The notes beneath the pieces are model-generated. The model worked only from the letters and a program-made list of their open reading frames with translations, did not search any database and had not been told where the DNA came from. From assembly GCA_047517345.1 (NCBI GenBank), contig JAKZTB010000106.1, forward strand, positions 14,473 through 78,472: a DNA stretch of 64,000 bases, read 5' to 3'. This DNA comes from Alphaproteobacteria bacterium. GTDB taxonomy: Bacteria; Pseudomonadota; Alphaproteobacteria; UBA8366; GCA-2717185. Made by a program: the position numbers and the translations under genes. Position 1 is the stretch's first letter, and the number at the start of each line of letters is the position of its first letter. This document shows, piece by piece, positions 1 through 64,000 of this stretch.

Positions 1-79
1 AGCGCGCCGCCCACTCTTCCTGCGCCATGCCGGCGGGTGCATTGGTCGATTGCGCTGCGATACTGGCGATCGTCGCCAT
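1..79 (-). CDS. 5' end of an unidentified protein gene running off the left edge (partial)
   Basis: ATG at 79-77 on the minus strand with GGAGG (RC of 87-91) 7 nt upstream. It reads MATIASIAAQSTNAPAGMAQEEWAAR with G/C-rich third positions. Too short to assign a family. Confidence 0.35.
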   Translation of the reverse strand, partial: MATIASIAAQSTNAPAGMAQEEWAAR

Positions 80-202
80 GGCCTGACCTCCGTTGAAGCT
101 CATGCGAAAGGATAGTGCACGCGTGTGCGGCCTGTCGATTCGGGGCGTGGCGCACGACGGCGGCGCTCACTATGATAGCGCCGCGTCGCGTGGAGGAACC
201 CT

Positions 203-910
203 ATGCTCGATTTCTACTTTTGGCCGACCCCGAACGGGTGGAAAGTCTCCATCATGCTGGAGGAGTGCGGGTTGGACTACAATCTGATCCCGGTCGATAT
301 CGGCAAGGGCGACCAGTTCAAGGCGGAGTTCATGGCAATCAGTCCGAACAACCGCATGCCGGCGATCGTCGACCACGATGTCGAGGGCGAGGAACCGGTC
401 GCGGTCTTCGAGTCCGGGGCCATCATGTACTACCTGGCGGAGCGGACCGGAAAATTCCTGCCGGACGACTGGCGCGGCCGCAAGGAGGTGCTGGAATGGC
501 TGTTCTGGCAGGTCGGCAACCAGGGCCCGATGGCGGGGCAGCTCAGCCATTTCGTCAACTACGCCGACGGCGGTATCGAATACGGCAAGAACCGCTACGG
601 CAAAGAGTACAACCGCTGTCTCGGCGTGTTGGAAAAGCGGCTCGCAGACCGCGACTTCATCCTCGGCGAGTATTCCATCGTCGACATGATCTGCTGGCCC
701 TGGGTGCTGATCGCCCGTCCGCTCGGCCAGTCGCTCGACGACTTCCCCAACGTCTCGCGCTGGCGCAAGGTTATCAAGGAACGGCCGGCGGTGCAGCGCG
801 GCGTCGATGTCGGCAAGGAATTCCGCCGCAGCGGCCCGCCGAGCGACGAGGAACGCAAGAACCTGTTCAATCAGACGGCGCAGACGGCGGAGGCGCAGGG
901 CGGCGCGTGA
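203..910 (+). CDS. yfcG: Nu-class glutathione S-transferase (YfcG/YghU-like)
   Basis: 235-aa ORF with GGAGGA 5 nt upstream of the ATG. It is near-colinear with E. coli YfcG as I remember it (xDxYFxPTPNGxK, GKGxQFxxEFxxISPNNxxPAIVDH, LFWQVGxxGPMxGQxxHF, CWPW). Confidence 0.85.
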   Translation: MLDFYFWPTPNGWKVSIMLEECGLDYNLIPVDIGKGDQFKAEFMAISPNNRMPAIVDHDVEGEEPVAVFESGAIMYYLAERTGKFLPDDWRGRKEVLEWLFWQVGNQGPMAGQLSHFVNYADGGIEYGKNRYGKEYNRCLGVLEKRLADRDFILGEYSIVDMICWPWVLIARPLGQSLDDFPNVSRWRKVIKERPAVQRGVDVGKEFRRSGPPSDEERKNLFNQTAQTAEAQGGA

Positions 911-940
911 GGCTATTCGGACGCCGGCTTTTGTACGCCT

Positions 941-1064
941 CTGTCATCCCGCGCTTGATGCGGGATCCAGGCAACGATTGTCCCTTACGATGTCCCTGGA
1001 TCCCTGATTGCTGACTTTTCTGGCCAAATCAAGATTTGGAGGAAAGTCGCGTCCGGGATGACAG
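941..1064. repeat. Nested inverted-repeat element (REP/RIME-like) between convergent genes
   Basis: Outer IR is CTGTCATCCCG (941-951) / CGGGATGACAG (1054-1064). Inner hairpins are ATCCCGC-7nt-GCGGGAT (946-966) and a perfect 10-bp stem GGGATCCAGG (962-971) / CCTGGATCCC (995-1004). Confidence 0.5.
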
Positions 1065-1074
1065 CGTGTGGCGC

Positions 1075-1806
1075 TTAGTTCAGCCGCTTAGTTTCCGACT
1101 CAATAAAGTCCTCGATTTCCGCCTCCGTCATCGCGCCGCGGAACATTTCCGCGCGCATGCGCACCCTCTGGGCGCTGATCGCGCGGATCGCCTCGGTCAT
1201 GACCCGCAGATCGGCGTCGGACTCGATGTGCGCGACCGCTTCCTTCGCCTGGACCTGATAATGGTCTTCCTCGTCCTCGTAGATCACCTGCATGGCCTTG
1301 GCGGTCATTTCGTTGACCGTGCTGCCCGATAGCTTTGCGCCTTCGCGGAACAGCCGCGCGCCGCCGCCTTCGGTGAAGCCGACCGCGGCCTTCAGCAACG
1401 GCTCGTCCCGCTCGACATAGCCGCGCCGCAGATCGCCCAACCGCTTCTCCTCGGACAGCTGCACCGTGTCCTCCGGCGAGATCGCGCGGCCCATCAGATG
1501 CTCGAAAATGTCCGCCAGCACGACATAGTGGTTGAACTCCTCGGTCAGTTGGGTCAGCAGGAAATGGTAGTCGTGCCGGTCGATCTCCTTGTCGACCAGC
1601 GGAAAATTCTCGACCAGGTTCGCCAGCTCCCGGTGTAGTCCGTTGAAATAGCCGTCCACCGGGTTGAGCTCCTTCCAGAGCTGGGCGCGCAGGTAGAATA
1701 TATGATCCTCGTCGGTCGCCTTGGCGAAGAAGCGCCGCGCGATCTCCCCTTCCGCCTCCCAATAGGGCCACGCCGCGTCGGCCAGCGCCTTTTCGGTGTC
1801 GGTCAT
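1075..1806 (-). CDS. Hypothetical protein, possibly ferritin-like di-iron fold
   Basis: 243-aa ORF with strong G/C third-position bias and AAGGA upstream of the ATG at 1806. Two ExxH-type motifs (EEFNHY, EDEEDHY) lie in a sequence that looks all-helical. No family recognised. Confidence 0.6.
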   Translation of the reverse strand: MTDTEKALADAAWPYWEAEGEIARRFFAKATDEDHIFYLRAQLWKELNPVDGYFNGLHRELANLVENFPLVDKEIDRHDYHFLLTQLTEEFNHYVVLADIFEHLMGRAISPEDTVQLSEEKRLGDLRRGYVERDEPLLKAAVGFTEGGGARLFREGAKLSGSTVNEMTAKAMQVIYEDEEDHYQVQAKEAVAHIESDADLRVMTEAIRAISAQRVRMRAEMFRGAMTEAEIEDFIESETKRLN

Positions 1807-1917
1807 TGTCGGTTCCTTTCCGCACTAGTTTACGAACCTTCCCGTATCGAGGCCAGATGGACCGCTGCGGCCCAATCGCCTAGGATGCCGCCGCGTTGAC
1901 GTGCGGGAGGGAACCCC

Positions 1918-2520
1918 TTGGAATTCGACAATACCTTTGACGTGCCGCTGCCGCCGGGCGAGACCTGGGCGCTGCTGCGCGATATCGAGCGGATCGCACC
2001 CTGCATGCCGGGGGCGAAACTGACCGAGCTGGTCGATTCCGATACCTTCAAGGGCGAAGTCTCGGTCCGGCTCGGCCCGGTTTCATTGACCTTCAAGGGA
2101 CAGGCGCGGTTCGAAGACGTCGACGATGCGGCGCGCAAGGCGCGGGTCAAGGCGGACGGCAAGGACGCCAAAGGGCGCGGTGGCGCGAACGCGATCGTCG
2201 ACTTCCGGGTCGAGCCGGGAGAGGGCGGCTCAACCGTCCTGATCCACACCAACTTGATGTTGTCGGGCTCGGTCGCGCAGTACGGCCGCGGCGTCGGCAT
2301 GGTGCAGGATCTGGCGGCGCAGCTCATCGGTCAGTTCGCGGAAAACCTCAAATCCGAACTCGCGAAAACCCCGGCCACTACAGACGCAGACCCCGCGGTA
2401 GAGGCCGCGCCGGCCGCTCCGGTGGCGGCGAAGCCGGTTTCCGGCCTGTCGCTGATACTCAGGGTTATATGGAACGCGTTTGTGAAGGTGGTTTGGAAAA
2501 GCGCGGCAAAAGGTTCCTAA
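1918..2520 (+). CDS. CoxG-like SRPBCC family protein
   Basis: TTG start preceded by GGGAGGGA. The N-terminus FDVPLPPGETWALLRDIERIAPCMPGAKL and the VSLTFKG / GRGGANA pattern match CoxG (CO dehydrogenase subunit G family). Ala/Pro-rich C-terminal tail. Confidence 0.8.
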   Translation: MEFDNTFDVPLPPGETWALLRDIERIAPCMPGAKLTELVDSDTFKGEVSVRLGPVSLTFKGQARFEDVDDAARKARVKADGKDAKGRGGANAIVDFRVEPGEGGSTVLIHTNLMLSGSVAQYGRGVGMVQDLAAQLIGQFAENLKSELAKTPATTDADPAVEAAPAAPVAAKPVSGLSLILRVIWNAFVKVVWKSAAKGS

Positions 2521-2554
2521 CTCGCGTTTCCAAATTCAGTGAAACCGGGCCGGC

Positions 2555-4900
2555 TCACCGTGTGTCCTTGTTCTGATAGCGGGTTGCCCGTGCGTCCCGG
2601 ATTGCGCGGTAGACGGTCTCAGGCGTCGCCGGCATCTTGATGTCCGTCACGCCCAGGGGCGCCAAGGCATCCACGATGGCGTTGATCACCGCGGCGGGTG
2701 CGGCGGTCGGGCCCGCTTCGCCGACGGACTTCACGCCAGTTGGATTGTGGGTGCAGGGGACTTCGAGAATTTTCGTTTCGAAGAAGGGTAGGTCGTGCGC
2801 GCGGGGCAGGGCGCAATCCATGAAGGAGCCGGTCAGCAGCTGACCCGACTCCGGATCGTGATGGTTCCGCTCCAGCAGCGCCTGGCCGATCCCTTGCGCC
2901 ACGCCGCCGGCGAGCTGGCCTTCGACGACCATCGGGTTGAGGGCGCGGCCGACATCCTGCGCCATGCTGTAGCGGAACAGGGTTGCTGCGCCGGTTTCCG
3001 GATCTACTTCGACCTCGGCGATATGGCAGCCGTTCGGGAAGGTGCTGTTTTTCGGTTCGTAGCGATGCGAGGCTTCCAGCGGCCGGTCGCGCGCGATTTC
3101 CGCCAGGGTCAGGATCCGGTCGGTGCCGCGGATGCGGTACGCTCCATCTTCGTATTCGATGTCCTGCGGCGCGGCTTCGAGTATTTCCGCTGCCGCGTCG
3201 AGCCCCGCCTCGATCAATTCGCCGCCGGCGATCACCAGCGCGCTGCCGCCGATCGTCATGGAGCGGCACGCGCCAGTCCCCATGCCCCAGGGCGTTTCGT
3301 TCGTGTCGCCCTGGACGATGCGGATGCGGTCCATCTCGATGCCCAGCCGTTCGGCCAGCATCTGGGCGTAGACCGTTTCGTGCGACTGGCCGTTCGACAT
3401 GGTGCCGATCAGCACGACGATCTGTCCGTCCGCCGTGCATTCGATGTCGGCCCGGTCGGCGATTCCCGCACCGCAAGCTTCCAGAAGATTGCCGTAGCCC
3501 AGCCCGCGATAGAGGCCGCGCGACTCGCTGTCGGCGCGGCGCGTGGAAAATCCGGCGACGTCCGCGAGGCGTTCCGCCTCCGCCATCGCGGCGGCGAAAT
3601 CGCCGCTGTCGTAGGTGGACAAGGCGGGCGTGCGGTAGGGCATCGCTTCGGCCGGCACTAGGTTTCGGTAACGGATTTCCGCGGGCGTCAGCCCCATCTC
3701 GCGCGCGGCGGTGTCGAGCAGCCGCTCGATCACGAACACCGCTTCCGGCGCCCCGGCGCCGCGGTAGGGGCAGGTCGGCATGCGGTTGGTGTGGACGCCG
3801 TGGATATCGAAGTCAATTGCGGGAATGACGTAGACGCTGGTGCCCATGATCCGCCACATGTTGCCGGCGGTCGATCCGCGCGGCCCGAGATAGCCGCCCA
3901 GATCGGCCAACGCACGGACCCTGAGCGCGAGGAATTTTCCGTCCGCATCGAAGGCGGCATCCGCGTCGGCCGCCTGGCCGCGGCCCTGATAATCGCTCAG
4001 GAAGCTTTCGCCGCGGTCGGCCAGCCAGCGCACCCGCCGGCCCAGTTTGCGCGCTGTCCACAATACCAACGCCTGCTCCGGGTAGAGCGGGTTCTTGGCG
4101 CCGAAACCGCCGCCGACGTCCTTGGCGACGACGCGGACCCGGTCTTCGGGTAAGTGGAAGATGTCCCGGGCCAGGTGGCGCCCCACAGTCTGCGGCTTCC
4201 CCGCGGCGGCATGCATCGTGTAGCGGTCGTCGACCGGATCGTAGTGGCCGACATAGCCGCGTGTCTCCAGCGGGTTCTGGACGACGCGCTCGTTCGCAAT
4301 GGAAACCGTCGTGATGTGCGCCGCCCGTGCGAAGGCTTCTTCGACCGCATGTCTGTCGCCTATGTCGGTGCGGAAATTGACATTGCCCGGCGACTGATCC
4401 CAAAGCGGGTCAGCGGCAAGCGCGCGGCGCACGTCGATCAGCGGCGGCCGTTCGGCATAGTCGACGAATATCGCTTCCGCGGCATCCTTCGCCTGCGCCA
4501 CGCTTTCGGCAACCACGACGGCGACAGGTTGGCCCAAATAGAGCACCCGGTCGTCGGCCAAAATCGGCTGCGGCTGCCCGATGGCCGGATCGCCCTGCAC
4601 CGGCGGCGATTGAGGAGGGGCGTTGTGCGGGGTCGGTGGCTGGCGCTCCCAGGGAATGCCGCCCAGCCCGTCCGCCTTGACGTCCTGCCCCGTCCAAATC
4701 CCCAGCACGCCGGGCATCGCGCGGGCGCTGTCCACATCGATGGACAGGATTGCGGCATGCGGGTATTCCGCACGCAGGACGACCATATGTGCGACGCCGT
4801 CGAAGGGCAGATCGGCGATATAACGGCCCTGTCCGGTCAGAAACCGATGGTCCTCGACCCGCTGGACCGACCGACCGACATAATAGCGATCCGTGTCCAT
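2555..4900 (-). CDS. Xanthine dehydrogenase/aldehyde oxidase family molybdopterin-binding large subunit (CoxL-like, not form-I CODH)
   Basis: 781 aa. Motifs: VGRSVQRVEDHRFLTGQGRYIADL (a/b-hammerhead N-terminus), PYRGAGAPEAVFVIERLLD, GVKSVGEAGPTAAPAAVINAIVDAL. The form-I CODH loop VAYRCSFR is absent. Confidence 0.9.
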   Translation of the reverse strand: MDTDRYYVGRSVQRVEDHRFLTGQGRYIADLPFDGVAHMVVLRAEYPHAAILSIDVDSARAMPGVLGIWTGQDVKADGLGGIPWERQPPTPHNAPPQSPPVQGDPAIGQPQPILADDRVLYLGQPVAVVVAESVAQAKDAAEAIFVDYAERPPLIDVRRALAADPLWDQSPGNVNFRTDIGDRHAVEEAFARAAHITTVSIANERVVQNPLETRGYVGHYDPVDDRYTMHAAAGKPQTVGRHLARDIFHLPEDRVRVVAKDVGGGFGAKNPLYPEQALVLWTARKLGRRVRWLADRGESFLSDYQGRGQAADADAAFDADGKFLALRVRALADLGGYLGPRGSTAGNMWRIMGTSVYVIPAIDFDIHGVHTNRMPTCPYRGAGAPEAVFVIERLLDTAAREMGLTPAEIRYRNLVPAEAMPYRTPALSTYDSGDFAAAMAEAERLADVAGFSTRRADSESRGLYRGLGYGNLLEACGAGIADRADIECTADGQIVVLIGTMSNGQSHETVYAQMLAERLGIEMDRIRIVQGDTNETPWGMGTGACRSMTIGGSALVIAGGELIEAGLDAAAEILEAAPQDIEYEDGAYRIRGTDRILTLAEIARDRPLEASHRYEPKNSTFPNGCHIAEVEVDPETGAATLFRYSMAQDVGRALNPMVVEGQLAGGVAQGIGQALLERNHHDPESGQLLTGSFMDCALPRAHDLPFFETKILEVPCTHNPTGVKSVGEAGPTAAPAAVINAIVDALAPLGVTDIKMPATPETVYRAIRDARATRYQNKDTR

Positions 4901-4924
4901 GGCCGCCGTCCGGATGTTAGACTC

Positions 4925-5869
4925 TTAGATCCCGGCCGCCGCCGCGATATAGGTGTCGGTCTCCAGATCGTCTTCGACCGCGCCGGTCAGGTCAGCGATG
5001 CGGGCGATGCCGCGGCGGTCGCACCAATCCTCCAGATCCTCGATGATCGACGTCATCGCGGTCGGGTTGCGGAACGAGGCGTATCCGACCTGCACGGCGC
5101 TGGCGCCGGCCAGCATGTACTCGACGACGTCTTCCGCCTTGACGATACCGCCGCAGCCGATGATCGGAATAGAGACCGCCTTGGCGATCTGATAGACCAT
5201 GCGCAAGATGATCGGCTTGACGGCGGGGCCCGACATACCGCCGGTCTTGAAGCCGAGCGCCGGCCGGAAGCTGTGCGTGTCGATGCGCATCGACAGGATG
5301 GTGTTGGCGACGGTCAGCGCGTCGGCGCCGGCCTCCTCCGCCGCCCGGGCGATGGCGACGATATCGCCGGCATTGGGCGACAGCTTGACGAAGATAGGCA
5401 AGTCCGTCGCCGCACGGATGCCGCGCACCGTCTCTGCAGTGTGTTCCGCGTGCAGGGCGAAGTTGCCGCCGTTCGGGTCGCGGGTCGGGCAGGAGATATT
5501 GATCTCGAGCGCCTGCACCCCCGGCACGGTGACGTCGTGCGCCATCGCCGCGAAATCTTCCTCCGTCGTCGAGGTGATGCTGACGATCGTCGGCGGGCTG
5601 TACTGCGTGTATTGCGGCAGCAGTTCGGTCAGGAAGTAGTCGAGCCCCTTGCCCGGCAATCCGATGCAATTGATCATGCCGCATTCGACCTCGGCGACGC
5701 GCGGCGGCGGATTGCCGTCGCGCAGCTCACGGCTGACCGTCTTGGTCAGGGTCGCGCCCAATTTGTTGATGTCGATGACCTGCGCCATTTCCGGGGAAAA
5801 AGTGCCGGAAGCCGGCATGACCGGGTTGGGCATCTCGAAATCGCCGAGCTTTACCGAAAGATCTACCAT
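4925..5869 (-). CDS. Class-1 dihydroorotate dehydrogenase / dihydropyrimidine dehydrogenase (PreA)-like catalytic subunit
   Basis: 314 aa from the ATG at 5869. Motifs: PVMPASGTF, EINISCPT (catalytic Cys loop), GGMSGPAVKPI, IIGCGGI. The Arg-rich upstream part of the 470-aa track ORF overlaps the next gene and is rejected. Confidence 0.85.
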   Translation of the reverse strand: MVDLSVKLGDFEMPNPVMPASGTFSPEMAQVIDINKLGATLTKTVSRELRDGNPPPRVAEVECGMINCIGLPGKGLDYFLTELLPQYTQYSPPTIVSITSTTEEDFAAMAHDVTVPGVQALEINISCPTRDPNGGNFALHAEHTAETVRGIRAATDLPIFVKLSPNAGDIVAIARAAEEAGADALTVANTILSMRIDTHSFRPALGFKTGGMSGPAVKPIILRMVYQIAKAVSIPIIGCGGIVKAEDVVEYMLAGASAVQVGYASFRNPTAMTSIIEDLEDWCDRRGIARIADLTGAVEDDLETDTYIAAAAGI

Positions 5870-6777
5870 CCCATCGCCTCCTGCATGTCGAAGACGGGTC
5901 CGTCGATGCAGACCCGCTTGAGTGTTTTGACGCCGTCGATCTCGAAGGTCCGGACGCAGACGTAACAGGGCCCGAGACCGCAGGCCATGATCTGCTCCAT
6001 GGCGACCTGCCCCGGAATGCCGTGCTTTTCGCCGAGCCGCTTCATCAGCATGAACAGCCGGTTCGAGCCGCAGGTGTAGAACGCGTCTGCACGGCCCCGC
6101 GCGACCCGGTCCTCGATGATCGCTTCGACGTTGCCGAGATCGCTGCTGCCGTCGGTATCGGTGACGGTGACGATCTCCGCGCCGGCTTTCTCGAACAGGC
6201 CGCCGGACATCGTCAGGTCCGGGCTGCGCGCGCTCAGGATGACCGTCGCGTTGACGCCGTTCTCCGCGATCAACTGCGAGATCGGCGCCAGGGTCGCGAG
6301 ACCGACGCCGCGGCCCAGAACCACGACGTTCTGCCATTCGGGTGCGATCGAAAATCCGACGCCGAGCGGGCCGACGATGTTGAACTGGTCGCCGGGCTCC
6401 AGCATCGCCGTACCCTTCGTGCCGCGGCCGACCGTTTTATAGAGGAATTCGAGCCGCTGGCGGGCCCTGTCGACGACGTAGATGCTTTGCGGCCGGCGCA
6501 GCCAGAGATCGCCCTCGTCGGGCGATGGGCAGAGCCAGTGGAAGAACTGGCCGGGCCTGGCGGTCAGCGCCTTGGGCGAGGCGGTGATGACGAGATGCTT
6601 GTACTCGTCGTTGATCCAGTCGTTCGACAGGACGGTCGTCAGGGTTTCCTCGGCCGGTGCGGCGGGCGCCCGGTCGACGAAAGTGTCATCCCCAACCACG
6701 CGGGGTTTGGTGGAGAAGACGGTGGTCTCCGTTTGGGTCATTCGGGATCCACGAATTTCAGTTTGTTCAAAAATCAT
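5863..6777 (-). CDS. PyrK-like electron-transfer subunit (FAD/NAD(P)-binding plus 2Fe-2S)
   Basis: 304 aa with a ferredoxin-reductase-type fold (RRPQSIY, VVVLGRGVGLATL). The C-terminal MACGLGPCYVCV...RVCIDGPVF has the same Cys pattern as PyrK. 7-nt overlap with the DHOD-like gene. The start could be 6777 or 6741. Confidence 0.8.
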   Translation of the reverse strand: MIFEQTEIRGSRMTQTETTVFSTKPRVVGDDTFVDRAPAAPAEETLTTVLSNDWINDEYKHLVITASPKALTARPGQFFHWLCPSPDEGDLWLRRPQSIYVVDRARQRLEFLYKTVGRGTKGTAMLEPGDQFNIVGPLGVGFSIAPEWQNVVVLGRGVGLATLAPISQLIAENGVNATVILSARSPDLTMSGGLFEKAGAEIVTVTDTDGSSDLGNVEAIIEDRVARGRADAFYTCGSNRLFMLMKRLGEKHGIPGQVAMEQIMACGLGPCYVCVRTFEIDGVKTLKRVCIDGPVFDMQEAMGW

Positions 6778-6807
6778 TAATAGTCCTAAAAATATTACAA
6801 ATCCAGT

Positions 6808-7692
6808 TCAATCGATATGTTTTGCGATCAAATTGCGCATGAATTCGCCCGCGGCGACGCCCTTCAGGGCGCGGCGCCACATGTCTTCGACGGTTTTCTC
6901 GTGCAGGCTCAACGCTTCCGGCGCCGAGGTAATCATGGCGACGCCAACCCGTACGTTGGGCTGCGCGCCGAGCCGGAAGGGGCTGACGGTCAGCACCTTG
7001 CGATCCGACTGGCGGAAGATCTGGAAGCCTGTATGGGGCAAGGTGTCCGGCACGATTCCGATCTGCACGCTGATCGGCTCGTCTTCCATCATGGCGGCGA
7101 GATGGCTCGCTTCGGCCACTGCGAGGCTTCGACGCTTTTCTCTCTCGGTTTCGCTGAGATCGATCCGACCGACCAACCCGTTGCGCAGGAACCCGTCCAT
7201 CTCCATCGCCGACAGCAGATTGACCACACCCGGCTGGCGCCTGCAAAAAGTCGCCTTGCGGGCGTTCAACACCGCCATGATGTCTCCCGCTTGTTCCAGC
7301 GCCGCATCGCGGTCCGGCAGGTCGTTCGGAATATTCTCGCGCAGGATTTTCGCGAGGGTCTCGTCGAAGGCGTCGGAAGCCAGCAGGTAGGAGATCGGGC
7401 CCGCCAGCACGACGATATGTTCCGACGTTTCCTCGATCTGGCGGATGCGCTCGAAATAGCTGACCGCCGAAGCGACATACTCGACACCGACGCCGAGCAG
7501 AGTCGGGATCGACACTTCCAGCAGGTCGGCGAGCTTTTCCAATGTGTCGATCTTGGCAAGTTCGCCTTTCTCGAACCGGTAGAGGGCCGTCCGCGAGATG
7601 CCGATTCGTTTGGCGACATCGTCGGCGCTCAAGCCCGAGCCGAGCCGGAAGGCGCGCAGCCGATTGCCAATATCGTCGAAGCGGATCGCCAT
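6808..7692 (-). CDS. XRE-family HTH transcriptional regulator with unassigned ~220-aa C-terminal domain
   Basis: 294 aa from the ATG at 7692. LRAFRLGSGLSADDVAKRIGISRTALYRFEKGE is a Cro/C1-type HTH. The ATG overlaps the TGA of the upstream Mo-hydroxylase gene (TGATG). Confidence 0.8.
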   Translation of the reverse strand: MAIRFDDIGNRLRAFRLGSGLSADDVAKRIGISRTALYRFEKGELAKIDTLEKLADLLEVSIPTLLGVGVEYVASAVSYFERIRQIEETSEHIVVLAGPISYLLASDAFDETLAKILRENIPNDLPDRDAALEQAGDIMAVLNARKATFCRRQPGVVNLLSAMEMDGFLRNGLVGRIDLSETEREKRRSLAVAEASHLAAMMEDEPISVQIGIVPDTLPHTGFQIFRQSDRKVLTVSPFRLGAQPNVRVGVAMITSAPEALSLHEKTVEDMWRRALKGVAAGEFMRNLIAKHID

Positions 7693-10016
7693 CAGCCGGA
7701 TTCGATTGCCGCGAGGATGTCGGGCGGGCTCAGCGGCGCCTTGGTAAGGCGGACACCGAAGGATGATAGGGCATCCTCGATCGCCGAGACGATCGCCGCG
7801 GGAACGGGAAACACACCGCATTCGCCGACCCCCTTGACGCCCAGCGGATTCAAGTCTGTCGGAGATTCATGATGGACGATGTCGATGCGCGGCACTTCCG
7901 GCGCGGTGATCAGCAGGTAATCCGCAAGATTGGTGGTCTGGGGCTGGCCGTAGTCGTCGAAGCCAATCCGCTCGTACAGCGCGTTGCCGATGCCGTGCGC
8001 CGCCGCGCCGACAATCTGCCCGTCGACGACCGCCGGATGGATCACGGCGCCGCAATCGTGCGCGAAAACGAAATTAACGATCGCGACATGGCCGGTCTCG
8101 GGGTCGACGTCGACCTCGACGACGGCCGATCCGTTGGCGTAGGTCAAATCGTCGACCACCACATGCTCCGTCGCTTCCAGGCCTGGCTCGACCCCGCCGG
8201 GCAGATTGTAACCGGGAACGCCGGCGACGGACCGGGCGACCTCGCCGAGGCTCACCTTCATGTCGGAGACGCCTGCAACGCGCACATCGCGGCCGACGAT
8301 TTCCAGATCGGCCTCCGAGGCTTCCAGAATATGCGCCGCGATACGCAACGCCTTCTCCCGCACCTTGACCGCCGCGACATGCGCGGAGGAACCCGCGGTA
8401 ACCGCCTGGCGGCTGTTGAACCCTCCGATCCCAAGCGTCGTCGCGGCGCTGTCGCCCGCGGTGACCTTGACGTTCGCCATATCTCCGCCGAGTTGTGCGG
8501 CGACGATCTGCGCCATCATCGTTTCGGTGCTTTGGCCCATCGCGGTGGCGCCTGTCGCGACCTCAACGGTTCCGGACGGCGCGATCCGCACGGTGGCGGA
8601 CTCGAAGGGTCCGCGCCCGGTGCCCTTGACGAAATTCGCCAGGCCGATGCCGAGATAGCGGCCGTCCGCGCGGGCGGCTTTCTGGCGGGCGGCGAAGCTG
8701 TCCCAACCGGCGCGTTTCAGCGCATCCGCCTGGCATTTCGGGTAGTCGCCGCTGTCCAGAACGACCGGCCCGCCGCCGCGGTTCCGCAGCGGCTTGGTCT
8801 TCGGCATGTCTTCGCCGGCAACCAAGTTGCGCCGACGGATCTCGGCCCTGTCGAGGCCGAGTGCCTCGGCTGCCCGGTCGAGCAGCCGCTCCATGACGAA
8901 GACGCCCTGCGGCTGCCCCGCGCCGCGCACGGGCGTCACGGGCACCTTGTTGGTCAGGGCCAGTTTCACGTTCATCGCGTAGGCTGGGATTTCGTAGGGC
9001 AGGGTGACGGTGATCGCGGACTCGTAGGGCAGGTTGACGCCGCGCGCGGTGAAGGCGCCGTGGTCGTGGATCAGGGAACCCCGCAGGCCCAGAATCTTGC
9101 CGCTGTCGTCGACCGCGATTTCCGCATCCCAGTATTGGTCGCGCTCCTGGGTGGTACCGATGAAATGTTCCCGCCGGTCTTCGATCCACTTGACCGGCCG
9201 GCGCAGGATCAAGACGGCCGCGGCGACGACGATGTCCTCGGGGTAGAAGATCAGCTTGGGTCCGAACCCACCGCCGAGGTCGGGCGCCACGACCCGGACG
9301 CTCCGCTCGTCCCGGCCCAGCATGTCGCACAGCAGTTGCCGCGCCGTATGCGGCGTCTGGGTCGAGCTCCATAAGGTCAACCGGTCGTCGAGCAGATCGT
9401 ACGCGGCGACGTTGCCGCGGCACTCGATGGAGTGCCCCCCGCCGCGATGCTGATGGAACGATTCGCGGAAGATGTGGGGTGCGGCGGCGAACGCCATATC
9501 GCAGTCGCCGAACGCCATGTCGAACTCGGCAAGCAGATTGTGGTCGGCGCCGTCATGCACCGGCGCGGCATCTTCGGCCAGCGAGTCGCGGGCGTCGGCG
9601 ACCGCGGGCAGCGGGTCGTAGTCGACATCGACAAGCGCCGCCGCGTCCTCCGCGATGTAGCGGTCGTCCGCAACGACAAATGCGATCGGTTCGCCGACAT
9701 GGACAGTCTCGTCGTGGGCGAGTGCGATCCGGTTGCGGTCCTGTCTGTAGCTCGGGCTCGGCAGGCCGACGACCAATCGGTCGGTGCGCAGATGGGGCTG
9801 CAAATCGTCGAGGGTCAGGACGGCATGGACGCCGGGAACAGCCAGCGCGGCCGCCTTATCGATCCGTTTGATTTTGGCGTGGCCATAGGCGCTGCGGACG
9901 AAGGCACCCTCCAGCATTCCCGGCAGCGCGATATCGTCGACGAAGCGCCCTTCGCCGCGCAGGAGCTTGCCGTCTTCGAGTCTCGGAACGCTGACCCCGA
10001 CTACCGCGTCGACCAC
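7692..10016 (-). CDS. Xanthine dehydrogenase family molybdopterin-binding large subunit (CoxL-like paralog 2)
   Basis: 774 aa with a GTG start after GAGAGG. Motifs: VGVSVPRLEDGKLLRGEGRFVDDI, PVRGAGQPQGVFVMERLLD, GVKGVGECGVFPVPAAIVSAIEDAL. No VAYRCSFR loop. Confidence 0.9.
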   Translation of the reverse strand: MVDAVVGVSVPRLEDGKLLRGEGRFVDDIALPGMLEGAFVRSAYGHAKIKRIDKAAALAVPGVHAVLTLDDLQPHLRTDRLVVGLPSPSYRQDRNRIALAHDETVHVGEPIAFVVADDRYIAEDAAALVDVDYDPLPAVADARDSLAEDAAPVHDGADHNLLAEFDMAFGDCDMAFAAAPHIFRESFHQHRGGGHSIECRGNVAAYDLLDDRLTLWSSTQTPHTARQLLCDMLGRDERSVRVVAPDLGGGFGPKLIFYPEDIVVAAAVLILRRPVKWIEDRREHFIGTTQERDQYWDAEIAVDDSGKILGLRGSLIHDHGAFTARGVNLPYESAITVTLPYEIPAYAMNVKLALTNKVPVTPVRGAGQPQGVFVMERLLDRAAEALGLDRAEIRRRNLVAGEDMPKTKPLRNRGGGPVVLDSGDYPKCQADALKRAGWDSFAARQKAARADGRYLGIGLANFVKGTGRGPFESATVRIAPSGTVEVATGATAMGQSTETMMAQIVAAQLGGDMANVKVTAGDSAATTLGIGGFNSRQAVTAGSSAHVAAVKVREKALRIAAHILEASEADLEIVGRDVRVAGVSDMKVSLGEVARSVAGVPGYNLPGGVEPGLEATEHVVVDDLTYANGSAVVEVDVDPETGHVAIVNFVFAHDCGAVIHPAVVDGQIVGAAAHGIGNALYERIGFDDYGQPQTTNLADYLLITAPEVPRIDIVHHESPTDLNPLGVKGVGECGVFPVPAAIVSAIEDALSSFGVRLTKAPLSPPDILAAIESG

Positions 10017-10099
10017 CGATTGTGCCTCTCAACTGCCTCGCGAGGGCATTAGAAGCGGCCACTGTCAATTAATCAATAATAATTCCAAAAATGGTACGG

Positions 10100-11089
10100 T
10101 CAGAGTTTCGGTAAATCCAGTGTCGACGGCGCGAACAGCTCTTCCGCTACCAGTTTTCGCTCGGTCAGGCCCTGCTCGACGGAGTATCGGGTCATCGCTT
10201 CGATCTCATTGGCGTTTTCGGTCGCGCCGTAGGGCCAGAAATCTTCGCCCATCAACGCGCGCGCCTTTTCGAATTCGTCGACCGGCCAGGGCAGGGTCGT
10301 GTGCAAATGGCCGACTTCCGCCTGCCGGCGGTAACAGATCCGCTTCGCTTCGAGATAGCCGAGATAGACGTTGACCGGCAGCCAGGGATGCTGCTCGACG
10401 ATGCTGCGGCGGATCCCGACCAGATGCATGATCGGGAACATGCCGGTCTTGGCGTAATAGGCCTCTTCGTCCGTCCGGTAGTCGGGGAACAGTCTCGCAA
10501 CCTTGTCGTTTCTCTCCAGGCAGGACGGCGCCCGGGCGGCGATCAAGGCGTCCAGGTCGCCCCTGTCCAGCATCCCGTTCAACGTTTCGTCGGCCGGGAT
10601 CGGTTGCAATTCGACATCGTCTGGTAGCTGTACTTGCACCTTCTGGGTGCGGCCCGGCTCTTCCTGACCGCCGTTGCGCCAGCGGATATCGGCCGGCGCG
10701 ACGCCGTATTCGTCCTGCAGGATGCCGCGGACCCACATCGCCGCCGTCATCGGGTATTCCCGCACGCCGACGATCTTACCCTTCAGATCCTCGGGCGCAT
10801 CGATGCCCTTGTCGGTCCGGATATAGATTGAGGAATGCCGGAACATGCGCGACACGAAAGCGGGTATCGCGACATAGGGGCAGGCGTCGCGCGACAACTG
10901 GGTCATGTAGTTCGACATCGACAGCTCGGTGATGTCGAATTCCTGGAACTTGAAGGCGCGGTGGAAGGCCTCCTCCGGCGTCATCGGTGTCGCGACAATC
11001 TCGCACCCGTCGACCCGCACGCGGCCGTCGAAGAGCGACCGGGTGCGGTCGTAATCGACGCCCGCGAGGCTGAGGGTCAGTTTCGCCAT
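10100..11089 (-). CDS. 4,5-dihydroxyphthalate decarboxylase (PhtD)-like / NMT1-type periplasmic-binding-fold protein
   Basis: 329 aa from the ATG at 11089. MAKLTLSLAGVDYDRTRSLFDGRV...FDITELSMSNY...CPYVAIPAFVSRMFRHSSIYIRTD resembles PhtD as I recall it. The upstream part of the 524-aa track ORF is rejected. Confidence 0.75.
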   Translation of the reverse strand: MAKLTLSLAGVDYDRTRSLFDGRVRVDGCEIVATPMTPEEAFHRAFKFQEFDITELSMSNYMTQLSRDACPYVAIPAFVSRMFRHSSIYIRTDKGIDAPEDLKGKIVGVREYPMTAAMWVRGILQDEYGVAPADIRWRNGGQEEPGRTQKVQVQLPDDVELQPIPADETLNGMLDRGDLDALIAARAPSCLERNDKVARLFPDYRTDEEAYYAKTGMFPIMHLVGIRRSIVEQHPWLPVNVYLGYLEAKRICYRRQAEVGHLHTTLPWPVDEFEKARALMGEDFWPYGATENANEIEAMTRYSVEQGLTERKLVAEELFAPSTLDLPKL

Positions 11090-11100
11090 TTCCGGGCCGG

Positions 11101-11712
11101 TCAGGCCGCTTTGCCGCGATCGACTGCCGCCTGCATCAGTTCCAGCCGGTCGTTGCCGAAATACATGTCGATCTTGTCGAGGAAGAAGGTCGGTGAGCCG
11201 AAGCCGCCACGCGCGATGATCTCGTCGGTCGTTTCGAACAGCTTTCGCTTGATCCGGTCGTCGCCGATCTGCGCGAAGAAATTGTCCGCGTCCATGCCCA
11301 CAGCGCCGACGATATCGCGCAGCACGTCTTCCTGCGAGATGTCCTTGTCGTCGCACCAATAGGCCTCGAAACAGGCGCGCGAATAGGCGGAAATCGTGCC
11401 TTCCTCGATGGCGACGAAAGCGCCGCGGAGCGCCTTGACGCTGTTTACCGGAAAGACGCTCGGTTTGATCATCTCGATCCCCTGGAAGCGGCCCCAATCC
11501 GCCATGTCCTTTTGATAGTATGCGTCCTTTGGCGGGACGGGATTCTCGCGGCGCAGATAGACGCTCGGATTGACCTTGTTGAAGACGCCGCCGACAAGGA
11601 ACGGTTTCCAGACCAAGTCGGCGTTGTTCTTGGCGCAGAAATCCTCGATCCGGTCGAAGGCGTAGAAGGTCCAAGGGCTGGAATAGTCGAAGTAGAATTC
11701 AATGGTGGTCAT
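11101..11712 (-). CDS. 2-hydroxychromene-2-carboxylate isomerase family (DsbA-like thioredoxin fold)
   Basis: 203 aa from the ATG at 11712. IEFYFDYSSPWTFYAF, KPFLVGGVF and GGFGSPTFF are typical of the HCCA isomerase/DsbA-like family. Confidence 0.8.
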   Translation of the reverse strand: MTTIEFYFDYSSPWTFYAFDRIEDFCAKNNADLVWKPFLVGGVFNKVNPSVYLRRENPVPPKDAYYQKDMADWGRFQGIEMIKPSVFPVNSVKALRGAFVAIEEGTISAYSRACFEAYWCDDKDISQEDVLRDIVGAVGMDADNFFAQIGDDRIKRKLFETTDEIIARGGFGSPTFFLDKIDMYFGNDRLELMQAAVDRGKAA

Positions 11713-11744
11713 GTCGCGTTCCCCGTGAATGTGATTTGCGTGGA

Positions 11745-12572
11745 TTATAGCCGCTTTGCCCACGCGTCCAACTGGGGCAGCACCGCGTCGGCCTGTTCGG
11801 ATTCCATGCTGAGGACGATTCGTTCAATTCCGGCATTCTCGTAAGCCGGCCATTCGTCGGGATCGTGTTCCACCCCGAAGACCGAAATCGGGACGGACCG
11901 TCCCGCCGCTTTCTCCATCTCGCGGAACTCCGGCAGCCGGTCGAGCAACCTGTAGGTTGGACGGCGCGCGTGCGGCAGCCAACCGTCGCCATAGTCGAGC
12001 GCGCGCCGCGCCGCCCAAGGGATGCCGCCGCCGACGATGACCGGCGGATGCGGCTCTTGCACCGGCTTGGGCCAGGTCATCATCGGGTCGAAATCGACGA
12101 AGTCGCCGTGATATTCCGGCTTGGTTTCGGTCCAGATGGAACGCATTGCCTCGATCTGTTCGCGCATCTTGGCGTTGCGCGTCTTGAAGACGGTGCCGTG
12201 GTTCGCCATCTCGTCCGCGTTCCAGCCCGACCCGATGCCGAACAGGAAACGGCCGTTCGAGACTTGGTCGATCGAGGCGACGGATTTCGCGGTCTGGATC
12301 GTGTCGCGCTGCGGAACGAGGCAGATGCCGGTCGCGACCTTCAGCGTGGAGGTGACCGCCGCGGCGGCGCCCATGACGACGAACGGATCCATCAGGTCGT
12401 AATACTTCTTCGGCAGTTCGCCGCCGGACGGGAAAGCGGAGGCGCGCGAGAGCGGGATGTGGCTGTGTTCCGGGAACCAATAGGAATCGAATCCGCGTTC
12501 TTCCAGTGCTACCGCCAGCTCCGCCGGGGGCATGGAATAATCGGTGGCGAACATCGCAACGCCGACATGCAT
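11745..12572 (-). CDS. Luciferase-like (LLM class) flavin/F420-dependent oxidoreductase
   Basis: 275 aa from the ATG at 12572. Motifs: FDSYWFPEHSHIP, GICLVPQRDTIQTAK, SNGRFLFGIGSGW. The 732-aa track ORF is mostly an artefactual N-terminal extension antisense to 12708-13712. Confidence 0.8.
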   Translation of the reverse strand: MHVGVAMFATDYSMPPAELAVALEERGFDSYWFPEHSHIPLSRASAFPSGGELPKKYYDLMDPFVVMGAAAAVTSTLKVATGICLVPQRDTIQTAKSVASIDQVSNGRFLFGIGSGWNADEMANHGTVFKTRNAKMREQIEAMRSIWTETKPEYHGDFVDFDPMMTWPKPVQEPHPPVIVGGGIPWAARRALDYGDGWLPHARRPTYRLLDRLPEFREMEKAAGRSVPISVFGVEHDPDEWPAYENAGIERIVLSMESEQADAVLPQLDAWAKRL

Positions 12573-12707
12573 GACAGTATTCTCCGTTTGGGGTGAATTC
12601 GCATCATCAAGCGTGTTGTCCGCCGATGCGTCAATCGATAACGTGCCGGCACGCCTGAAAGACGCCGAGGCAACCATCTTCGCCGAACAGTCAGAGGAGA
12701 CCGCGCC

Positions 12708-13712
12708 GTGATCGTCGATGTCCACGCGCACTTCGTCCCGCAGAAAATGCTCGACGCCTTGGCCAGCGGCCGTGCGTCTTTCCCGAATGTTGAGCTGCTG
12801 CATGAGGGCGATACTTTCAAGCTTGGCTTCGCCGGCGGCCCCTTGACGCGCCCGGTCATCCCGAAGTTGCGCGAGGCCGAGGGGCGGCACGCCTGGATGA
12901 CCGAGAACAAGATCGACAGGCAGGTGATCGGCGGCTGGCTCGACGCGTTCGGCTACGAGTTGCCGCCGGAAGAGGGTGCGGCGTGGAGCCGGTTTCTGAA
13001 CGAGCATCTCAAGGAAGCGACGGAGGCCAACCCGTTCCTGGCCCCGCTCGGCAGCGTACCGCTGCAAGATGGGAAGCTGGCCGCTGAAGCGCTGCGCGAG
13101 CTGATCGAGGCCGGGCATAAGGGCGCGATGATCGGTACGCAGCCGCACGGCAGTTCCGGGAATTTGGACGATCCACTGCTCGATCCGTTCTGGGAGGCGG
13201 CGTCGGAACTGGAAGCCGTCCTCTACATCCACCCGATGTTCGGCTGCGGCGACCCGCGGCTGGCCGATTTCGCAATGATCAACGCGGTCGGGCGCGGGCT
13301 CGATACGACGACGGCAGTGGCGCGGCTGCTGTTCTCCGGCCACTTCCTGAAATATCCGGGGATGAAGGTCGTGCTGTCCCACGGCGGCGGCGCGTTGCCC
13401 TTCATGTTGGGGCGGTTGCGGCACAACGCCGATATTCATACGGGCCAGTTCGCCGACCCCGTCGAGGGGTTCAAGCGGCTGTATCACGACACGGTGCTGC
13501 TCGACCCGGACGCTTTGAAATTCGTCTGCGGCAAGACCGGCGCGGGCCAACTGATGATGGGATCCGACTATCCGTTCCCGATCGGCGACATGGCGCCCTG
13601 CGACATCGTGCACAAGGCGGCCTTCAGTGAATTCGACACCAGTGCTATCCTCGGTGGGACGGCGGCGAAGCTGTTTCAGTTGGACGATGGATGCGATGGC
13701 CAGCACGGATGA
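12708..13712 (+). CDS. Amidohydrolase-2 family protein (ACMSD-type decarboxylase/hydratase superfamily)
   Basis: GTG start after GAGGAG. Motifs: MIVDVHAHFVP (HxH metal site), VLYIHP, VLSHGGGALPF, MGSDYPFP. Confidence 0.85.
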   Translation: MIVDVHAHFVPQKMLDALASGRASFPNVELLHEGDTFKLGFAGGPLTRPVIPKLREAEGRHAWMTENKIDRQVIGGWLDAFGYELPPEEGAAWSRFLNEHLKEATEANPFLAPLGSVPLQDGKLAAEALRELIEAGHKGAMIGTQPHGSSGNLDDPLLDPFWEAASELEAVLYIHPMFGCGDPRLADFAMINAVGRGLDTTTAVARLLFSGHFLKYPGMKVVLSHGGGALPFMLGRLRHNADIHTGQFADPVEGFKRLYHDTVLLDPDALKFVCGKTGAGQLMMGSDYPFPIGDMAPCDIVHKAAFSEFDTSAILGGTAAKLFQLDDGCDGQHG

Positions 13713-14796
13713 ACAAGGTGTAGATCCCTTTCGCGATACGCGCGGTACACGGGTTCCGTTCGAACTGGTGATTGATCCGGCCGGCTGGACGACCGAGGAG
13801 ATGGCCGCTAGCGAGGTTTGGCTGTACCGGTTCGACACGCGCGAGATCGCCGAGATTCGGGACGCCATCGCGCCGTTCGACCGTGACGATGTCGACCTGA
13901 TGTCGGTCGAAGCGGAGCATTTCAACCTGCCCCGTCTTGGCAAGGTACTGGGCGATGTGCGGCAGGAACTCCTTTACGGTCGGGGTTTCGCGCTGTTCCG
14001 TGGCCTGCCCGTTGAGGAGATGGGCAAACGCGGCACGGCGGTGGCCTTCTGGGCCGTCAGCCGCTATTTGAGCGACGGCGTCTGTTCGCAGAACAAGCGT
14101 GGGCATGTCCTGGGGCATGTCACGGATTTAGGCGAAAGCCGATCGAATCCCAGCCAGCGCGGGCCCTATTCGCGGGAGGAAATACCGTTTCATGTCGATT
14201 GCTGCGACATCGTCGGCCTGCTGTGCCTGGAGACGCCGGTCTCCGGCGGCGAAAGCAGCGTCGTCAGTTCGGTTGCCTTGCACAACGAGATGCTGAAACG
14301 CAGGCCCGACCTGGTTGCGATCATAGCCGAACCCTATTTCCGCGACCGCCGGGACGAAGTGCCGCCGGGCATGAAACCGTATTACAAACTTCCGATCTTC
14401 AACTATCACCAGGGCTATTTCAGCGCGTCGATCGAGCCGACCTATATCGGTTCGGCCCACCGCTTCGAAGCGTGCGGTGAGATGACCGAAGTGCAGAAGG
14501 AGGCGCTGGCGTTTTCGCAGGCGCTGGCTGACGAAATGCGCTTCGACCAGGGTTTCAGCCGGGGTGACATGCAGTTCGTCAATAACCATGTGATATTTCA
14601 TACGCGGCGCGGCTACCAGGATCATGCTGACCCGGATCGAAAGCGCCATCTGCTGCGCGTCTGGCTGAAGGCCTTCGACGGCCGGCCCCTACCCGACGGC
14701 TTCTACGAGCGTCACGGGACCCGCGAAACGGTCGACCGGCCGGGCGGTATCGTCGGGACCGATACGGTCCTGAACGCGCCGATCTATCGCGAATAG
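13687..14796 (+). CDS. TauD/TfdA-family Fe(II)/2-oxoglutarate dioxygenase (long form)
   Basis: IPFHVDCCD (HxD facial triad), VNNHVIFHTRRGY and RHLLRVWL. Start uncertain (13687, 13696 or the GTG at 13627). It overlaps the end of the preceding gene. Confidence 0.75.
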   Translation: MDAMASTDEQGVDPFRDTRGTRVPFELVIDPAGWTTEEMAASEVWLYRFDTREIAEIRDAIAPFDRDDVDLMSVEAEHFNLPRLGKVLGDVRQELLYGRGFALFRGLPVEEMGKRGTAVAFWAVSRYLSDGVCSQNKRGHVLGHVTDLGESRSNPSQRGPYSREEIPFHVDCCDIVGLLCLETPVSGGESSVVSSVALHNEMLKRRPDLVAIIAEPYFRDRRDEVPPGMKPYYKLPIFNYHQGYFSASIEPTYIGSAHRFEACGEMTEVQKEALAFSQALADEMRFDQGFSRGDMQFVNNHVIFHTRRGYQDHADPDRKRHLLRVWLKAFDGRPLPDGFYERHGTRETVDRPGGIVGTDTVLNAPIYRE

Positions 14797-14815
14797 CTTG
14801 AAAATAGAAAGAATC

Positions 14816-14847
14816 TGCCGCATGGACGCGGCATAGTATTTTATTTC
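14816..14847 (+). terminator. Candidate intrinsic terminator after the TauD-family gene
   Basis: TGCCGC (14816-14821) / GCGGCA (14828-14833) forms a 6-bp stem with a 6-nt loop, followed by TAGTATTTTATTTC. The stem is short, so the call is weak. Confidence 0.35.
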
Positions 14848-14903
14848 ACCAATGCGGGCACCGAATTTTCGAATACTGGAATCCCAAAAAAAGAAGTAAC
14901 GCG

Positions 14904-15668
14904 TTGAAAAAATACCTTCTAGTCGGTCTGGCATCGGTCGCTGTATTCGCACTCGTCTTTGCGACGCTTTCATACGTAGCGTTGCCGTTCCTCCAGTCCG
15001 AGCTTCGCGTCGATATGTCTCTGTCCGACCCCGGTGGGTCGTTCGAAGTGTATGCGAACAAAGACTACGGTAATCCGCACCGCATCGCGGTGACTCAGGC
15101 TGGACGAAAGTCATACGTATTTTCAAGGCTTCCGATAGATCTATGGTCTGTCAGGTTAAATACAGCAGACAAAAGGGATATAGGAGTCACATATCATGCC
15201 GTTGAAATTTTTATCGATAACGAACGGATATTTAGTTTCCCTACCGATACTTTCGACACACACCTTGTCAAGAATTTATCGGGAGAAGGAGAGTATGTAT
15301 CGATAGGTAATGATCCGACTTTCATTACAGGATTGCCTTCCGACATCAAAGATAAATTAAATAAGATAAAACGTAATATGAAATTACAAATATCATTATT
15401 CGCGTCTTTAATCGTCATTGCACTTTCTATCGTGTATTTATACGGCACCAAATTTTTGCGTTTGCAGAGGGAGGGGAGGAATTACGGGTTCGAAAGAAAA
15501 TATCAGATAACAGGAAGTTTTTCTGTAAAGTATTTCGAATATATTTTGCCATTCGTTCATAGGTTAAGGTTTGTTTTTTTTCCTTGTATTCGGCATTCTT
15601 CTCTGTTCTTCCTCAATTCTATTGATAAATGCCTACCGCGCCTCTTTAGCGTATGTTCCGTCATATGA
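14904..15668 (+). CDS. Orphan membrane-anchored protein (signal-anchor, ~150-aa soluble module, second TM)
   Basis: TTG start in an AT-rich context. Hydrophobic segments are LLVGLASVAVFALVFATL and LQISLFASLIVIALSIVYLYG. No family recognised. The 3' end overlaps the next ORF by 98 nt in another frame. Confidence 0.5.
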   Translation: MKKYLLVGLASVAVFALVFATLSYVALPFLQSELRVDMSLSDPGGSFEVYANKDYGNPHRIAVTQAGRKSYVFSRLPIDLWSVRLNTADKRDIGVTYHAVEIFIDNERIFSFPTDTFDTHLVKNLSGEGEYVSIGNDPTFITGLPSDIKDKLNKIKRNMKLQISLFASLIVIALSIVYLYGTKFLRLQREGRNYGFERKYQITGSFSVKYFEYILPFVHRLRFVFFPCIRHSSLFFLNSIDKCLPRLFSVCSVI

Positions 15669-17745
15669 ATTGATCGTCGAGGCGAAGATATCGAAGCTTT
15701 TCGGTAATGGCGCATTATACGTAAACCGCAACTGGGGCAGTCCTAGAAGGAACCGCAACGCATTGCTGGAGGGGCCGTACATTTTCGAGTACGTCCCTGG
15801 CAACATCTCCCATCTGCGTTTGGATCTTCCAACCGAGGCTGGCGCTCGGGTGGAGTTCGGCAACATCTATATCAGGACCTCGGACAGCTACCGGCCCTTT
15901 GCGGGACGCAAGCTGCTGTCCTTCGGCACTTCCGAAATAGCAAATTGGCAGATTCATACCGGCAGCTGGCTCGATAAAGGCCGGGTGTTGTTGACCGATC
16001 GACGTATGGTCGAGATACACATTCCGAACGCCATCGACCTCGACGCATTATTGCCTTCGCCTGCGCAAACCCCAGCACATCTGAAGATATATTTCGCGTC
16101 CGGGTTGGCGGGCCTTGGTCTCGCGTTGGCTCTTGGGCTTTTTATCCTCGTGGCATTAGCCGGTCATTATCCGAATCTGACCAGGCGAGTTGTCATTTTT
16201 GCGACCGGTGGGGCTTGCTGGCTGCAGGTCCTGCTTTCTGCGTTTCCCGCGCACTGGACGTTTGATCAATACTATACGCTGAATGAGCTGTTTGCAGGGA
16301 AGCTGTCTGATTTGCACCCGCCCTTGTCCGTGCTGTCTTGGGTTTTCACAATGGATCTGGCGCGTTTCTTAGGATTCGGGAAGCTCGGCGAGATCGCGTT
16401 TCTATTTGTCCTGCAGACGACATTGTTCTGGATTGCAGCGATATACGTCGCGACGCAATTCAGACACACGGCAATTGCCGCTGCCATGCTCTTTGCGATA
16501 GCGGCGACACCGTCCACCTTGTCGCTGTTAGGCGATATAGGGAAGGACGGTCAGCTGATGATAGCGCTGTTTCTTTCGGTTGCTGTCTTGCATCGCGCCG
16601 ATAAGAAGGCTTCGCTAATGTATCTGGCGCTAGCCCTACCGTTATTGTTCTACGCCTATTTGGTGCGGACGAACGCGCCGGCGGCGGTGCTTCCGCTGTG
16701 TTTCTACGCCGGCTTCGTTCTTGTTCGAATCCTGCGAAATCATATTAGCAACTCACCCACCCTCACGCGAAATCTGTATGCCACAACGGTTAACGGCGTG
16801 GCCGCCATTGCCTTGTTCGCGGCGTTTTTCGGTGCGGCGCTGGCGTTTTACAAGATCGCGGTCCCGAATCCCTGTTGCTTGGGGGCGCCCGGCGCCGCGA
16901 CTGCATTGCACGACCTGATGGGACTCACGGCGCGAACACAGAAGAACTTGATGCCGGACTACGTTCTAACGGAACGGGCATCCGGAAAAGACGGAGTGAC
17001 AAAGCGATATTGGGGTACCCCAGGCAATGTCGACTTTACCGGGTTGAATTCCATCCTGCCCGCCGACAAACAGGCAGATTTGATTCGCGTCTGGCTGCGC
17101 GAAATCGCGAACCACCCTGTCGAGTATTGGGAACACCGGCTTTGGGTGAATAAGTACTTTTTCGGGTTTACCCGTGAACGAAACATGTTGCCGTACTTTG
17201 TGAGTATGCCGACGCCGGAGTTTTCATGGGTGACGCCGCAATCGCGGGAGTTGTTTTCCGGACTCGGTGATACGTCAATACAAATGACCATGGCCAAGAC
17301 GTACATTATCGCCTATCTGGTCTTGCTTAAGGACTCGGGCCTTATGAGGCTCTGGGTTTATACGGTCGTATTTCTTTGTGCCTTGGCATTCCTGCCGGCG
17401 CAATTCGATAACCCGCTGAACCGGCGGTCGTTAGCATGTGCGGCCTCGGCGTCGATTCACGTTCTTCCGTTGATACTATTGACGTCCAGCGCGAGCGCAC
17501 GCTATCTGTCCTGGGCATTTTTGGCGGTTTTGGCGACGCTGTTTTTGCGGTTGGATATGAGCTTTTCAAATCGGCACAGTGGCGCCGGACCGATGCGCAC
17601 TCAGTCTTCGATCGTGGCGTTGGTCCGTCGTTTCCGAACGTTTCCGATAGGCGATAGGGTTCACCCGATTGCGAACTTTGCGCTTTGGACGGCCGGTTTG
17701 CTGGTCCTGGGATACTGGGTGTCCTCGTTCGTACCAGTCGGGTAG
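15571..17745 (+). CDS. Orphan polytopic membrane protein, possibly GT-C (ArnT/PMT)-like glycosyltransferase
   Basis: 724 aa. The only available start is the TTG at 15571, directly after an in-frame TAA (15565-15567). It has an N-terminal anchor, a module paralogous to the 14904 protein, then about a dozen hydrophobic segments and one large loop. The family assignment is a guess from architecture. Confidence 0.55.
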   Translation: MFFFLVFGILLCSSSILLINAYRASLAYVPSYELIVEAKISKLFGNGALYVNRNWGSPRRNRNALLEGPYIFEYVPGNISHLRLDLPTEAGARVEFGNIYIRTSDSYRPFAGRKLLSFGTSEIANWQIHTGSWLDKGRVLLTDRRMVEIHIPNAIDLDALLPSPAQTPAHLKIYFASGLAGLGLALALGLFILVALAGHYPNLTRRVVIFATGGACWLQVLLSAFPAHWTFDQYYTLNELFAGKLSDLHPPLSVLSWVFTMDLARFLGFGKLGEIAFLFVLQTTLFWIAAIYVATQFRHTAIAAAMLFAIAATPSTLSLLGDIGKDGQLMIALFLSVAVLHRADKKASLMYLALALPLLFYAYLVRTNAPAAVLPLCFYAGFVLVRILRNHISNSPTLTRNLYATTVNGVAAIALFAAFFGAALAFYKIAVPNPCCLGAPGAATALHDLMGLTARTQKNLMPDYVLTERASGKDGVTKRYWGTPGNVDFTGLNSILPADKQADLIRVWLREIANHPVEYWEHRLWVNKYFFGFTRERNMLPYFVSMPTPEFSWVTPQSRELFSGLGDTSIQMTMAKTYIIAYLVLLKDSGLMRLWVYTVVFLCALAFLPAQFDNPLNRRSLACAASASIHVLPLILLTSSASARYLSWAFLAVLATLFLRLDMSFSNRHSGAGPMRTQSSIVALVRRFRTFPIGDRVHPIANFALWTAGLLVLGYWVSSFVPVG

Positions 17746-17821
17746 CCGGATAAAGCTGTGGAAGGCTTAAAAACGGCCTGATTGGCGGCGGCGGCGCCTG
17801 CCGTATTGCGAGGAGAGCAAG

Positions 17822-19027
17822 ATGAAAATCACAGGGTGCGAAACGCTGCATTGCGGCGCGGGCTGGCGGAACTTCTCGTTCTTGAAACTGAAGACCGACG
17901 AAGGCCTGACCGGCATCGCAGAGTACAACGAGAGCTATGGCAGCAAGGGCCTGACTGGCGTGATCGAAGCGCTTGTGGCGGCGATCGAAGGTTGCGACCC
18001 CCGCGATCATGAACCGGTCAGCCAAAGACTCTACGCGATGACGCGGCAGGCGCCGGGCGGCATCAACCAGCAGGCTATCGCGGCGATAGAGAACGCGATG
18101 ATGGATATTACCGGCAAGGCGCTCGACGTCCCGGTCTACGCCCTGCTCGGCGGCGCGGTGCGCGACCGGTTAAAGCTCTACTGGTCGCATTGCGGGACCT
18201 ATCTGATGAACGACAACGCCTCCGAAGCCATGGGGTTGGAGCGGATGCGCTCGCTCGACGATGTGGTTGCCCTCGGTCGTCGCGTGAAAGAGTCGGGCTT
18301 CAAGGCGCTGAAGACGAACATCTTTCTGTTTGACCGCAACCCCGGACTCTACATGCCGGGATTTGCGCGCGGCGGCGGCGGGCCGGCGTTGAACGTCGAG
18401 AAAAATATCATCGACGGACTACGCGATCAGCTGGAGGCGTTCCGCGAGGGCGCCGGTCCCGATTTGGGCATCCATCTCGATCTCAACTTCAACTGCAAGA
18501 CCGAAGGCTATCTGCAGATCACCCGCGCGTTGGACGATCTCGGCCTGACCTGGTTCGAGATCGACATGTACGACCCGGCCGGCCTGCGCCATATCCGCAA
18601 TTCGATCCGCACGCCGATCGCCTCCTGCGAGTCGCTGTACGGGTTGCGCGAATTCCGGCCCTTCTTCGAGCATCATTCGATGGATGTGGCGATCATCGAT
18701 CTGCCCTGGAACGGCGCCTGGCTCAGCATGAAGATCGCCGCCATGGCCGAGGCCTATGAAATCAACTGCGCGCCGCATAATTTCTACGGCCATCTTTCGA
18801 CGATCATGAGCGCACATCTTTGCGTCGCGTTGCCGAATTTCCGGATCATGGAGATCGACGTCGACGACGTGCCGTGGAAGGACGATATCGTGACCGCTGT
18901 GCCGGAAATCGAGGACGGCTACCTCAAATTGCCGCAGGGACCCGGTTGGGGTGTCGAGCTGAACGAGGACGCCATCCGCGAACATCCGCCGATCGTCACG
19001 CAGAATTCAGCGGCCGGCAACAACTAG
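17822..19027 (+). CDS. Enolase-superfamily enzyme (mandelate racemase/muconate lactonizing, acid-sugar dehydratase-like)
   Basis: 401 aa with GAGGAG upstream. Motifs: MKITGCETLHCGAGWRNFSFLKLKTDEGLTGIAE, ENAMMDITGKALDVPVYALLGG, HLDLNF, ESLYG. Confidence 0.85.
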   Translation: MKITGCETLHCGAGWRNFSFLKLKTDEGLTGIAEYNESYGSKGLTGVIEALVAAIEGCDPRDHEPVSQRLYAMTRQAPGGINQQAIAAIENAMMDITGKALDVPVYALLGGAVRDRLKLYWSHCGTYLMNDNASEAMGLERMRSLDDVVALGRRVKESGFKALKTNIFLFDRNPGLYMPGFARGGGGPALNVEKNIIDGLRDQLEAFREGAGPDLGIHLDLNFNCKTEGYLQITRALDDLGLTWFEIDMYDPAGLRHIRNSIRTPIASCESLYGLREFRPFFEHHSMDVAIIDLPWNGAWLSMKIAAMAEAYEINCAPHNFYGHLSTIMSAHLCVALPNFRIMEIDVDDVPWKDDIVTAVPEIEDGYLKLPQGPGWGVELNEDAIREHPPIVTQNSAAGNN

Positions 19028-19222
19028 AGCGCTTTCATCCAGGTTACTTCGCCTGCCGCACAGCATGCACGCGATCGCGAACGCCTGGAAAATCGCGGTC
19101 ATCGCGAAGAACGCAGCCGGCGAGGCGCCGACCAGCCCGGACGACATCGCGTAAACGGCGGCGAAGCCGGCCCAGGCAACCTTCCAACCGAAGAATATCC
19201 GCGTCGTTTTACCCCAATTCTC
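19007..19222 (-). pseudogene. Start-less open frame, probable 3' remnant of a membrane-protein gene
   Basis: The minus frame reads ENWGKTTRIFFGWKVAWAGFAAVYAMSSGLVGASPAAFFAMTAIFQAFAIACMLCGRRSNLDESALVVAGR with strongly G/C-biased third positions. It is bounded upstream by TAG and has no plausible start before an internal Met. Confidence 0.3.
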
Positions 19223-19329
19223 CTATGTTTCGGGACGACCCTATGGTGCCGATGCGGGGTCATGCTTCGATGGGGATCGAAGCATTCGTGTTGCGATCCT
19301 GCTACGCTGCGGTCTGGAGGTATGAATTG

Positions 19330-20031
19330 ATGGTCAGCACGAATCAGATTGCCGAGATCGGCATGCTTGTCGGCGTACCGGCCCGCGCCGCCATCCTGGG
19401 CGCGTTGATGGACGGCCGCGCGCTGACGGCGACCGAACTATCGCGCGTCGCCGGCGTGACCCCGCAGACCGCGAGCAGTCACCTCGCGCGGCTGACGTCG
19501 GCCAAGCTCGTCGCCGTGCGGAAGCAGGGCCGGCACCGCTATCACCGCTTGGCGCACCCGGAAGTGGCGCGCATGCTCGAAGGCATCATGCAGATCGCTT
19601 CGATAAGCGACGTGGGCCCGAAGCGAAAGCTCGTCACCGGCCCGCGCGATGCCGCGATGCAGCGGGCCCGTACCTGCTACGATCATTTGGCCGGGCGACT
19701 CGGCGTTGCGATTTCGGATCGTCTGGTCGAGGAGGGCGCGGTCGAGTTCGACAGCGAATCGGGATTGCTCACCGAGCATGGCGCCACGTTTCTGGCCGAG
19801 CGAGGCATCGAGCTTTCGGGAAAGCGCAAATCGTCGCGCCCGGTCTGCCGTCCCTGCCTTGATTGGAGCGAACGCCGGCCGCATATCGCCGGCAAGCTCG
19901 GCGCGGCGATCTGTACCCACTATTTCGATAAGGGTTACGTGCGGCGGCGCAACGGGACGCGGGCGCTCGACATCACGCTACCCGGCCGGCACGCCCTGCG
20001 CGAAATGTTCGGCATCTCAGACATGGCATGA
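19330..20031 (+). CDS. ArsR/SmtB-type winged-helix transcriptional regulator with C-terminal extension
   Basis: 233 aa from the ATG at 19330 (GGAGG 9-10 nt upstream). ARAAILGALMDGRALTATELSRVAGVTPQTASSHLARLTSAKLV is an ArsR-type HTH. The upstream part of the 403-aa track ORF is rejected. Confidence 0.8.
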   Translation: MVSTNQIAEIGMLVGVPARAAILGALMDGRALTATELSRVAGVTPQTASSHLARLTSAKLVAVRKQGRHRYHRLAHPEVARMLEGIMQIASISDVGPKRKLVTGPRDAAMQRARTCYDHLAGRLGVAISDRLVEEGAVEFDSESGLLTEHGATFLAERGIELSGKRKSSRPVCRPCLDWSERRPHIAGKLGAAICTHYFDKGYVRRRNGTRALDITLPGRHALREMFGISDMA

Positions 20032-21170
20032 GCGGCTACGAAGCCACATTCGACGCGGAGGAAATCGCCGCCGGGATCGCCGAATGGGCGGCGATAGAAA
20101 GTCCGAGCTTCGATCCCGACGCCGTCAACCGCATGATGGACCTGGCCGAGTCGGCGATGTCGGGTCTCGGCGCGGCGGTCGAACGGATTCCCGGCACGGA
20201 CGGTTACGGCGATGTGGTCCGGGCGCGATTCGCCTGGGGCGCGGAGCCGGGCATTCTGGTATTGGGGCACCTCGATACCGTGCATCTCGTGGGCACCCTG
20301 TCGGAAACTTTGGCGGTCCGGCGCGACGGCGACCGGCTCTACGGGCCGGGCGTGCTGGATATGAAGGGCGGGATGTACCTCGCGGTGCACACCATCGAGC
20401 AAGTCATCGCGACGCGGGAACGGCTTACCCTGCCGATGACCTTTCTGTTCATTCCGGACGAGGAAATCGGCAGCCCGTCGACCCGCGCCCTGATCGAGGA
20501 AGAGGCGCGGGCAAACCGCTATGTGCTGGTGCCGGAACCGGGTAAACCGGACAAGTTCGTCACCGGACGGCACGCTTTCCTGCGCTATAAATTGCACACC
20601 TACGGCCGACCCGCGCATGCCGGCGTCGCCAAAGGCGTCGGACGCAGCGCGATCAGCGTCATGGCGCAACTGATCGCCCGAATCGAGGGGTTCAGCGACG
20701 TCGAACGCGAGATGACCTACAGGGTCGGCGTGATAAATGGCGGTAATTTCGTCAACGTCGTCCCGACCGAATGCCATGCCGAGGTGCTGTGCGTCGCGCC
20801 GACGCCGGAGAGCTTCGCCGAGGTCCAGCGCCGCATGGTTTCGCTCGAGTCGCCTCATCCGGAGGTGCGGCTGGAGGTCGAGCCGTGCCCGATACGGCCG
20901 CTGTTCTCGGTCCATCCGGCGACGCTCGATCTCTTGGAAGTGGCACAGCGGGTCGCGCGCGAGGTCGGACTCGATCTCGGTCACGGCCAATTCGGCGGCG
21001 GCAGCGATGGCAATTTCACTGGCGCGCTGGGGATTCCGACACTGGACGGTCTCGGCGTCTGCGGCGACGGCGTGCACACCAAGCAGGAGCACCTGCTGGT
21101 GTCGTCGCTGGTGCCGCGGGCGCGGCTGCTCGCCGGTTTGTTCGAGGCGCTGTCGGAGCGGAACCGTTAA
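20028..21170 (+). CDS. M20-family metallopeptidase (carboxypeptidase G2 / glutamate carboxypeptidase-like)
   Basis: Motifs: VLGHLDTV, GPGVLDMKGG, FIPDEEIGSP, GGSDGNF. ATGA overlap with the ArsR-type gene. Confidence 0.85.
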   Translation: MSGYEATFDAEEIAAGIAEWAAIESPSFDPDAVNRMMDLAESAMSGLGAAVERIPGTDGYGDVVRARFAWGAEPGILVLGHLDTVHLVGTLSETLAVRRDGDRLYGPGVLDMKGGMYLAVHTIEQVIATRERLTLPMTFLFIPDEEIGSPSTRALIEEEARANRYVLVPEPGKPDKFVTGRHAFLRYKLHTYGRPAHAGVAKGVGRSAISVMAQLIARIEGFSDVEREMTYRVGVINGGNFVNVVPTECHAEVLCVAPTPESFAEVQRRMVSLESPHPEVRLEVEPCPIRPLFSVHPATLDLLEVAQRVAREVGLDLGHGQFGGGSDGNFTGALGIPTLDGLGVCGDGVHTKQEHLLVSSLVPRARLLAGLFEALSERNR

Positions 21171-22510
21171 CCCAGCACCGCCTTGGTCGCGTCGGCCATG
21201 ATCTCGACGATACGATCGATCGACGACTCGCTGGTCACGACCGGCGGCGCCAGGCAGTAAACGTCGCCGCGCACGCGGCTGAACATGCCGCGTTCCATCG
21301 TTTCCGCATGGATCTTGGGCCCGATCGCCTCTGCCGCGTCGAAGACTTCCTTGGTCGAGCGGTCCTTGACGTACTCGACGCCGCACATCATGCCGAGCCC
21401 GCGAATATCGCCGACATTGGGGTGCTCGCCGAGCGCGTCCTTCAGGCCGTGCAGCAGACGCTTGCCCTTGGCTGCGGCTTGGCCCGGAAAATCGTCGGTT
21501 TCTATGACGTCGAGCATGGCGTTGGCGATGGCGCAGCCGACCGGGTGCGCGCTGTACGTGTAGGCGTGCATGAAGGGCTTGCCGCTGTCGTCCATGGTCC
21601 GGGCGATCTCATCGCTGACGCCGATACCGCCGAGTGGGAAGTAACCCGAGGTGATCGCCTTGGCGAACTGGATCAGGTCGGGTTGCACGCCCCAATGCTC
21701 CAGCCCGAACATTGTGCCGGTTCGGCCGAAGCCGGTGATCACCTCGTCGGAGACCAGCAGCACGTCGTACTGGTCGCAGATTTCGCGGATGCGCGGGAAA
21801 TAATCGTCCTGCGGCACGATTACGCCGCCCGCGCCCTGTACCGGTTCGGCGATGAACATGGCGACGGTGTCCGGCCCGGCGTCGAGAATCGCCTTTTCCA
21901 GCTCGTTTGCCGCGGCGATGCCCTGACTCTCACCGGCGGGCGCTTCGTAGAAATAGGGGTAGGGCCCCGGGATGTGGATGAAGCCCGGCACCCGCGGCTC
22001 TAACATCGCCCAATAGGCGTCGATGCCGGTCGCGCTCATCGCCGCCAAAGTTACGCCGTGATAGCCCCAGATGCGCGAGATGACCTTGGTCTTTTCCGGC
22101 TTGCCCTTCAGCTTCCAGTAATAGCGCGCCATCTTGATGTTGGTGTCGGTCGCCTCGCCGCCGCCGGAGGTGAAGTAGAAATGGTTGATATTGGGATAGG
22201 TGATGCCGGCAAGCCGTTCCGCCAGTTCGATGGCGCGCGGGTTCGAACTGCCCGCATAGCCGGACGCGTAGGCCATCTCGGTGAGTTGTTTCGCGCCGGC
22301 CTCCGCCAGCTCGCGCCTACCGTTGCCCGCCGTGTTGTTCCACAGGCCCGAGAGACCGTCGATGTATTGGTCGCCGTTGGCGTCGACCAGGAATTCGCCT
22401 TCGCCGCCGACCCAGACCTTGCCGCCGGTATGGGCTGCCTTGCTGTGCAGCGGGTGAATGAGATGGGCCATGTCCCGATCGAGCAGGGCGGCTTCGGCAT
22501 TGTTCGACAT
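21167..22510 (-). CDS. Class-III PLP-dependent (omega-)aminotransferase
   Basis: 447 aa. Motifs: FTSGGGEATDTNIKMAR, GYHGVT, LVSDEVITGFGRTG, FAKAITSGYFPLG (PLP lysine context). 4-nt convergent overlap with the M20 gene. Confidence 0.9.
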   Translation of the reverse strand: MSNNAEAALLDRDMAHLIHPLHSKAAHTGGKVWVGGEGEFLVDANGDQYIDGLSGLWNNTAGNGRRELAEAGAKQLTEMAYASGYAGSSNPRAIELAERLAGITYPNINHFYFTSGGGEATDTNIKMARYYWKLKGKPEKTKVISRIWGYHGVTLAAMSATGIDAYWAMLEPRVPGFIHIPGPYPYFYEAPAGESQGIAAANELEKAILDAGPDTVAMFIAEPVQGAGGVIVPQDDYFPRIREICDQYDVLLVSDEVITGFGRTGTMFGLEHWGVQPDLIQFAKAITSGYFPLGGIGVSDEIARTMDDSGKPFMHAYTYSAHPVGCAIANAMLDVIETDDFPGQAAAKGKRLLHGLKDALGEHPNVGDIRGLGMMCGVEYVKDRSTKEVFDAAEAIGPKIHAETMERGMFSRVRGDVYCLAPPVVTSESSIDRIVEIMADATKAVLG

Positions 22511-22663
22511 ATTCAGTACCTCGGAGGTTTAGGCGGTAAACCAGAAGTTTGCGTGCCGCACCGTTGTTCGATCAAGCGAAATCGGCAGGGCTGCTTGCGT
22601 GATTTGGCTGTGCCGAGGGCACGGTTTAGGCTGATGCTTCAACCCATGAAGGAGCAGTAAACG

Positions 22664-23065
22664 ATGTCCAGAAGTCAGGCCTACGAGAAAGGCAGCGAAA
22701 TTCGCCAGGAATTGATGGGCGACGCCATGGCGAACGACATGGCGAAGACGGTCTATGACGACCCGATCATGGAGAAGTTCGGCGACTACGCGCGCGAGGC
22801 GGTGTTCGGCCTGTTGTGGTCCAGGCCCGGTCTCGACCTGAAGACGCGTACGCTGATCTGCTGCATCACGGATACGGCGACCGGTCGCTGGCCGGAGTTG
22901 GAAATCCACCTGCGGATGGCGCGCCGCCAAGGCTGGACCGAGGACGAGCTGTCGGAAGCGCTGCTGCACACCTCGGGCTATATCGGCGTCCCCTCGGTGC
23001 GCGAGGCGATGATCGTCGCGAAGGAAGTGTTCGCCAAGATGCGGGCGGAAGATAGCGGCGATTAG
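22664..23065 (+). CDS. Carboxymuconolactone decarboxylase (CMD/PcaC) family protein
   Basis: 133 aa. GLLWSRPGLDLKTRTLICCI...HLRMARRQGWTEDELSEALLHTSGYIGVPS is the typical CMD-domain pattern. Confidence 0.85.
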   Translation: MSRSQAYEKGSEIRQELMGDAMANDMAKTVYDDPIMEKFGDYAREAVFGLLWSRPGLDLKTRTLICCITDTATGRWPELEIHLRMARRQGWTEDELSEALLHTSGYIGVPSVREAMIVAKEVFAKMRAEDSGD

Positions 23066-23088
23066 GGTGTACGGGCAAGCATCGCGCC

Positions 23089-23417
23089 GTGATCTACAAA
23101 ATCTGCACCGAGGATGAGTGGCGCGACGCGGAACGGAACGGCGAATTCACCGGCAGCGCGATCGACATCGCGGACGGGTTCATCCACTTCTCGACCGCCG
23201 CCCAGGTCGAAGAGACTGCGCGGCGGCATTTCGCGGGGCAGACGGACCTGGTGCTTGTCGCGGTCGATCCGGAGAGGCTTGGCGATGCGCTGATATGGGA
23301 GCCGTCGCGCGGCGGAGATTTTTTCCGCACCTTCTTGGCGCACTATCGGCGGCTGCTGTGGCGTCAGCAGTGCTCTTGCCGCTCGGCGATGACGGCGCAC
23401 ACGTCTTTCCGGAGTAG
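23089..23417 (+). pseudogene. DUF952-family gene interrupted by a 1-nt frameshift in a T6 run
   Basis: The frame from the GTG at 23089 gives MIYKICTEDEWRDAERNGEFTGSAIDIADGFIHFS...WEPSRGGDFF. The conserved tail FPHLLGALSAAAVASAVLLPLGDDGAHVFPE lies in the -1 frame and ends at the TAG 23415-23417. The switch point is TTTTTT at 23319-23324. Confidence 0.7.
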
Positions 23418-23419
23418 CT

Positions 23420-24010
23420 CTAACCCCCGATCCACAGGCTCCATACCGCCAGCAGCGGCGTCTCATACGATCGCATCGCGTGGCTTATGTTGGGAATGTT
23501 GTGGACGGTGCCGCCGAGACCGGGCTTGTGCCAGGTGCCTTCGTTCTGGCGCCAGGCGCTGTCGGAGAGGACGGCGTAGATCTCTTCGGGCGGATGGTTG
23601 TGGTCGGGATAGACGGTATCAGGTGCGACCAGGCTGACCCCGATCCGCACATCGTTGCGCTGCTCGATGCCGTCGACGCCGACGACTACAGCATTGGCGT
23701 GCCGGTTTCGGAAATGGTCGTCTGTCGTCGGTTTCATCAGCCAGCCCAGTTGCGGCTCAATGGCGGCCAACGCCGCGCCGAGCTGGACCGTTCGCTCCGG
23801 GCCTTCTTTGGCGTTCTCGAAGGCGGCGGGCAGATGGTCGCAGACCGGCAGCCGGTTCGGATCCCTCGGTTCGTGGCGGCCACCGTCTTTTGCAAGCGCG
23901 TCGAAGATATTCTTCGCTGCCGGTTTGGCACCCTCCGGCAGACCGCCCTCGAAGACGGCCCGCTTTACCGAATCGATGAAATGCTGCAGTTCCGGGGATC
24001 GTTCGCTCAT
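23420..24010 (-). CDS. Cupin-fold protein, DMSP-lyase (DddL-type) family-like
   Basis: 196 aa from the ATG at 24010 (ATGA overlap with the upstream gene). It has the cupin metal motif YPDHNHPPEEIY and a second motif GGTVHNIPNISH. The family call comes from memory of DddL-like cupins and is not verified. Confidence 0.55.
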   Translation of the reverse strand: MSERSPELQHFIDSVKRAVFEGGLPEGAKPAAKNIFDALAKDGGRHEPRDPNRLPVCDHLPAAFENAKEGPERTVQLGAALAAIEPQLGWLMKPTTDDHFRNRHANAVVVGVDGIEQRNDVRIGVSLVAPDTVYPDHNHPPEEIYAVLSDSAWRQNEGTWHKPGLGGTVHNIPNISHAMRSYETPLLAVWSLWIGG

Positions 24011-24861
24011 GACGGGCTTGCTCCCTCCCCGCCATAGACCCCGGTCGGCTTGAGCGGGCTGTTGGCGAAGACGTTCTTGCCCGTCTTCTGCGTCGTGTTG
24101 CGCCAGGCGGCCAGTTCCTCCGGCCCGAACTCGATCTTCGGCGACGGGTCGATATCGACGTTGTTGTAGGTATTGACGCCGCGCACCAGCATCGCGGAAT
24201 CGCGGTGCGCGCGAACCTCCGTGTGAGTCGGCATCATCTCCACCAGCAGGATGACGCGCCGATCCTTGGCACGGTTGATGTTGGAGCCATGGATGATGCC
24301 GGCGTTGAACAGGCCGATCTCGCCTGGTTTGAGGACGATGTCGACGGCTTTCGATTCGTCGAAGCCTTCGGAAATGTACTGGCCGCGCGACAGGATGCTG
24401 TCCGGATTTCCCGTATCGGTGTGTTCCAGGATGCCGGTCTTGTGCGAGCCGGGGATGACCTTGAGGCAGCCATGGTCGAGCGAACATTCCTCAAGCGCTA
24501 GCGCGCCGATCACCAATATGGGCCGGATCGGGTTGTACGCGCCGTCCTGGTGCCAGCCGGCATGGGTTTTGCCGTCCGGGCTCTTGATTCGGAAGGCCAT
24601 GCTGTAGCACAGGATGTTCGGCCCGATCAGGTCTTCATAGACGTCGAGGATCCCCGGATGCCGCGCGATCTCTTCCACCCACGGGCACAGCAGGTGCGAC
24701 TTGCTCTTCAACTTGAGTCGGTCGTTGGGATGCTTTGCCTCGAACGCTTCCAGGCAGCCGTTGAAATACGCGACTTCGTCCGCCATGAGCACGGGAACCG
24801 GCGGCAGGAATCCCTGCTCGTGAAACTGTTCGACGGCGTCTTGGGAGAGAACTTTTGGCAT
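24007..24861 (-). CDS. Phytanoyl-CoA dioxygenase (PhyH) family Fe(II)/2OG oxygenase
   Basis: 284 aa from the ATG at 24861, which overlaps the TAA of the SDR gene. Motifs: GWHQDGAY (HxD), LKVIPGSHK, FNAGIIHGSNINR. Confidence 0.85.
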   Translation of the reverse strand: MPKVLSQDAVEQFHEQGFLPPVPVLMADEVAYFNGCLEAFEAKHPNDRLKLKSKSHLLCPWVEEIARHPGILDVYEDLIGPNILCYSMAFRIKSPDGKTHAGWHQDGAYNPIRPILVIGALALEECSLDHGCLKVIPGSHKTGILEHTDTGNPDSILSRGQYISEGFDESKAVDIVLKPGEIGLFNAGIIHGSNINRAKDRRVILLVEMMPTHTEVRAHRDSAMLVRGVNTYNNVDIDPSPKIEFGPEELAAWRNTTQKTGKNVFANSPLKPTGVYGGEGASPS

Positions 24862-25631
24862 TACCGCAGACTCCCCCCGCCATCGACCGAGAAGACGACG
24901 CCGTTGACCCAGCTTGCCTTGTCGGAAGCGAGGAAGGCGACGACGTTGGCGCATTCCTCCGACGTGCCGACCCGGCCGCCGGGCCCCTCGACAGGCAGCT
25001 CCTGCCAGCGTTCCGGATCGCCCAACTCTTTCTCCGCCTGGACCTTGCGCATGGTGACAAGGCGTTCGGTTTCGATCGGGCCGGGATGGATGCCGACGAC
25101 GCGCACGCCGTGGTCAAAGCTTTCCCGGCCGAGCCCGCGCGTGAACCCCACCAGGCTCGAATTGCCCGCCGCCCCGGCGATGTAGTTGGGGCTCGGTCGG
25201 ACCGCGGCGTTGCCCAGCACGTTGACGATGACGCCGCTGCCGCGTTTGCACATGGCGGGATAGATAATGCGGCTGATATTGATGTAGCCGAATACTTTCA
25301 GGTCCCAGGCGGTGCGCCAGGTTTCCTCGTCGATCATCTCGATATCGCCCGCCGGGATGGCGCCGGCGTTGTTTACCAGGATGTCGACGTCCTTGCAGGT
25401 CTCCGCCAGCTTGCAGGCGGTGGCGCTGTCGGACAGGTCGCCGGCATGGACCGTGACCTGCGCGCCGTGCGCGGCGTTGATCTCGTCGCGCGCCTTCTCC
25501 AGATCCGCCGCCGTGCGCGACGCGATGTGCAGCGAGCAGCCCTCCGCCGCCAGGGCTTCGGCCACAGCGCGCCCGATACCCTTCGATGCGCCGGTCACCA
25601 GCGCGGTCTTGCCGTTGAGGCCGAGGTCCAT
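24861..25631 (-). CDS. SDR-family oxidoreductase (atypical active-site region)
   Basis: TALVTGASKGIG Rossmann motif, NNAG, PGPIETE. Where a classical SDR has S...YxxxK, this protein reads NVLGNAA...NYIAGAAGNSS. Confidence 0.8.
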   Translation of the reverse strand: MDLGLNGKTALVTGASKGIGRAVAEALAAEGCSLHIASRTAADLEKARDEINAAHGAQVTVHAGDLSDSATACKLAETCKDVDILVNNAGAIPAGDIEMIDEETWRTAWDLKVFGYINISRIIYPAMCKRGSGVIVNVLGNAAVRPSPNYIAGAAGNSSLVGFTRGLGRESFDHGVRVVGIHPGPIETERLVTMRKVQAEKELGDPERWQELPVEGPGGRVGTSEECANVVAFLASDKASWVNGVVFSVDGGGSLR

Positions 25632-25646
25632 GAGGATTCCTTTCGA

Positions 25647-26876
25647 TCAGTCGGCAGCGCCGCTCGGTTTGTTGGGATAGTCGGCCAGATCGAAGCCGAA
25701 CATGCGCTTGGCGTTGAGGCCGAGGATTTTGGCCCGCTGCGCGTCATTCATGCCCTGCATGGTCCGCTCGATGGCGGCGGCGGAATGCGGCCAGGTGCCT
25801 TCATGGTGGGGATAGTCGTTGGCCCACATGAAATTGTCCCAGAGATTGTATTGGTCAGCCAGTAGTAGTCCGGCCTCGTCTTCCTGGAAGCTGGCGGCGC
25901 CGTGCGCGCGGAAATAGTCGCTCGGCAGGCCCTGCAGTTTCGGGCGGACCCAGAAATGATGCTTCTTGTAGGCCTCGTCCATGGCGTCGAGGACCCACGG
26001 CACCCAGCCGATGCCGGCTTCGATCAGGGCGAACTTGATTTTCGGGAACCGTTCGAGAACACCGGAGGAGCAGAGGTTCGCCAGTGGCTCGATGGTCGGC
26101 GACAGCGAATGGGTGACGTAGTTGATGACCGCGCCGCCATTGCCCTTCGACGCGCGCGGGTCGCGGCCTGTCGAGACGTGGAAGGTGATCGGCAGGCCGG
26201 TCTCCTCAAGCAGCGCCCACATCGGATCGAATTCCGGCAGATTGTAGTTGGCGTGGTCGACATCGTGCCCACCCCAGATCGGTTTGCAGGGCAAAGTGAG
26301 GCCGCGGAAGCCGAGGGCGGCGACCCGTTCGATCTCTTTCATCGCGCCGTCGAAATCGCCGGTCGCGATGGCCGCCATCGGCGATATGGTATTGTTGTGC
26401 GGGCCGAAATCCTCCCACGCCCAGTCGTTCCACACACGGCATTGCGCCATGGCGAAGACAGGATCTGGCGTTGCCCACATGGCGAGGCCCTTGTTCGGGA
26501 ACATGACCTCGGCATCGATGCCGTCGTACCTGTTGTCTTTGAGCCGCCCTTCCACGGTGGCGCCCGCCTTGCTGCGTACGCCGTCTTCGCCGAGCATTTT
26601 GAAATCGAAGATACGGGACTTGCGGTAGCCTTCGGTGATGCGCCACTGTTTACCGTTCTCGTCGGTTTCCACCCGGGGGATGCGGTCGATATATTTCGTG
26701 TCGATCCGCTTCGCCCAGAGGTCGAAAGGCTCGTTGGCGTGCGTGTCGGCCGAAATCATCAGGTACTTGTTCGGATCGTCCCGCCGGGCCGTGCGGGTCC
26801 AGCCTTCCGGCCCCGGCGTTTCGGTCCGCCACAGATTCTCCTCGTTGATCTCGTAACTCGTTTGTTCTGACATCAT
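25647..26876 (-). CDS. Amidohydrolase-2 family protein
   Basis: 409 aa. Motifs: ISADTHANEP, ITFHVSTG, ALIEAGIGWVPW, ANDYPHHEGTWP. Confidence 0.85.
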   Translation of the reverse strand: MMSEQTSYEINEENLWRTETPGPEGWTRTARRDDPNKYLMISADTHANEPFDLWAKRIDTKYIDRIPRVETDENGKQWRITEGYRKSRIFDFKMLGEDGVRSKAGATVEGRLKDNRYDGIDAEVMFPNKGLAMWATPDPVFAMAQCRVWNDWAWEDFGPHNNTISPMAAIATGDFDGAMKEIERVAALGFRGLTLPCKPIWGGHDVDHANYNLPEFDPMWALLEETGLPITFHVSTGRDPRASKGNGGAVINYVTHSLSPTIEPLANLCSSGVLERFPKIKFALIEAGIGWVPWVLDAMDEAYKKHHFWVRPKLQGLPSDYFRAHGAASFQEDEAGLLLADQYNLWDNFMWANDYPHHEGTWPHSAAAIERTMQGMNDAQRAKILGLNAKRMFGFDLADYPNKPSGAAD

Positions 26877-26886
26877 GCTCTCCCGA

Positions 26887-27327
26887 TCAATCCGCGACCC
26901 GCCACTGCACGAGCGTATAGGGCTTGTCGCCGCCGTGCTGTTCGAAAATCGCCTTTACCTTTGCGCCGATTGTCACGTCTTGCGCAGGATCGCCCAACAG
27001 GTTGCCGATCATGCGGACATTCCCCGCATGCGGCAGCTCGACCAGGACGACGATATAGGGGCCGCGCCCTTGCAGTGCCGGATGCACCGGGTGCCATGCG
27101 CGCTCCCAGCTGTAGATGGTGCCTTCGCCTTCGACCGGGGTCCATTCCATGTTGAAGGAGTTGCATTCGTGGCAGATCCATTCGGGGCCCCACTGCCAAG
27201 TACCGCAATCGCCGCAACGCTGGATCTGCAGTTTGCCCTCTAACAGCCCGTCCCAATAGGGCTTGTCGAGTCCGTCATTCTGCGGCACGGGAATCGGCAT
27301 GCCTTCCGGCAGATAGGTCTCGCTCAT
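26887..27327 (-). CDS. Zn-ribbon / OB-fold protein (DUF35 family), partner of the thiolase-like protein
   Basis: 146 aa from the ATG at 27327 (ATGA overlap with the thiolase-like gene). LQIQRCGDCGTWQWGPEWICHECNS is a rubredoxin-like zinc ribbon, followed by GTIYSW...VVLVEL, an OB fold. Confidence 0.85.
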   Translation of the reverse strand: MSETYLPEGMPIPVPQNDGLDKPYWDGLLEGKLQIQRCGDCGTWQWGPEWICHECNSFNMEWTPVEGEGTIYSWERAWHPVHPALQGRGPYIVVLVELPHAGNVRMIGNLLGDPAQDVTIGAKVKAIFEQHGGDKPYTLVQWRVAD

Positions 27328-28505
27328 ATTGTGGCCTCCGATCCCATAATGACGGTGCTGACGTGGTGGACCATCGGTCCTGCGATGTTGAGAGCGACGT
27401 CGGCGCCCGGAATCTGGTTCGCGGACTCGCCGCGAATTTGCCGCACCGCCTCGATCTGCAGACCAAGACCGTGCATGTAGCACTCCGCCAGATTGCCGCC
27501 GCTGGTGTTGAGCGGCATCTTGCCGTCCGGTGCGGCGAGGTTTTCTAAGGTGAAGAACTCGTTGCATTCGTCTGGTTCGCAAAAGCCGTGTTCCACCACC
27601 GCCATCATCACACCGATGGTGAAGTTCTCATAGCTCTGCACCACGTCGACGTCTCCCGGCGTGACCTCTGCCATTTCGTAGAGGCGCGGCGCGAGGCTGG
27701 AAAAGCTGGAAGATGGGAAATTGCTGGCGTTCATGACCGGCGCGCCGCAGCGATGGTCGGAACCTTGCGCCGCCCCCAGAACGTAGGCAGGCTTCTTCTT
27801 CAAATCCTTCGCCTTCTCGGCCGAGACGATGATGATTGCCGCGGCGCCGTCATTCTCCTGACAGCAGTCGAAGAGCCGGCAGGGTTCCGCGATCCAGCGG
27901 GAGTCGTCGTATTTCTTCTCCGTCAGCGGCCGGTTGTACATGACGGCGCGGGGATTGTTCTGGGCGTGATGGTAGGACGCCATCGAGATGGCGCGCAGCA
28001 CGCTGTGCTCGACTTTGTGCTCGTGCATGAAACGCATCGCCCGCATCGCGTATTTCTGCAGCGGCGACATCACGCCGTAGGGCGACATATAGGCAGGATC
28101 GCCGCTGACCACGGAAACGGGTGGGGCCTTTCCGAAACGCTGGAATTGACCTTGCGCCAGACCGCGGAAGGCCACGACACAATCCGCGAAACCGACCGCG
28201 ACCGCCGCCGCGGCATTGCCGACGGCCGCCGCGACCCCGCCGCCGCCGCCGCCCCAATTCATATTGGAGTACCGCAAATCATTGATGCCGAGCGCTGCCG
28301 CCAGCCGCGTTGGCTCGTTGCGGTCGTTGCTGTAGGACGCGAATCCGTCGATTTCCTTCGGGTTGATGCCCGCATCTTCGCAGGCCTTGAGGATGGCCTG
28401 CAGGACCAGGACGAATTCCGGGTCGGGCGATTGCCCGTGTTTGTAATAGGTCGTTTCGCCGATCCCGACGACCGCCGTCTTGCCTCGTAACGTTCGATTG
28501 CTCAT
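27324..28505 (-). CDS. Thiolase-fold protein (SCP-x / lipid-transfer-protein type)
   Basis: 393 aa. Motifs: TAVVGIGETTYYKHG, DGAAAIIIVS, NTSGGNLAECYMHG. This architecture is typical of thiolase-like proteins that pair with DUF35. Confidence 0.85.
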   Translation of the reverse strand: MSNRTLRGKTAVVGIGETTYYKHGQSPDPEFVLVLQAILKACEDAGINPKEIDGFASYSNDRNEPTRLAAALGINDLRYSNMNWGGGGGGVAAAVGNAAAAVAVGFADCVVAFRGLAQGQFQRFGKAPPVSVVSGDPAYMSPYGVMSPLQKYAMRAMRFMHEHKVEHSVLRAISMASYHHAQNNPRAVMYNRPLTEKKYDDSRWIAEPCRLFDCCQENDGAAAIIIVSAEKAKDLKKKPAYVLGAAQGSDHRCGAPVMNASNFPSSSFSSLAPRLYEMAEVTPGDVDVVQSYENFTIGVMMAVVEHGFCEPDECNEFFTLENLAAPDGKMPLNTSGGNLAECYMHGLGLQIEAVRQIRGESANQIPGADVALNIAGPMVHHVSTVIMGSEATI

Positions 28506-28637
28506 TCGGATGCCTGCTCCCTTCGATGAGCCGCCAAACTAGCAACCCGACCTCCCTTGCGACAAGGCGTCGCTTTTCATAACCGGTTAGCGCGGTCTGG
28601 TGTCGGATAGGTGACCGAAGACGGCTGTACCGCCGGA

Positions 28638-30167
28638 TTATCGAATTCCGTTAATCGCCAGAAATATCAAGGCGGCGATTAACGCCGACGCGGGCACCGT
28701 GATCAGCCAGGCGGCAACGATGGTGGTCAGGTGGCGGCGCCGGACTAGTTTACGCTTCCGCGCTTTTGCCCAACGCCGGACCTCGCGATCGGATTCCAAT
28801 TTTCCATTGTCGGTGGATTTTGCATTGGCCGTCGCAGCAATGCCGAGGCGGCGATTGGTAATCGCTTCGCGCAAGAACCCGACGCCGAACACCGCGCCTA
28901 CGGCGATATGCGTGGAGCTTACCGGCAGGCCCAAGGTCGACGCGATGATCACCGTGATCGAGGCGGACAGCGCCACGCAGAAAGCGCGGACCCTGTTAAG
29001 TTTGGTGATTTTCTCGCCAACGATTTCAATAATTTTCGGACCAAAGAGCAGTAAACCGACGCAAATGCCGATTGCGCCGATCGCCAATATCCAGAGCGGC
29101 AGTGTTACTTTCGCCGCCACTTTCCCTTCGGTCGCGGCGCTTACGATCGCAGCCAAGGGGCCGACAGCGTTGGCAACGTCGTTCGAGCCATGCGCGAAGG
29201 ACAGCAGCGCCGCGGCGCAGATCAACGGAATAGTGAACAGGGTGCCGACTGAACGCCGGCGGTTTTCAAGCGTCCCCGCGATCCGGGAAATCGCAGTTCT
29301 GACAACCGCATAAGCCACCGCAAAGGCGCAAGCGCCAATCAGTACGAGGGTCGGTGCATCGGGCTTCCAGACGCGCTTGAGGCCTTTCATGACGAGGTAG
29401 ACGGAAAAGGCGGCCGCCATGATCCCGACCAGAACCGGTACCCAACGGCGGGCGGCGGCGATCTTGTCGTCCTGGTACAATATTGCGAATTTCACAAAGG
29501 CCAGGAACGCGGCGGCGACAAAACCGCCGAGGACCGGCGAAATGACCCAGCTGGCGGCAATCTTCAGCATGACGAGCCAGTCCACGGCTGCGAAACCCGC
29601 GGCGGCAATTCCCGCGCCGATGACGCCGCCGACAATAGAATGCGTTGTCGACACCGGCGCCCCGAAAAACGTCGCCATGTTGACCCATACCGCCGCTGAC
29701 AAAAGCGCCGAGAGCATTGCCCAAATAAAAATTGTTTTGTCTGCGAAAGACTCGGGGCTGACGATGCTTTTAGAAATTGTGCTGATGACCTCGCCGCCCG
29801 CGATCAAAGCGCCGGCGGCTTCGAAGACCGCCGCGATGCACAAAGCGCCTACCAATGTAAGCGCCTTCGAACCGACCGCCGGCCCGACATTGTTCGCCAC
29901 GTCGTTCGCACCGATATTCATCGCCATGTAGGCGCCGACCAATGCCGCGACGGTAACGATGGAATTGACCTCGGTGCCGCCGGTCTTGAAATAGGCGAAA
30001 ATCCAGACCGCGAGCAGGAACAGGAACCCGAAACCCATATTCAGGTTTTGTCGGCTGATCCGCGCCGACGCTTTTTCGAGTTGAACGATCCGCTTCAGAT
30101 CTTTGTCGACCGTCGTCTTTTTCGCGCCGTTTTTGACGTTTGAAGTCAGGCGGGAGAGAATCGACAT
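28638..30167 (-). CDS. Inorganic phosphate transporter, PiT family
   Basis: 509 aa and polytopic. It carries duplicated PiT signatures, GANDVANNVGP and GSNDVANAVGP. Confidence 0.9.
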   Translation of the reverse strand: MSILSRLTSNVKNGAKKTTVDKDLKRIVQLEKASARISRQNLNMGFGFLFLLAVWIFAYFKTGGTEVNSIVTVAALVGAYMAMNIGANDVANNVGPAVGSKALTLVGALCIAAVFEAAGALIAGGEVISTISKSIVSPESFADKTIFIWAMLSALLSAAVWVNMATFFGAPVSTTHSIVGGVIGAGIAAAGFAAVDWLVMLKIAASWVISPVLGGFVAAAFLAFVKFAILYQDDKIAAARRWVPVLVGIMAAAFSVYLVMKGLKRVWKPDAPTLVLIGACAFAVAYAVVRTAISRIAGTLENRRRSVGTLFTIPLICAAALLSFAHGSNDVANAVGPLAAIVSAATEGKVAAKVTLPLWILAIGAIGICVGLLLFGPKIIEIVGEKITKLNRVRAFCVALSASITVIIASTLGLPVSSTHIAVGAVFGVGFLREAITNRRLGIAATANAKSTDNGKLESDREVRRWAKARKRKLVRRRHLTTIVAAWLITVPASALIAALIFLAINGIR

Positions 30168-30397
30168 CGGTGTGGGTCCTTGGCGTCAGCGGAACTGTAA
30201 CAACAACGGCTTGGGTACAGCCGAAACTTCGGATAGTCCATAATCAGTAAGTGTCTTTTTCAACCCGCAAGCTAGATACTGAAAAATAGGAGAAAATCAA
30301 GCCGATATGCTCTTGACTAGAACATGGAACCAATCGGTCTCGCCGAAAAATACCGAATCTCCTCGATTTTCTAGCACCGGCCGCGGTTGAATAACCC

Positions 30398-30832
30398 ATG
30401 GTCAAAGAGGCGACAATTCAGCAAGCAGCGGTTTTGCCCTTTGCATACAAAAAGGGGATTTTGAAAATACTGCTAGTAACGTCGATTGGCGCGAAACGCT
30501 GGATCTTGCCGAAAGGACATATCGAACCCGGACTGACGGGCCGCGAATCAGCGGAATTCGAAGCGTTCGAAGAGGCGGGCGTCGTCGGAAATACGCAGCC
30601 GCGAAGTATCGGTACCTATACCTATCGGAAAAGGCCGGAGAAAGGTGGCGAGCTTTATCGCGTTCGTGTCTTCGCGATGGAAGTCACGCGTATTCTGGAC
30701 AAATACCCAGAGAGGGCACTTCGCAAACGCCGATGGATGTCCGTTCGCAAGGCGTCGAAAGCGGTTCAAGAACCAGACCTGAAAACCTTGATCGAGCGTT
30801 TCGAAAAGGAGCATTCCCAGACCGCTGCGTAA
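30398..30832 (+). CDS. NUDIX hydrolase (DIPP / Ap(n)A-hydrolase-like)
   Basis: 144 aa. The Nudix box is GHIEPGLTGRESAEFEAFEEAGV (Gx5Ex7REUxEExGU). Confidence 0.85.
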   Translation: MVKEATIQQAAVLPFAYKKGILKILLVTSIGAKRWILPKGHIEPGLTGRESAEFEAFEEAGVVGNTQPRSIGTYTYRKRPEKGGELYRVRVFAMEVTRILDKYPERALRKRRWMSVRKASKAVQEPDLKTLIERFEKEHSQTAA

Positions 30833-30849
30833 CCGCGGCACCGTCTCGC

Positions 30850-31611
30850 TTAGAACTGCACGCGAGTCGTGGCGGCGCCGTCGACGATCACGTTCGTACC
30901 GCTGATATAGCTCGCTGCCGGGCTGGCGAGAAATACCACGGCGTTCGCGACTTCCTCCGGCGTGCCCAGGCGGCCCATCGGATTTCGCGCCACCGCGGCT
31001 TCGTATGCCTCGGGGGCTTCGCGCTTGCGGACATCCCATACGCCGCCCTCGAAAAATATCGCACCAGGCGAGACCGTGTTCGCGCGAATGCCTTTCGCGC
31101 CCAAATTGGTGCTCAAGCCCGACAGGTAGTTGATCAGTGCCGCCTTTACGCCGCTATAGGCCCGCACCCCGCCGGAAGTGGTAACGGCGGCGGTGCTGGA
31201 TATGCCGACGATCGATCCCGCTTCCGAACGCTCCAGGAACGGCAATGCCGCTTCGACCGCGCGAACGGTGCCCAGAATGTCGACCTCCAATCCGGAACGC
31301 CAGGCTTCCGTGCCGGCGGAACCGGCCAAGGCGCTGGCATTGGCGACGAGGATATCGAGCCCGCCGAGCGACTCCGCCGTCTCGCCAATCCAGCCGCGCA
31401 ATCCTGCGTCATCGGATACGTCGACCGCGCCGCCGATCACGGTTGCGCCTCTACCAGACAGCGCTGCAACGGCATCGTCGGTTTGCGCCTTGTCGCGGGC
31501 ACAGAGTCCGACAGCGCAACCTTCCGCCGCCAGTAGGTCGACGATTTTGCGTCCGATCCCGCGGGTGCCGCCGGTGACGATCGCCCGTTTGCCCGCCAAC
31601 CCCAGATCCAT
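30850..31611 (-). CDS. SDR-family oxidoreductase (classical)
   Basis: 253 aa from the ATG at 31611 (GGGAGGA upstream). Motifs: AIVTGGTRGIG, YSGVKAAL (YxxxK), PGAIFFEG. Confidence 0.85.
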   Translation of the reverse strand: MDLGLAGKRAIVTGGTRGIGRKIVDLLAAEGCAVGLCARDKAQTDDAVAALSGRGATVIGGAVDVSDDAGLRGWIGETAESLGGLDILVANASALAGSAGTEAWRSGLEVDILGTVRAVEAALPFLERSEAGSIVGISSTAAVTTSGGVRAYSGVKAALINYLSGLSTNLGAKGIRANTVSPGAIFFEGGVWDVRKREAPEAYEAAVARNPMGRLGTPEEVANAVVFLASPAASYISGTNVIVDGAATTRVQF

Positions 31612-31648
31612 TCTATCCTCCCGTTTGATACGCTGTTTTGGATACACC

Positions 31649-32218
31649 TCAGCCGACGATCTGACCGCGCAACCGGCTGACGAGGGTTCCGATAATGTGG
31701 CTGATCAAGCGGTCCTCTTCGGCAAGCCACGACAGGCGTTTTTTGAACATTTCCTGCGGTACGACGTAGACCGCTGTGTCTTTCAAGGCGGTGGCCGTTG
31801 CGACGCGTGGCTCGTCGTCGACCAGAGCCATCTCGCCGAACACTTCGCCGCGACCGAGCGTCGCAATGACGACCGTTTCCTTGCCTTCGCCAACGGAAAT
31901 CTGGACTTCTCCGGAAACGATGACAAAGGCCTCGTCGCCTAGTTCGGACTCGCGGAATATGATGTCGCCGTCGTTGAAGGTCCGGCTATTTCGGTCCTGG
32001 GTGCTTTTCACAGGCGCAGGTTCCTTCGGAGAAGCGACATTTGCTTCGCGACCGACCCTTTTGGCGCTGTCATTCTTGTCCAGAAACCCATCGAGCTTCT
32101 TGGCGATAAGGGCGTTGATTTCCCGCCCCAATGCATCGTCGCCGACGCGAAGCCGCAAATCGTCCACCGTTTCGGCCAACGCCTCGCGCGAGCTGTTGGC
32201 GGGCAGCAGCTCCGACAA
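31649..32218 (-). CDS. Stand-alone cyclic-nucleotide-binding (CAP_ED) domain protein
   Basis: 189 aa. FNDGDIIFRESELGDEAFVIVSGEV...GEVFGEMALVDDEPRVATATA is a phosphate-binding cassette with the conserved Arg. The ~75-aa N-terminal region is unassigned, and no DNA-binding or TM domain is present. Confidence 0.8.
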   Translation of the reverse strand: MSELLPANSSREALAETVDDLRLRVGDDALGREINALIAKKLDGFLDKNDSAKRVGREANVASPKEPAPVKSTQDRNSRTFNDGDIIFRESELGDEAFVIVSGEVQISVGEGKETVVIATLGRGEVFGEMALVDDEPRVATATALKDTAVYVVPQEMFKKRLSWLAEEDRLISHIIGTLVSRLRGQIVG

Positions 32219-32242
32219 TGCGGTAATCGGTTCGACGATTTC

Positions 32243-33508
32243 CTATAGCCGTGTCAGGACCGAGGATTGGTATTTATGTCCAAATTCCGACCGGCTTAGG
32301 TCCAACAGGTAGCCCATCTTGGCCGTGGCCGTGGGCAGCATTCCGAGAATGAAGGCGATTCCCTCATCGGCGGACAAATCGCTATCAGTGTTTCCCATGA
32401 CGATCCGCGCGCGCCGGGTGACCGCTTCGCTGATCGCCGTGCCGCCGTTCAGCCCGGCATGCGCGATCAGATCCTTTACCAGATCGGGAAAGGCGGCTTT
32501 GTCCGTATCTTCGTCTTCGCGCGTTAACGGATTGGTTCCCGACGTCTCGCGCGCCACCCTCTCAAGCAGCACCTTGCGCGTTTCCCGCATCGGGAAATTT
32601 TTCAAGACCGCGTTGAGCCGCGCCAGTTGGGAGTCGCGGCTATGTCTGGCCTTGAAACGTCCGGCGCTCAGCTGCGCCATCATGCGCAAGGCGGTGACGA
32701 GGTCGGGCTGCGACCCGAGAATCTCCATGACGGCATTCGATCCGTCCATGATCTCGGCGCAGATTTCGTCCAGATATCCGCCCGCTTCTTCGTCAGGGCG
32801 CTTGTACAGCAGATCGAGGGCGAGGTTGAGTTTTGCCTGCCAATCCAAAGCTTGTCCGAAATAGGCGGCAAGTACCGCACAGATGTGAAAGGGGCGTGCG
32901 TCTTCTGAAAAAGACGTTCCGATCACCCGTAGCGTCGGCGTCAATCCATCGTCGCTTAATATCGAAACGAAGCGCTCCGTGCTCCGCAGGTCTCTCGTTT
33001 CGTCGAATAGTTGCGTTGCCAGCTTGTATAATATGTCGATGCGGGGCTGCGCCGCTTCGCCCAAGGCGCGGGATTGAACGGAGGCGACTTTGTGAATGGC
33101 CTGGTCGAACAGGCGTTCGGTATGGCGAAGGTCGCGCAAATGATTGTGGTTGTGCAGGACTTCGAGCGCCGTCAGATTGTACTTGTCCAGATATTTCCGC
33201 AGCACCCGGCCGGCGGATTTTCGGGCTTCGAAGGACGTAAGATCGACGAGTTCTTCGCAAACCGAGGCCTCGTCGATCGGCGAAATTGTGATCGGTTTGT
33301 CGGGTTGCGCGGCGCACTCTTGCTGGAATATCACCTCTTCGCGATAGTTGCCGGTCTCCCGCGTCACGCGGACGGAGTTGTGCTGATTGCTTTTTAACAA
33401 TATCTGGGCACGCGACATGGCGACGGTCTGCGCCACGTGAATCGAATCGATGATCCAGCGGTTGCCGGTACCGGTCTGGACTTCGTATTTTATCTCACGC
33501 TGCGGCAT
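32243..33508 (-). CDS. Hypothetical protein, 421 aa, no family recognised
   Basis: Uninterrupted ORF with coding-like third-position bias, though AT-richer than its neighbours. It has a small N-terminal region (MPQREIKYEVQTGTGNRWIIDSIHV...) followed by a long sequence that looks helical. It sits 24 nt upstream of the cNMP-binding gene on the same strand. Confidence 0.65.
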   Translation of the reverse strand: MPQREIKYEVQTGTGNRWIIDSIHVAQTVAMSRAQILLKSNQHNSVRVTRETGNYREEVIFQQECAAQPDKPITISPIDEASVCEELVDLTSFEARKSAGRVLRKYLDKYNLTALEVLHNHNHLRDLRHTERLFDQAIHKVASVQSRALGEAAQPRIDILYKLATQLFDETRDLRSTERFVSILSDDGLTPTLRVIGTSFSEDARPFHICAVLAAYFGQALDWQAKLNLALDLLYKRPDEEAGGYLDEICAEIMDGSNAVMEILGSQPDLVTALRMMAQLSAGRFKARHSRDSQLARLNAVLKNFPMRETRKVLLERVARETSGTNPLTREDEDTDKAAFPDLVKDLIAHAGLNGGTAISEAVTRRARIVMGNTDSDLSADEGIAFILGMLPTATAKMGYLLDLSRSEFGHKYQSSVLTRL

Positions 33509-33535
33509 CGATTTCCGTGCTCTGTAATTTTTGAT

Positions 33536-34915
33536 TTAAGCCGCGAATGAGCGGTCTTGATCGGCGCGCAAGCGCCACAAATCTGAACTGTCCGGTGGTT
33601 CGATCATGTCGATGGTGACGACAGTCCCTGCCGGAACGTCCCGTGTCAGTGGACGTCCGGCCGCCAAGTAGTACGGCGCCGGGTTGCCGGAAACGGCTGC
33701 AGCGGATTCGACGAGCAAGGGTTCTAATCCGGCGACCTCGTGATGGTGATGATCGGTGATCATCAGCGTTTCGCCGGCCCGCCAATCGCGGTTCGTGCGG
33801 GCGACCAGGTCGACGACCGGCTTCGGTTCGGCGCCGCCGGTCGGGTGCCCCAGCAGAGCGGCGGATAGGATCGAAATCGGCGCTTCGACGCCCAGCAGAT
33901 GCGAGGGGTTGTAGAGCATCGCGTGGCTGCCCGACCGGCTGACGGGGATCCCTTTGCCGCGCAGGACCTCCCAGGTTTCCGGACTGTCGCAGCGCACGAC
34001 GACGAAGACGCCGCCGGCGAAGCTCTGCTCATCCGGGCGGCGCAGGCAGTTGAACACGTCTATGACGCCGGTATTGGACAGCAGCCCGCCCTCGGTGCGT
34101 GGCCGAAAGATGTCGGGCACCTCGACGGCGCGCGCGACGGGGACGTGGAATGATGGCGTGTCCGGCCGCAGCCCCGTGGCGTTCGCCACGATGCCCATCT
34201 CGCAGAGGTCCGGAACGGTACGTTGCGGCACCGCGGCCAATATCTCCGCCCGCGCCGCCAAGGTTGTTTCGACAGAGTCATCTTGAAGCGTCCAATATTC
34301 GTTTAGGCCGGGCGCTGCGTATTCGGTCGTCTACCAGGCCAGCGTTTCCGGGTCGAAGACGAAATCGTACTCGCTCGACTTGCCGGCGCAGACCACGTCG
34401 AGGCCGAGCAGCCGCGCCCATGTAAAGAGCCCGACTAATAAACTCGGTTGGTCACCTTCCACCAACGTGGCGACCAGGCCCGCGTCGCGTGCCTTGCGCG
34501 ACAGCAGCGGACCGATCACGGATTCCGCTTCCTTGGAGGCCAGGACGAGATGCTTGCCGTTTTCGATCGCGGCCTCGCCGCTGGAAGCAGCCGCTTCCGG
34601 GTTCCCGGTGGCTTCGACGATGACGTCGAGTGGCAGCTTCATCAGCAACGCCGCATCAGGGACCACGACCAGCGTTCCGGCTTCTAGCGCCCGATTTGCT
34701 TCGGCCTCGTTCTCGCACACCAAAACGTCGGTAATGCCGTTCGCGCGACAGGCGGCAAGGGCTTGATCCACATCGCGGTCGCAGATCGCCGGCAGGGACA
34801 GCAAGGGGATCGCGTTTGCCTGGGCGATCAGCGAGGCGCCGAACTGCCCGACGCCGATCAGGCCGGCGCGGACCACCCTGTCGCCGAAACCGGCGAAAAG
34901 CCTCTCGTAGTTCAT
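33536..34915 (-). pseudogene. NAD(P)-binding / SAF-domain oxidoreductase (COG4091-type 'predicted homoserine dehydrogenase') with one in-frame TAG
   Basis: Track ORFs 34331-35161 and 33536-34261 are in the same frame, separated only by the TAG at 34333-34331. Reading through gives ...YDFVFDPETLAW*TTEYAAPGLNEYWTLQDDSVETTLAARAEILAAVPQRTVPD... The N-terminus has a GLIGVGQFG Rossmann motif (ATG at 34915), and the C-terminus looks SAF-like. Confidence 0.75.
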
Positions 34916-35055
34916 GCAAGCCCCTCTTCGCCGGACGAACCGCACCACCATAACTGAATCGGCGCATGCAGGTAAGCCGCGCAGCGTGTCGATCTTGACC
35001 GCGCCGGTTCGTTCGGTGCCAACTGCTTTACCTTCGATTTCTGCCAGGCAATAGA

Positions 35056-35847
35056 ATGTCCGACGCGCGTGAAACGATAAATCCCGTCCCCGACTTCCGT
35101 CTCGACGGCCGTACAGCATTGGTATCCGGGGCCAGCCGTGGGTTAGGGGTCGGTATGGCAAAGGGGCTCGCGCAAGCCGGCGCCCGGGTCGTGCTGATGA
35201 GCCGAACCCGCTCCGAATTGGAATTGGTTGCGGCGGAAATCGGGGACGCTGGCGGGGACGCGGCGGTGTTGGTCTGCGACGTCACCGACACGGCAGCGGT
35301 CCGCAAGGCGATAGGCGATCTTCCGGCACTCGACATACTGGTGAACAATGCGGGCACCAATATTCCGCAGCCCTTCATCGATGTGGAAAGCGCCGCACTC
35401 GACACCATGCTGGAATTGAACGTGCGCGCCGCCTTCATCGTCGCCCAGGCGGCCGTGAACCGGATGTTGCAGGATTCGGATCGCGCGGCGCGCGGCGGCG
35501 CGGTGGTCAACATCTCGTCGCAGCTCGGAAGGGTCGCGCTGCGCGGCCGAAGTGTCTACACCATGACCAAGCACGCGGTCGAAGGGCTGACCAAATCCAT
35601 GGCAATCGAACTGGCGCCGCACCGTATCCGGGTCAATGCGGTCGGGCCGACCTGGGTCGAAACGCCGATGACCGGGCCCGCGCTCGCCGATCCGGACTTC
35701 CGGGCGGAGATCATCGGCAGCATCCCGATGGGGCATCTGGCGCAGATCGACGACATCGTCGGCGCCGTCGTCTTTCTGGCGTCGCCCGCGGCATCGATGA
35801 TCACGGGCGCGAGCCTGGTCGTCGACGGTGGCTGGACGGCGCGGTGA
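35056..35847 (+). CDS. SDR-family oxidoreductase (classical)
   Basis: 263 aa. Motifs: ALVSGASRGLG, NNAG, SVYTMTKHAV (YxxxK), VNAVGPTWVETPM. Confidence 0.9.
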   Translation: MSDARETINPVPDFRLDGRTALVSGASRGLGVGMAKGLAQAGARVVLMSRTRSELELVAAEIGDAGGDAAVLVCDVTDTAAVRKAIGDLPALDILVNNAGTNIPQPFIDVESAALDTMLELNVRAAFIVAQAAVNRMLQDSDRAARGGAVVNISSQLGRVALRGRSVYTMTKHAVEGLTKSMAIELAPHRIRVNAVGPTWVETPMTGPALADPDFRAEIIGSIPMGHLAQIDDIVGAVVFLASPAASMITGASLVVDGGWTAR

Positions 35848-35886
35848 GGACCGCGTGAAGGCGCCTGGTATAGCGCGGTCCGAAGC

Positions 35887-38235
35887 ATGACCTTCCAGGC
35901 GCCCATCGGGTCTCCGTTGCCGCGCGACCGCGCCAAGCGTTTGCTGGCCGGCCGGGGGCAATATGTCGACGACATCGAGCTGCCGCGCCTATTGCATCTG
36001 GCTTTCGTCCGGTCGCCCTATCCGCATGCGCGGGTCTTGGCGATAGATTCCGTCGAGGCCTCAGCCATGCCGGGCGTGACTCGTGTCGTGATCGCAAAAG
36101 ATTTGGCACATGTCGTGTCATCCTGGCGCGGAATCCACAATCTGTTTCCGGACATGAAGGCACCGGAACAGCATGTCCTTGCCGCCGATATCGCGCGCTG
36201 GCAGGGCGAGGCGGTCGCCGCGGTCGTCGCGCGCAGCCGCGCAGAGGCGGAAGATGCGGCGGAGCAGGTTGTTGTGGACTGGCAGGAACTGCCGGCCGTC
36301 AGCGATGCAGAATCGGCATTGAGCTCGGCGGCGCCGATCCACGAAACCTTGGGCGACAATCTCGCCTTTGCGACGGAGGTATCCCAAGGGGATACAGAGG
36401 CCGCGTTCGAGGCCGCGCGTCTTGTCGTCGAGCGCCAATTCCGTTTCAACCGGCACACCGGCGTCAGTCTGGAACCGCGCGGTGTGATCGCCGACTACGA
36501 TCCCGCATCGGACCGGCTGACCGTTCACCAATCGCATCAGACACCGCATCAGCAGCAGGACCTCTACGCCCACCTGCTCGATATCCCGGAGCAAAATGTG
36601 CGGGTGATCTGTCCCGATGTCGGCGGCGCGTTCGGGCTCAAGCATCATCTCTACCCGGACGAGCTGGCCGCCTGTGCGGTGTCGAAGCTGCTTGGCCGCC
36701 CGGTCAAATTCATCGCCGACCGGCTCGAATCCTTCCTGTCCGACATCCATTGCCGCGATCATTCGGTCGCCGCGCGTATGGCGTTCAGCGAGCAAGGCGA
36801 CATCGTCGGCCTGGACGTCGACGACCTGTTCCATGCCGGCGCGTATTCGCAATACCCGCGGTCCAGCATTGCCGAGGGCAACCAGATCATCCGGCTTTGT
36901 GGCGTCCCCTACCGGCACGGCCATTACCGCGCCGCGGTGCGCATGGCCTATCTCAACAAGTCGCTGCTGGGCCATATCCGCTCGGTCGGGCACCCCATCG
37001 CCTGCGCGGTGACCGAGCAGCTTATCGAGCTGGGTGCGAAACGGCTCGGTCTCGACGCGATCGCGCTGCGGCCGCGCGCCTATCTGCGCGACGAGGATTT
37101 CCCGATCACGTCGCCGGGCGGCATCGCGCTGGAGCGGTTGTCGTTCCACGGTTGTCTCGACCGCGCGCTGGAGCGCGTGGATGTGGACGCGTTCCGCACG
37201 GAACAGGCGCAGCTTCGCGAAGATGGCGTTTATCGCGGGATCGGCTTCGCGACCTTCGTCGACCTGACGGCTATAGGCCCCGAATATTACGGCGAAGGCG
37301 GGCAGCATATCAGCGCGCAGGAGACCTGCATCCTGCGCCTCGAAGCGTCCGGCGGCATCCGTTGCTATACCGGCGCGACCGATCAGGGGCAGGGCATCGA
37401 CAGCGGCATCCAGCAGGTCGTGGCGGGGATCGTCGGCGTGTCCGTGGATGACGTCAAGGTGAACAGCGGCGACAGCGAAATGTGTCCGGTCGGCGGCGGA
37501 TCGTGGGGCTCGCGCGGCGCGGCGCTCGCCGGCGAGGCGGCATTGCGGGCGGGCCGTGAACTGCGGCAGAACATCCTCAATATTGCCGGTGTCCTGCTGC
37601 AGAAATCCGCGGAATCGCTGGATATTCGCGAAGGCGCGGTGGTCGATGCGCAAAGCGGCGCGGCGCATATGACGCTCGACGAGGTCGCCTCGGTCGGCCA
37701 TTTCAAGCCCTAAATAGTTCCCGACGGCGTGTCGGCCGACCTGACCGTCACGGGCCGGTATGCGAGCCGAGACAGGATGTTCCTGCCGGCGAACGGACTG
37801 CATGTCGCGATCGTCGAGGTCGATACGGATACCGGGCTGGTGGCCTTCCGGCGCTATCTCGTTGTGCACGATTGCGGGCGGCTGCTCAATCCCCTGCTGG
37901 TCGAGGAGCAGATCCGCGGCGGCGTGGTGCAGGGGATCGGCGGCGCGCTGTACGAGGAATTCCTCTACGATGGCGCCGGGTATCTGCGCAACGGGACGCT
38001 GGCGGACTATCTGGTGCCGATGGCGGCGGAAATGCCGGATATCGAGGTCGAGCATCTCGAAACGCCGACCGCAACCTCGGAGCTGGGTGCGAAGGGCGCG
38101 GGCGAGGCCGGCACGACCGGCGCCATGGGCGCGGTGCTGAACGCGGTCAACGATGCGCTTTCGCTCTTCGATGTTACGCTGAGCGAAGTGCCGCTAACGC
38201 CGCCACGGATATTGCATGCCCTCGGCAAGGTCTGA
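35887..38235 (+). pseudogene. Xanthine dehydrogenase family molybdopterin-binding large subunit (paralog 3) with one in-frame TAA
   Basis: Track ORFs 35887-37713 and 37729-38235 share a frame, and the only interruption is the TAA at 37711-37713. Read-through gives ...DEVASVGHFKP*IVPDGVSADLTVTGRY... The C-terminal part carries NPLLVEEQIRGGVVQGIGGALYEE and GAKGAGEAGTTGAMGAVLNAVNDAL. Confidence 0.8.
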
Positions 38236-38259
38236 CGGCGGGTTAGGAAAGGAGACACC

Positions 38260-39183
38260 ATGAAAATTGCGGTTCCAGATCTGATTTCGAATTCCTACTT
38301 CCCGGCGGTCGCCGCCGTGGAACTGGGTTTTTTCCGCGAGGAGGGGCTCGACTTGGAACTCATTCACTATTTCCCCGTCAACAAATGCTGCGAATTGATG
38401 CGCGACGGAGAATTCGATCTGGTGGCCGGCTCGGCGCACAGCGCCCTGGCCGCCTATCCGAACTGGGAGGGCGCGAAGCTGCTGGCGACACTGGCGCAGG
38501 GCATGTACTGGCTGTTGGTGGTGCGCAGCGACCTCGACGCCGAACGCGGCGATATCGACGCGGTGAAGGGGCTGTACATTGCCGCCGCACCCTTCGTGGA
38601 ACTCGGCCTGAAGCGTCTGCTGGCGGAAGCCGGCATCGATCTCGAACGCGACAAGGTCAAGGTCGCGCCGGCGCCGGGCAATATCACGCCCGGCGTGTCG
38701 TTCGGCGTCGCCGCCGCGAACTCGCTGGCCAAGGGCGAGGTCGACGCCTTCTGGGCTAACGGCATGGGGGCGGAAACCGCCGTCCGCGCCGGGGCCGGCA
38801 AGGTGCTGATCGACATCCGCCGCGGCGACGAGCCCACGAAGGCCTTCAATTACACCTGTCCGGCGCTGATCGGCAGCGACGCGCTGATCGCGCGCGACCC
38901 GGACGCGGCGGCGGCGGCCGTGCGCGCCATCGTCAAGACGCAACAGGCGATCAAAGAGGACCTCTCATTGGCCACAAAAGTGGGCGAGAAGCTGTTTCCG
39001 GCGGACGGCGCGGCGATGATCGCCGATGTGGTGGCGCGGGATTTGCCGTACTACGATGCGTCGATCTCGGAAGAGTTCGTGCTGGGCATGAACCGGTTCA
39101 TGACCGACCTCGGCTGGCTCGACGGGCCGGTGCCCTACGAGAAGGTCGTCGCGACACAGTTCAGCGAATTGTGGAAGGTTTGA
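38260..39183 (+). CDS. NMT1/THI5-like (ABC substrate-binding-fold) protein without a signal peptide
   Basis: 307 aa. It begins MKIAVPDLISNSYFPAVAAVELGFFREEGLDLEL, with no hydrophobic leader. It has a periplasmic-binding-protein type-2 pattern, and no permease or ATPase genes are adjacent. Confidence 0.7.
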   Translation: MKIAVPDLISNSYFPAVAAVELGFFREEGLDLELIHYFPVNKCCELMRDGEFDLVAGSAHSALAAYPNWEGAKLLATLAQGMYWLLVVRSDLDAERGDIDAVKGLYIAAAPFVELGLKRLLAEAGIDLERDKVKVAPAPGNITPGVSFGVAAANSLAKGEVDAFWANGMGAETAVRAGAGKVLIDIRRGDEPTKAFNYTCPALIGSDALIARDPDAAAAAVRAIVKTQQAIKEDLSLATKVGEKLFPADGAAMIADVVARDLPYYDASISEEFVLGMNRFMTDLGWLDGPVPYEKVVATQFSELWKV

Positions 39184-39184
39184 G

Positions 39185-39877
39185 ATGGCGAACCGGCTGG
39201 AATTGACCTTCGTTTCAGGCGACTCCGCGCCCACCGAAACCGTCACGGTCACCGACCTGATCATCGGCGGCTGGACGGGACGCGATAAGGCGAAGCTCGA
39301 AGAGCATATCGTCGAATTGGCGGCGATCGGCGTCGCGCGGCCGGTGTCGACGCCCTGCTTCTATCGCGTCGGGGCGAATCTGCTGACGACGGCGTCGAAA
39401 ATACAGACCGTCGGCGCGGGTAGCAGCGGCGAGGCGGAGTATTGTCTGCTGAAACGCGACGACGGTTATTGGGTCGGGCTCGGCTCGGACCATACCGACC
39501 GCGAAGTCGAGGCCTACAACGTGTCGGTATCGAAGCAGTGCTGTCCCAAACCGATCGCGTCCACCCTGTGGCGGCACGAAGATCTGCGCGATCACTGGGA
39601 CGAACTGGTGCTGCGCTCCTATCGGGTCGACGGCGGCGAGAAGCTGCTGTATCAGGAAGGCACGGTCGCTTCGATGATCGACCCGCGGGACCTCGCCGGA
39701 CAGTACGCGTTGGAGTACGCGCCGCTGGCGCCAGGGCAGGCGATGTTCGGCGGCACCCTGCCGGTCATCGGCGATCTCACCGGCGCGCCGCGTTTCGAAC
39801 TCGAACTGGAAGACCCCGTGCTGGGCCGCAAGATTGCGCACGCGTACGACATATCGAACCTACCGAACATCGGATAG
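39185..39877 (+). CDS. DUF2848-family protein (FAH-related fold, function unknown)
   Basis: 230 aa, starting 2 nt after the previous stop. LIIGGWTGRDKAKLEEHIVELAAIGVARPVSTPCFYRV matches my recollection of DUF2848 N-termini. Confidence 0.6.
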   Translation: MANRLELTFVSGDSAPTETVTVTDLIIGGWTGRDKAKLEEHIVELAAIGVARPVSTPCFYRVGANLLTTASKIQTVGAGSSGEAEYCLLKRDDGYWVGLGSDHTDREVEAYNVSVSKQCCPKPIASTLWRHEDLRDHWDELVLRSYRVDGGEKLLYQEGTVASMIDPRDLAGQYALEYAPLAPGQAMFGGTLPVIGDLTGAPRFELELEDPVLGRKIAHAYDISNLPNIG

Positions 39878-39888
39878 AGGCTAATCCT

Positions 39889-40272
39889 ATGGGCAAACCG
39901 CATATCGAATTCACCGCGCTGAACATGGACGAGGGCTGGGAGGTGCCGCCGGGCTATCCGGAGGGCATCAAGCAGAAGGTGCTGACCTCCGATCTGGACG
40001 AAACGGCCAAGACCGGCAGCCGGTCACGCTTGCTGCGTTTCGACCCCGGCGCCTATTCGACCGAACCCTTTGTGCACGATCATTGGGAGGAGGTGTATCT
40101 GGTCAACGGCACGCTGACCGTTGGTAACGATGCGCAAGGCGCGGGCGGCGAACCGTTCGACGCGCCGACCTACGCCTGCCGTCCGCCGGGCGCTTTCCAT
40201 GGTCCCTTCAAATCGGCAGGCGGTTGCTTGCTTTTCGAGCTGCACTATTACGCGCCGACGGAAGACTCTTAG
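39889..40272 (+). CDS. Small cupin-domain protein
   Basis: 127 aa from the ATG at 39889. FVHDHWEEVYLVNGTL is a cupin motif-1-like HxH..E pattern. The upstream part of the 276-aa track ORF is rejected. Confidence 0.7.
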   Translation: MGKPHIEFTALNMDEGWEVPPGYPEGIKQKVLTSDLDETAKTGSRSRLLRFDPGAYSTEPFVHDHWEEVYLVNGTLTVGNDAQGAGGEPFDAPTYACRPPGAFHGPFKSAGGCLLFELHYYAPTEDS

Positions 40273-40763
40273 GCGAGTTGGCGGTATTGGCCCTTGTAGA
40301 AGAGCAAGGGCGGTTCGTCGCCTCCGAACTCCACATTGTCGACCTTGGCGACGACGATATAGTGGTCGCCGCATTCATATTGCGCGTGTTTTGTGCACAG
40401 TAGCACCCCGTGATTGGGCTCGATGATCGGCGCCGCGTTGGCGCCTTCCCGGTAAGAAACGCCGCGCCATTTGTCCAAGCCGGTTTTGGCGAATTGGTTT
40501 GAAAGCTCTTCCTGATCCGCGCGCAGCAAATTCAGCGCAAAGTGTTCGGTCTTCAGTAGTGTCTCGAATTCGGACAGCGAATCCGCGATACAGAAGGACA
40601 CCAACGGCGGATCGAGCGATACGGATGAAAAGGAATTCATCGTCACGCCGATCAACCCTTCGCTGCCGCCACTGCAGGTCATGACCATCACGCCGGTCGC
40701 GAAGCTGCCGACCGCATCGCGGAACGCCCGTTGGTCGAATTGTGAGTCTTCCGCGCTGGCCAT
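40269..40763 (-). CDS. Flavin reductase (HpaC/NtaB-like, FMN-binding split barrel)
   Basis: FRDAVGSFATGVMVMT...GVTMNSFSSVSLDPPLVSF is the canonical flavin-reductase-domain motif. The start is 40763 (or 40838). 4-nt convergent overlap with the cupin gene. Confidence 0.8.
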   Translation of the reverse strand: MASAEDSQFDQRAFRDAVGSFATGVMVMTCSGGSEGLIGVTMNSFSSVSLDPPLVSFCIADSLSEFETLLKTEHFALNLLRADQEELSNQFAKTGLDKWRGVSYREGANAAPIIEPNHGVLLCTKHAQYECGDHYIVVAKVDNVEFGGDEPPLLFYKGQYRQLA

Positions 40764-40815
40764 GGATTGTAGGAATCCCTGAATTGGCGATTCGGCTGCT
40801 ACTATAGCCACCGGC

Positions 40816-40835
40816 CCGGCATTGCCAAATGCCGG
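40816..40835. promoter_or_regulatory. Perfect palindrome in the divergent flavin-reductase / HpaB-like promoter region
   Basis: CCGGCATT-GCCA-AATGCCGG (8-bp arms). A second small palindrome, GGATT-GTAGG-AATCC, lies at 40764-40778. Confidence 0.35.
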
Positions 40836-40865
40836 CACGCGTTCCGAACGGTGAAAAGGCGAAGT

Positions 40866-42380
40866 ATGTCGATATCGCTAAAGGACGATCGGTTCCCCGG
40901 GGGCCTGCGGACCGGCGCGCAGTATCTCGACGCGCTGCGCGAAGACGGGCGACGAGTTTTCGTCGACGGCGAGGAAGTCCGGGACGTCACTTCGCACCCG
41001 GCCTTCGCCGAGCCGGCCCGGACTATTGCGGGCCTGTTCGACATCGCGTGCGACCCGGAGAACCGGGAGCTGATGACCTACACCTCGCCGACCTCCGGCG
41101 CGCCGGTCAACCGCATCTGGCAGATGCCGGACTCGATCGAGGCGCTGCAGCAGCGCCGCGCCGCGATCGAGCGCTGGTCGGAGGAAAGCCTCGGCTATAT
41201 GGGCCGCACGCCCGACCATGTCGCGGGTTTCTTCGTCGGTTTCGCGGCTGAACCGCAGGTGCTGGCGCGCGACGGCAACGATCAATTCGCCGCGAACGCG
41301 GTGCGTATCTACGAGTGGCTGCGCGACAACGACGTCTACATCACCTACACCATCGTGCCGCCGCAGATCGACCGCTCCAAACCGGCGCATCAGCAGGACC
41401 CACCGGACCTCTATTGCGGCGTGGTCAAGGAGCGTGACGACGGCGTGGTGATCCGCGGCGCGCAGATGCTCGGCACCGGTTCAGTCTTTTCCGACTATGT
41501 GCATCAGAGCACGATCCATCCGATGCGGCCGGGCGACGAGAATCACGCCATATCGCTGATTGTGCCGTGCAACGCGCCGGGGGTGAAGATCCACTCGCGG
41601 CGCTCCTATGCCCGCGCCGCCTCCAGCATGTACGACTATCCGCTGGCGACCCGCTTCGACGAGACCGACTCGCTGGTCGTCTACGACGACGTGTTCGTGC
41701 CGTGGGAGCATATCTTCGTTTACAAGAATCTGGATATCTGCCGCGACCAGTGGTTCGAAACGCCGGCTCATATCCTGGGCAACAACCAGGCGCAGATCCG
41801 TTTCATCACCAAGCTGCGTTTCCTGACGGGCCTGGCGCAGCGCATCACCAAGATGAACGGCATCAACGCGATGCCGCCCGTGCAAGGCCAGATCGCCGAT
41901 ATTGCGGTGCAGGCGGCGATGTATAAGGGCCTGATGGACGGCCAGATTGCCAAGGCGGCACCCAACCAAAACGGCGTCTACGTGCCGGACCCGCAGACCC
42001 ATTACGCCGCCATGGTCCTGCAGTCGCGCCTCTATCCCGAGGTGCTGGAGATGCTGCGCGAACTGACCGGCGGCGGCATGATCCAGCTGCCGTCGAACGT
42101 CGCCGATTTCGACTTGGCCGAAGCGGGCGACGACATCCGCCGCTACGTGCAGTCGCCCGGCTGGCCGGCGGAGGAACGGGTGAAACTGCTCAAGCTGGCC
42201 TGGGACGCGGTCGGCTCCGAATTCGCCAGCCGCCACGCCCAGTACGAAAAGTTCTACGCCGGCGCACCGTTCATCGTGAAGAACCGCTTCCTGTGGAACT
42301 ACGATTTCGACACCGGCGAGGCGCTCGTCGACAAGGCGCTGTCGGGGTACGGCATGAAGGGGCGGGTGGAAGAAAATTGA
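40866..42380 (+). CDS. 4-hydroxyphenylacetate 3-monooxygenase oxygenase-component (HpaB) family, FADH2/FMNH2-dependent
   Basis: GAQYLDALREDGRRVFVDGEEVRDVTSHPAFAEPARTIAGLFD aligns with the HpaB N-terminus as I recall it. About 500 aa. The start is the ATG at 40866 (the track uses the GTG at 40851). Confidence 0.85.
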   Translation: MSISLKDDRFPGGLRTGAQYLDALREDGRRVFVDGEEVRDVTSHPAFAEPARTIAGLFDIACDPENRELMTYTSPTSGAPVNRIWQMPDSIEALQQRRAAIERWSEESLGYMGRTPDHVAGFFVGFAAEPQVLARDGNDQFAANAVRIYEWLRDNDVYITYTIVPPQIDRSKPAHQQDPPDLYCGVVKERDDGVVIRGAQMLGTGSVFSDYVHQSTIHPMRPGDENHAISLIVPCNAPGVKIHSRRSYARAASSMYDYPLATRFDETDSLVVYDDVFVPWEHIFVYKNLDICRDQWFETPAHILGNNQAQIRFITKLRFLTGLAQRITKMNGINAMPPVQGQIADIAVQAAMYKGLMDGQIAKAAPNQNGVYVPDPQTHYAAMVLQSRLYPEVLEMLRELTGGGMIQLPSNVADFDLAEAGDDIRRYVQSPGWPAEERVKLLKLAWDAVGSEFASRHAQYEKFYAGAPFIVKNRFLWNYDFDTGEALVDKALSGYGMKGRVEEN

Positions 42381-42405
42381 TGGCGACGGAAACAGGGAGA
42401 AGATC

Positions 42406-43302
42406 ATGAAAGCCGGCTGGGGCATTCCCAACAATTACGGCGGCGAGAACCCGAACGAGTTGATCGAGATCGCGGTGAAGGCGGAGGCGTTGGGGTTCGG
42501 CAGCGTCTGGGTACGCGAGCATTTGTTCCACGCGACCTATGTCGCGGAACGGCTCGGTGACAAGCCCTATTACGATGCGCTGACGATCCTGATCGCCATC
42601 GGCGCGGCGACGAAGACGGTGCGGCTCGGCACCTCCGTCCTGGTGCTGCCTTGGCACGATCCTGCGCGGCTCGGCAAGATGATCGCGACCTTGGACCAGC
42701 TTTCCGGCGGGCGCGTCAATTTCGGCATCGGCGTGGCGATGACCCGCGACGAGTTCGAAAATCTGGGCGTCGACTTCACGACGCGCGGCCGGCGCACGGA
42801 TGAGGTCCTGGGCGCGCTGCAGGCATTGTGGACCCAGAACGTGCCGGAATTTGCCGGTAAATTCTACAGTTACAGCGGCTTGCGGTTCGCGCCGAAGCCC
42901 TTGCAGAAACCCTACCCGCCGATCCTGGTCGGCGGGTACAGTAAGGCCGCCTTCCGCCGCATCGCGCGGTTCGGCGACGGCTGGCACACGCTTAGACAAT
43001 CGCCGAAGCAGGTCGTCGAAGGCCGGAGCGAAATCGTCCGACTGACCGAGGAAGCGGGCCGCGATGCGTCGGACCTGCGCTACGCCATCACCCTGCCGCT
43101 CGACTTCTCCGGCAAGGCGCCGGACCCCTCGGTCGAGGACCGCACGATCCTGCGCGGCACCGACGACGACATGGCCGAAACGATCCGCGCCTATGGGGAG
43201 GCCGGGCTGGACGAGATCATCGTCAGCGTCAGCACGCCCTACCTGGCCGAGAACAGGGATGCTATGGCGCATTTCATGGAAGGGGTCTGGCCGAAGCTGT
43301 GA
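42406..43302 (+). CDS. Luciferase-like (LLM class) flavin/F420-dependent oxidoreductase
   Basis: 298 aa. Motifs: LGFGSVWVREHLF, RLGTSVLVLPWHDP, SGGRVNFGIGV, PPILVGG. Confidence 0.85.
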   Translation: MKAGWGIPNNYGGENPNELIEIAVKAEALGFGSVWVREHLFHATYVAERLGDKPYYDALTILIAIGAATKTVRLGTSVLVLPWHDPARLGKMIATLDQLSGGRVNFGIGVAMTRDEFENLGVDFTTRGRRTDEVLGALQALWTQNVPEFAGKFYSYSGLRFAPKPLQKPYPPILVGGYSKAAFRRIARFGDGWHTLRQSPKQVVEGRSEIVRLTEEAGRDASDLRYAITLPLDFSGKAPDPSVEDRTILRGTDDDMAETIRAYGEAGLDEIIVSVSTPYLAENRDAMAHFMEGVWPKL

Positions 43303-43314
43303 GGGCGCGGCCGT

Positions 43315-44152
43315 CTATCCGCCATCGCCCAGCTCAGCGCACAACGCGTCCATGCGCAGTTCACCGTCGCGGGTCTGGCCGCCGATTTCCAGGAAGCGCC
43401 GCATGTTCCGGCGCGCATCGTCGGTGCGCAGGAGCTGCTCGAACAAATAGGCTTCCTCGAACAGCCCGTCGAGCCACGGCCGTTCCGATTGGTTGACGGC
43501 AAGCTTCGCCTGGCGCACCGCGGGGGGCGGGAAGGAGGCGATGCGTTTGGCCAACTTCTCGACGAACGAGCCGATCTCGTCCGGCTCGAAGATACGGTTG
43601 AGGTAGCCCCAGCGCTCCGCCGTCTCGGCATCCATATCGTCGCCGCTCAGAATCAATTCCAGCGCCACGGCCGCGGCCCATTAATCGCGGCAGACGTTGC
43701 GTGCCGGTGCCGCCGGGAATGATGCCGAGCGGCACCTCCATCTGGTTGACCTTGGTCTTGCCGCGCACGCCGAAGCGCATGTCCATGGACGTCGACAGCT
43801 CGCTGCCGCCGCCGCCGACCCGGCCTTCGATCTGCGCGATCACGACCTTGTTCATGGTGCGGAAGCGCTCGCACAAGGCATGGAACGGTTTCAGCTGAGA
43901 ATCGCGCTGCGGCTCGAACCCGATCGGCCGCTCCAGGATCGCCGCGACATCGAAATGGGCGAGGAAGAAGTTCGGGTCGGCGCTGCGCATCACCACGACG
44001 GTGAGCGCCATGTCGGCCTTGAGCTCCGAGGACAGCCGGTCGAGTTCCGCCAGCAGCGCCATGGTGATGACGTTCGCCGGCGGATTGTCGATGGTCACGG
44101 TGGCGACCCGCCCGTCGGTTTCGACGGTCAGCAGTTCGAAGTCGTAGGGCAT
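43315..44152 (-). pseudogene. Enoyl-CoA hydratase/isomerase (crotonase) family gene with a 1-nt insertion frameshift
   Basis: The N-terminal frame (ORF 43361-44152) is crotonase-like up to GTGTQRLPRLMGRGR and then degenerates. The continuation ALELILSGDDMDAETAERWGYLNR... is in another frame (ORF 43315-43668). The junction is ggccgtGgcgctgg near 43666-43670. Total length is 838 nt, which is 279 codons plus 1. Confidence 0.75.
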
Positions 44153-44154
44153 AG

Positions 44155-45027
44155 TTATTCCTTACTGTATCGGTTCAAAATCTCGGTCGTTGGCTTGATA
44201 GCAATGTTCTCGGCGCGCAGTGCGTTGACAACAGCCCTGCCCATATCGGCCGCGCCCGGCGTATCGCTATGCAGGCAGTAGGTATCGGCGTTCATGGGCA
44301 CCATCGTGCCGTCTTCCGCCTCCACGATGCCGTCTCGCACGACGCTGACGATCTGGCCCGCCGCTTCCTCGGCACTCTCCAACAGTGCGCGCGGATGGGC
44401 GCGGTCGACGATGCGGCCGTTCGAACCGTAACGGCGATCGGCATAGCATTCCGTGGCGACGATAAGGCCAGACGCCTTCATCTGGCCCAGGGTTCCCGAG
44501 ATAGCCGGCGCGATGACGATAATTTCCGGGTCGAAGGTGCGGACCGCCTTGATCATCGCCGCGCAGGCCCATTCCTCTTCCGAGACATCGTAATACAGCG
44601 CGCCATGGCATTTGACCGTGCGGATGCGCCGACCGAATTCGCGCAAGACGCCGTCCAAGGCGCCGAATTGGTAAAGGAACACGCTGACCAGCTCGTCGGG
44701 GGTCATGGCGACGTGCGTTTGACCGAAATTGAAGATATCCGGGTAGGAGGGGTGGGCGCCAATCTGGATTTTGTTCTCCAGCAGCGACGGGATCAGCCGC
44801 CGCAGGACCAGCGGGTCGCCCGAATGCAGCCCGCAGGCGAGATAGGCCGAGGTGATGATCGGCAGCAACGCGTCGTCAGCGCGTTGCATCGTTTGCCGCG
44901 GGTGGAAGCTGAGGCCCGTTTCCGGCACGGTGGTTTGTTTCAGAACGTCGATTGGAATGCCGGCGGGCGGCAGGACGAAGCCCTCGGCGAGCTCGGTCGA
45001 CAGATCGACTGCGCGGTCTTCGGTCAC
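44155..45027 (-). CDS. LamB/YcsF family protein (5-oxoprolinase subunit A, PxpA-like lactamase)
   Basis: 290 aa. Motifs: ITSAYLACGLHSGDP, IGAHPSYPD, YQFGALDG, VKCHGALY. There is an insertion in the N-terminal metal-site region, and no pxpB/pxpC genes are adjacent. Confidence 0.8.
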   Translation of the reverse strand: MTEDRAVDLSTELAEGFVLPPAGIPIDVLKQTTVPETGLSFHPRQTMQRADDALLPIITSAYLACGLHSGDPLVLRRLIPSLLENKIQIGAHPSYPDIFNFGQTHVAMTPDELVSVFLYQFGALDGVLREFGRRIRTVKCHGALYYDVSEEEWACAAMIKAVRTFDPEIIVIAPAISGTLGQMKASGLIVATECYADRRYGSNGRIVDRAHPRALLESAEEAAGQIVSVVRDGIVEAEDGTMVPMNADTYCLHSDTPGAADMGRAVVNALRAENIAIKPTTEILNRYSKE

Positions 45028-45031
45028 GGGG

Positions 45032-46231
45032 TCACCCTGCCTCTTCCATCGCCGCCCCGTCCGCCAGGAGCCGTGCGATCTCCTCCGCGTCGTAACCGTG
45101 TTCGGCCAAGATGGTGCGGGTGTGCTCGCCGAAGCGGGGCGGATCGCGCCGGATATCGGCGGGCGACTTGCTCAACGTGTAGGGCGGTTTCATCAGCCGG
45201 ACGCGGCCCTCCGACGGATGCTCGGTTTCGTGCCAAAAGCCGACATCGGCGAGATGACCGTCGGCCACGACGTCGTCCAGAGTCGAGATCGGCATGCACG
45301 GGACACCGGCTTCGGCCAACACCGTCACCCATTCCGCCGTGGTACGTTCGGCCATCAATTCACCGATCAGCGCGTTGACGGCATCGATGTTTTCGCGGCG
45401 TTCGTCGCGGTTCTGCAGGATCGGATTGTCCCACAGATCCTCGCGGCCGATGGCGCTCAGCAGGCCGCGCCAATGCTTGTCGCTGCCGGGCAGAGCGCAG
45501 ATATGGCCGTCCTTCGTCTTGTAGGGCCAGCGCATCGGCGTGGCATGGCGCATCGAGCCCGCCGGGCCTTGCGCCGGCACGAAACTCTTGCCGGAGAGAT
45601 GTTCCAGGAAGGTGAAACTCACCATACTCTCGAACATCGGTACTTCGATCTCCTGCCCCTCGCCGGTGGCCAGCTTGTGGTACAGCGCCGCCGCCATGGC
45701 GTAGGCCGCGAACAGGCCGGTAGTCTTGTCGGCGATCAGGGACGGGACGTAGCGCGCTTCTTTTCCGCCGAACGCTTCCAGCGCGACGAGGCCGGACGCG
45801 CCCTGGATGACGTCGTCATAGGCCGCCTGGCCCGCATAGCGCCCCTCGCGCCCGAAGCCCCAGATGTTGCAGTAGATCAGGCCCGGATTGATTGCACGGG
45901 CGCTGTCGTAGTCGAAGCCCAGCCGGGCCAAGGGTTCGGGCCGCATATTGTGGACGAACACATCGGTTTCGCGCATTAGCGCCCGCATCGCCTCGGCTCC
46001 ACCCTCGGTCTTCAGGTTCAGGCTTATGGCGCGCTTGTTGCGGTTGATCTGCAGGAAGCTTGCCGCCATGCCGGGATTGACCGACGGACCGCTGCCGCGT
46101 GTCAGATCGCCGTCCGGCGCTTCGACCTTGATCACCTCCGCGCCCATATCACCCAGCATTTGAGAGGCGTATGGCCCGACGAACACCGTCGTCATGTCCA
46201 ACACCCGAATCCCGTCGAACGGTCCTGTCAT
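45032..46231 (-). CDS. Family III CoA-transferase (CaiB/BaiF/Frc type)
   Basis: 399 aa. Motifs: GIRVLDMTTVFVGPYASQMLGDMGAEVIKVE, NRNKRAISLNLK, GFG...AYDDVIQGASG. Confidence 0.9.
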   Translation of the reverse strand: MTGPFDGIRVLDMTTVFVGPYASQMLGDMGAEVIKVEAPDGDLTRGSGPSVNPGMAASFLQINRNKRAISLNLKTEGGAEAMRALMRETDVFVHNMRPEPLARLGFDYDSARAINPGLIYCNIWGFGREGRYAGQAAYDDVIQGASGLVALEAFGGKEARYVPSLIADKTTGLFAAYAMAAALYHKLATGEGQEIEVPMFESMVSFTFLEHLSGKSFVPAQGPAGSMRHATPMRWPYKTKDGHICALPGSDKHWRGLLSAIGREDLWDNPILQNRDERRENIDAVNALIGELMAERTTAEWVTVLAEAGVPCMPISTLDDVVADGHLADVGFWHETEHPSEGRVRLMKPPYTLSKSPADIRRDPPRFGEHTRTILAEHGYDAEEIARLLADGAAMEEAG

Positions 46232-46279
46232 ATGTACGCTTTCCCTTTTTGTTTGTTCGCGCTACGCGAATGCGGCGGC

Positions 46280-47200
46280 CTAACTTTTGGAGGCTATGAT
46301 CGAGTCGTAGGTGAGTTTCGCGGCGGCGACATCCATGATCGCAATGCCGATGGAGTCGTAAATGACGGTGGCGCTGCCCGGCACCGATTTCGTGCCGGCG
46401 TAAATTTCGCCGACCTCGGCGAATATCTCGCACCCGGAGGCTCGGATGTCGCCCGCCTGATCCTTGGCCGCGTCCACGGATTCGACGAGGACGGTGTTGG
46501 CCATCGCCGCATCGTCCAGTTCCCGACCGTCGGCGGTGTTCCAGCCGACGGAGGTGACGAACGCTCCTGGCTTGAGCCACGCACCTTTGAGGATCGGCTC
46601 GGTCGCCGATGTCGTGCAAGCGACGATGTCGGCGTCTCGAACCGCCTGTTCCGCGTCGGCGACGAACACCGTACCGATGTCGTTCGCCACTTCGCGCCCT
46701 GCCGTTTCGTTGCGCGCCCAGAGACGAAGCTCCCGGTAATCCCGGACCACAGAAAAGGCCTCGGCGTGGGCGCGCGCCTGAACGCCATTGCCCATGATCG
46801 TCACGACATCCGGCTTCTCGACCGCGAGCCTGCGTGCGGCGGCAGCCGATCCGGCGGCGGTGCGCATTTCCGTAATCAGCCTTCCGTCGAGGACGGCGAG
46901 CGGCGAGCCGTTTTTCTTATCGAAAACCAGGATCACCGCCTGGTGGGTCGGCAGATCCGTGCCGGCGTTCGCGTGGTACAGGGTCACGACCTTGACGGCC
47001 ATCGCCTCGCCGACGGCGGGCATCACCGCGATGATCGCGTCATGCCCCGGAACCGGCACCATCTGACGTACGGGCTGCGCGACCTCACCGGCCGAAAATG
47101 ATGCCATCGCGGCCTCGACCGTATCGATGAGGGGACCCCATTCCAGTACCGCCTGGATTTCGGTTTCGCTGAAATAGGGCAACGTGTCTTTGTCAATCAT
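46280..47200 (-). CDS. Ornithine cyclodeaminase / mu-crystallin family NAD-dependent enzyme
   Basis: 306 aa. Motifs: LITEMRTAAGSAAAARRLA, TIMGNGVQARAH, DIVACTTSATEPIL, TSVGW. Confidence 0.85.
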   Translation of the reverse strand: MIDKDTLPYFSETEIQAVLEWGPLIDTVEAAMASFSAGEVAQPVRQMVPVPGHDAIIAVMPAVGEAMAVKVVTLYHANAGTDLPTHQAVILVFDKKNGSPLAVLDGRLITEMRTAAGSAAAARRLAVEKPDVVTIMGNGVQARAHAEAFSVVRDYRELRLWARNETAGREVANDIGTVFVADAEQAVRDADIVACTTSATEPILKGAWLKPGAFVTSVGWNTADGRELDDAAMANTVLVESVDAAKDQAGDIRASGCEIFAEVGEIYAGTKSVPGSATVIYDSIGIAIMDVAAAKLTYDSIIASKS

Positions 47201-47236
47201 GATTGTTTCCCAAAGAATAGTTTGCGTTACCGTTTC

Positions 47237-48025
47237 CTAGTATCCGACATATTTGCCATCGCGCTTCTCCTGGAACGCGGCGATCGCTTCCGGATGGTCG
47301 GGGCCGGCGCGGGCGACGGCGATGTGGGAGCTGATCAGGTCGAACGCCGTATTCATGTCGGCGTTGAGTCCCTGATAGACGGCGCGCTTGATCAGCCGCA
47401 CCGAGAGCGGCGGCATCGAGGCGATGCGCTTGGCGATCTTGCGGGTCTCGTCCATCATCGTGTCGTTGGGGAAAACGTGGTTGACGAGGCCGATCTCGAG
47501 CGCCAGATCGGCGTCGATGAATTCCGCCGTCCACAGCAACTCCAGCGCGCGTCCGGTGCCGACCAGCCGCGGCAGGAAGTACGCGCCGCCGCCGCCGGGC
47601 GCGAGGCCGATCTTGGCGTAGGTTTCGGCGAAGCGGGCGGATTGCGCGGCGACCCGGAAATCGCAAGCCAGCGCCAGATCCATGCCGCCGCCGACGGCGA
47701 GGCCGTTGACCGCGGCAATGACCGGCTTGTCGAACCGCGCGAGCCGCTTCGGGAAGGCCTGAATGCCGCCCCAGATGCGGTTCTTGGTGATGTGCGGCCG
47801 GTTGTCCACAGCCTCCCCCATGGTGCCGATATCGCCGCCGGTGGAGAAGCCGCGCCCCGTGCCGGTCAGGATCACGACGCGCACGTCGTCCCGTGCCTCG
47901 CATTCGTCGAACGACGCGACGAGTCCTTCCAGCATGTCGTCGGTGAACGCATTCAGTTTCGCCGGGCGGTTCAGCGTCAGGGTGGCGATACCGTCGCTCA
48001 CCTCGAAGATCAGGTTCTCGGACAT
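47237..48025 (-). CDS. Enoyl-CoA hydratase/isomerase family protein
   Basis: 262 aa. Motifs: ATLTLNRPAKLNAF, VVILTGTGRGFSTGGDI, PVIAAVNGLAVGGG. Confidence 0.9.
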   Translation of the reverse strand: MSENLIFEVSDGIATLTLNRPAKLNAFTDDMLEGLVASFDECEARDDVRVVILTGTGRGFSTGGDIGTMGEAVDNRPHITKNRIWGGIQAFPKRLARFDKPVIAAVNGLAVGGGMDLALACDFRVAAQSARFAETYAKIGLAPGGGGAYFLPRLVGTGRALELLWTAEFIDADLALEIGLVNHVFPNDTMMDETRKIAKRIASMPPLSVRLIKRAVYQGLNADMNTAFDLISSHIAVARAGPDHPEAIAAFQEKRDGKYVGY

Positions 48026-48051
48026 GGGTGTCTCCTTGTGCGTGAAATCGT

Positions 48052-49635
48052 TCAGTCGGTGTTCTGGCGGCGCCCGGCGAGCTTCTCGCCGGTCTCGTAG
48101 TAGCGGCCGGTCACGGCAAGCTCGGCTTCCTCCGCGTTCTCATCCGTCCATTGGGTCAGCGGATAGCCGTGCCACGGTTCCTTGAGGTCGAGAGGCGGCA
48201 GGCCGAGCGCTGCCCAGCGCGCCTTGGCGGTCTCCATGAAGTCCTCGCGCGGCAGCGAGACCGGCATATAGGGATGTTCGCGGCACGCGTTGATCAGCAG
48301 GGCCGACGCGCCTTGTCCATCCGGGTAGATTTCGTCCGGCGAGGACGGGATCGACGGGTCCAGCCGGGGCACTTTGCCGCGGATAATCTCCGCGTCGCGG
48401 TGCGGCTGCATGCTGTAGGACAGCGCCCAGAGGATTTGGTCCATCGAATCTGGGTCGACGTCGGAATCCACCGCGATGAAGATCTTGCCGAGCGACGCGT
48501 CGAAGGCCGCCGCGGCGCGTAGCGCCTGCCAGGGCTGGCCGATCGCCGGCTTGTCGAGCTGGATGACGAACATCATGTTGCAGCTCGCCATCTCGTGGCA
48601 CGCGACCTTTGTGACCGAGGGGATGTTGCAGGCGCCCTTCAAATGGTTCAGGTAGATAGCGTCGAACGCGACCTTGCGGATGACACTGCTTTCGCTGGGC
48701 GGGTATTTGCTGATGATGCCCTGGCAGATCGGCTGCTCGCGATGGGTGATCGCCTTCACCTCGAAGACCTTTTCCATCTTGCGCGGGCCGAGATAGCCGC
48801 TCGCCTCGCCGAACGGCGCTTCCGGCTCCAATATGTCGGTGCGGATGATGCCTTCGATGACGATCTCCGCGCGGGCCGGGACCATGCAGTCGAAGGTCTC
48901 CGCCGGAACGACGTCGATCGCAGCACCATTCAACGCGCCGGCCAGCCCGTACTCGTCGACGCCGTACGGCACCTTGCTGGCCGCCGCCAGCAGCAGGGCC
49001 GGCGGACCGCCGATGACGATCGCGGCTTCGAGATGCTGGCCCATGCGGCGCGCCTTGTCCCATTGGATCGCGAGGTGCTGCGTCGGCACATCGGTTGCGC
49101 AGCCGATCCGGTCCGGCGCCTTGATCATGCCGCGATAGATGCCGAGATTGTAATCGCCGTTCTCCGGGTCGCGGGTCACCCACGCGCCGGCGGTGATGTA
49201 GGGCGCGGGATCGAAGCCGGGCGTGGAAATCAGATGCGGGAACTTGCCGGCGCCGTCGCCCAGGTCGGGCGCGCGCATGATCACCGATTTGACAGGCGCC
49301 TGGTCTTTCGCGACCTCGTTCGGGAGCAGATGATTGCCGTGTGCCTTCGCCCAATGCGCGCCGATCTCGTCTTCCGCCACACCGCAGGCCGCCGCATAGA
49401 TCGCGCGCGAACTGCCGAGCGCGCCGCGCACGACCGAACCGTCGAAATTGGTGCCGCGCTGGGCCGTGACGTTGCGGAACCAGAACGCCTTGCGCTGCGG
49501 CTCCGGCAGTCCCCGGAATTGCAGCTGGACCAGCGGCACCAGTTCGGTGTCCTTATTCATCGGCTCGTCGATCACCTGCAGCAGTCCGCGGCGGTCGAGC
49601 TCCTCGATATAGTCGCGCAGATCGCGGTACGGCAT
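48052..49635 (-). CDS. UbiD-family (prFMN-dependent) decarboxylase
   Basis: 527 aa. Motifs: LRDYIEELDRRGLL, NLGIYRGMI, EYGLAGAL, IVIEGII...EAPFGEASGY. No ubiX-like gene in the window. Confidence 0.9.
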   Translation of the reverse strand: MPYRDLRDYIEELDRRGLLQVIDEPMNKDTELVPLVQLQFRGLPEPQRKAFWFRNVTAQRGTNFDGSVVRGALGSSRAIYAAACGVAEDEIGAHWAKAHGNHLLPNEVAKDQAPVKSVIMRAPDLGDGAGKFPHLISTPGFDPAPYITAGAWVTRDPENGDYNLGIYRGMIKAPDRIGCATDVPTQHLAIQWDKARRMGQHLEAAIVIGGPPALLLAAASKVPYGVDEYGLAGALNGAAIDVVPAETFDCMVPARAEIVIEGIIRTDILEPEAPFGEASGYLGPRKMEKVFEVKAITHREQPICQGIISKYPPSESSVIRKVAFDAIYLNHLKGACNIPSVTKVACHEMASCNMMFVIQLDKPAIGQPWQALRAAAAFDASLGKIFIAVDSDVDPDSMDQILWALSYSMQPHRDAEIIRGKVPRLDPSIPSSPDEIYPDGQGASALLINACREHPYMPVSLPREDFMETAKARWAALGLPPLDLKEPWHGYPLTQWTDENAEEAELAVTGRYYETGEKLAGRRQNTD

Positions 49636-49669
49636 GTTGAATATTCCTCTAAATCGAATATGGGTTGTC

Positions 49670-50167
49670 CTAAGCGGCAGTTACCTTTTTAGGTCGGCCG
49701 GCGCGCCGGGGTCTGAAATGCGCCGCGAGCGCCAATTCATCGTCGCGCAACGCTCGCACAGCGATCTGCGCCGTCGATGGCAAAGGCTTGTCGGGCGCGC
49801 CGCGCCAGTTCTTGATTGTGTTTACGGTGACGCCCAGCACGTCCGCTGTTTCGGCATTTGATAATCTGGCTTGTTTTTGCCAATGCTTAAGATCGGAACC
49901 GGTTATCGTGCGTTGCTCGTCCGCCACGCGGCGCACATTCGGTGCTGGCCAATCGAGCCCGTTTTCCCATTCCAGCGTGTAACCCCAATCGGTAATCCGA
50001 ACCGATTTGAATGCCGCCGGATCGTCGATAAACCGGCCGAAATGCTCGGAACGGTGCACCAGGCCGGTAAGGTCGACTGTCGTCGTTTCATCGTTGTTCC
50101 AGGTGATGTCAAGCGTGAAGCCTCTGTTGGAGGCTATCGCGTCCGTCATGCGAGGTTCAGTGGCCAT
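49670..50167 (-). CDS. DUF2442 domain fused to a C-terminal XRE-like HTH (NE0471-like architecture)
   Basis: 165 aa from the ATG at 50167 (GGAGA 7 nt upstream). The N-terminal half, FTLDITWNNDETTTVDLTGLV...ITDWGYTLEWENGLDW, is DUF2442-like. The C-terminal half, ARLSNAETADVLGVTVNTIKNWR, is an HTH. Confidence 0.7.
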   Translation of the reverse strand: MATEPRMTDAIASNRGFTLDITWNNDETTTVDLTGLVHRSEHFGRFIDDPAAFKSVRITDWGYTLEWENGLDWPAPNVRRVADEQRTITGSDLKHWQKQARLSNAETADVLGVTVNTIKNWRGAPDKPLPSTAQIAVRALRDDELALAAHFRPRRAGRPKKVTAA

Positions 50168-50201
50168 ATTACGTCTCCGATCAATTCTCTCGTCGCGGTA
50201 C

Positions 50202-50429
50202 TTATCCATTTCCCCGATCCCATATGTCTTTTAACAGGTCGCGGTTCGCGCTTGCCCATTCGCGGGCTCGTCTCATGACGCTGCCGGGGACCTCTCCTGC
50301 AATCAATTCTAGAGTCTCTATAGAGACCTTGGCAGCGTAGTCCGGTGCGATGATGTGGAAGTGCGGTTCACCATGATCGTCGAAAAAGACTCTGATTTTG
50401 AAACGTCCAAAATCCTTCACGGTTGGCAT
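50202..50429 (-). CDS. DUF4160-family small protein
   Basis: 75 aa from the ATG at 50429 (GGAG about 9 nt upstream). MPTVKDFGRFKIRVFFDDHGEPHFHI is the characteristic DUF4160 N-terminus. Confidence 0.7.
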   Translation of the reverse strand: MPTVKDFGRFKIRVFFDDHGEPHFHIIAPDYAAKVSIETLELIAGEVPGSVMRRAREWASANRDLLKDIWDRGNG

Positions 50430-50459
50430 TACCGGCACTCCATGCATGCCGCATTAACA

Positions 50460-50508
50460 TAGGCCAATAATTGGCCTAAGCAAGAAAATAGGTAATTTAT
50501 TTGCCTAT
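50460..50508. promoter_or_regulatory. Two operator-like palindromes upstream of the DUF4160 gene
   Basis: TAGGCCAAT-A-ATTGGCCTA (50460-50478, perfect 9-bp arms) and ATAGGTAA-TTTAT-TTGCCTAT (50488-50508, 7/8 arms). Both contain a TAGG half-site and sit in an AT-rich divergent intergenic region. Confidence 0.4.
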
Positions 50509-50588
50509 ATTACTGCCGCCAATTTGTTCCGGACGTCTCATTGGGTACGATGTGTCGATCGAGAAATTGGAACTCTGGAGATCACGTC

Positions 50589-51755
50589 ATGCCTGCCCCC
50601 GTCTTTCGCACCCTTTTGTGTGAAATGCTCGATATCGAATACCCGATTCTGCTCGCCGGGATGGGATCGCGCGGCTTGGCGACGCCGCCGGCGCTGGTAG
50701 CGGCCGTGTCGGAAGCGGGCGGCATGGGGGTCGTCGGCGGATCCGGACTGACGCCGGACGAGTTGCGCAACCAGATCCGCGAAACCCGGAAGCTTACCGA
50801 CAAGCCGATCGGCGCCGACCTGATCCTCCCGGCGAAGGTGGCCGGCGGTGCGGGCGGCACCCGTTCGGAAGTGCGCGCGCAGTTGAAGGCCGACTTCCCG
50901 GAACATGTCGCCTTCGTAGGAGATTTGATGGTGCGGTACGGGTTGGAAGCGGTGCCGCTCGACAACGAGTTCGTCGTGGCGAACACCTCTGGCGCGGGCG
51001 GCGAGACGCCGGGCTCGAATACGAAGAACATGATCCAGCAGCAGGTCGACGTCATCATGGAGGAGGACGTGCAAATGTTCGCCGCCGGGCTGGGCGATCC
51101 GTCTTGGGTGGTGCCGATGGCGCGTGCGAAAAACATGATCGTGATGGGCCTCGTCGGCTCGCCGCGCAACGCTCAGCGGCAGGTCGAAGCCGGCGTCGAT
51201 ATCGTCGTGGCGCAGGGCTACGAGGCCGGCGGCCATACCGGCAAGATCGCCAATTTTCCATTGATCCCCCAGGTGGTCGACGCGGTCGCGCCGCGCCCTG
51301 TCGTGGCGGCCGGCGGGATCGCTGACGGGCGCGGGGTCGCCGCCGCGCTATCGTTGGGTGCGGTCGGGGTCTGGGTCGGGACCGCCTTCCTGGTGTCGAA
51401 GGAATGCGCCATCCACGACACCCACAAGCGGCAGATCCTGGACGGCGAGTCGCGCGATTTCGAGATCAGCCGCACCTATACCGGCAAGACGGCGCGGATG
51501 TTCCGCAACGAGGTCGTGGAAGCCTGGACCGAAGCGGATATCGATCCGCTGCTCATGCCGTACCAGAAGATCCTGATGGACGATTTCAACGCCGCGGCGC
51601 GCGACGCGGGCAGGCTGGAAGTGCACAGCAACCCGGCTGGGCAGGCCGCCGGGCTGCTGAACGAGATCCGGCCCGCTGCGGACATCCTGCAGGATTTGGT
51701 AACCGGTGCGCTGGAAACATTGGAAGCCGTTCGCGGACGCGTGACCACATCGTAG
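50589..51755 (+). CDS. Nitronate monooxygenase (NMO / 2-nitropropane dioxygenase-like FMN TIM barrel)
   Basis: 388 aa from the ATG at 50589 (TGGAG upstream). Motifs: LDIEYPILLAGMG, VAQGYEAGGHTG, VVAAGGIADGRG. Confidence 0.85.
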   Translation: MPAPVFRTLLCEMLDIEYPILLAGMGSRGLATPPALVAAVSEAGGMGVVGGSGLTPDELRNQIRETRKLTDKPIGADLILPAKVAGGAGGTRSEVRAQLKADFPEHVAFVGDLMVRYGLEAVPLDNEFVVANTSGAGGETPGSNTKNMIQQQVDVIMEEDVQMFAAGLGDPSWVVPMARAKNMIVMGLVGSPRNAQRQVEAGVDIVVAQGYEAGGHTGKIANFPLIPQVVDAVAPRPVVAAGGIADGRGVAAALSLGAVGVWVGTAFLVSKECAIHDTHKRQILDGESRDFEISRTYTGKTARMFRNEVVEAWTEADIDPLLMPYQKILMDDFNAAARDAGRLEVHSNPAGQAAGLLNEIRPAADILQDLVTGALETLEAVRGRVTTS

Positions 51756-51768
51756 GGAGTTCGGGACG

Positions 51769-53016
51769 GTGGACGATCTATTTCCGGAAGAAATTCAGCT
51801 CATCAGGGACAGCGTCAACCGGTTCATGGAAACCGAGGTCGCGCCGAAAATGGATGCGATCGAAGAGGCCGGTGAATTTCCCCGCGATCTGGTCCTGCAG
51901 GCTGGCGCGGCGGGGTTCTACGGCAATTTGTTTCCCGAGTCGGTCGGCGGCAGCGGCATGGGCTACCTGGCGACGGCGGTCGTGGTCGAGGAACTGGCGC
52001 GCAACGATGTCCGCTTCGCGTCGTGCTTCAACCAGCAGGCGGCGACCTGTCCCTATTGCATCTTCACCGCGGGCACGACCGAACAGGTCTTGAAATACGT
52101 GCCGGCCCTGCTGGCTGGCGAGACCATCGGCATAATGTCGCTGACCGAGTCGGGCGGCGGCTCGGACGCGTTGGGCAACATGAACACGCGCGCGGTCCGT
52201 GACGGTGATTTTTATATCCTCAACGGCTCCAAAATGTTCGCGTCGATGGCGAACGAGACCGATGTCGGCGTCCTGCTGGCCAAGACCGATCCGGACGCGG
52301 GCCATCGCGGCGTTACGGCTTTCATCGTCGAGCCGAAGAAATTTCCCGGCTTCGAGGCGCGGCCCGTCGAGATGCACGGCCTGTCGAAGGCGCTGCGCAC
52401 CAACGCCGTGTTCCTCGACGGTTTCAAGGTGCCGGTCGAAAACCGGTTGGGCGAGGAAGGCGAGGGGTTCAAGATCGTCATGCAGGCCCTGAAGGCGGGC
52501 CGGGTCACCGTCGCCGCGAAAGCGCTGGGCGTTGCTCGGGCCTGTTTCGAGGACGCCGTGCGCTACGCCAACGACCGAACGGTGAAAGGGGTGCCGATCG
52601 GCAAATTCCAGATGATCCAGTCCGACATCGCCGATATGGCCGCCAGCATCGAGGCGAGCCGCCTGCTGGTCTACGATGCGGCGCGGCGCATGGATGCGGG
52701 CCTGCCGTGCAACCGCATCGCCGCGATCGCCAAATACCACGCATCGCAGACCGCGAAGATGGCCGCCGACAAAGCGCAACAGGTGTTCGGCGGCTACGGC
52801 CTGTCGACGGCGTACCGGGTGTCGTGGCTGAAGTCCTACGCCGATCTGTTCTTCACCGGCGAAGGTACAGCCAACGTTCAGAAGATCCTGATCGCGGAGG
52901 ATGCGCTCGGCTACAAGCTGGCCGACCAGCACCACGGCCAGACCAAGTTCCGCGACCCGCGCTGCGACGACATTGTCGACGAGGGAACCGCATTGAAAGA
53001 GGCTAATCAAACCTAA
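51769..53016 (+). CDS. Acyl-CoA dehydrogenase family protein
   Basis: 415 aa with a GTG start. Motifs: MSLTESGGGSD, ILNGSKMF, GEGFKIVMQAL, QVFGGYG, GEGTANVQ. Confidence 0.9.
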   Translation: MDDLFPEEIQLIRDSVNRFMETEVAPKMDAIEEAGEFPRDLVLQAGAAGFYGNLFPESVGGSGMGYLATAVVVEELARNDVRFASCFNQQAATCPYCIFTAGTTEQVLKYVPALLAGETIGIMSLTESGGGSDALGNMNTRAVRDGDFYILNGSKMFASMANETDVGVLLAKTDPDAGHRGVTAFIVEPKKFPGFEARPVEMHGLSKALRTNAVFLDGFKVPVENRLGEEGEGFKIVMQALKAGRVTVAAKALGVARACFEDAVRYANDRTVKGVPIGKFQMIQSDIADMAASIEASRLLVYDAARRMDAGLPCNRIAAIAKYHASQTAKMAADKAQQVFGGYGLSTAYRVSWLKSYADLFFTGEGTANVQKILIAEDALGYKLADQHHGQTKFRDPRCDDIVDEGTALKEANQT

Positions 53017-53867
53017 TGGGTTACAAGCATATCGACGTAAAACCGATTTCCGGAGCGATCGGTGCGGAAATTCATGGGATCGATCTGGCCGAAGAGGGCA
53101 TAGATCCGGCGGTGTTCGAGGAAGTGCACCGCGCCTTCTTGGAACATCTCGTCATCTTCTTCCGCGACCAGGCGATGGACGACGATGTATTGTTTCGATT
53201 CGGCCGTCGGTTCGGTGAACTCGCGCAACTGCCGCCGCACCGTCAGGTGCCGGGGAAGTATCCGGAACTGCTGATCGTCGAGACCAAGCCGGAAGATGAG
53301 AAGGTGTTCGGTTGGGAATGGCACAGCGACACCAGCCATCTTGAGGTGCCGACCCTGGGCTCGATCCTTTACGCCAAGATCCTGCCGCCGACCGGCGGCG
53401 ATACGATGTTCGCCAATCAATATCTTGCTTACGAGACCCTGTCGGACGGCATGAAGGCGCTGTTGGACGGCATGGTCGCGGTGCACGCCAACGGGCGTAT
53501 CCTACGCACGCTCTCCGAAGGGCGAATGCCGGCACCGGGCAGCGAGGCCGAATCGGCCGGCTGGTCGAAGATGTCAGCGGAGCATCCCGTCGTCCGCACG
53601 CATCCGGAAACCGGTAGAAAGTCGCTGTATGTCAACGAGTTGCACACCGAGAGCTTCAAAGGCATGACGGTCGAGGAGAGCCAGCCGTTGCTGCAGTTCC
53701 TCTACAGCCATGCCTGCCGGCCGGAGTTCACCTGCCGTTTTCAGTGGGCGGTGAACTCGGTCGCGTTCTGGGACAATCGCTGTGCTATGCATCTGGCCTT
53801 GAACGACTATGCCGGACACAGCAGATTGATGCACCGGGTGCAGGTCAAGGGCGGGCGCCCGGTTTGA
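53016..53867 (+). CDS. TauD/TfdA-family Fe(II)/2OG dioxygenase (taurine-dioxygenase-like)
   Basis: 283 aa. Motifs: WHSDTSH (HxD), GGDTMFAN, HPVVRTHPETGRKSLYVN, FWDNRCAMH. The ATG overlaps the TAA of the ACAD gene (TAATG). Confidence 0.9.
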   Translation: MGYKHIDVKPISGAIGAEIHGIDLAEEGIDPAVFEEVHRAFLEHLVIFFRDQAMDDDVLFRFGRRFGELAQLPPHRQVPGKYPELLIVETKPEDEKVFGWEWHSDTSHLEVPTLGSILYAKILPPTGGDTMFANQYLAYETLSDGMKALLDGMVAVHANGRILRTLSEGRMPAPGSEAESAGWSKMSAEHPVVRTHPETGRKSLYVNELHTESFKGMTVEESQPLLQFLYSHACRPEFTCRFQWAVNSVAFWDNRCAMHLALNDYAGHSRLMHRVQVKGGRPV

Positions 53868-53898
53868 CGCCGCCACGAAGCTGTCGGAGAATTAGGAC

Positions 53899-54744
53899 AT
53901 GACGTTGAAAACACGGATGCTGGGCGGGAACTTTGCGGTCGAGATCGAAGACGTCGACCTCGCAGATATCGACGACGAAAAGCTCGGCGCGCTGCGCGAC
54001 GTCTGGATGACCCACAAGGTCGCCGTTCTGCGCGACCAGGCGCTCAGCGACGCGGCGCTGGTGTCCTTTACAGAACGCATGGGACCTTTGTTTACCCATG
54101 TCCGAGAACAGTTCCGCGCGCTCGACCGGCCGGAGATCATGTACATCTCGAACATAGAAGATGACGGCCGGCCGCTCGGCGCGCTGGGCGACGGCGACCT
54201 GCACTGGCACAGCGACCAGACCTATACCCAGCGGCCCGTCTTCGGGACCATGATGTACGCGATCGAAGTGCCGGCGGACGGCGGCGACACCTGGTTCGGC
54301 GATCTGGCTTCGGCCTATGCGGCGATGACCGACGATCTGCGCCAGACCGTCGACGGCCGCAAGGCCTGCTATTCGATCGAGAAGAAGACCCTGAAGCGGC
54401 GCTACGATACGCCGCAGCACCAGAAGGATCAGGCGCCGGACCAGTGGCATCCGCTGGTGCGGACCCACCCCTACCTCGACCGGAAGGCGCTCTATCTCAG
54501 CCCGGGGCATATGGTCGGGATCGACGATCTGTCCTGCGAGGACAGCCAAGCCGAAATTGAGCGGTTAGTCGGTTGGGCCGCACAATCCGAGTTTGTCTAT
54601 AAACACAAATGGCGCGTGAATGATGTGGTCCTCTGGGACAACACGTCGGTCATGCACCGCCGCGACGGTTTCCCGCCGGAACAGCGCCGCTTCCTCAAGC
54701 GGACCGGCTTCCACCTGCCGGAAGATCTCGGCGTTCCCTTCTAA
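53899..54744 (+). CDS. TauD/TfdA-family Fe(II)/2OG dioxygenase (second paralog)
   Basis: 281 aa. Motifs: LHWHSDQTY, GGDTWFGD, HPLVRTHPYLDRKALYLS, LWDNTSVMHRR. Confidence 0.9.
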   Translation: MTLKTRMLGGNFAVEIEDVDLADIDDEKLGALRDVWMTHKVAVLRDQALSDAALVSFTERMGPLFTHVREQFRALDRPEIMYISNIEDDGRPLGALGDGDLHWHSDQTYTQRPVFGTMMYAIEVPADGGDTWFGDLASAYAAMTDDLRQTVDGRKACYSIEKKTLKRRYDTPQHQKDQAPDQWHPLVRTHPYLDRKALYLSPGHMVGIDDLSCEDSQAEIERLVGWAAQSEFVYKHKWRVNDVVLWDNTSVMHRRDGFPPEQRRFLKRTGFHLPEDLGVPF

Positions 54745-54871
54745 AGCAGATCGGGTTTGTTCGGGTTGCGCGCCGTGTGCCGTCGCGGCGGTTAATTTCG
54801 CAAGGCTTTCGCTCCTCGTGCCGCGTGCCGTACTGTTTACGGGTATTTCTGGTGGAGGGAGACAAGCAACC

Positions 54872-56071
54872 ATGCGCACCTTCGAAGGCGTCCGGGTCAT
54901 CGATTTCACGCAGGCGATCGCCGGGCCGTTTGCCAGCTTTCAACTCGCCCTGATGGGCGCCGAGGTGATCAAGATCGAACAGCCGGGTGCGGGCGACCAG
55001 GGGCGGCAGATGTATACGCTCGACGGCCGCTACAAGGACGCGGGTCTTTCCTGCATCTATATGAGCGCCAATGCCGGCAAGCGTTCGATGACGCTCGACC
55101 TCAAAAATCCGGATGCGGCCGATGTCGTCCGACGCCTGGTGCGGGACGCGGACGTCGTGATCGAGAATTTCAAGGCCGGGACAATGGCGCGTATGGGATT
55201 CGGCTGGGAAGAATTGAAGGCGGTCAATCCGAAGCTGATCTTTTGCGCAATCACCGGCTTCGGCCAGACCGGCCCGCGCGCCAAGGCGGCGGCCTACGAC
55301 CCAACGATCCAGGCGCTGTCCGGTATCATGGCGCTAAACGGGACACCGGAAACCGGCCCGATGCGGGTCGGCGCGATCCTCTGCGACATGTCGTCGGCAA
55401 CCACCGCGGCCTTCGCCATCGCCGGCGCCTTGTTCAAGCGCGAACGCACGGGCGAGGGCGCCTATCTGGACCTGTCGATGCAGGACGTGGCCGCCGCGAT
55501 GGTGTCGCCGAGCCTGTTGCAGACGATGCACGGCATGGAACCGAAACTGATGGGCAGCCGTTCCTTGACCGGCAACCCGCTGGCCGATACCCATTCGACA
55601 AAAGACGGCGTGCTGCTGCTGATGCCCGCCGTAGAAGCGCAGTCCAACAGGGTTTGGACAGTGATCGGAAGGTCGGAGCTGGCGGCGGATCCAAGATTCT
55701 CGACGTTGGAAGCTCGGATCGCGAACGAGGCCGAATGCCTCGCTAATCTGCGTGAGGCTTTGGCGACAGCGGATGCGGAAACCTGGGAGCGCCGGTTCAC
55801 CGAAGCGGGCGTCCCGGCCGCCGCCGTCGCCACCTTGCCGGATGTGCTGGCGGACCGCCAATTGGCACATCGCGGTTCGATACGCTCGGTCGCGGCGCCC
55901 GCCGTCGACGGCGAGATCGCCTATTGCAATACGCCGTTCAAGATAAGCGGCGAATCCACGGGTGTGGATTTGCCGCCGCCGATCGTCGGCGCCGACACCG
56001 AGGCGGTGCTGGCCGAATACGGCTTTTCGCACGCGGAGATTGCCGCCCTGCGCGAGTCGTCCGCCATCTAG
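54872..56071 (+). CDS. Family III CoA-transferase (CaiB/BaiF/Frc type), second copy
   Basis: 399 aa from the ATG at 54872 (GGAGGGA upstream). Motifs: GVRVIDFTQAIAGPFASFQLALMGAEVIKIE, NAGKRSMTLDLK, AYDPTIQALSG. Confidence 0.9.
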   Translation: MRTFEGVRVIDFTQAIAGPFASFQLALMGAEVIKIEQPGAGDQGRQMYTLDGRYKDAGLSCIYMSANAGKRSMTLDLKNPDAADVVRRLVRDADVVIENFKAGTMARMGFGWEELKAVNPKLIFCAITGFGQTGPRAKAAAYDPTIQALSGIMALNGTPETGPMRVGAILCDMSSATTAAFAIAGALFKRERTGEGAYLDLSMQDVAAAMVSPSLLQTMHGMEPKLMGSRSLTGNPLADTHSTKDGVLLLMPAVEAQSNRVWTVIGRSELAADPRFSTLEARIANEAECLANLREALATADAETWERRFTEAGVPAAAVATLPDVLADRQLAHRGSIRSVAAPAVDGEIAYCNTPFKISGESTGVDLPPPIVGADTEAVLAEYGFSHAEIAALRESSAI

Positions 56072-56094
56072 ACTATACAGCGCGAGGTATCGAG

Positions 56095-56994
56095 ATGACG
56101 TCCCTTCCATCGCTTGATCGGTTTCCTTATTCCGGGCTGCGCGCGCGGCCGGACTTCGACTGGCCGGACGGCAAGCGGCTCGCCGTCCACATCGCGGTCA
56201 ATCTGGAGCATTTCATCTTCGGCGAGGGCGGGGTCGATCTCGACCGGCCGACCCCGGCGCCGAACCACCGCAGCTATCTGTGGCGCGACTATGGCAACCG
56301 GGTCGGCGTGTGGCGGTTGCTTGACCTGTTCGACGAGTTCGAACTGCCAATTGGAGTCATCACAAACGCGTCGATCTACGACCATTGCCCGGAATCGATT
56401 GCTGCCTTCCGCGACCGCGGCGACGAGATCATCGGCCACGGCATCACGAATTCGAAACGCGTCGCCGATATGAGCGAGGCGGAGGAGACCGAGATGGTCC
56501 GCACCGCCACCGACCTCATCGCGCAGCATGAGGGAAAGCCGCCGGCGGGCTGGCTGACCCCATACCTGACGCCGTCGGACGCGACACCGGACATCCTGAA
56601 GGAAGCCGGCTACGAGTACATCCTCGATTGGGGCATCTGCGACGACCAACCCTTCTGGTCGCGTACCCGTTCGGGCCCGCTGCTCGCCGTGCCGTACCCG
56701 CTGGAGCTGAACGACCAGCCGGCCATCGTGTTCCGGCGTGACACGGCGCGCGACTACGCCGACATGGTCGTCGATCATTTCACCGAGATGCTGCGATCGT
56801 CGGCGAAATACCCCGCGGTCTGTTCGATCTCGCTGCACCATTTCATCGTTGGTCAGCCGCACCGTTTGCACCATTTGCGCCGCGCTTTCGCGCATATCGC
56901 GGAACACCGCGACGAAGTATGGATCACCACGCCGGCCGAGATCGCGCGCCATTACAAGTCCCTGCCGGAGGAGAAGCAGATCAAGGTGGAGTAG
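56095..56994 (+). CDS. Polysaccharide deacetylase (CE4) family protein, PuuE/allantoinase-like
   Basis: 299 aa from the ATG at 56095. Motifs: RDYGNRVGVWRLLDLFDEFELP, GDEIIGHG, LHHFIVGQPHR. Confidence 0.8.
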   Translation: MTSLPSLDRFPYSGLRARPDFDWPDGKRLAVHIAVNLEHFIFGEGGVDLDRPTPAPNHRSYLWRDYGNRVGVWRLLDLFDEFELPIGVITNASIYDHCPESIAAFRDRGDEIIGHGITNSKRVADMSEAEETEMVRTATDLIAQHEGKPPAGWLTPYLTPSDATPDILKEAGYEYILDWGICDDQPFWSRTRSGPLLAVPYPLELNDQPAIVFRRDTARDYADMVVDHFTEMLRSSAKYPAVCSISLHHFIVGQPHRLHHLRRAFAHIAEHRDEVWITTPAEIARHYKSLPEEKQIKVE

Positions 56995-57017
56995 GGCCGG
57001 TTTCTGGACTTAAGGCT

Positions 57018-57290
57018 CTTAGAGTCCGTTTGAGAATATGTTGTTGTTTTCATTGGCGATTGTCGAGTCGGATGGCAGGAACGGCCCGCCGGACGATGCC
57101 GGGCATCGGCCAAGGGCCGCGACGCACCAGCCGGCCGAGAAGCGCCAACCCTCCGGGTGGGCTTTGTTTACTCGCTGGATCGCGTCAGCGCCCGCTTGCG
57201 ATGCCGCCGGCATCGCGGCGCGAACCCCTCCTACCCAGCGAAGAAACAAAGGCCATGAAAACAACAACATATTCTCAAACGGGCTCTTAG
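57018..57290. mobile_element. MITE-like non-autonomous element with long terminal inverted repeats
   Basis: The left core 57021-57053 (agagtccgtttgagaatatgttgttgttttcat) is the reverse complement of the right core 57255-57287 (atgaaaacaacaacatattctcaaacgggctct) at 32 of 33 positions. The interior is also an imperfect palindrome (cgatgccgggcatcg vs cgatgccgccggcatcg). No coding capacity I trust. Confidence 0.55.
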
Positions 57291-57319
57291 CCCCTATGAT
57301 CCGGCAACGGAGAAAACAC

Positions 57320-58348
57320 ATGCATCTATTCCAGCAACACGCGCCGGCGGATATGGACACCGCCGCGGCGCAGATTCCGGTCATCGACCTTGGCCCCTAT
57401 TTCGCCGGCGAGGCGGGCGCGTTTGAGGCGCTCGGCGCGGAGATCCGGTATGCCTGCGAGACTGTCGGCTTCTTTTACATCGCCAATCACGGCGTGCCGA
57501 AGGACCTGATCGACCGCACTTTCGAGCAGTCGAAGCGCTTCCACGCTCTGCCGATGGACGAAAAGCTGAAACTGCCCCTCGACCCGTACAACATCGGTTA
57601 TCTGGCGATGAATGCGAGCGTCCAGAGCCATTCGACGGTGCACAAGGCGACCAAGCCGAACCAGAACGAATCCTTCTTCATCACCCACGAGCCGGACGCG
57701 TTCGACAAACCGGCCCCGTTGCGCGGGCGCAACCAATGGCCGGATGGGTTGCCCGGCTTCCGCGAAGGGGTTTTGGATTATTTCAACACGCTAAACGCGC
57801 TGGCGCAGCGCATGCTGCCCGGCTTCGCGACGGCGCTTGGCATGCCGGCGGACTATTTCAAACCCTTCTTCACCGAAGGGGCCCATGCGACCCTGCGCAT
57901 GCTGCACTACCCGCCGACCAAACTGGAAGATAACGATTTCGGCACCGGACCGCACACCGACAACGCCTTTCTGACAATTCTGGCACGCATGGATGTGCCG
58001 GGGCTGCGGCTGCGGTTGCCGTCTGGCGAATGGGTCGTGCCGCCGCTGATTGATGGGACCTATCTGGTCAATATCGGCAACTATGTGCGGCGCATGTCGA
58101 ACGACAGTTTCCTGTCGACGCCTCACGGCGTGGTCGTCGAGGGCGCGCAAGACCGCTATTCCATGGCCTATTTCCATAGCCCCAACGTGACCAACACGAT
58201 CGAGGTGCTGCCTTCCTGTACCGACGCCGGCAACCCGCCGAAATACGAGCCGGTTGTGCTTGGCGATCTGGTGAAGGAATTCTGGGCCGCCAACTACGCC
58301 CACCAGAAGGGCCACGGTGAAATCGAAATGAAGCACCAGTACCGGTAG
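57320..58348 (+). CDS. 2OG-Fe(II) oxygenase, isopenicillin-N-synthase/flavonol-synthase-like family
   Basis: 342 aa from the ATG at 57320 (GGAG 7 nt upstream). Motifs: IPVIDLGPYF, GFFYIANHGV, LHYPP, GPHTDNAFLTIL (HxD), STPHGV, RYSMAYF. Confidence 0.85.
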   Translation: MHLFQQHAPADMDTAAAQIPVIDLGPYFAGEAGAFEALGAEIRYACETVGFFYIANHGVPKDLIDRTFEQSKRFHALPMDEKLKLPLDPYNIGYLAMNASVQSHSTVHKATKPNQNESFFITHEPDAFDKPAPLRGRNQWPDGLPGFREGVLDYFNTLNALAQRMLPGFATALGMPADYFKPFFTEGAHATLRMLHYPPTKLEDNDFGTGPHTDNAFLTILARMDVPGLRLRLPSGEWVVPPLIDGTYLVNIGNYVRRMSNDSFLSTPHGVVVEGAQDRYSMAYFHSPNVTNTIEVLPSCTDAGNPPKYEPVVLGDLVKEFWAANYAHQKGHGEIEMKHQYR

Positions 58349-58649
58349 GGCGGAAGCGTTTCCGAAAATATCGAAATCTACGTTACACTCGGTTGCTGAC
58401 GAACTTCATCCTTCTGGGCCCAAACAGTCTTTAACCCGAAGCGGGCATCGAATCGAGACTCAGACCGTCTCCGAGCGATCGGCCGCAGGAAAATTGTATC
58501 TCATTGAACGAACTGGACCGTTCAACGCGGGCCTGCCAATGTCTTGGCTGGTTTTGACCCTAGAGCAAATCAGGATTGATGGGAATCGCCGTAGGCGATT
58601 TTCATTGGTCCTGTTGCTTTGCTCTATCTATTAAGGGCGACCGGATTCA

Positions 58650-58676
58650 CAGGATTGATGCCCTGCATCAATCCTG
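58650..58676. promoter_or_regulatory. Perfect 12-bp-stem hairpin/palindrome upstream of the cyclase gene
   Basis: CAGGATTGATGC-CCT-GCATCAATCCTG. A third, direct copy of CAGGATTGATG is at 58571-58581, and a 7-bp hairpin AATCGCC-GTA-GGCGATT lies at about 58584-58600. Confidence 0.35.
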
Positions 58677-58742
58677 ATCCGGTCTAGCTTTCCAAGGGCG
58701 GCACGCTTTCAGCGCCAGCCTCGCTAGCGGAGATCGATTGGT

Positions 58743-60136
58743 ATGTCCGAACGCAGACTAGCCACAATTTTGGCGATCGATGTCGTCGGTTATAGTCGCT
58801 TGATGCAAGCGGATGCGACCGGTGTTTTGTCTGCCCTTAACAGCATATTTCGCAGCGTTGTCAAACCTTGCGTTGAGCAAGCTCATGGGCGGATCGTTAA
58901 GCTCATGGGTGATGGCGCGCTGATCGAATTCCCGTCTGCCCGCGATGGATTGGAATGTTCGGTTGCGGTGCAAAAAGCGATGCGCGCTACACCGGCGCCG
59001 TACCAATACGGTGAGCCACTGTTTCTTCGCATGGGACTACATGTCGGCGATGTCCTCGTGGAGGGCCAGGATATATTCGGCGATGCTGCTAATGTCGCAG
59101 CCCGTCTCGAAGCGGAAGCAGAAGCCGGCGGCATCTTGTTGTCTCGGACGGTTGCAGACCTGGCAGGCGGAAATCTTCCGGTATTGCTGCGATCCGAAGG
59201 GCGGCGAACTCTTAAAAACATCGCTAGTCCCATCGACACTTTATCCGTTGACCTATCGGATCAACGGATCGTCGCCTCACGCACGAAACGCGCGCAAACC
59301 CTGGAAATTCGCTACTGCGAAGCAAAAGACGGGCAACGGCTCGCGTGGACCTCTGTTGGCGAGGGGGCGCCTATCGTAAAAGCGCCGAACTGGATCGGCC
59401 ATTTGGAGCTGGACTGGCGTCACCCCGGCTTGGCCCCTTTGTTCGATTCCCTGTCGTCGCGCCGCCGCTTCGTCTATTCCGACGCGCGGGGCAACGGCCT
59501 TTCCGATTGGGAGATGAAAAATATCTCTCTCGATCACTTCGTTGATGATCTGGAACGCATTTTCGACGTTGCCGAGGTCGAACGCGCGCCGATCATAGCA
59601 ATTTCTCAAGGATCTGCTATTGCAGCGGTGTTTGCGGCACGATGCCCGGACCGGGTTTCCTCCATTGTTATTATCGGCGGTTTTGCAATTGGACGCGCCA
59701 AGCGCGATTCGAAAAAGGACAGAGATCGCGCCGAAGCGATGCGCGCCATGATGCAGGCTGGTTGGGATGACGATTACCCCTCGCTTCGCGATCTCATTAC
59801 CGAGACGATAATTCCAGGTGCCAGCCGCGAAGATCGACGCCGCTACGCAGAGGATATGCGAAACATGATCTCGCCCGAAAATCTGGGACGCTACCGAGAG
59901 GTCGTAGACTATTTGAATGTCACAGAGCTGCTACCGAATGTGCGATGTCCCTGTCTCGTCATGCATGGCAAGGGAGACCGCATGCAGCCGATTGAACAAG
60001 GTCGAAAATGGCGGCTGGCATCCCAAAAGCGAAGTTTATCTCGCTCGACAGCGACAATCATATTCTGACGGAGAACGACCCAGCTTGGCCTGTGGCCGAG
60101 CGTGAAATTTATGCGTTTCTCGAGGCTACCGCTTGA
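58743..60136 (+). pseudogene. Class III adenylate/guanylate cyclase fused to an alpha/beta-hydrolase domain, frameshifted near the 3' end
   Basis: The N-terminus LATILAIDVVGYSRLM...KLMGDGALIEF...GDAANVAARLE is a class III cyclase domain. This is followed by an alpha/beta hydrolase (ISQGSAIA nucleophile elbow). After IEQGRK the frame degenerates. The conserved tail MAAGIPKAKFISLDSDNHILTENDPAW...FLEATA is in the -1 frame and ends at the TGA 60134-60136. The junction is the AAAA run at 60005-60008. Confidence 0.75.
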
Positions 60137-60263
60137 TATCTTATTTCGGCTATTACGCGCCGTGACCGATGGTGACGTGGTGTTCCGTAATGCCACTTCT
60201 GCGTCTGGTGGATGAAAAACAGCGGATAAACGAGGGATAATATTTGCCGGCCAATCTGGATGT

Positions 60264-61223
60264 GTGGGGGAAACGGTGACGATCCGCGTGCTGATATTGT
60301 CGGCACTGTCGGTGCTGGGTTCAGCCATATTTTGTTACGGCTTGTATTGGCTGGCTGCGCCTGAGTTATTCGGGAGTCCGATAGCCGTCGCATTGCCCGT
60401 CGCGACGCCGGCGCTAATCGCGCCGTCGGTAATTTACTTCACCGAGCGCATGCGCGAGCAACTGCGGTTACACAACATTGAACTGCAGGCTGCGCGGAAC
60501 CGGGCCGAGGAAGCCGACAGGCGGAAAAGCGAGTTTCTTGCGAATCTAAGCCACGAACTGCGCACGCCGCTGAACGCGATCATCGGCTTCTCGGATATGA
60601 TCCGCCAGAACATGTACGGTCCCGTCGACGCTCGATACGAGGAATATGCCGACCTGATTCATAGCAGCGGTCACCACCTGTTGTCGTTGATCGACGACCT
60701 CATGGACGTTTCGAGAATCGAAGCGGGCCGGTACGATTTGTTCCATGAGGAGGTCGATGTGGCCAACGCCATTGCCGAGGCAGTCAAAAATTCCGCCGGA
60801 TTGTTGGACGCATTCGATATGCGGGTTGAAACGAATGACATTGCCGCGGGAACGATCGTGACCTGCGACCGCCGGTCGCTCCGGCAAATACTAATCAATC
60901 TGATCGGTAACGCGGCAAAGTATTCGAAATCGAGCAACCCCATATGCATTTCGGTTTGCGACCGCCAATCCGAAATTGAAATCGACGTCGCGGACGACGG
61001 TAAAGGCATGACGGCGGAAGAAATCGAGACCGCACTCGTGCTGTTTGGGCGCGCCGCCACGGAAGCGGTGGAAACGGAAAGGGGTGCCGGAATAGGGTTG
61101 CCGCTCTCGAAGCATCTGGCGGAGCTGCACGGCGGCACGTTGACGGTAAGGAGTGCGCGCGGGGACGGTACGACGGTGACGGTTAGTCTGCCAAAGACGC
61201 CATCGCCTGCGGGTTCGCGTTGA
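60264..61223 (+). CDS. Membrane-anchored sensor histidine kinase (HisKA + HATPase_c), orphan
   Basis: 319 aa with a GTG start and two N-terminal hydrophobic segments. FLANLSHELRTPLNAI is the H-box, INLIGNAAKYS the N-box, DDGKGM the G1 box and GAGIGLPLSK the G2 box. No response regulator is adjacent. Confidence 0.85.
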   Translation: MGETVTIRVLILSALSVLGSAIFCYGLYWLAAPELFGSPIAVALPVATPALIAPSVIYFTERMREQLRLHNIELQAARNRAEEADRRKSEFLANLSHELRTPLNAIIGFSDMIRQNMYGPVDARYEEYADLIHSSGHHLLSLIDDLMDVSRIEAGRYDLFHEEVDVANAIAEAVKNSAGLLDAFDMRVETNDIAAGTIVTCDRRSLRQILINLIGNAAKYSKSSNPICISVCDRQSEIEIDVADDGKGMTAEEIETALVLFGRAATEAVETERGAGIGLPLSKHLAELHGGTLTVRSARGDGTTVTVSLPKTPSPAGSR

Positions 61224-61301
61224 AGCGTCGATAGCCGTGAAATACCGTACTCGTGCGCGCAACGGGTGTTCTACGAGCCAGACTCTAAGATTGGGGGGCG
61301 T

Positions 61302-62090
61302 ATGAATTTCCAGGACAAGGTCAGCGTCGTCACGGGTGGCGCCTCGGGGATCGGGGCAGCCTGCGCCCGGAACTTCGCAGCGCGGGGCGCCAAGGTCGTC
61401 GTCACCGATCTGAAAGGCGACGGCGCCGAGTCTGTCGCGGCGGAGATCGGCGGGCTCGGTGTCCAATGCAATGTCGGCGATAAGGGCGAAATCGACGCCC
61501 TCGTCGCGGCCGCCGAGGATGCGTACGGCCCGATCGACATTTTCTTCAGCAATGCCGGCATCAATAGCGGGCGGGAGATCTTGAATACCGACCTGTCGGT
61601 GTGGGACGATCACTGGCGGGTCAATGTCATGGCGCATGTCTACGCGGTGCGCGCCGTATTGCCCGGCATGCTGGAACGCTGCGGCGGCACTCTGATTCAT
61701 ACCGCCTCGATGGCCGGAATCCTGATGTCGAACGGCAATCTGCCCTACACGGTGTCCAAGCACGCCGTCGTAGGGCTGGCCGAGTATCTCTCCGTAACAC
61801 ACCACCAACAGGGCATCCGGGTCTCCCTGCTGGCGCCGCTCGGCGTGCGGACGCCCATGCTGGGCGACACCGACAAGCCCTTCGCCCGCAACGCCGCCGG
61901 CCCGATCAAGGAGCCGGAGGCGGTCGCCGAGATGGTTGCCAGCGCGGTCGAGGACGAGCGCTTCCTGATCCTCACCGACGAGATCGCGCAGACCTGGATG
62001 GAAGGCAAGACCGGTGACATCGAACGCTGGCTGCGCGGCATGCGCCGTCTTGCGGAAAAGATCGAGAGCGAGGGCGGACGGGATACTTGA
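61302..62090 (+). CDS. SDR-family oxidoreductase (classical)
   Basis: 262 aa from the ATG at 61302. Motifs: SVVTGGASGIG, SNAG, LPYTVSKHAV (YxxxK). Confidence 0.85.
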   Translation: MNFQDKVSVVTGGASGIGAACARNFAARGAKVVVTDLKGDGAESVAAEIGGLGVQCNVGDKGEIDALVAAAEDAYGPIDIFFSNAGINSGREILNTDLSVWDDHWRVNVMAHVYAVRAVLPGMLERCGGTLIHTASMAGILMSNGNLPYTVSKHAVVGLAEYLSVTHHQQGIRVSLLAPLGVRTPMLGDTDKPFARNAAGPIKEPEAVAEMVASAVEDERFLILTDEIAQTWMEGKTGDIERWLRGMRRLAEKIESEGGRDT

Positions 62091-62149
62091 TCTCAGTCGC
62101 GCGGGGATTAGGGTATTTCCGACTAAGAAATCTGCAATTGAGGCGAGCC

Positions 62150-62920
62150 ATGGATTACGTCCGCGCACCCGAAGCACAAGAACGGCACGGCCTGCGTCTC
62201 GCATTGACGATGGGCGTACCCGGCGCCTGGAGCCAGGCGGCGAAATACGTCTTCGAAATCAAGGATATCCCCTTCGTCCCCGTCGGTCAGGTCGGCGGCC
62301 GCTCGAACGACGAATTGTACGAATGGACGGGGCACCGCAACGCGCCGATTGCCGTCTATGACGACGAGCTGCCGCGCGTCGGCTGGCATGAGATCGTCGC
62401 GCTTGCCGAGCGCCTAAGACCCCAGCCCTCCCTCCTTCCCGCGGACTCGGCATTGCGCGCCGAAACCTTCGGGGTCGTCTCGGAGCTGGCGTCCGAAAAC
62501 GGGCTCGCCTGGCAGCGCCGTCTTCATCTGATTCACGGCATGTATGGAGAGACGGACGAGCGCGTGCACCGCATCGCCGACACGCTCGCTGCCCGCTACG
62601 GCTACTCGCCCGAGGCTTTGGACGACGCGTCGGAACGCGCCGCGGACATCCTGCGGATGCTGTCGGAGAGGCTGGAACGTCAGAAAGCGGGCGGCAGCAC
62701 GTATCTGGTGGGCGACGATTTTACAGCGGCCGACCTCTATTGGGCCTGCTTCTCGCAGCTCGTCGCACCGATGGGCGAGGACGTGAACCCAATGCCCGGC
62801 TTGCTCCGCAAGCTTTACACGGCATCGGAACCCGGCGTCGCCGAGGCGATCGATCCGGCGCTATTGGCGCATCGCGATAGGATATACGAGACGCATCTGA
62901 GCTTGCCGCTCGAATTCTGA
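62150..62920 (+). CDS. Glutathione S-transferase-like / thioredoxin-fold protein (tentative)
   Basis: 256 aa from the ATG at 62150 (GAGG 6 nt upstream). The C-terminal YLVGDDFTAADLYWACF resembles a GST C-domain motif. The N-terminal part is only loosely GST-like. Confidence 0.55.
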   Translation: MDYVRAPEAQERHGLRLALTMGVPGAWSQAAKYVFEIKDIPFVPVGQVGGRSNDELYEWTGHRNAPIAVYDDELPRVGWHEIVALAERLRPQPSLLPADSALRAETFGVVSELASENGLAWQRRLHLIHGMYGETDERVHRIADTLAARYGYSPEALDDASERAADILRMLSERLERQKAGGSTYLVGDDFTAADLYWACFSQLVAPMGEDVNPMPGLLRKLYTASEPGVAEAIDPALLAHRDRIYETHLSLPLEF

Positions 62921-62932
62921 CGCGTCGGCGGA

Positions 62933-64000
62933 TCAATCCCGTTTGGCGGCTTCGATCGCCTGCCAGACGCGCTCTGGGGTTGCCGGCATTGCGATGTTTT
63001 TCACGCCGAACTCGAAGAGGGCGTCGACAATAGCGTTGATCAGCAGCCCAAGAGCTGGGGTCGTGCCGCCTTCGCCGCCGGGCCGGATGCCGTACGGGTG
63101 GGAGGTCGCCGGAACTTCGGTAATCACGGTCTTGATCGGCGGCGTCGTCGTCGCGCGCGGCATCGCGTAGTCCATGAACGATCCGGTCAGAAGCTGCCCG
63201 CTGTCCGTGTCGTAGCGGATCGCCTCCAGCATCGCCTGACCGATTCCCTGCGCCACGGCGCCGTGCGCCTGGCCGTGCAGGATCAGCGGATTGACGGCCA
63301 GTCCGACATCGTCGACGGCGGTCCAGGCGACGATGTCGACATGACCGGTGTCCGGGTCGACCTCAACCTCGCAAACGTGCGCGCCGTAGGGGTAGCCGCC
63401 GGCGCGGTTGGTGATGTCGCCGATCCCATCGAGGGGGCCGTCCGGTGATTTGGCCGCGTTTGCGGCCTCCCAAAGATCGATACTGCCCCCGCTGGGCGCG
63501 CTGAAGGCGCCATCCTTATATGCAATATCTTCCTCGGGCGCCTGCAGGACATGCGCCGCGACCGCTCTACCCTTGGCGACCAGTTCTTCGACCGCCTCGC
63601 CGACCGCGATGCTGACGAGGCGCATGGAGCGGCCGGAATGGGAGCCGCCGCCGACCGATACCCTGTCGGTGTCGTTCGCAATGAAGCGGATTCTGTCGAA
63701 CGGGATTTGCAGCCACGCGCTGACCAGTTGCGGGAAGCTTGTCTCGTGGCCCTGCCCGCTGCTCGTGGTGCCGATGACCAGTTCGACTGTGCCGTCTTCG
63801 CACACCGTCAGCTCGGCGCGTTCGCGTGGGATGCCGCTGGTGACTTCGATATAGTTGGCGACGCTGATGCCGCGGCAGAGGCCGCGCGTGGCCGACTCTA
63901 CCTTGCGCGCCGCGAAGCCGGCCCAGTCCGCCTCGCGCAGCGCATTATCCATGCAATCCGCGTAGTCGCCGCTGTCATAGGTCACGCCGACGCCGTTGGT
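62933..64000 (-). CDS. Xanthine dehydrogenase family molybdopterin-binding large subunit (paralog 4), C-terminal part only; gene continues beyond the right edge
   Basis: The frame stays open to position 64000 (TNGVGVTYDSGDYADC...). Motifs: NPLILHGQAHGAVAQGIGQAMLE, GIRPGGEGGTTPALGLLINAIVDAL. The track 'M' at 63985 is an internal GTG. Confidence 0.85.
   Translation of the reverse strand, partial: TNGVGVTYDSGDYADCMDNALREADWAGFAARKVESATRGLCRGISVANYIEVTSGIPRERAELTVCEDGTVELVIGTTSSGQGHETSFPQLVSAWLQIPFDRIRFIANDTDRVSVGGGSHSGRSMRLVSIAVGEAVEELVAKGRAVAAHVLQAPEEDIAYKDGAFSAPSGGSIDLWEAANAAKSPDGPLDGIGDITNRAGGYPYGAHVCEVEVDPDTGHVDIVAWTAVDDVGLAVNPLILHGQAHGAVAQGIGQAMLEAIRYDTDSGQLLTGSFMDYAMPRATTTPPIKTVITEVPATSHPYGIRPGGEGGTTPALGLLINAIVDALFEFGVKNIAMPATPERVWQAIEAAKRD

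Follow-up and report, generated by a model that had tools for sequence, protein, structure and literature searches.

Breakdown of isonicotinate through citrazinate to tricarballylate has been known since the early 1990s, as biochemistry only. In Mycobacterium sp. INA1 the pathway reportedly proceeds by ring reduction and hydrolysis to propane-1,2,3-tricarboxylate, and citrazinate is said to be activated as a CoA thioester ahead of the reduction; to our knowledge the enzymes of this pathway are known and its genes are not, and no gene-level description of the citrazinate-tricarballylate pathway was found in the searchable literature. Isonicotinate is converted to a 2,6-dihydroxy product by two Mo-dependent hydroxylations (Kretzer, Frunzke and Andreesen 1993, cited in PMC4548258). 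Other described systems that invite comparison are the large/medium/small-subunit (LMS) hydroxylases of N-heterocycle catabolism (quinoline 2-oxidoreductase, 1t3q; 6-hydroxypseudooxynicotine dehydrogenase, 7dqx; nicotine and nicotinate dehydrogenases); the class 1B dihydroorotate dehydrogenase (DHOD) PyrDB/PyrK of Lactococcus lactis and Bacillus (1ep1-1ep3, 5ue9); PreT/PreA and dihydropyrimidine dehydrogenase of reductive uracil/thymine catabolism; and the reductive orotate fermentation of Clostridium oroticum, considered here together with plasmid-borne XRE-pyrK-pyrD-carbamoylase-dihydroorotase operons (L094, L095).

The five genes described here, from a 64 kb window (the whole stretch of DNA that was analysed), form part of an uncharacterised set of co-regulated genes with a wide distribution. 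In this set a DHOD B copy seems to have taken on a new task, ring reduction of an orotate-like compound coming from Mo hydroxylases. The original prediction placed five genes on the minus strand, in the order MoL2, XRE regulator, PyrK-like, DHOD-like and MoL1; the open reading frames are present, and Pfam and NCBIfam agree gene by gene. The features of the locus are:

1918-2520, plus strand: CoxG-like SRPBCC protein, convergent with MoL1 (Pfam COXG, E 7e-17)
2555-4900, minus strand: MoL1, molybdenum-hydroxylase large subunit, 781 aa (Ald_Xan_dh_C + MoCoBD_1 + MoCoBD_2)
4925-5869, minus strand: DHOD-like flavin TIM-barrel protein, class 1B type, 314 aa (DHO_dh, PF01180, E 1e-66)
5863-6741, minus strand: PyrK-like FAD/NAD(H) and [2Fe-2S] electron-transfer subunit, 292 aa (DHODB_Fe-S_bind)
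6763-6800, minus strand: operator-like AT-rich inverted repeat, TTGTAATATTTTTAGGACTATTAATGATTTTTGAACAA (PWM 31.7 bits)
6808-7692, minus strand: XRE-family regulator, 294 aa (HTH_3/HTH_31)
7692-10016, minus strand: MoL2, molybdenum-hydroxylase large subunit, 774 aa (Ald_Xan_dh_C + MoCoBD_1 + MoCoBD_2)
10062-10099, minus strand: second operator-like site, CCGTACCATTTTTGGAATTATTATTGATTAATTGACAG (PWM 25.7 bits)
10100-11089, minus strand: 4,5-dihydroxyphthalate decarboxylase homolog, 329 aa (PDB 9jp7, E 1e-92)
11101-11712/11763, minus strand: DSBA-like thioredoxin-fold protein (Pfam DSBA, 9e-37)
11745-12572, minus strand: luciferase-like oxidoreductase (Bac_luciferase; TIGR03619, 252>167)
12708-13712, plus strand: Amidohydro_2 gene, divergent (Pfam)
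13696-14796, plus strand: TauD-family dioxygenase gene, divergent (Pfam)

The junctions, read from the sequence, agree with the prediction: the MoL2 stop and the XRE start have one base in common within TGATG, and the PyrK-like and DHOD-like genes overlap by 7 nt, with a gap of 24 nt from the DHOD-like gene to MoL1. The PyrK-like gene had been called at 5863-6777; the gene and its end stand, but the start most likely lies at 6741, because homologs are 288-292 aa long and an operator-like site spans 6763-6800. The block is not a chance juxtaposition, as the order MoL2-XRE-PyrK-DHOD-MoL1 is kept in four lineages with dS>1, and the block is found again in L001/L009, L008 and L090. Comparison of the window with L001 and with L008 gives dN/dS of 0.04-0.13, again with dS>1, for all six genes (MoL1, 0.12-0.13; DHOD-like, 0.04-0.08; MoL2, 0.08-0.10), indicating purifying selection on all of them.

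By overall similarity the DHOD-like protein is of class 1B. Its best PDB matches are the DHODB PyrD structures 5ue9 and 1ep1 (E 1e-72), it exceeds two NCBIfam cutoffs (PRK07259, 345.5>269; TIGR01037, 305.7>270), and the pair has the two overlapping genes, the FMN TIM barrel with its catalytic Cys and the FNR-like FAD subunit with a C-terminal 4-Cys [2Fe-2S] site that characterize PyrDB/PyrK. A DHOD-family TIM barrel and the reduction of a heterocycle C=C in a catabolic pathway would also be common to PreT/PreA and dihydropyrimidine dehydrogenase; however, the PreA match is weaker (148 bits vs a NCBIfam cutoff of 335), there is neither a 4Fe-4S ferredoxin domain nor a GltD-like partner, and the protein falls clearly in the 1B clade. 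In DHOD, orotate is hydrogen-bonded by Asn67 and Asn132, which belong to a binding set of Lys43, Asn67, Asn127, Asn132 and Asn193/194 in class 1A numbering (PMC12060061). The window protein keeps the catalytic Cys (NISCPT aligns with NISCPN of 5ue9) and the equivalents of Lys43, Asn127 and Asn193, but does not carry the complete orotate-binding set: unlike class 1B PyrDB it has Thr followed by Arg/Lys for Asn132 (NISCPTR), GLQNPG reads GLPGKG, and the active-site loop is changed. Across the 80 loci whose DHOD motifs were compared, SCPT is found in 44/44 of the Mo-associated DHODs (T-type loci, n=44), and canonical DHODs and those of the N-type loci (n=17) read SCPN; in one subgroup of the T-type, 21/44, Asn67 is also replaced by Gln. 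The DHOD-like protein is proposed to be a ring C=C reductase, and its context (the XRE operator, the Mo genes and plasmid-borne relatives) argues against a biosynthetic oxidation of dihydroorotate.

The PyrK-like protein has the expected architecture, an FNR-like FAD/NAD domain followed by the C-terminal 4-Cys [2Fe-2S] domain (PF10418, E 8e-12), and adjoins the DHOD gene. Its four Cys (C-x4-C-x2-C-x15-C), RRPxS and GRGVGLAT are invariant in 17 homologs, while all NCBIfam PyrK models score below cutoff (best NF000799, 127 vs 314); unlike class 1B PyrK it has an N-terminal extension of about 35 aa. Whether or not Mo genes are present, the PyrK and DHOD genes are adjacent and translationally coupled in the about 60 loci of the family that were surveyed.

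MoL1, the last gene of the unit pyrK-DHOD-MoL1, and MoL2 are paralogs (36% identity) among four large-subunit genes within the window. Both contain the hammerhead and two Moco-binding domains, and the closest solved structures to MoL1 are CoxL (8uem) and the large subunit of quinoline 2-oxidoreductase (1t3q). GVGE of MoL2 aligns to the stretch around the catalytic Glu in Qor, CoxL and 7dqx, and MoL1 reads GVKSVGEAG at this place by eye, unaligned. Domain set, length, catalytic Glu, a generic YRGAG-type loop, matches of E 1e-112 to 1e-143 and a CoxG-like partner gene thus resemble the LMS hydroxylases. Form I CoxL of aerobic CO dehydrogenase was considered and rejected for both proteins: their loops read PVRGAGQ (MoL2) and PYRGAGA (MoL1), without the AYxCSFR motif (VAYRCSFR, with the Cu-binding Cys), and their CO_dehy_Mo_lg scores are 497 and 456, vs a cutoff of 991.

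What sets the locus apart from the LMS hydroxylases is the absence of small (S) and medium (M) subunit genes beside large (L) ones that are interleaved with pyrK/DHOD genes. The prediction that the cluster, with two L genes, has no coxS/coxM-type gene is borne out and extends to the whole window, where no CoxS Cys motif was found and tblastn with four CoxS/CoxM queries (E<=10) returned only noise, despite the four L paralogs. One explanation, offered in the original prediction as an unconventional electron path, is that orphan large subunits dock on PyrK, and perhaps on DHOD, with the [2Fe-2S]/FAD of PyrK replacing S and M and electrons passing through PyrK to the FMN of DHOD or to NAD+. Besides the empty 64 kb, it could draw on four lineages that conserve the order of the five genes and have no S/M near the cluster, on the 11/27 T-type loci that have an L gene but no S/M within 10 kb and always a PyrK, and on the loci of MoL4 and MoL1 homologs, where no adjacent S/M genes were found. 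However, PyrK-DHOD pairs are unchanged in loci without a Mo gene, and the window PyrK, which carries no additional domain, shares 69% identity with its counterpart in coxMS-bearing clusters. Moreover, MoL2 is equal in length and 67% identical to the large subunit of the canonical cluster (L006, coxG-coxM-coxS-L-XRE-pyrK-DHOD), and its ortholog stands directly behind coxM-coxS in both L006 and L017. We know of no member of the xanthine-dehydrogenase family that works without a 2x[2Fe-2S] subunit or domain. Docking of the large subunits is very unlikely, and the scheme as a whole deserves equally little credence; it is just as improbable that S and M are dispensable and that hydroxylation and reduction of one heterocycle are coupled in a partly redox-balanced complex, although an S/M-free MoL-PyrK-DHOD complex, if true, would bring a subunit architecture new to the xanthine-oxidase family.

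The numbers of subunit genes at related loci favour a simpler account. Two MS pairs accompany a single L gene in L007, L034, L044, L047 and L069, and two L genes accompany a single MS pair in L029, L033, L045 and L093; subunit genes are therefore routinely unlinked in this system, and the loci with surplus MS pairs indicate, against wiring through PyrK, that subunits are simply encoded apart. Among the orthologs of MoL1, that of L092 lies in the order PhtD-like-PyrE-like-MoL1 with a CoxG gene, and in L093 a MoL1-type gene adjoins a coxM-coxS-L-coxG operon. MoL1 and MoL2 are most likely ordinary Mo hydroxylases, with the genes for the missing small subunits located at other places in the genome, and L, S and M genes are apparently common to several paralogs in these bacteria.

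The XRE regulator consists of an N-terminal HTH (E 1e-11) and a C-terminal domain of about 200 aa belonging to no recognised family, and its PDB matches are confined to the HTH part. Each of the three DHOD groups, the plasmid clusters included, has XRE orthologs (39-87% identity) alongside pyrK-DHOD. Sites of 38 nt resembling operators lie ahead of both transcription units, 22 nt upstream of the PyrK start (6763-6800, before pyrK-DHOD-MoL1) and 46 nt upstream of the MoL2 start (10062-10099, before MoL2-XRE). A PWM built from pyrK-upstream sites of other clades only gives the first site 31.7 bits; the second reaches 25.7 bits with a PWM free of sites from clade W and 36.4 bits with the full PWM. 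These are exactly the two sites of at least 12 bits on both strands of the 64 kb, the best score in 20 block-shuffled windows being 9.3 bits. Homologous sites are found upstream of pyrK in about 35 loci and equivalent ones upstream of MoL2 in L001, L090, L045 and L021; further genomes carry the motif in front of coxM, the pyrC-pyrE-tcuA-amidase-coxG operon and the tct transporter operon as well. The HTH and the palindromic sites are those expected of an XRE repressor with its cognate operator, to which it is predicted to bind. Because the operator is common to both units, the Mo genes are not mere neighbours of pyrK.

This regulation bears on the possibility that the pair is a housekeeping class-1B pyrD/pyrK lying by chance between two unrelated Mo-enzyme genes. 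The DHOD scores above the NCBIfam cutoffs would suit it, but a dedicated XRE regulator with an operator common to the MoL2 operon would not, nor would the changed substrate-binding Asn, a PyrK below every PyrK equivalog cutoff, a tie to catabolic genes conserved across orders and the presence of related pairs on plasmids of bacteria from groups normally using class-2 DHOD. A housekeeping role is thus extremely unlikely, in keeping with the original prediction; co-occurrence, operator, Asn substitution and plasmid location of relatives all speak against such a role.

The two DHOD groups differ in the genes around them. DHODs linked to Mo genes co-occur with a TcuA-like dehydrogenase, an amidase, CoxG and decarboxylases across alpha- and betaproteobacterial lineages: T-type loci have L in 27/44, TcuA-like in 21/44, amidase in 19/44 and CoxG in 22/44, and N-type loci have L in 3/17 and TcuA-like, amidase and CoxG in 0/17, although these counts are not phylogenetically independent. 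In N-type loci a carbamoylase (TIGR01879, 269>204) comes right after the DHOD gene, accompanied by a transporter and by dihydroorotase, PyrE or both; these loci often lie on plasmids and in their gene content look like reductive orotate-catabolism operons. As in orotate fermentation, DHOD-B would there be a catabolic ring reductase. The N-type plasmid operons (L094, L095) have a PyrK/PyrD of the same clade as the T-type clusters (50-58% identity) and an XRE of the same family (39-51%); unlike T-type clusters they keep SCPN and the carbamoylase, and have no Mo hydroxylase, CoxG, TcuA-like protein or amidase. It therefore appears that this PyrK/PyrD clade was catabolic in origin, and the plasmid location of related clusters likewise argues for accessory, catabolic genes.

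These relatives also raise the possibility of genuine orotate metabolism in the window, either catabolic, by an orotate reductase, or biosynthetic, by an alternative NAD-linked DHOD, with the Mo enzymes making orotate (e.g., by hydroxylating pyrimidine-4-carboxylate twice) or being mere neighbours. It would agree with the DHOD cutoffs passed, the retained Cys, Lys43, Asn127 and Asn193 equivalents, and PyrC-like and PyrE-like proteins in canonical clusters that, like the DHOD-like protein, exceed NCBIfam equivalog cutoffs for genuine pyrimidine enzymes. However, every DHOD of the Mo-associated groups has Thr for Asn132, with Asn67 changed to Gln in one subgroup; in exactly these groups, primary-amide amidases and a protein above the NCBIfam TcuA cutoff (582>369) take the place of the carbamoylase expected for N-carbamoyl-aspartate; and the operator ties the Mo genes to pyrK. 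We know of no natural source of pyrimidine-4-carboxylate, and consider metabolism of orotate itself unlikely here.

We lean instead towards a catabolic regulon in which Mo hydroxylases, with S and M supplied in trans, would make an orotate-like ring that DHOD/PyrK reduces. The five genes would be the core of such a regulon for an N-heteroaromatic carboxylate, controlled by the adjacent XRE repressor through the 38-nt operator. MoL1 and MoL2 would hydroxylate the ring carbons beside the nitrogen, using S ([2Fe-2S]) and M (FAD) subunits from elsewhere in the genome that are probably common to many L paralogs, and the 4,5-dihydroxyphthalate-decarboxylase-like enzyme would take off an extra carboxyl group. 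The product would be an orotate-like 2,6-dioxo-4-carboxylate ring, for which citrazinate (deaza-orotate) is the best candidate, and DHOD-like/PyrK would reduce its C=C with NADH, which amounts to the DHOD-B reaction in reverse on an analog; this probably reductive direction, under a repressor and in a catabolic context, would distinguish the pair from class 1B PyrDB/PyrK. In sister lineages a PyrC-like cyclic amidohydrolase would then open the imide, an amidase would release NH3, and a TcuA-like dehydrogenase would convert tricarballylate to cis-aconitate. Of the interpretation in the original prediction, hydroxylation followed by ring reduction is therefore supported, by co-occurrence, the common operator, the Asn substitution and the plasmid relatives; the electron path through PyrK is not, as PyrK is always coupled to DHOD, also without Mo genes.

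The proposal for the substrate draws on gene content and on one or two changes in the active site. Reduction of citrazinate would give the cyclic imide of tricarballylate, so the chemistry fits, and citrazinate is a potent OPRT inhibitor (PMC5472421), indicating that orotate-binding sites accept it. The regulon includes a tricarboxylate transporter, and the clusters have UbiD or PhtD-like decarboxylases among their genes; candidates for every step of the isonicotinate/citrazinate pathway are encoded in sister clusters, and the window itself encodes only the hydroxylase L subunits, the decarboxylase and the reductase. The tricarboxylate end product of INA1 matches the amidase and TcuA-like genes of canonical clusters, and its two distinct Mo hydroxylases and 2,6-dihydroxy product, as cited in PMC4548258, would have their counterparts here. 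In contrast to INA1, the cluster has no conserved CoA ligase and its DHOD-B paralog would act on the free acid; the bacteria concerned are Proteobacteria rather than Mycobacterium, and we infer the link.

If this reading is right, DHOD-B/PyrK, a core pyrimidine-biosynthesis pair, has been recruited twice for catabolism, first for orotate itself in plasmid-borne operons and then, after the Asn-to-Thr change, for a deaza-orotate-type product of Mo hydroxylases. It would also provide the first gene-level, testable model of isonicotinate/pyridine-dicarboxylate breakdown from citrazinate to tricarballylate. Automated annotation names these proteins 'dihydroorotate dehydrogenase', 'dihydroorotase' and 'orotate phosphoribosyltransferase' in hundreds of alpha- and betaproteobacterial genomes from soil and sea, and they probably have no biosynthetic role there. 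The routine unlinking of Mo-hydroxylase L, S and M genes, apparently common to paralogs, is documented here for these bacteria.

The surroundings of the cluster are partly those of related loci and partly particular to its clade. The window CoxG is 57% identical to that of L006, and the decarboxylase homolog, a cytoplasmic protein of NMT1-like fold encoded directly upstream of the MoL2 operator, adjoins T-type clusters in L012, L014, L017 and L021 as well as the MoL1 ortholog in L092. Within 64 kb in the window's own clade no pyrC-like, amidase or tcuA-like genes were found; LLM, DSBA-like, Amidohydro_2 and TauD genes are present instead. This clade may therefore have a lower pathway, and perhaps also a substrate, unlike those of the canonical cluster. 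The DSBA-like and luciferase-like genes have an identical order in L001 and L090, where the Amidohydro_2 and TauD pair is also found, and all four form part of a clade-conserved block.

The five minus-strand genes originally predicted for the cluster were all recovered by open reading frame calls and by family searches for each, and every part of the cluster is a member of a known family.

Genes of the cluster, with the convergent neighbour of MoL1
1918-2520, plus strand: CoxG-like protein, convergent with MoL1
2555-4900, minus strand: MoL1, Mo-hydroxylase large subunit (L), 781 aa, three xanthine-dehydrogenase-family large-subunit domains
4925-5869, minus strand: DHOD-like protein, DHO_dh TIM barrel, exceeds the NCBIfam class-1 DHOD cutoffs
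5863-6777 as first called, start revised to 6741, minus strand: PyrK-like protein, PyrK iron-sulfur domain
6808-7692, minus strand: XRE-type HTH protein
7692-10016, minus strand: MoL2, L subunit, 774 aa, three xanthine-dehydrogenase-family large-subunit domains

The junctions, read from the sequence, are as earlier described: MoL2 and the XRE gene have one base in common (TGATG), and the PyrK and DHOD genes overlap by 7 nt; the gap between DHOD and MoL1 is 24 nt. The PyrK gene itself stands, but not its start, which is most likely 6741 as homologs are 288-292 aa long and 6763-6800 is taken up by an operator-like site. A scan for consensus sigma-70 promoters and terminators performed no better than chance. 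MoL2 and quinoline oxidoreductase align at the catalytic Glu, and CO dehydrogenase was ruled out as an identity for MoL1 and MoL2 because the CO-dehydrogenase active-site loop is missing. Searched against plasmids by megablast, the first 12 kb gave a single match, a GST gene of Azospirillum; thus, the cluster does not belong to any known plasmid.

The cluster was predicted to lack genes for the small [2Fe-2S] (coxS, S) and medium FAD (coxM, M) subunits of Mo hydroxylases, and this absence extends to the full window: the CoxS cysteine motif occurs nowhere in the 64 kb, and tblastn for coxS and coxM over the whole window at E<=10 returned noise-level matches only. Four paralogous L genes, MoL1-MoL4, are present with mutual identities of 31-44%.

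Further L paralogs in the window
35887-38235, plus strand: MoL3, in-frame TAA at 37711-37713, ORFs of 608 and 168 aa
62933-64000, minus strand: MoL4, 44% identical to MoL1, continues past the window end

The interruption of MoL3 may mean a pseudogene or a truly split subunit, or may stem from a sequencing error. No coxS or coxM was found beside it, nor adjoining MoL4 homologs (72-74% identity) on two contigs, L088 and L089, which are frameshifted long-read assemblies; as these genes likewise stand without S/M, orphan L genes seem typical of these bacteria. Downstream of MoL3 lie genes for an NMT1-like protein (38260-39183), a DUF2848 protein, an HpaB-type hydroxylase (40851-42380) and a luciferase-like oxidoreductase.

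A neighbourhood survey indicated that the arrangement is conserved. The block comprises divergent TauD and Amidohydro_2 genes, followed by LLM, DSBA-like, a 329-aa protein, MoL2, XRE, PyrK, DHOD and MoL1, with CoxG convergent, and it recurs in three further lineages (L001/L009, L008 and L090) at PyrK identities of 80-91%. The 329-aa protein is closely homologous to 4,5-dihydroxyphthalate decarboxylase (9jp7, E 1e-92). Comparing the window with L001 and with L008, the six core genes have synonymous divergence >1 and dN/dS of 0.04-0.13, and therefore both orphan L genes of the cluster are functional. The TauD gene and an MR_MLE gene, neighbours in L001, are separated in the window by an insert of about 3 kb of low-GC DNA (14900-17800; GC 0.52-0.56), whose ORFs (14904-15668, and 15571-17745 of 724 aa) gave no Pfam or PADLOC match.

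The PyrK-like family is large, with thousands of metagenomic homologs, and 80 genome loci were fetched with the family alignment and annotated against a reference set. Among them is a canonical cluster in the order coxG, coxM, coxS, L, XRE, pyrK, DHOD, pyrC-like, pyrE-like, tcuA-like and amidase, found in MAGs of Xanthobacteraceae, Rhodospirillales, Micropepsaceae and Burkholderiales, and often accompanied by a divergent coxM-(ubiD)-coxS-L operon and a tctAB transporter. The window holds orthologs of its genes at 67% (MoL2), 72% (XRE), 69% (PyrK), 67% (DHOD) and 57% (CoxG) identity. The UbiD-family gene of the window (48052-49635) shares only 27% identity with the cluster-type UbiD and was set aside as a member of the system. 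In two betaproteobacterial/Micropepsaceae loci, a second DHO_dh gene (L011, 17170-18099; L016, 7679-8608), distant from the cluster DHOD at 29% identity and with the loop SSPN and no catalytic Cys, directly precedes the cluster-type ubiD and coxM-coxS.

These loci bear on one of two alternatives in the original prediction, namely that the orphan L subunits are wired unconventionally, with PyrK passing electrons in place of the S/M subunits that the cluster lacks. PyrK adjoins DHOD in the family loci surveyed, many of them without any Mo gene, and because the adjacency holds there also, PyrK is the partner of DHOD. MoL2 is an ordinary L subunit, since its orthologs directly follow coxM-coxS. 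In this system the genes for L, S and M often lie apart: among 27 loci carrying an L gene, 11 lack S/M within 10 kb, and further loci carry two MS pairs per single L or one MS pair per two L. MoL1 orthologs occur in both states, as an orphan beside PhtD-like and PyrE-like genes (L092) and beside a complete coxMSL-coxG operon (L093). Such uncoupling fits supply and sharing of S/M in trans and does not fit replacement of S/M by PyrK; the unconventional wiring is unlikely.

The second alternative, hydroxylation of an N-heterocycle by the Mo enzymes combined with ring redox by the DHOD-like enzyme, is supported by a shared operator, an altered DHOD and catabolic neighbours. In about 35 loci pyrK is preceded by a 38-nt AT-rich inverted repeat (consensus TTGTACAAAAATTGGAAAAAATATTGATTTTGGTACAA; operator sequence TTGTAnnAnnnnTnGnAnnnnTnnTnATTnnTnnAnnA). 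A weight matrix built from the sites of other clades only matched the 64-kb window exactly twice, at 6763-6800 before pyrK (31.7 bits) and at 10062-10099 before MoL2 (25.7 bits), against a maximum of 9.3 bits in 20 block-shuffled windows. In other genomes the operator also stands ahead of MoL2, coxM, the pyrC-pyrE-tcuA-amidase-coxG operon and the tct operon. As the putative operator precedes both sets, the Mo-hydroxylase and pyrK-DHOD genes are co-regulated, presumably by the XRE protein, which accompanies the module in all DHOD groups at 39-87% identity. Copies of 54-55 bits (L007, 20564-20601; L004, 19864-19901) lie between the tct genes and a divergent glutamine-synthetase-like gene (Gln-synt_C, ~500 aa), which may be a regulon member.

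Alignment of the DHODs from all fetched loci gave three groups. Asn67 and Asn132 are among the orotate hydrogen-bonding residues of class-1 DHODs (PMC12060061); the literature gave no useful information on which orotate atom Asn132 contacts. NISCPN is kept in canonical DHOD-B and in an N-type group, carried by Pseudolabrys, Stappia, Nitratireductor and Pigmentiphaga and by plasmids of P. putida, Agrobacterium, Neorhizobium and Variovorax. The window falls in the first T-type group, which reads NISCPT(R/K); the second combines the Thr change with Gln replacing Asn67. In loci of this Gln67/Thr132 subgroup a TPR protein (L045, 8464-9876; equivalents in L021, L028-L046, L067 and L068), its C-terminus resembling 2OG-Fe(II)_Oxy_5 (ending ...ENHRINxTLLFG), is encoded just ahead of the operator and pyrK. 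The 'X1/X2' DHOD-like families (PMC4016543) were rejected as the clade of the cluster DHOD, being different and on the DPD side. Gene content tracks the T-type/N-type difference.

Neighbours of T-type and N-type DHODs (raw counts, kinship ignored)
Mo large subunit: T-type 27/44, N-type 3/17
TcuA-like: T-type 21/44, N-type 0/17
Amidase: T-type 19/44, N-type 0/17
CoxG: T-type 22/44, N-type 0/17

N-type loci instead carry a carbamoylase (TIGR01879) right behind DHOD, as well as a transporter and dihydroorotase, PyrE or both, and are often plasmid-borne. The set reads as a putative reductive orotate-catabolism operon (orotate to dihydroorotate to carbamoyl-aspartate to aspartate), and two plasmid examples look like candidates for an aerobic, NADH-dependent form of it.

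Plasmid-borne N-type operons
L094, Nitratireductor sp. OM-1 plasmid pOM-1, 4828-12804: XRE, transporter, PyrK, PyrD (SCPN), carbamoylase-family hydrolase, PyrE
L095, P. putida plasmid p716811-VIM, 5328-13323: XRE, transporter, PyrK, PyrD (SCPN), carbamoylase-family hydrolase, dihydroorotase

Because the N-type set reads as orotate catabolism, the whole PyrK/DHOD clade is taken to be catabolic and accessory, which agrees with the earlier view that the pair is not housekeeping pyrD/pyrK. No description of such operons in Proteobacteria was found in the literature.

In T-type clusters the ureide-specific carbamoylase is replaced by a primary-amide amidase and a TcuA-like protein, which scores as tricarballylate dehydrogenase TcuA above the NCBIfam cutoff (582>369); these clusters further encode one or two Mo hydroxylases, a transporter for tricarboxylates and, as a decarboxylase of aromatic acids, UbiD or a PhtD-like enzyme. 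Citrazinate (2,6-dihydroxypyridine-4-carboxylate) is orotate with carbon in place of one ring nitrogen, and judged by gene content it is the best candidate substrate, fitting every component. In the proposed route, isonicotinate would be hydroxylated twice by the Mo enzymes to citrazinate, whose C=C would be reduced by the DHOD-type enzyme to 2,6-dioxopiperidine-4-carboxylate, the cyclic imide of tricarballylate; a dihydroorotase-like enzyme would open the imide ring, the amidase would set ammonia free, and TcuA would oxidise tricarballylate to cis-aconitate, with pyridine dicarboxylates fed in by the decarboxylases. The isonicotinate route of Mycobacterium sp. INA1 reportedly runs through CoA esters to propane-1,2,3-tricarboxylate. 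Its conversion of isonicotinate to citrazinate by two Mo-dependent hydroxylations is known biochemistry (cited in PMC4548258). Citrazinate is also a potent inhibitor of orotate phosphoribosyltransferase (PMC5472421), so that orotate sites accept it; that this inhibition is the reason for the extra PyrE copy is speculation.

Literature on aerobic orotate catabolism, the oxidative pyrimidine pathway, citrazinate/isonicotinate genes and orphan CoxL yielded nothing directly relevant. A Mo-hydroxylase regulon that has recruited a DHOD-B/PyrK pair whose substrate pocket is changed thus appears undescribed, as do the probable citrazinate-to-tricarballylate route and the putative sister orotate-catabolism operons. 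For the clade of the window itself, no pyrC-like, amidase or tcuA-like genes were found within the 64 kb; it instead carries the LLM, DSBA-like, Amidohydro_2 and TauD genes, and its lower pathway, possibly its exact substrate too, may be other than that of the canonical clusters.

A separate, catabolic-looking cluster at 48052-58348 encodes a UbiD-family decarboxylase, an acyl-CoA dehydrogenase, two TauD dioxygenases, a CoA-transferase, a polysaccharide-deacetylase-like protein and a 2OG-Fe(II) oxygenase.
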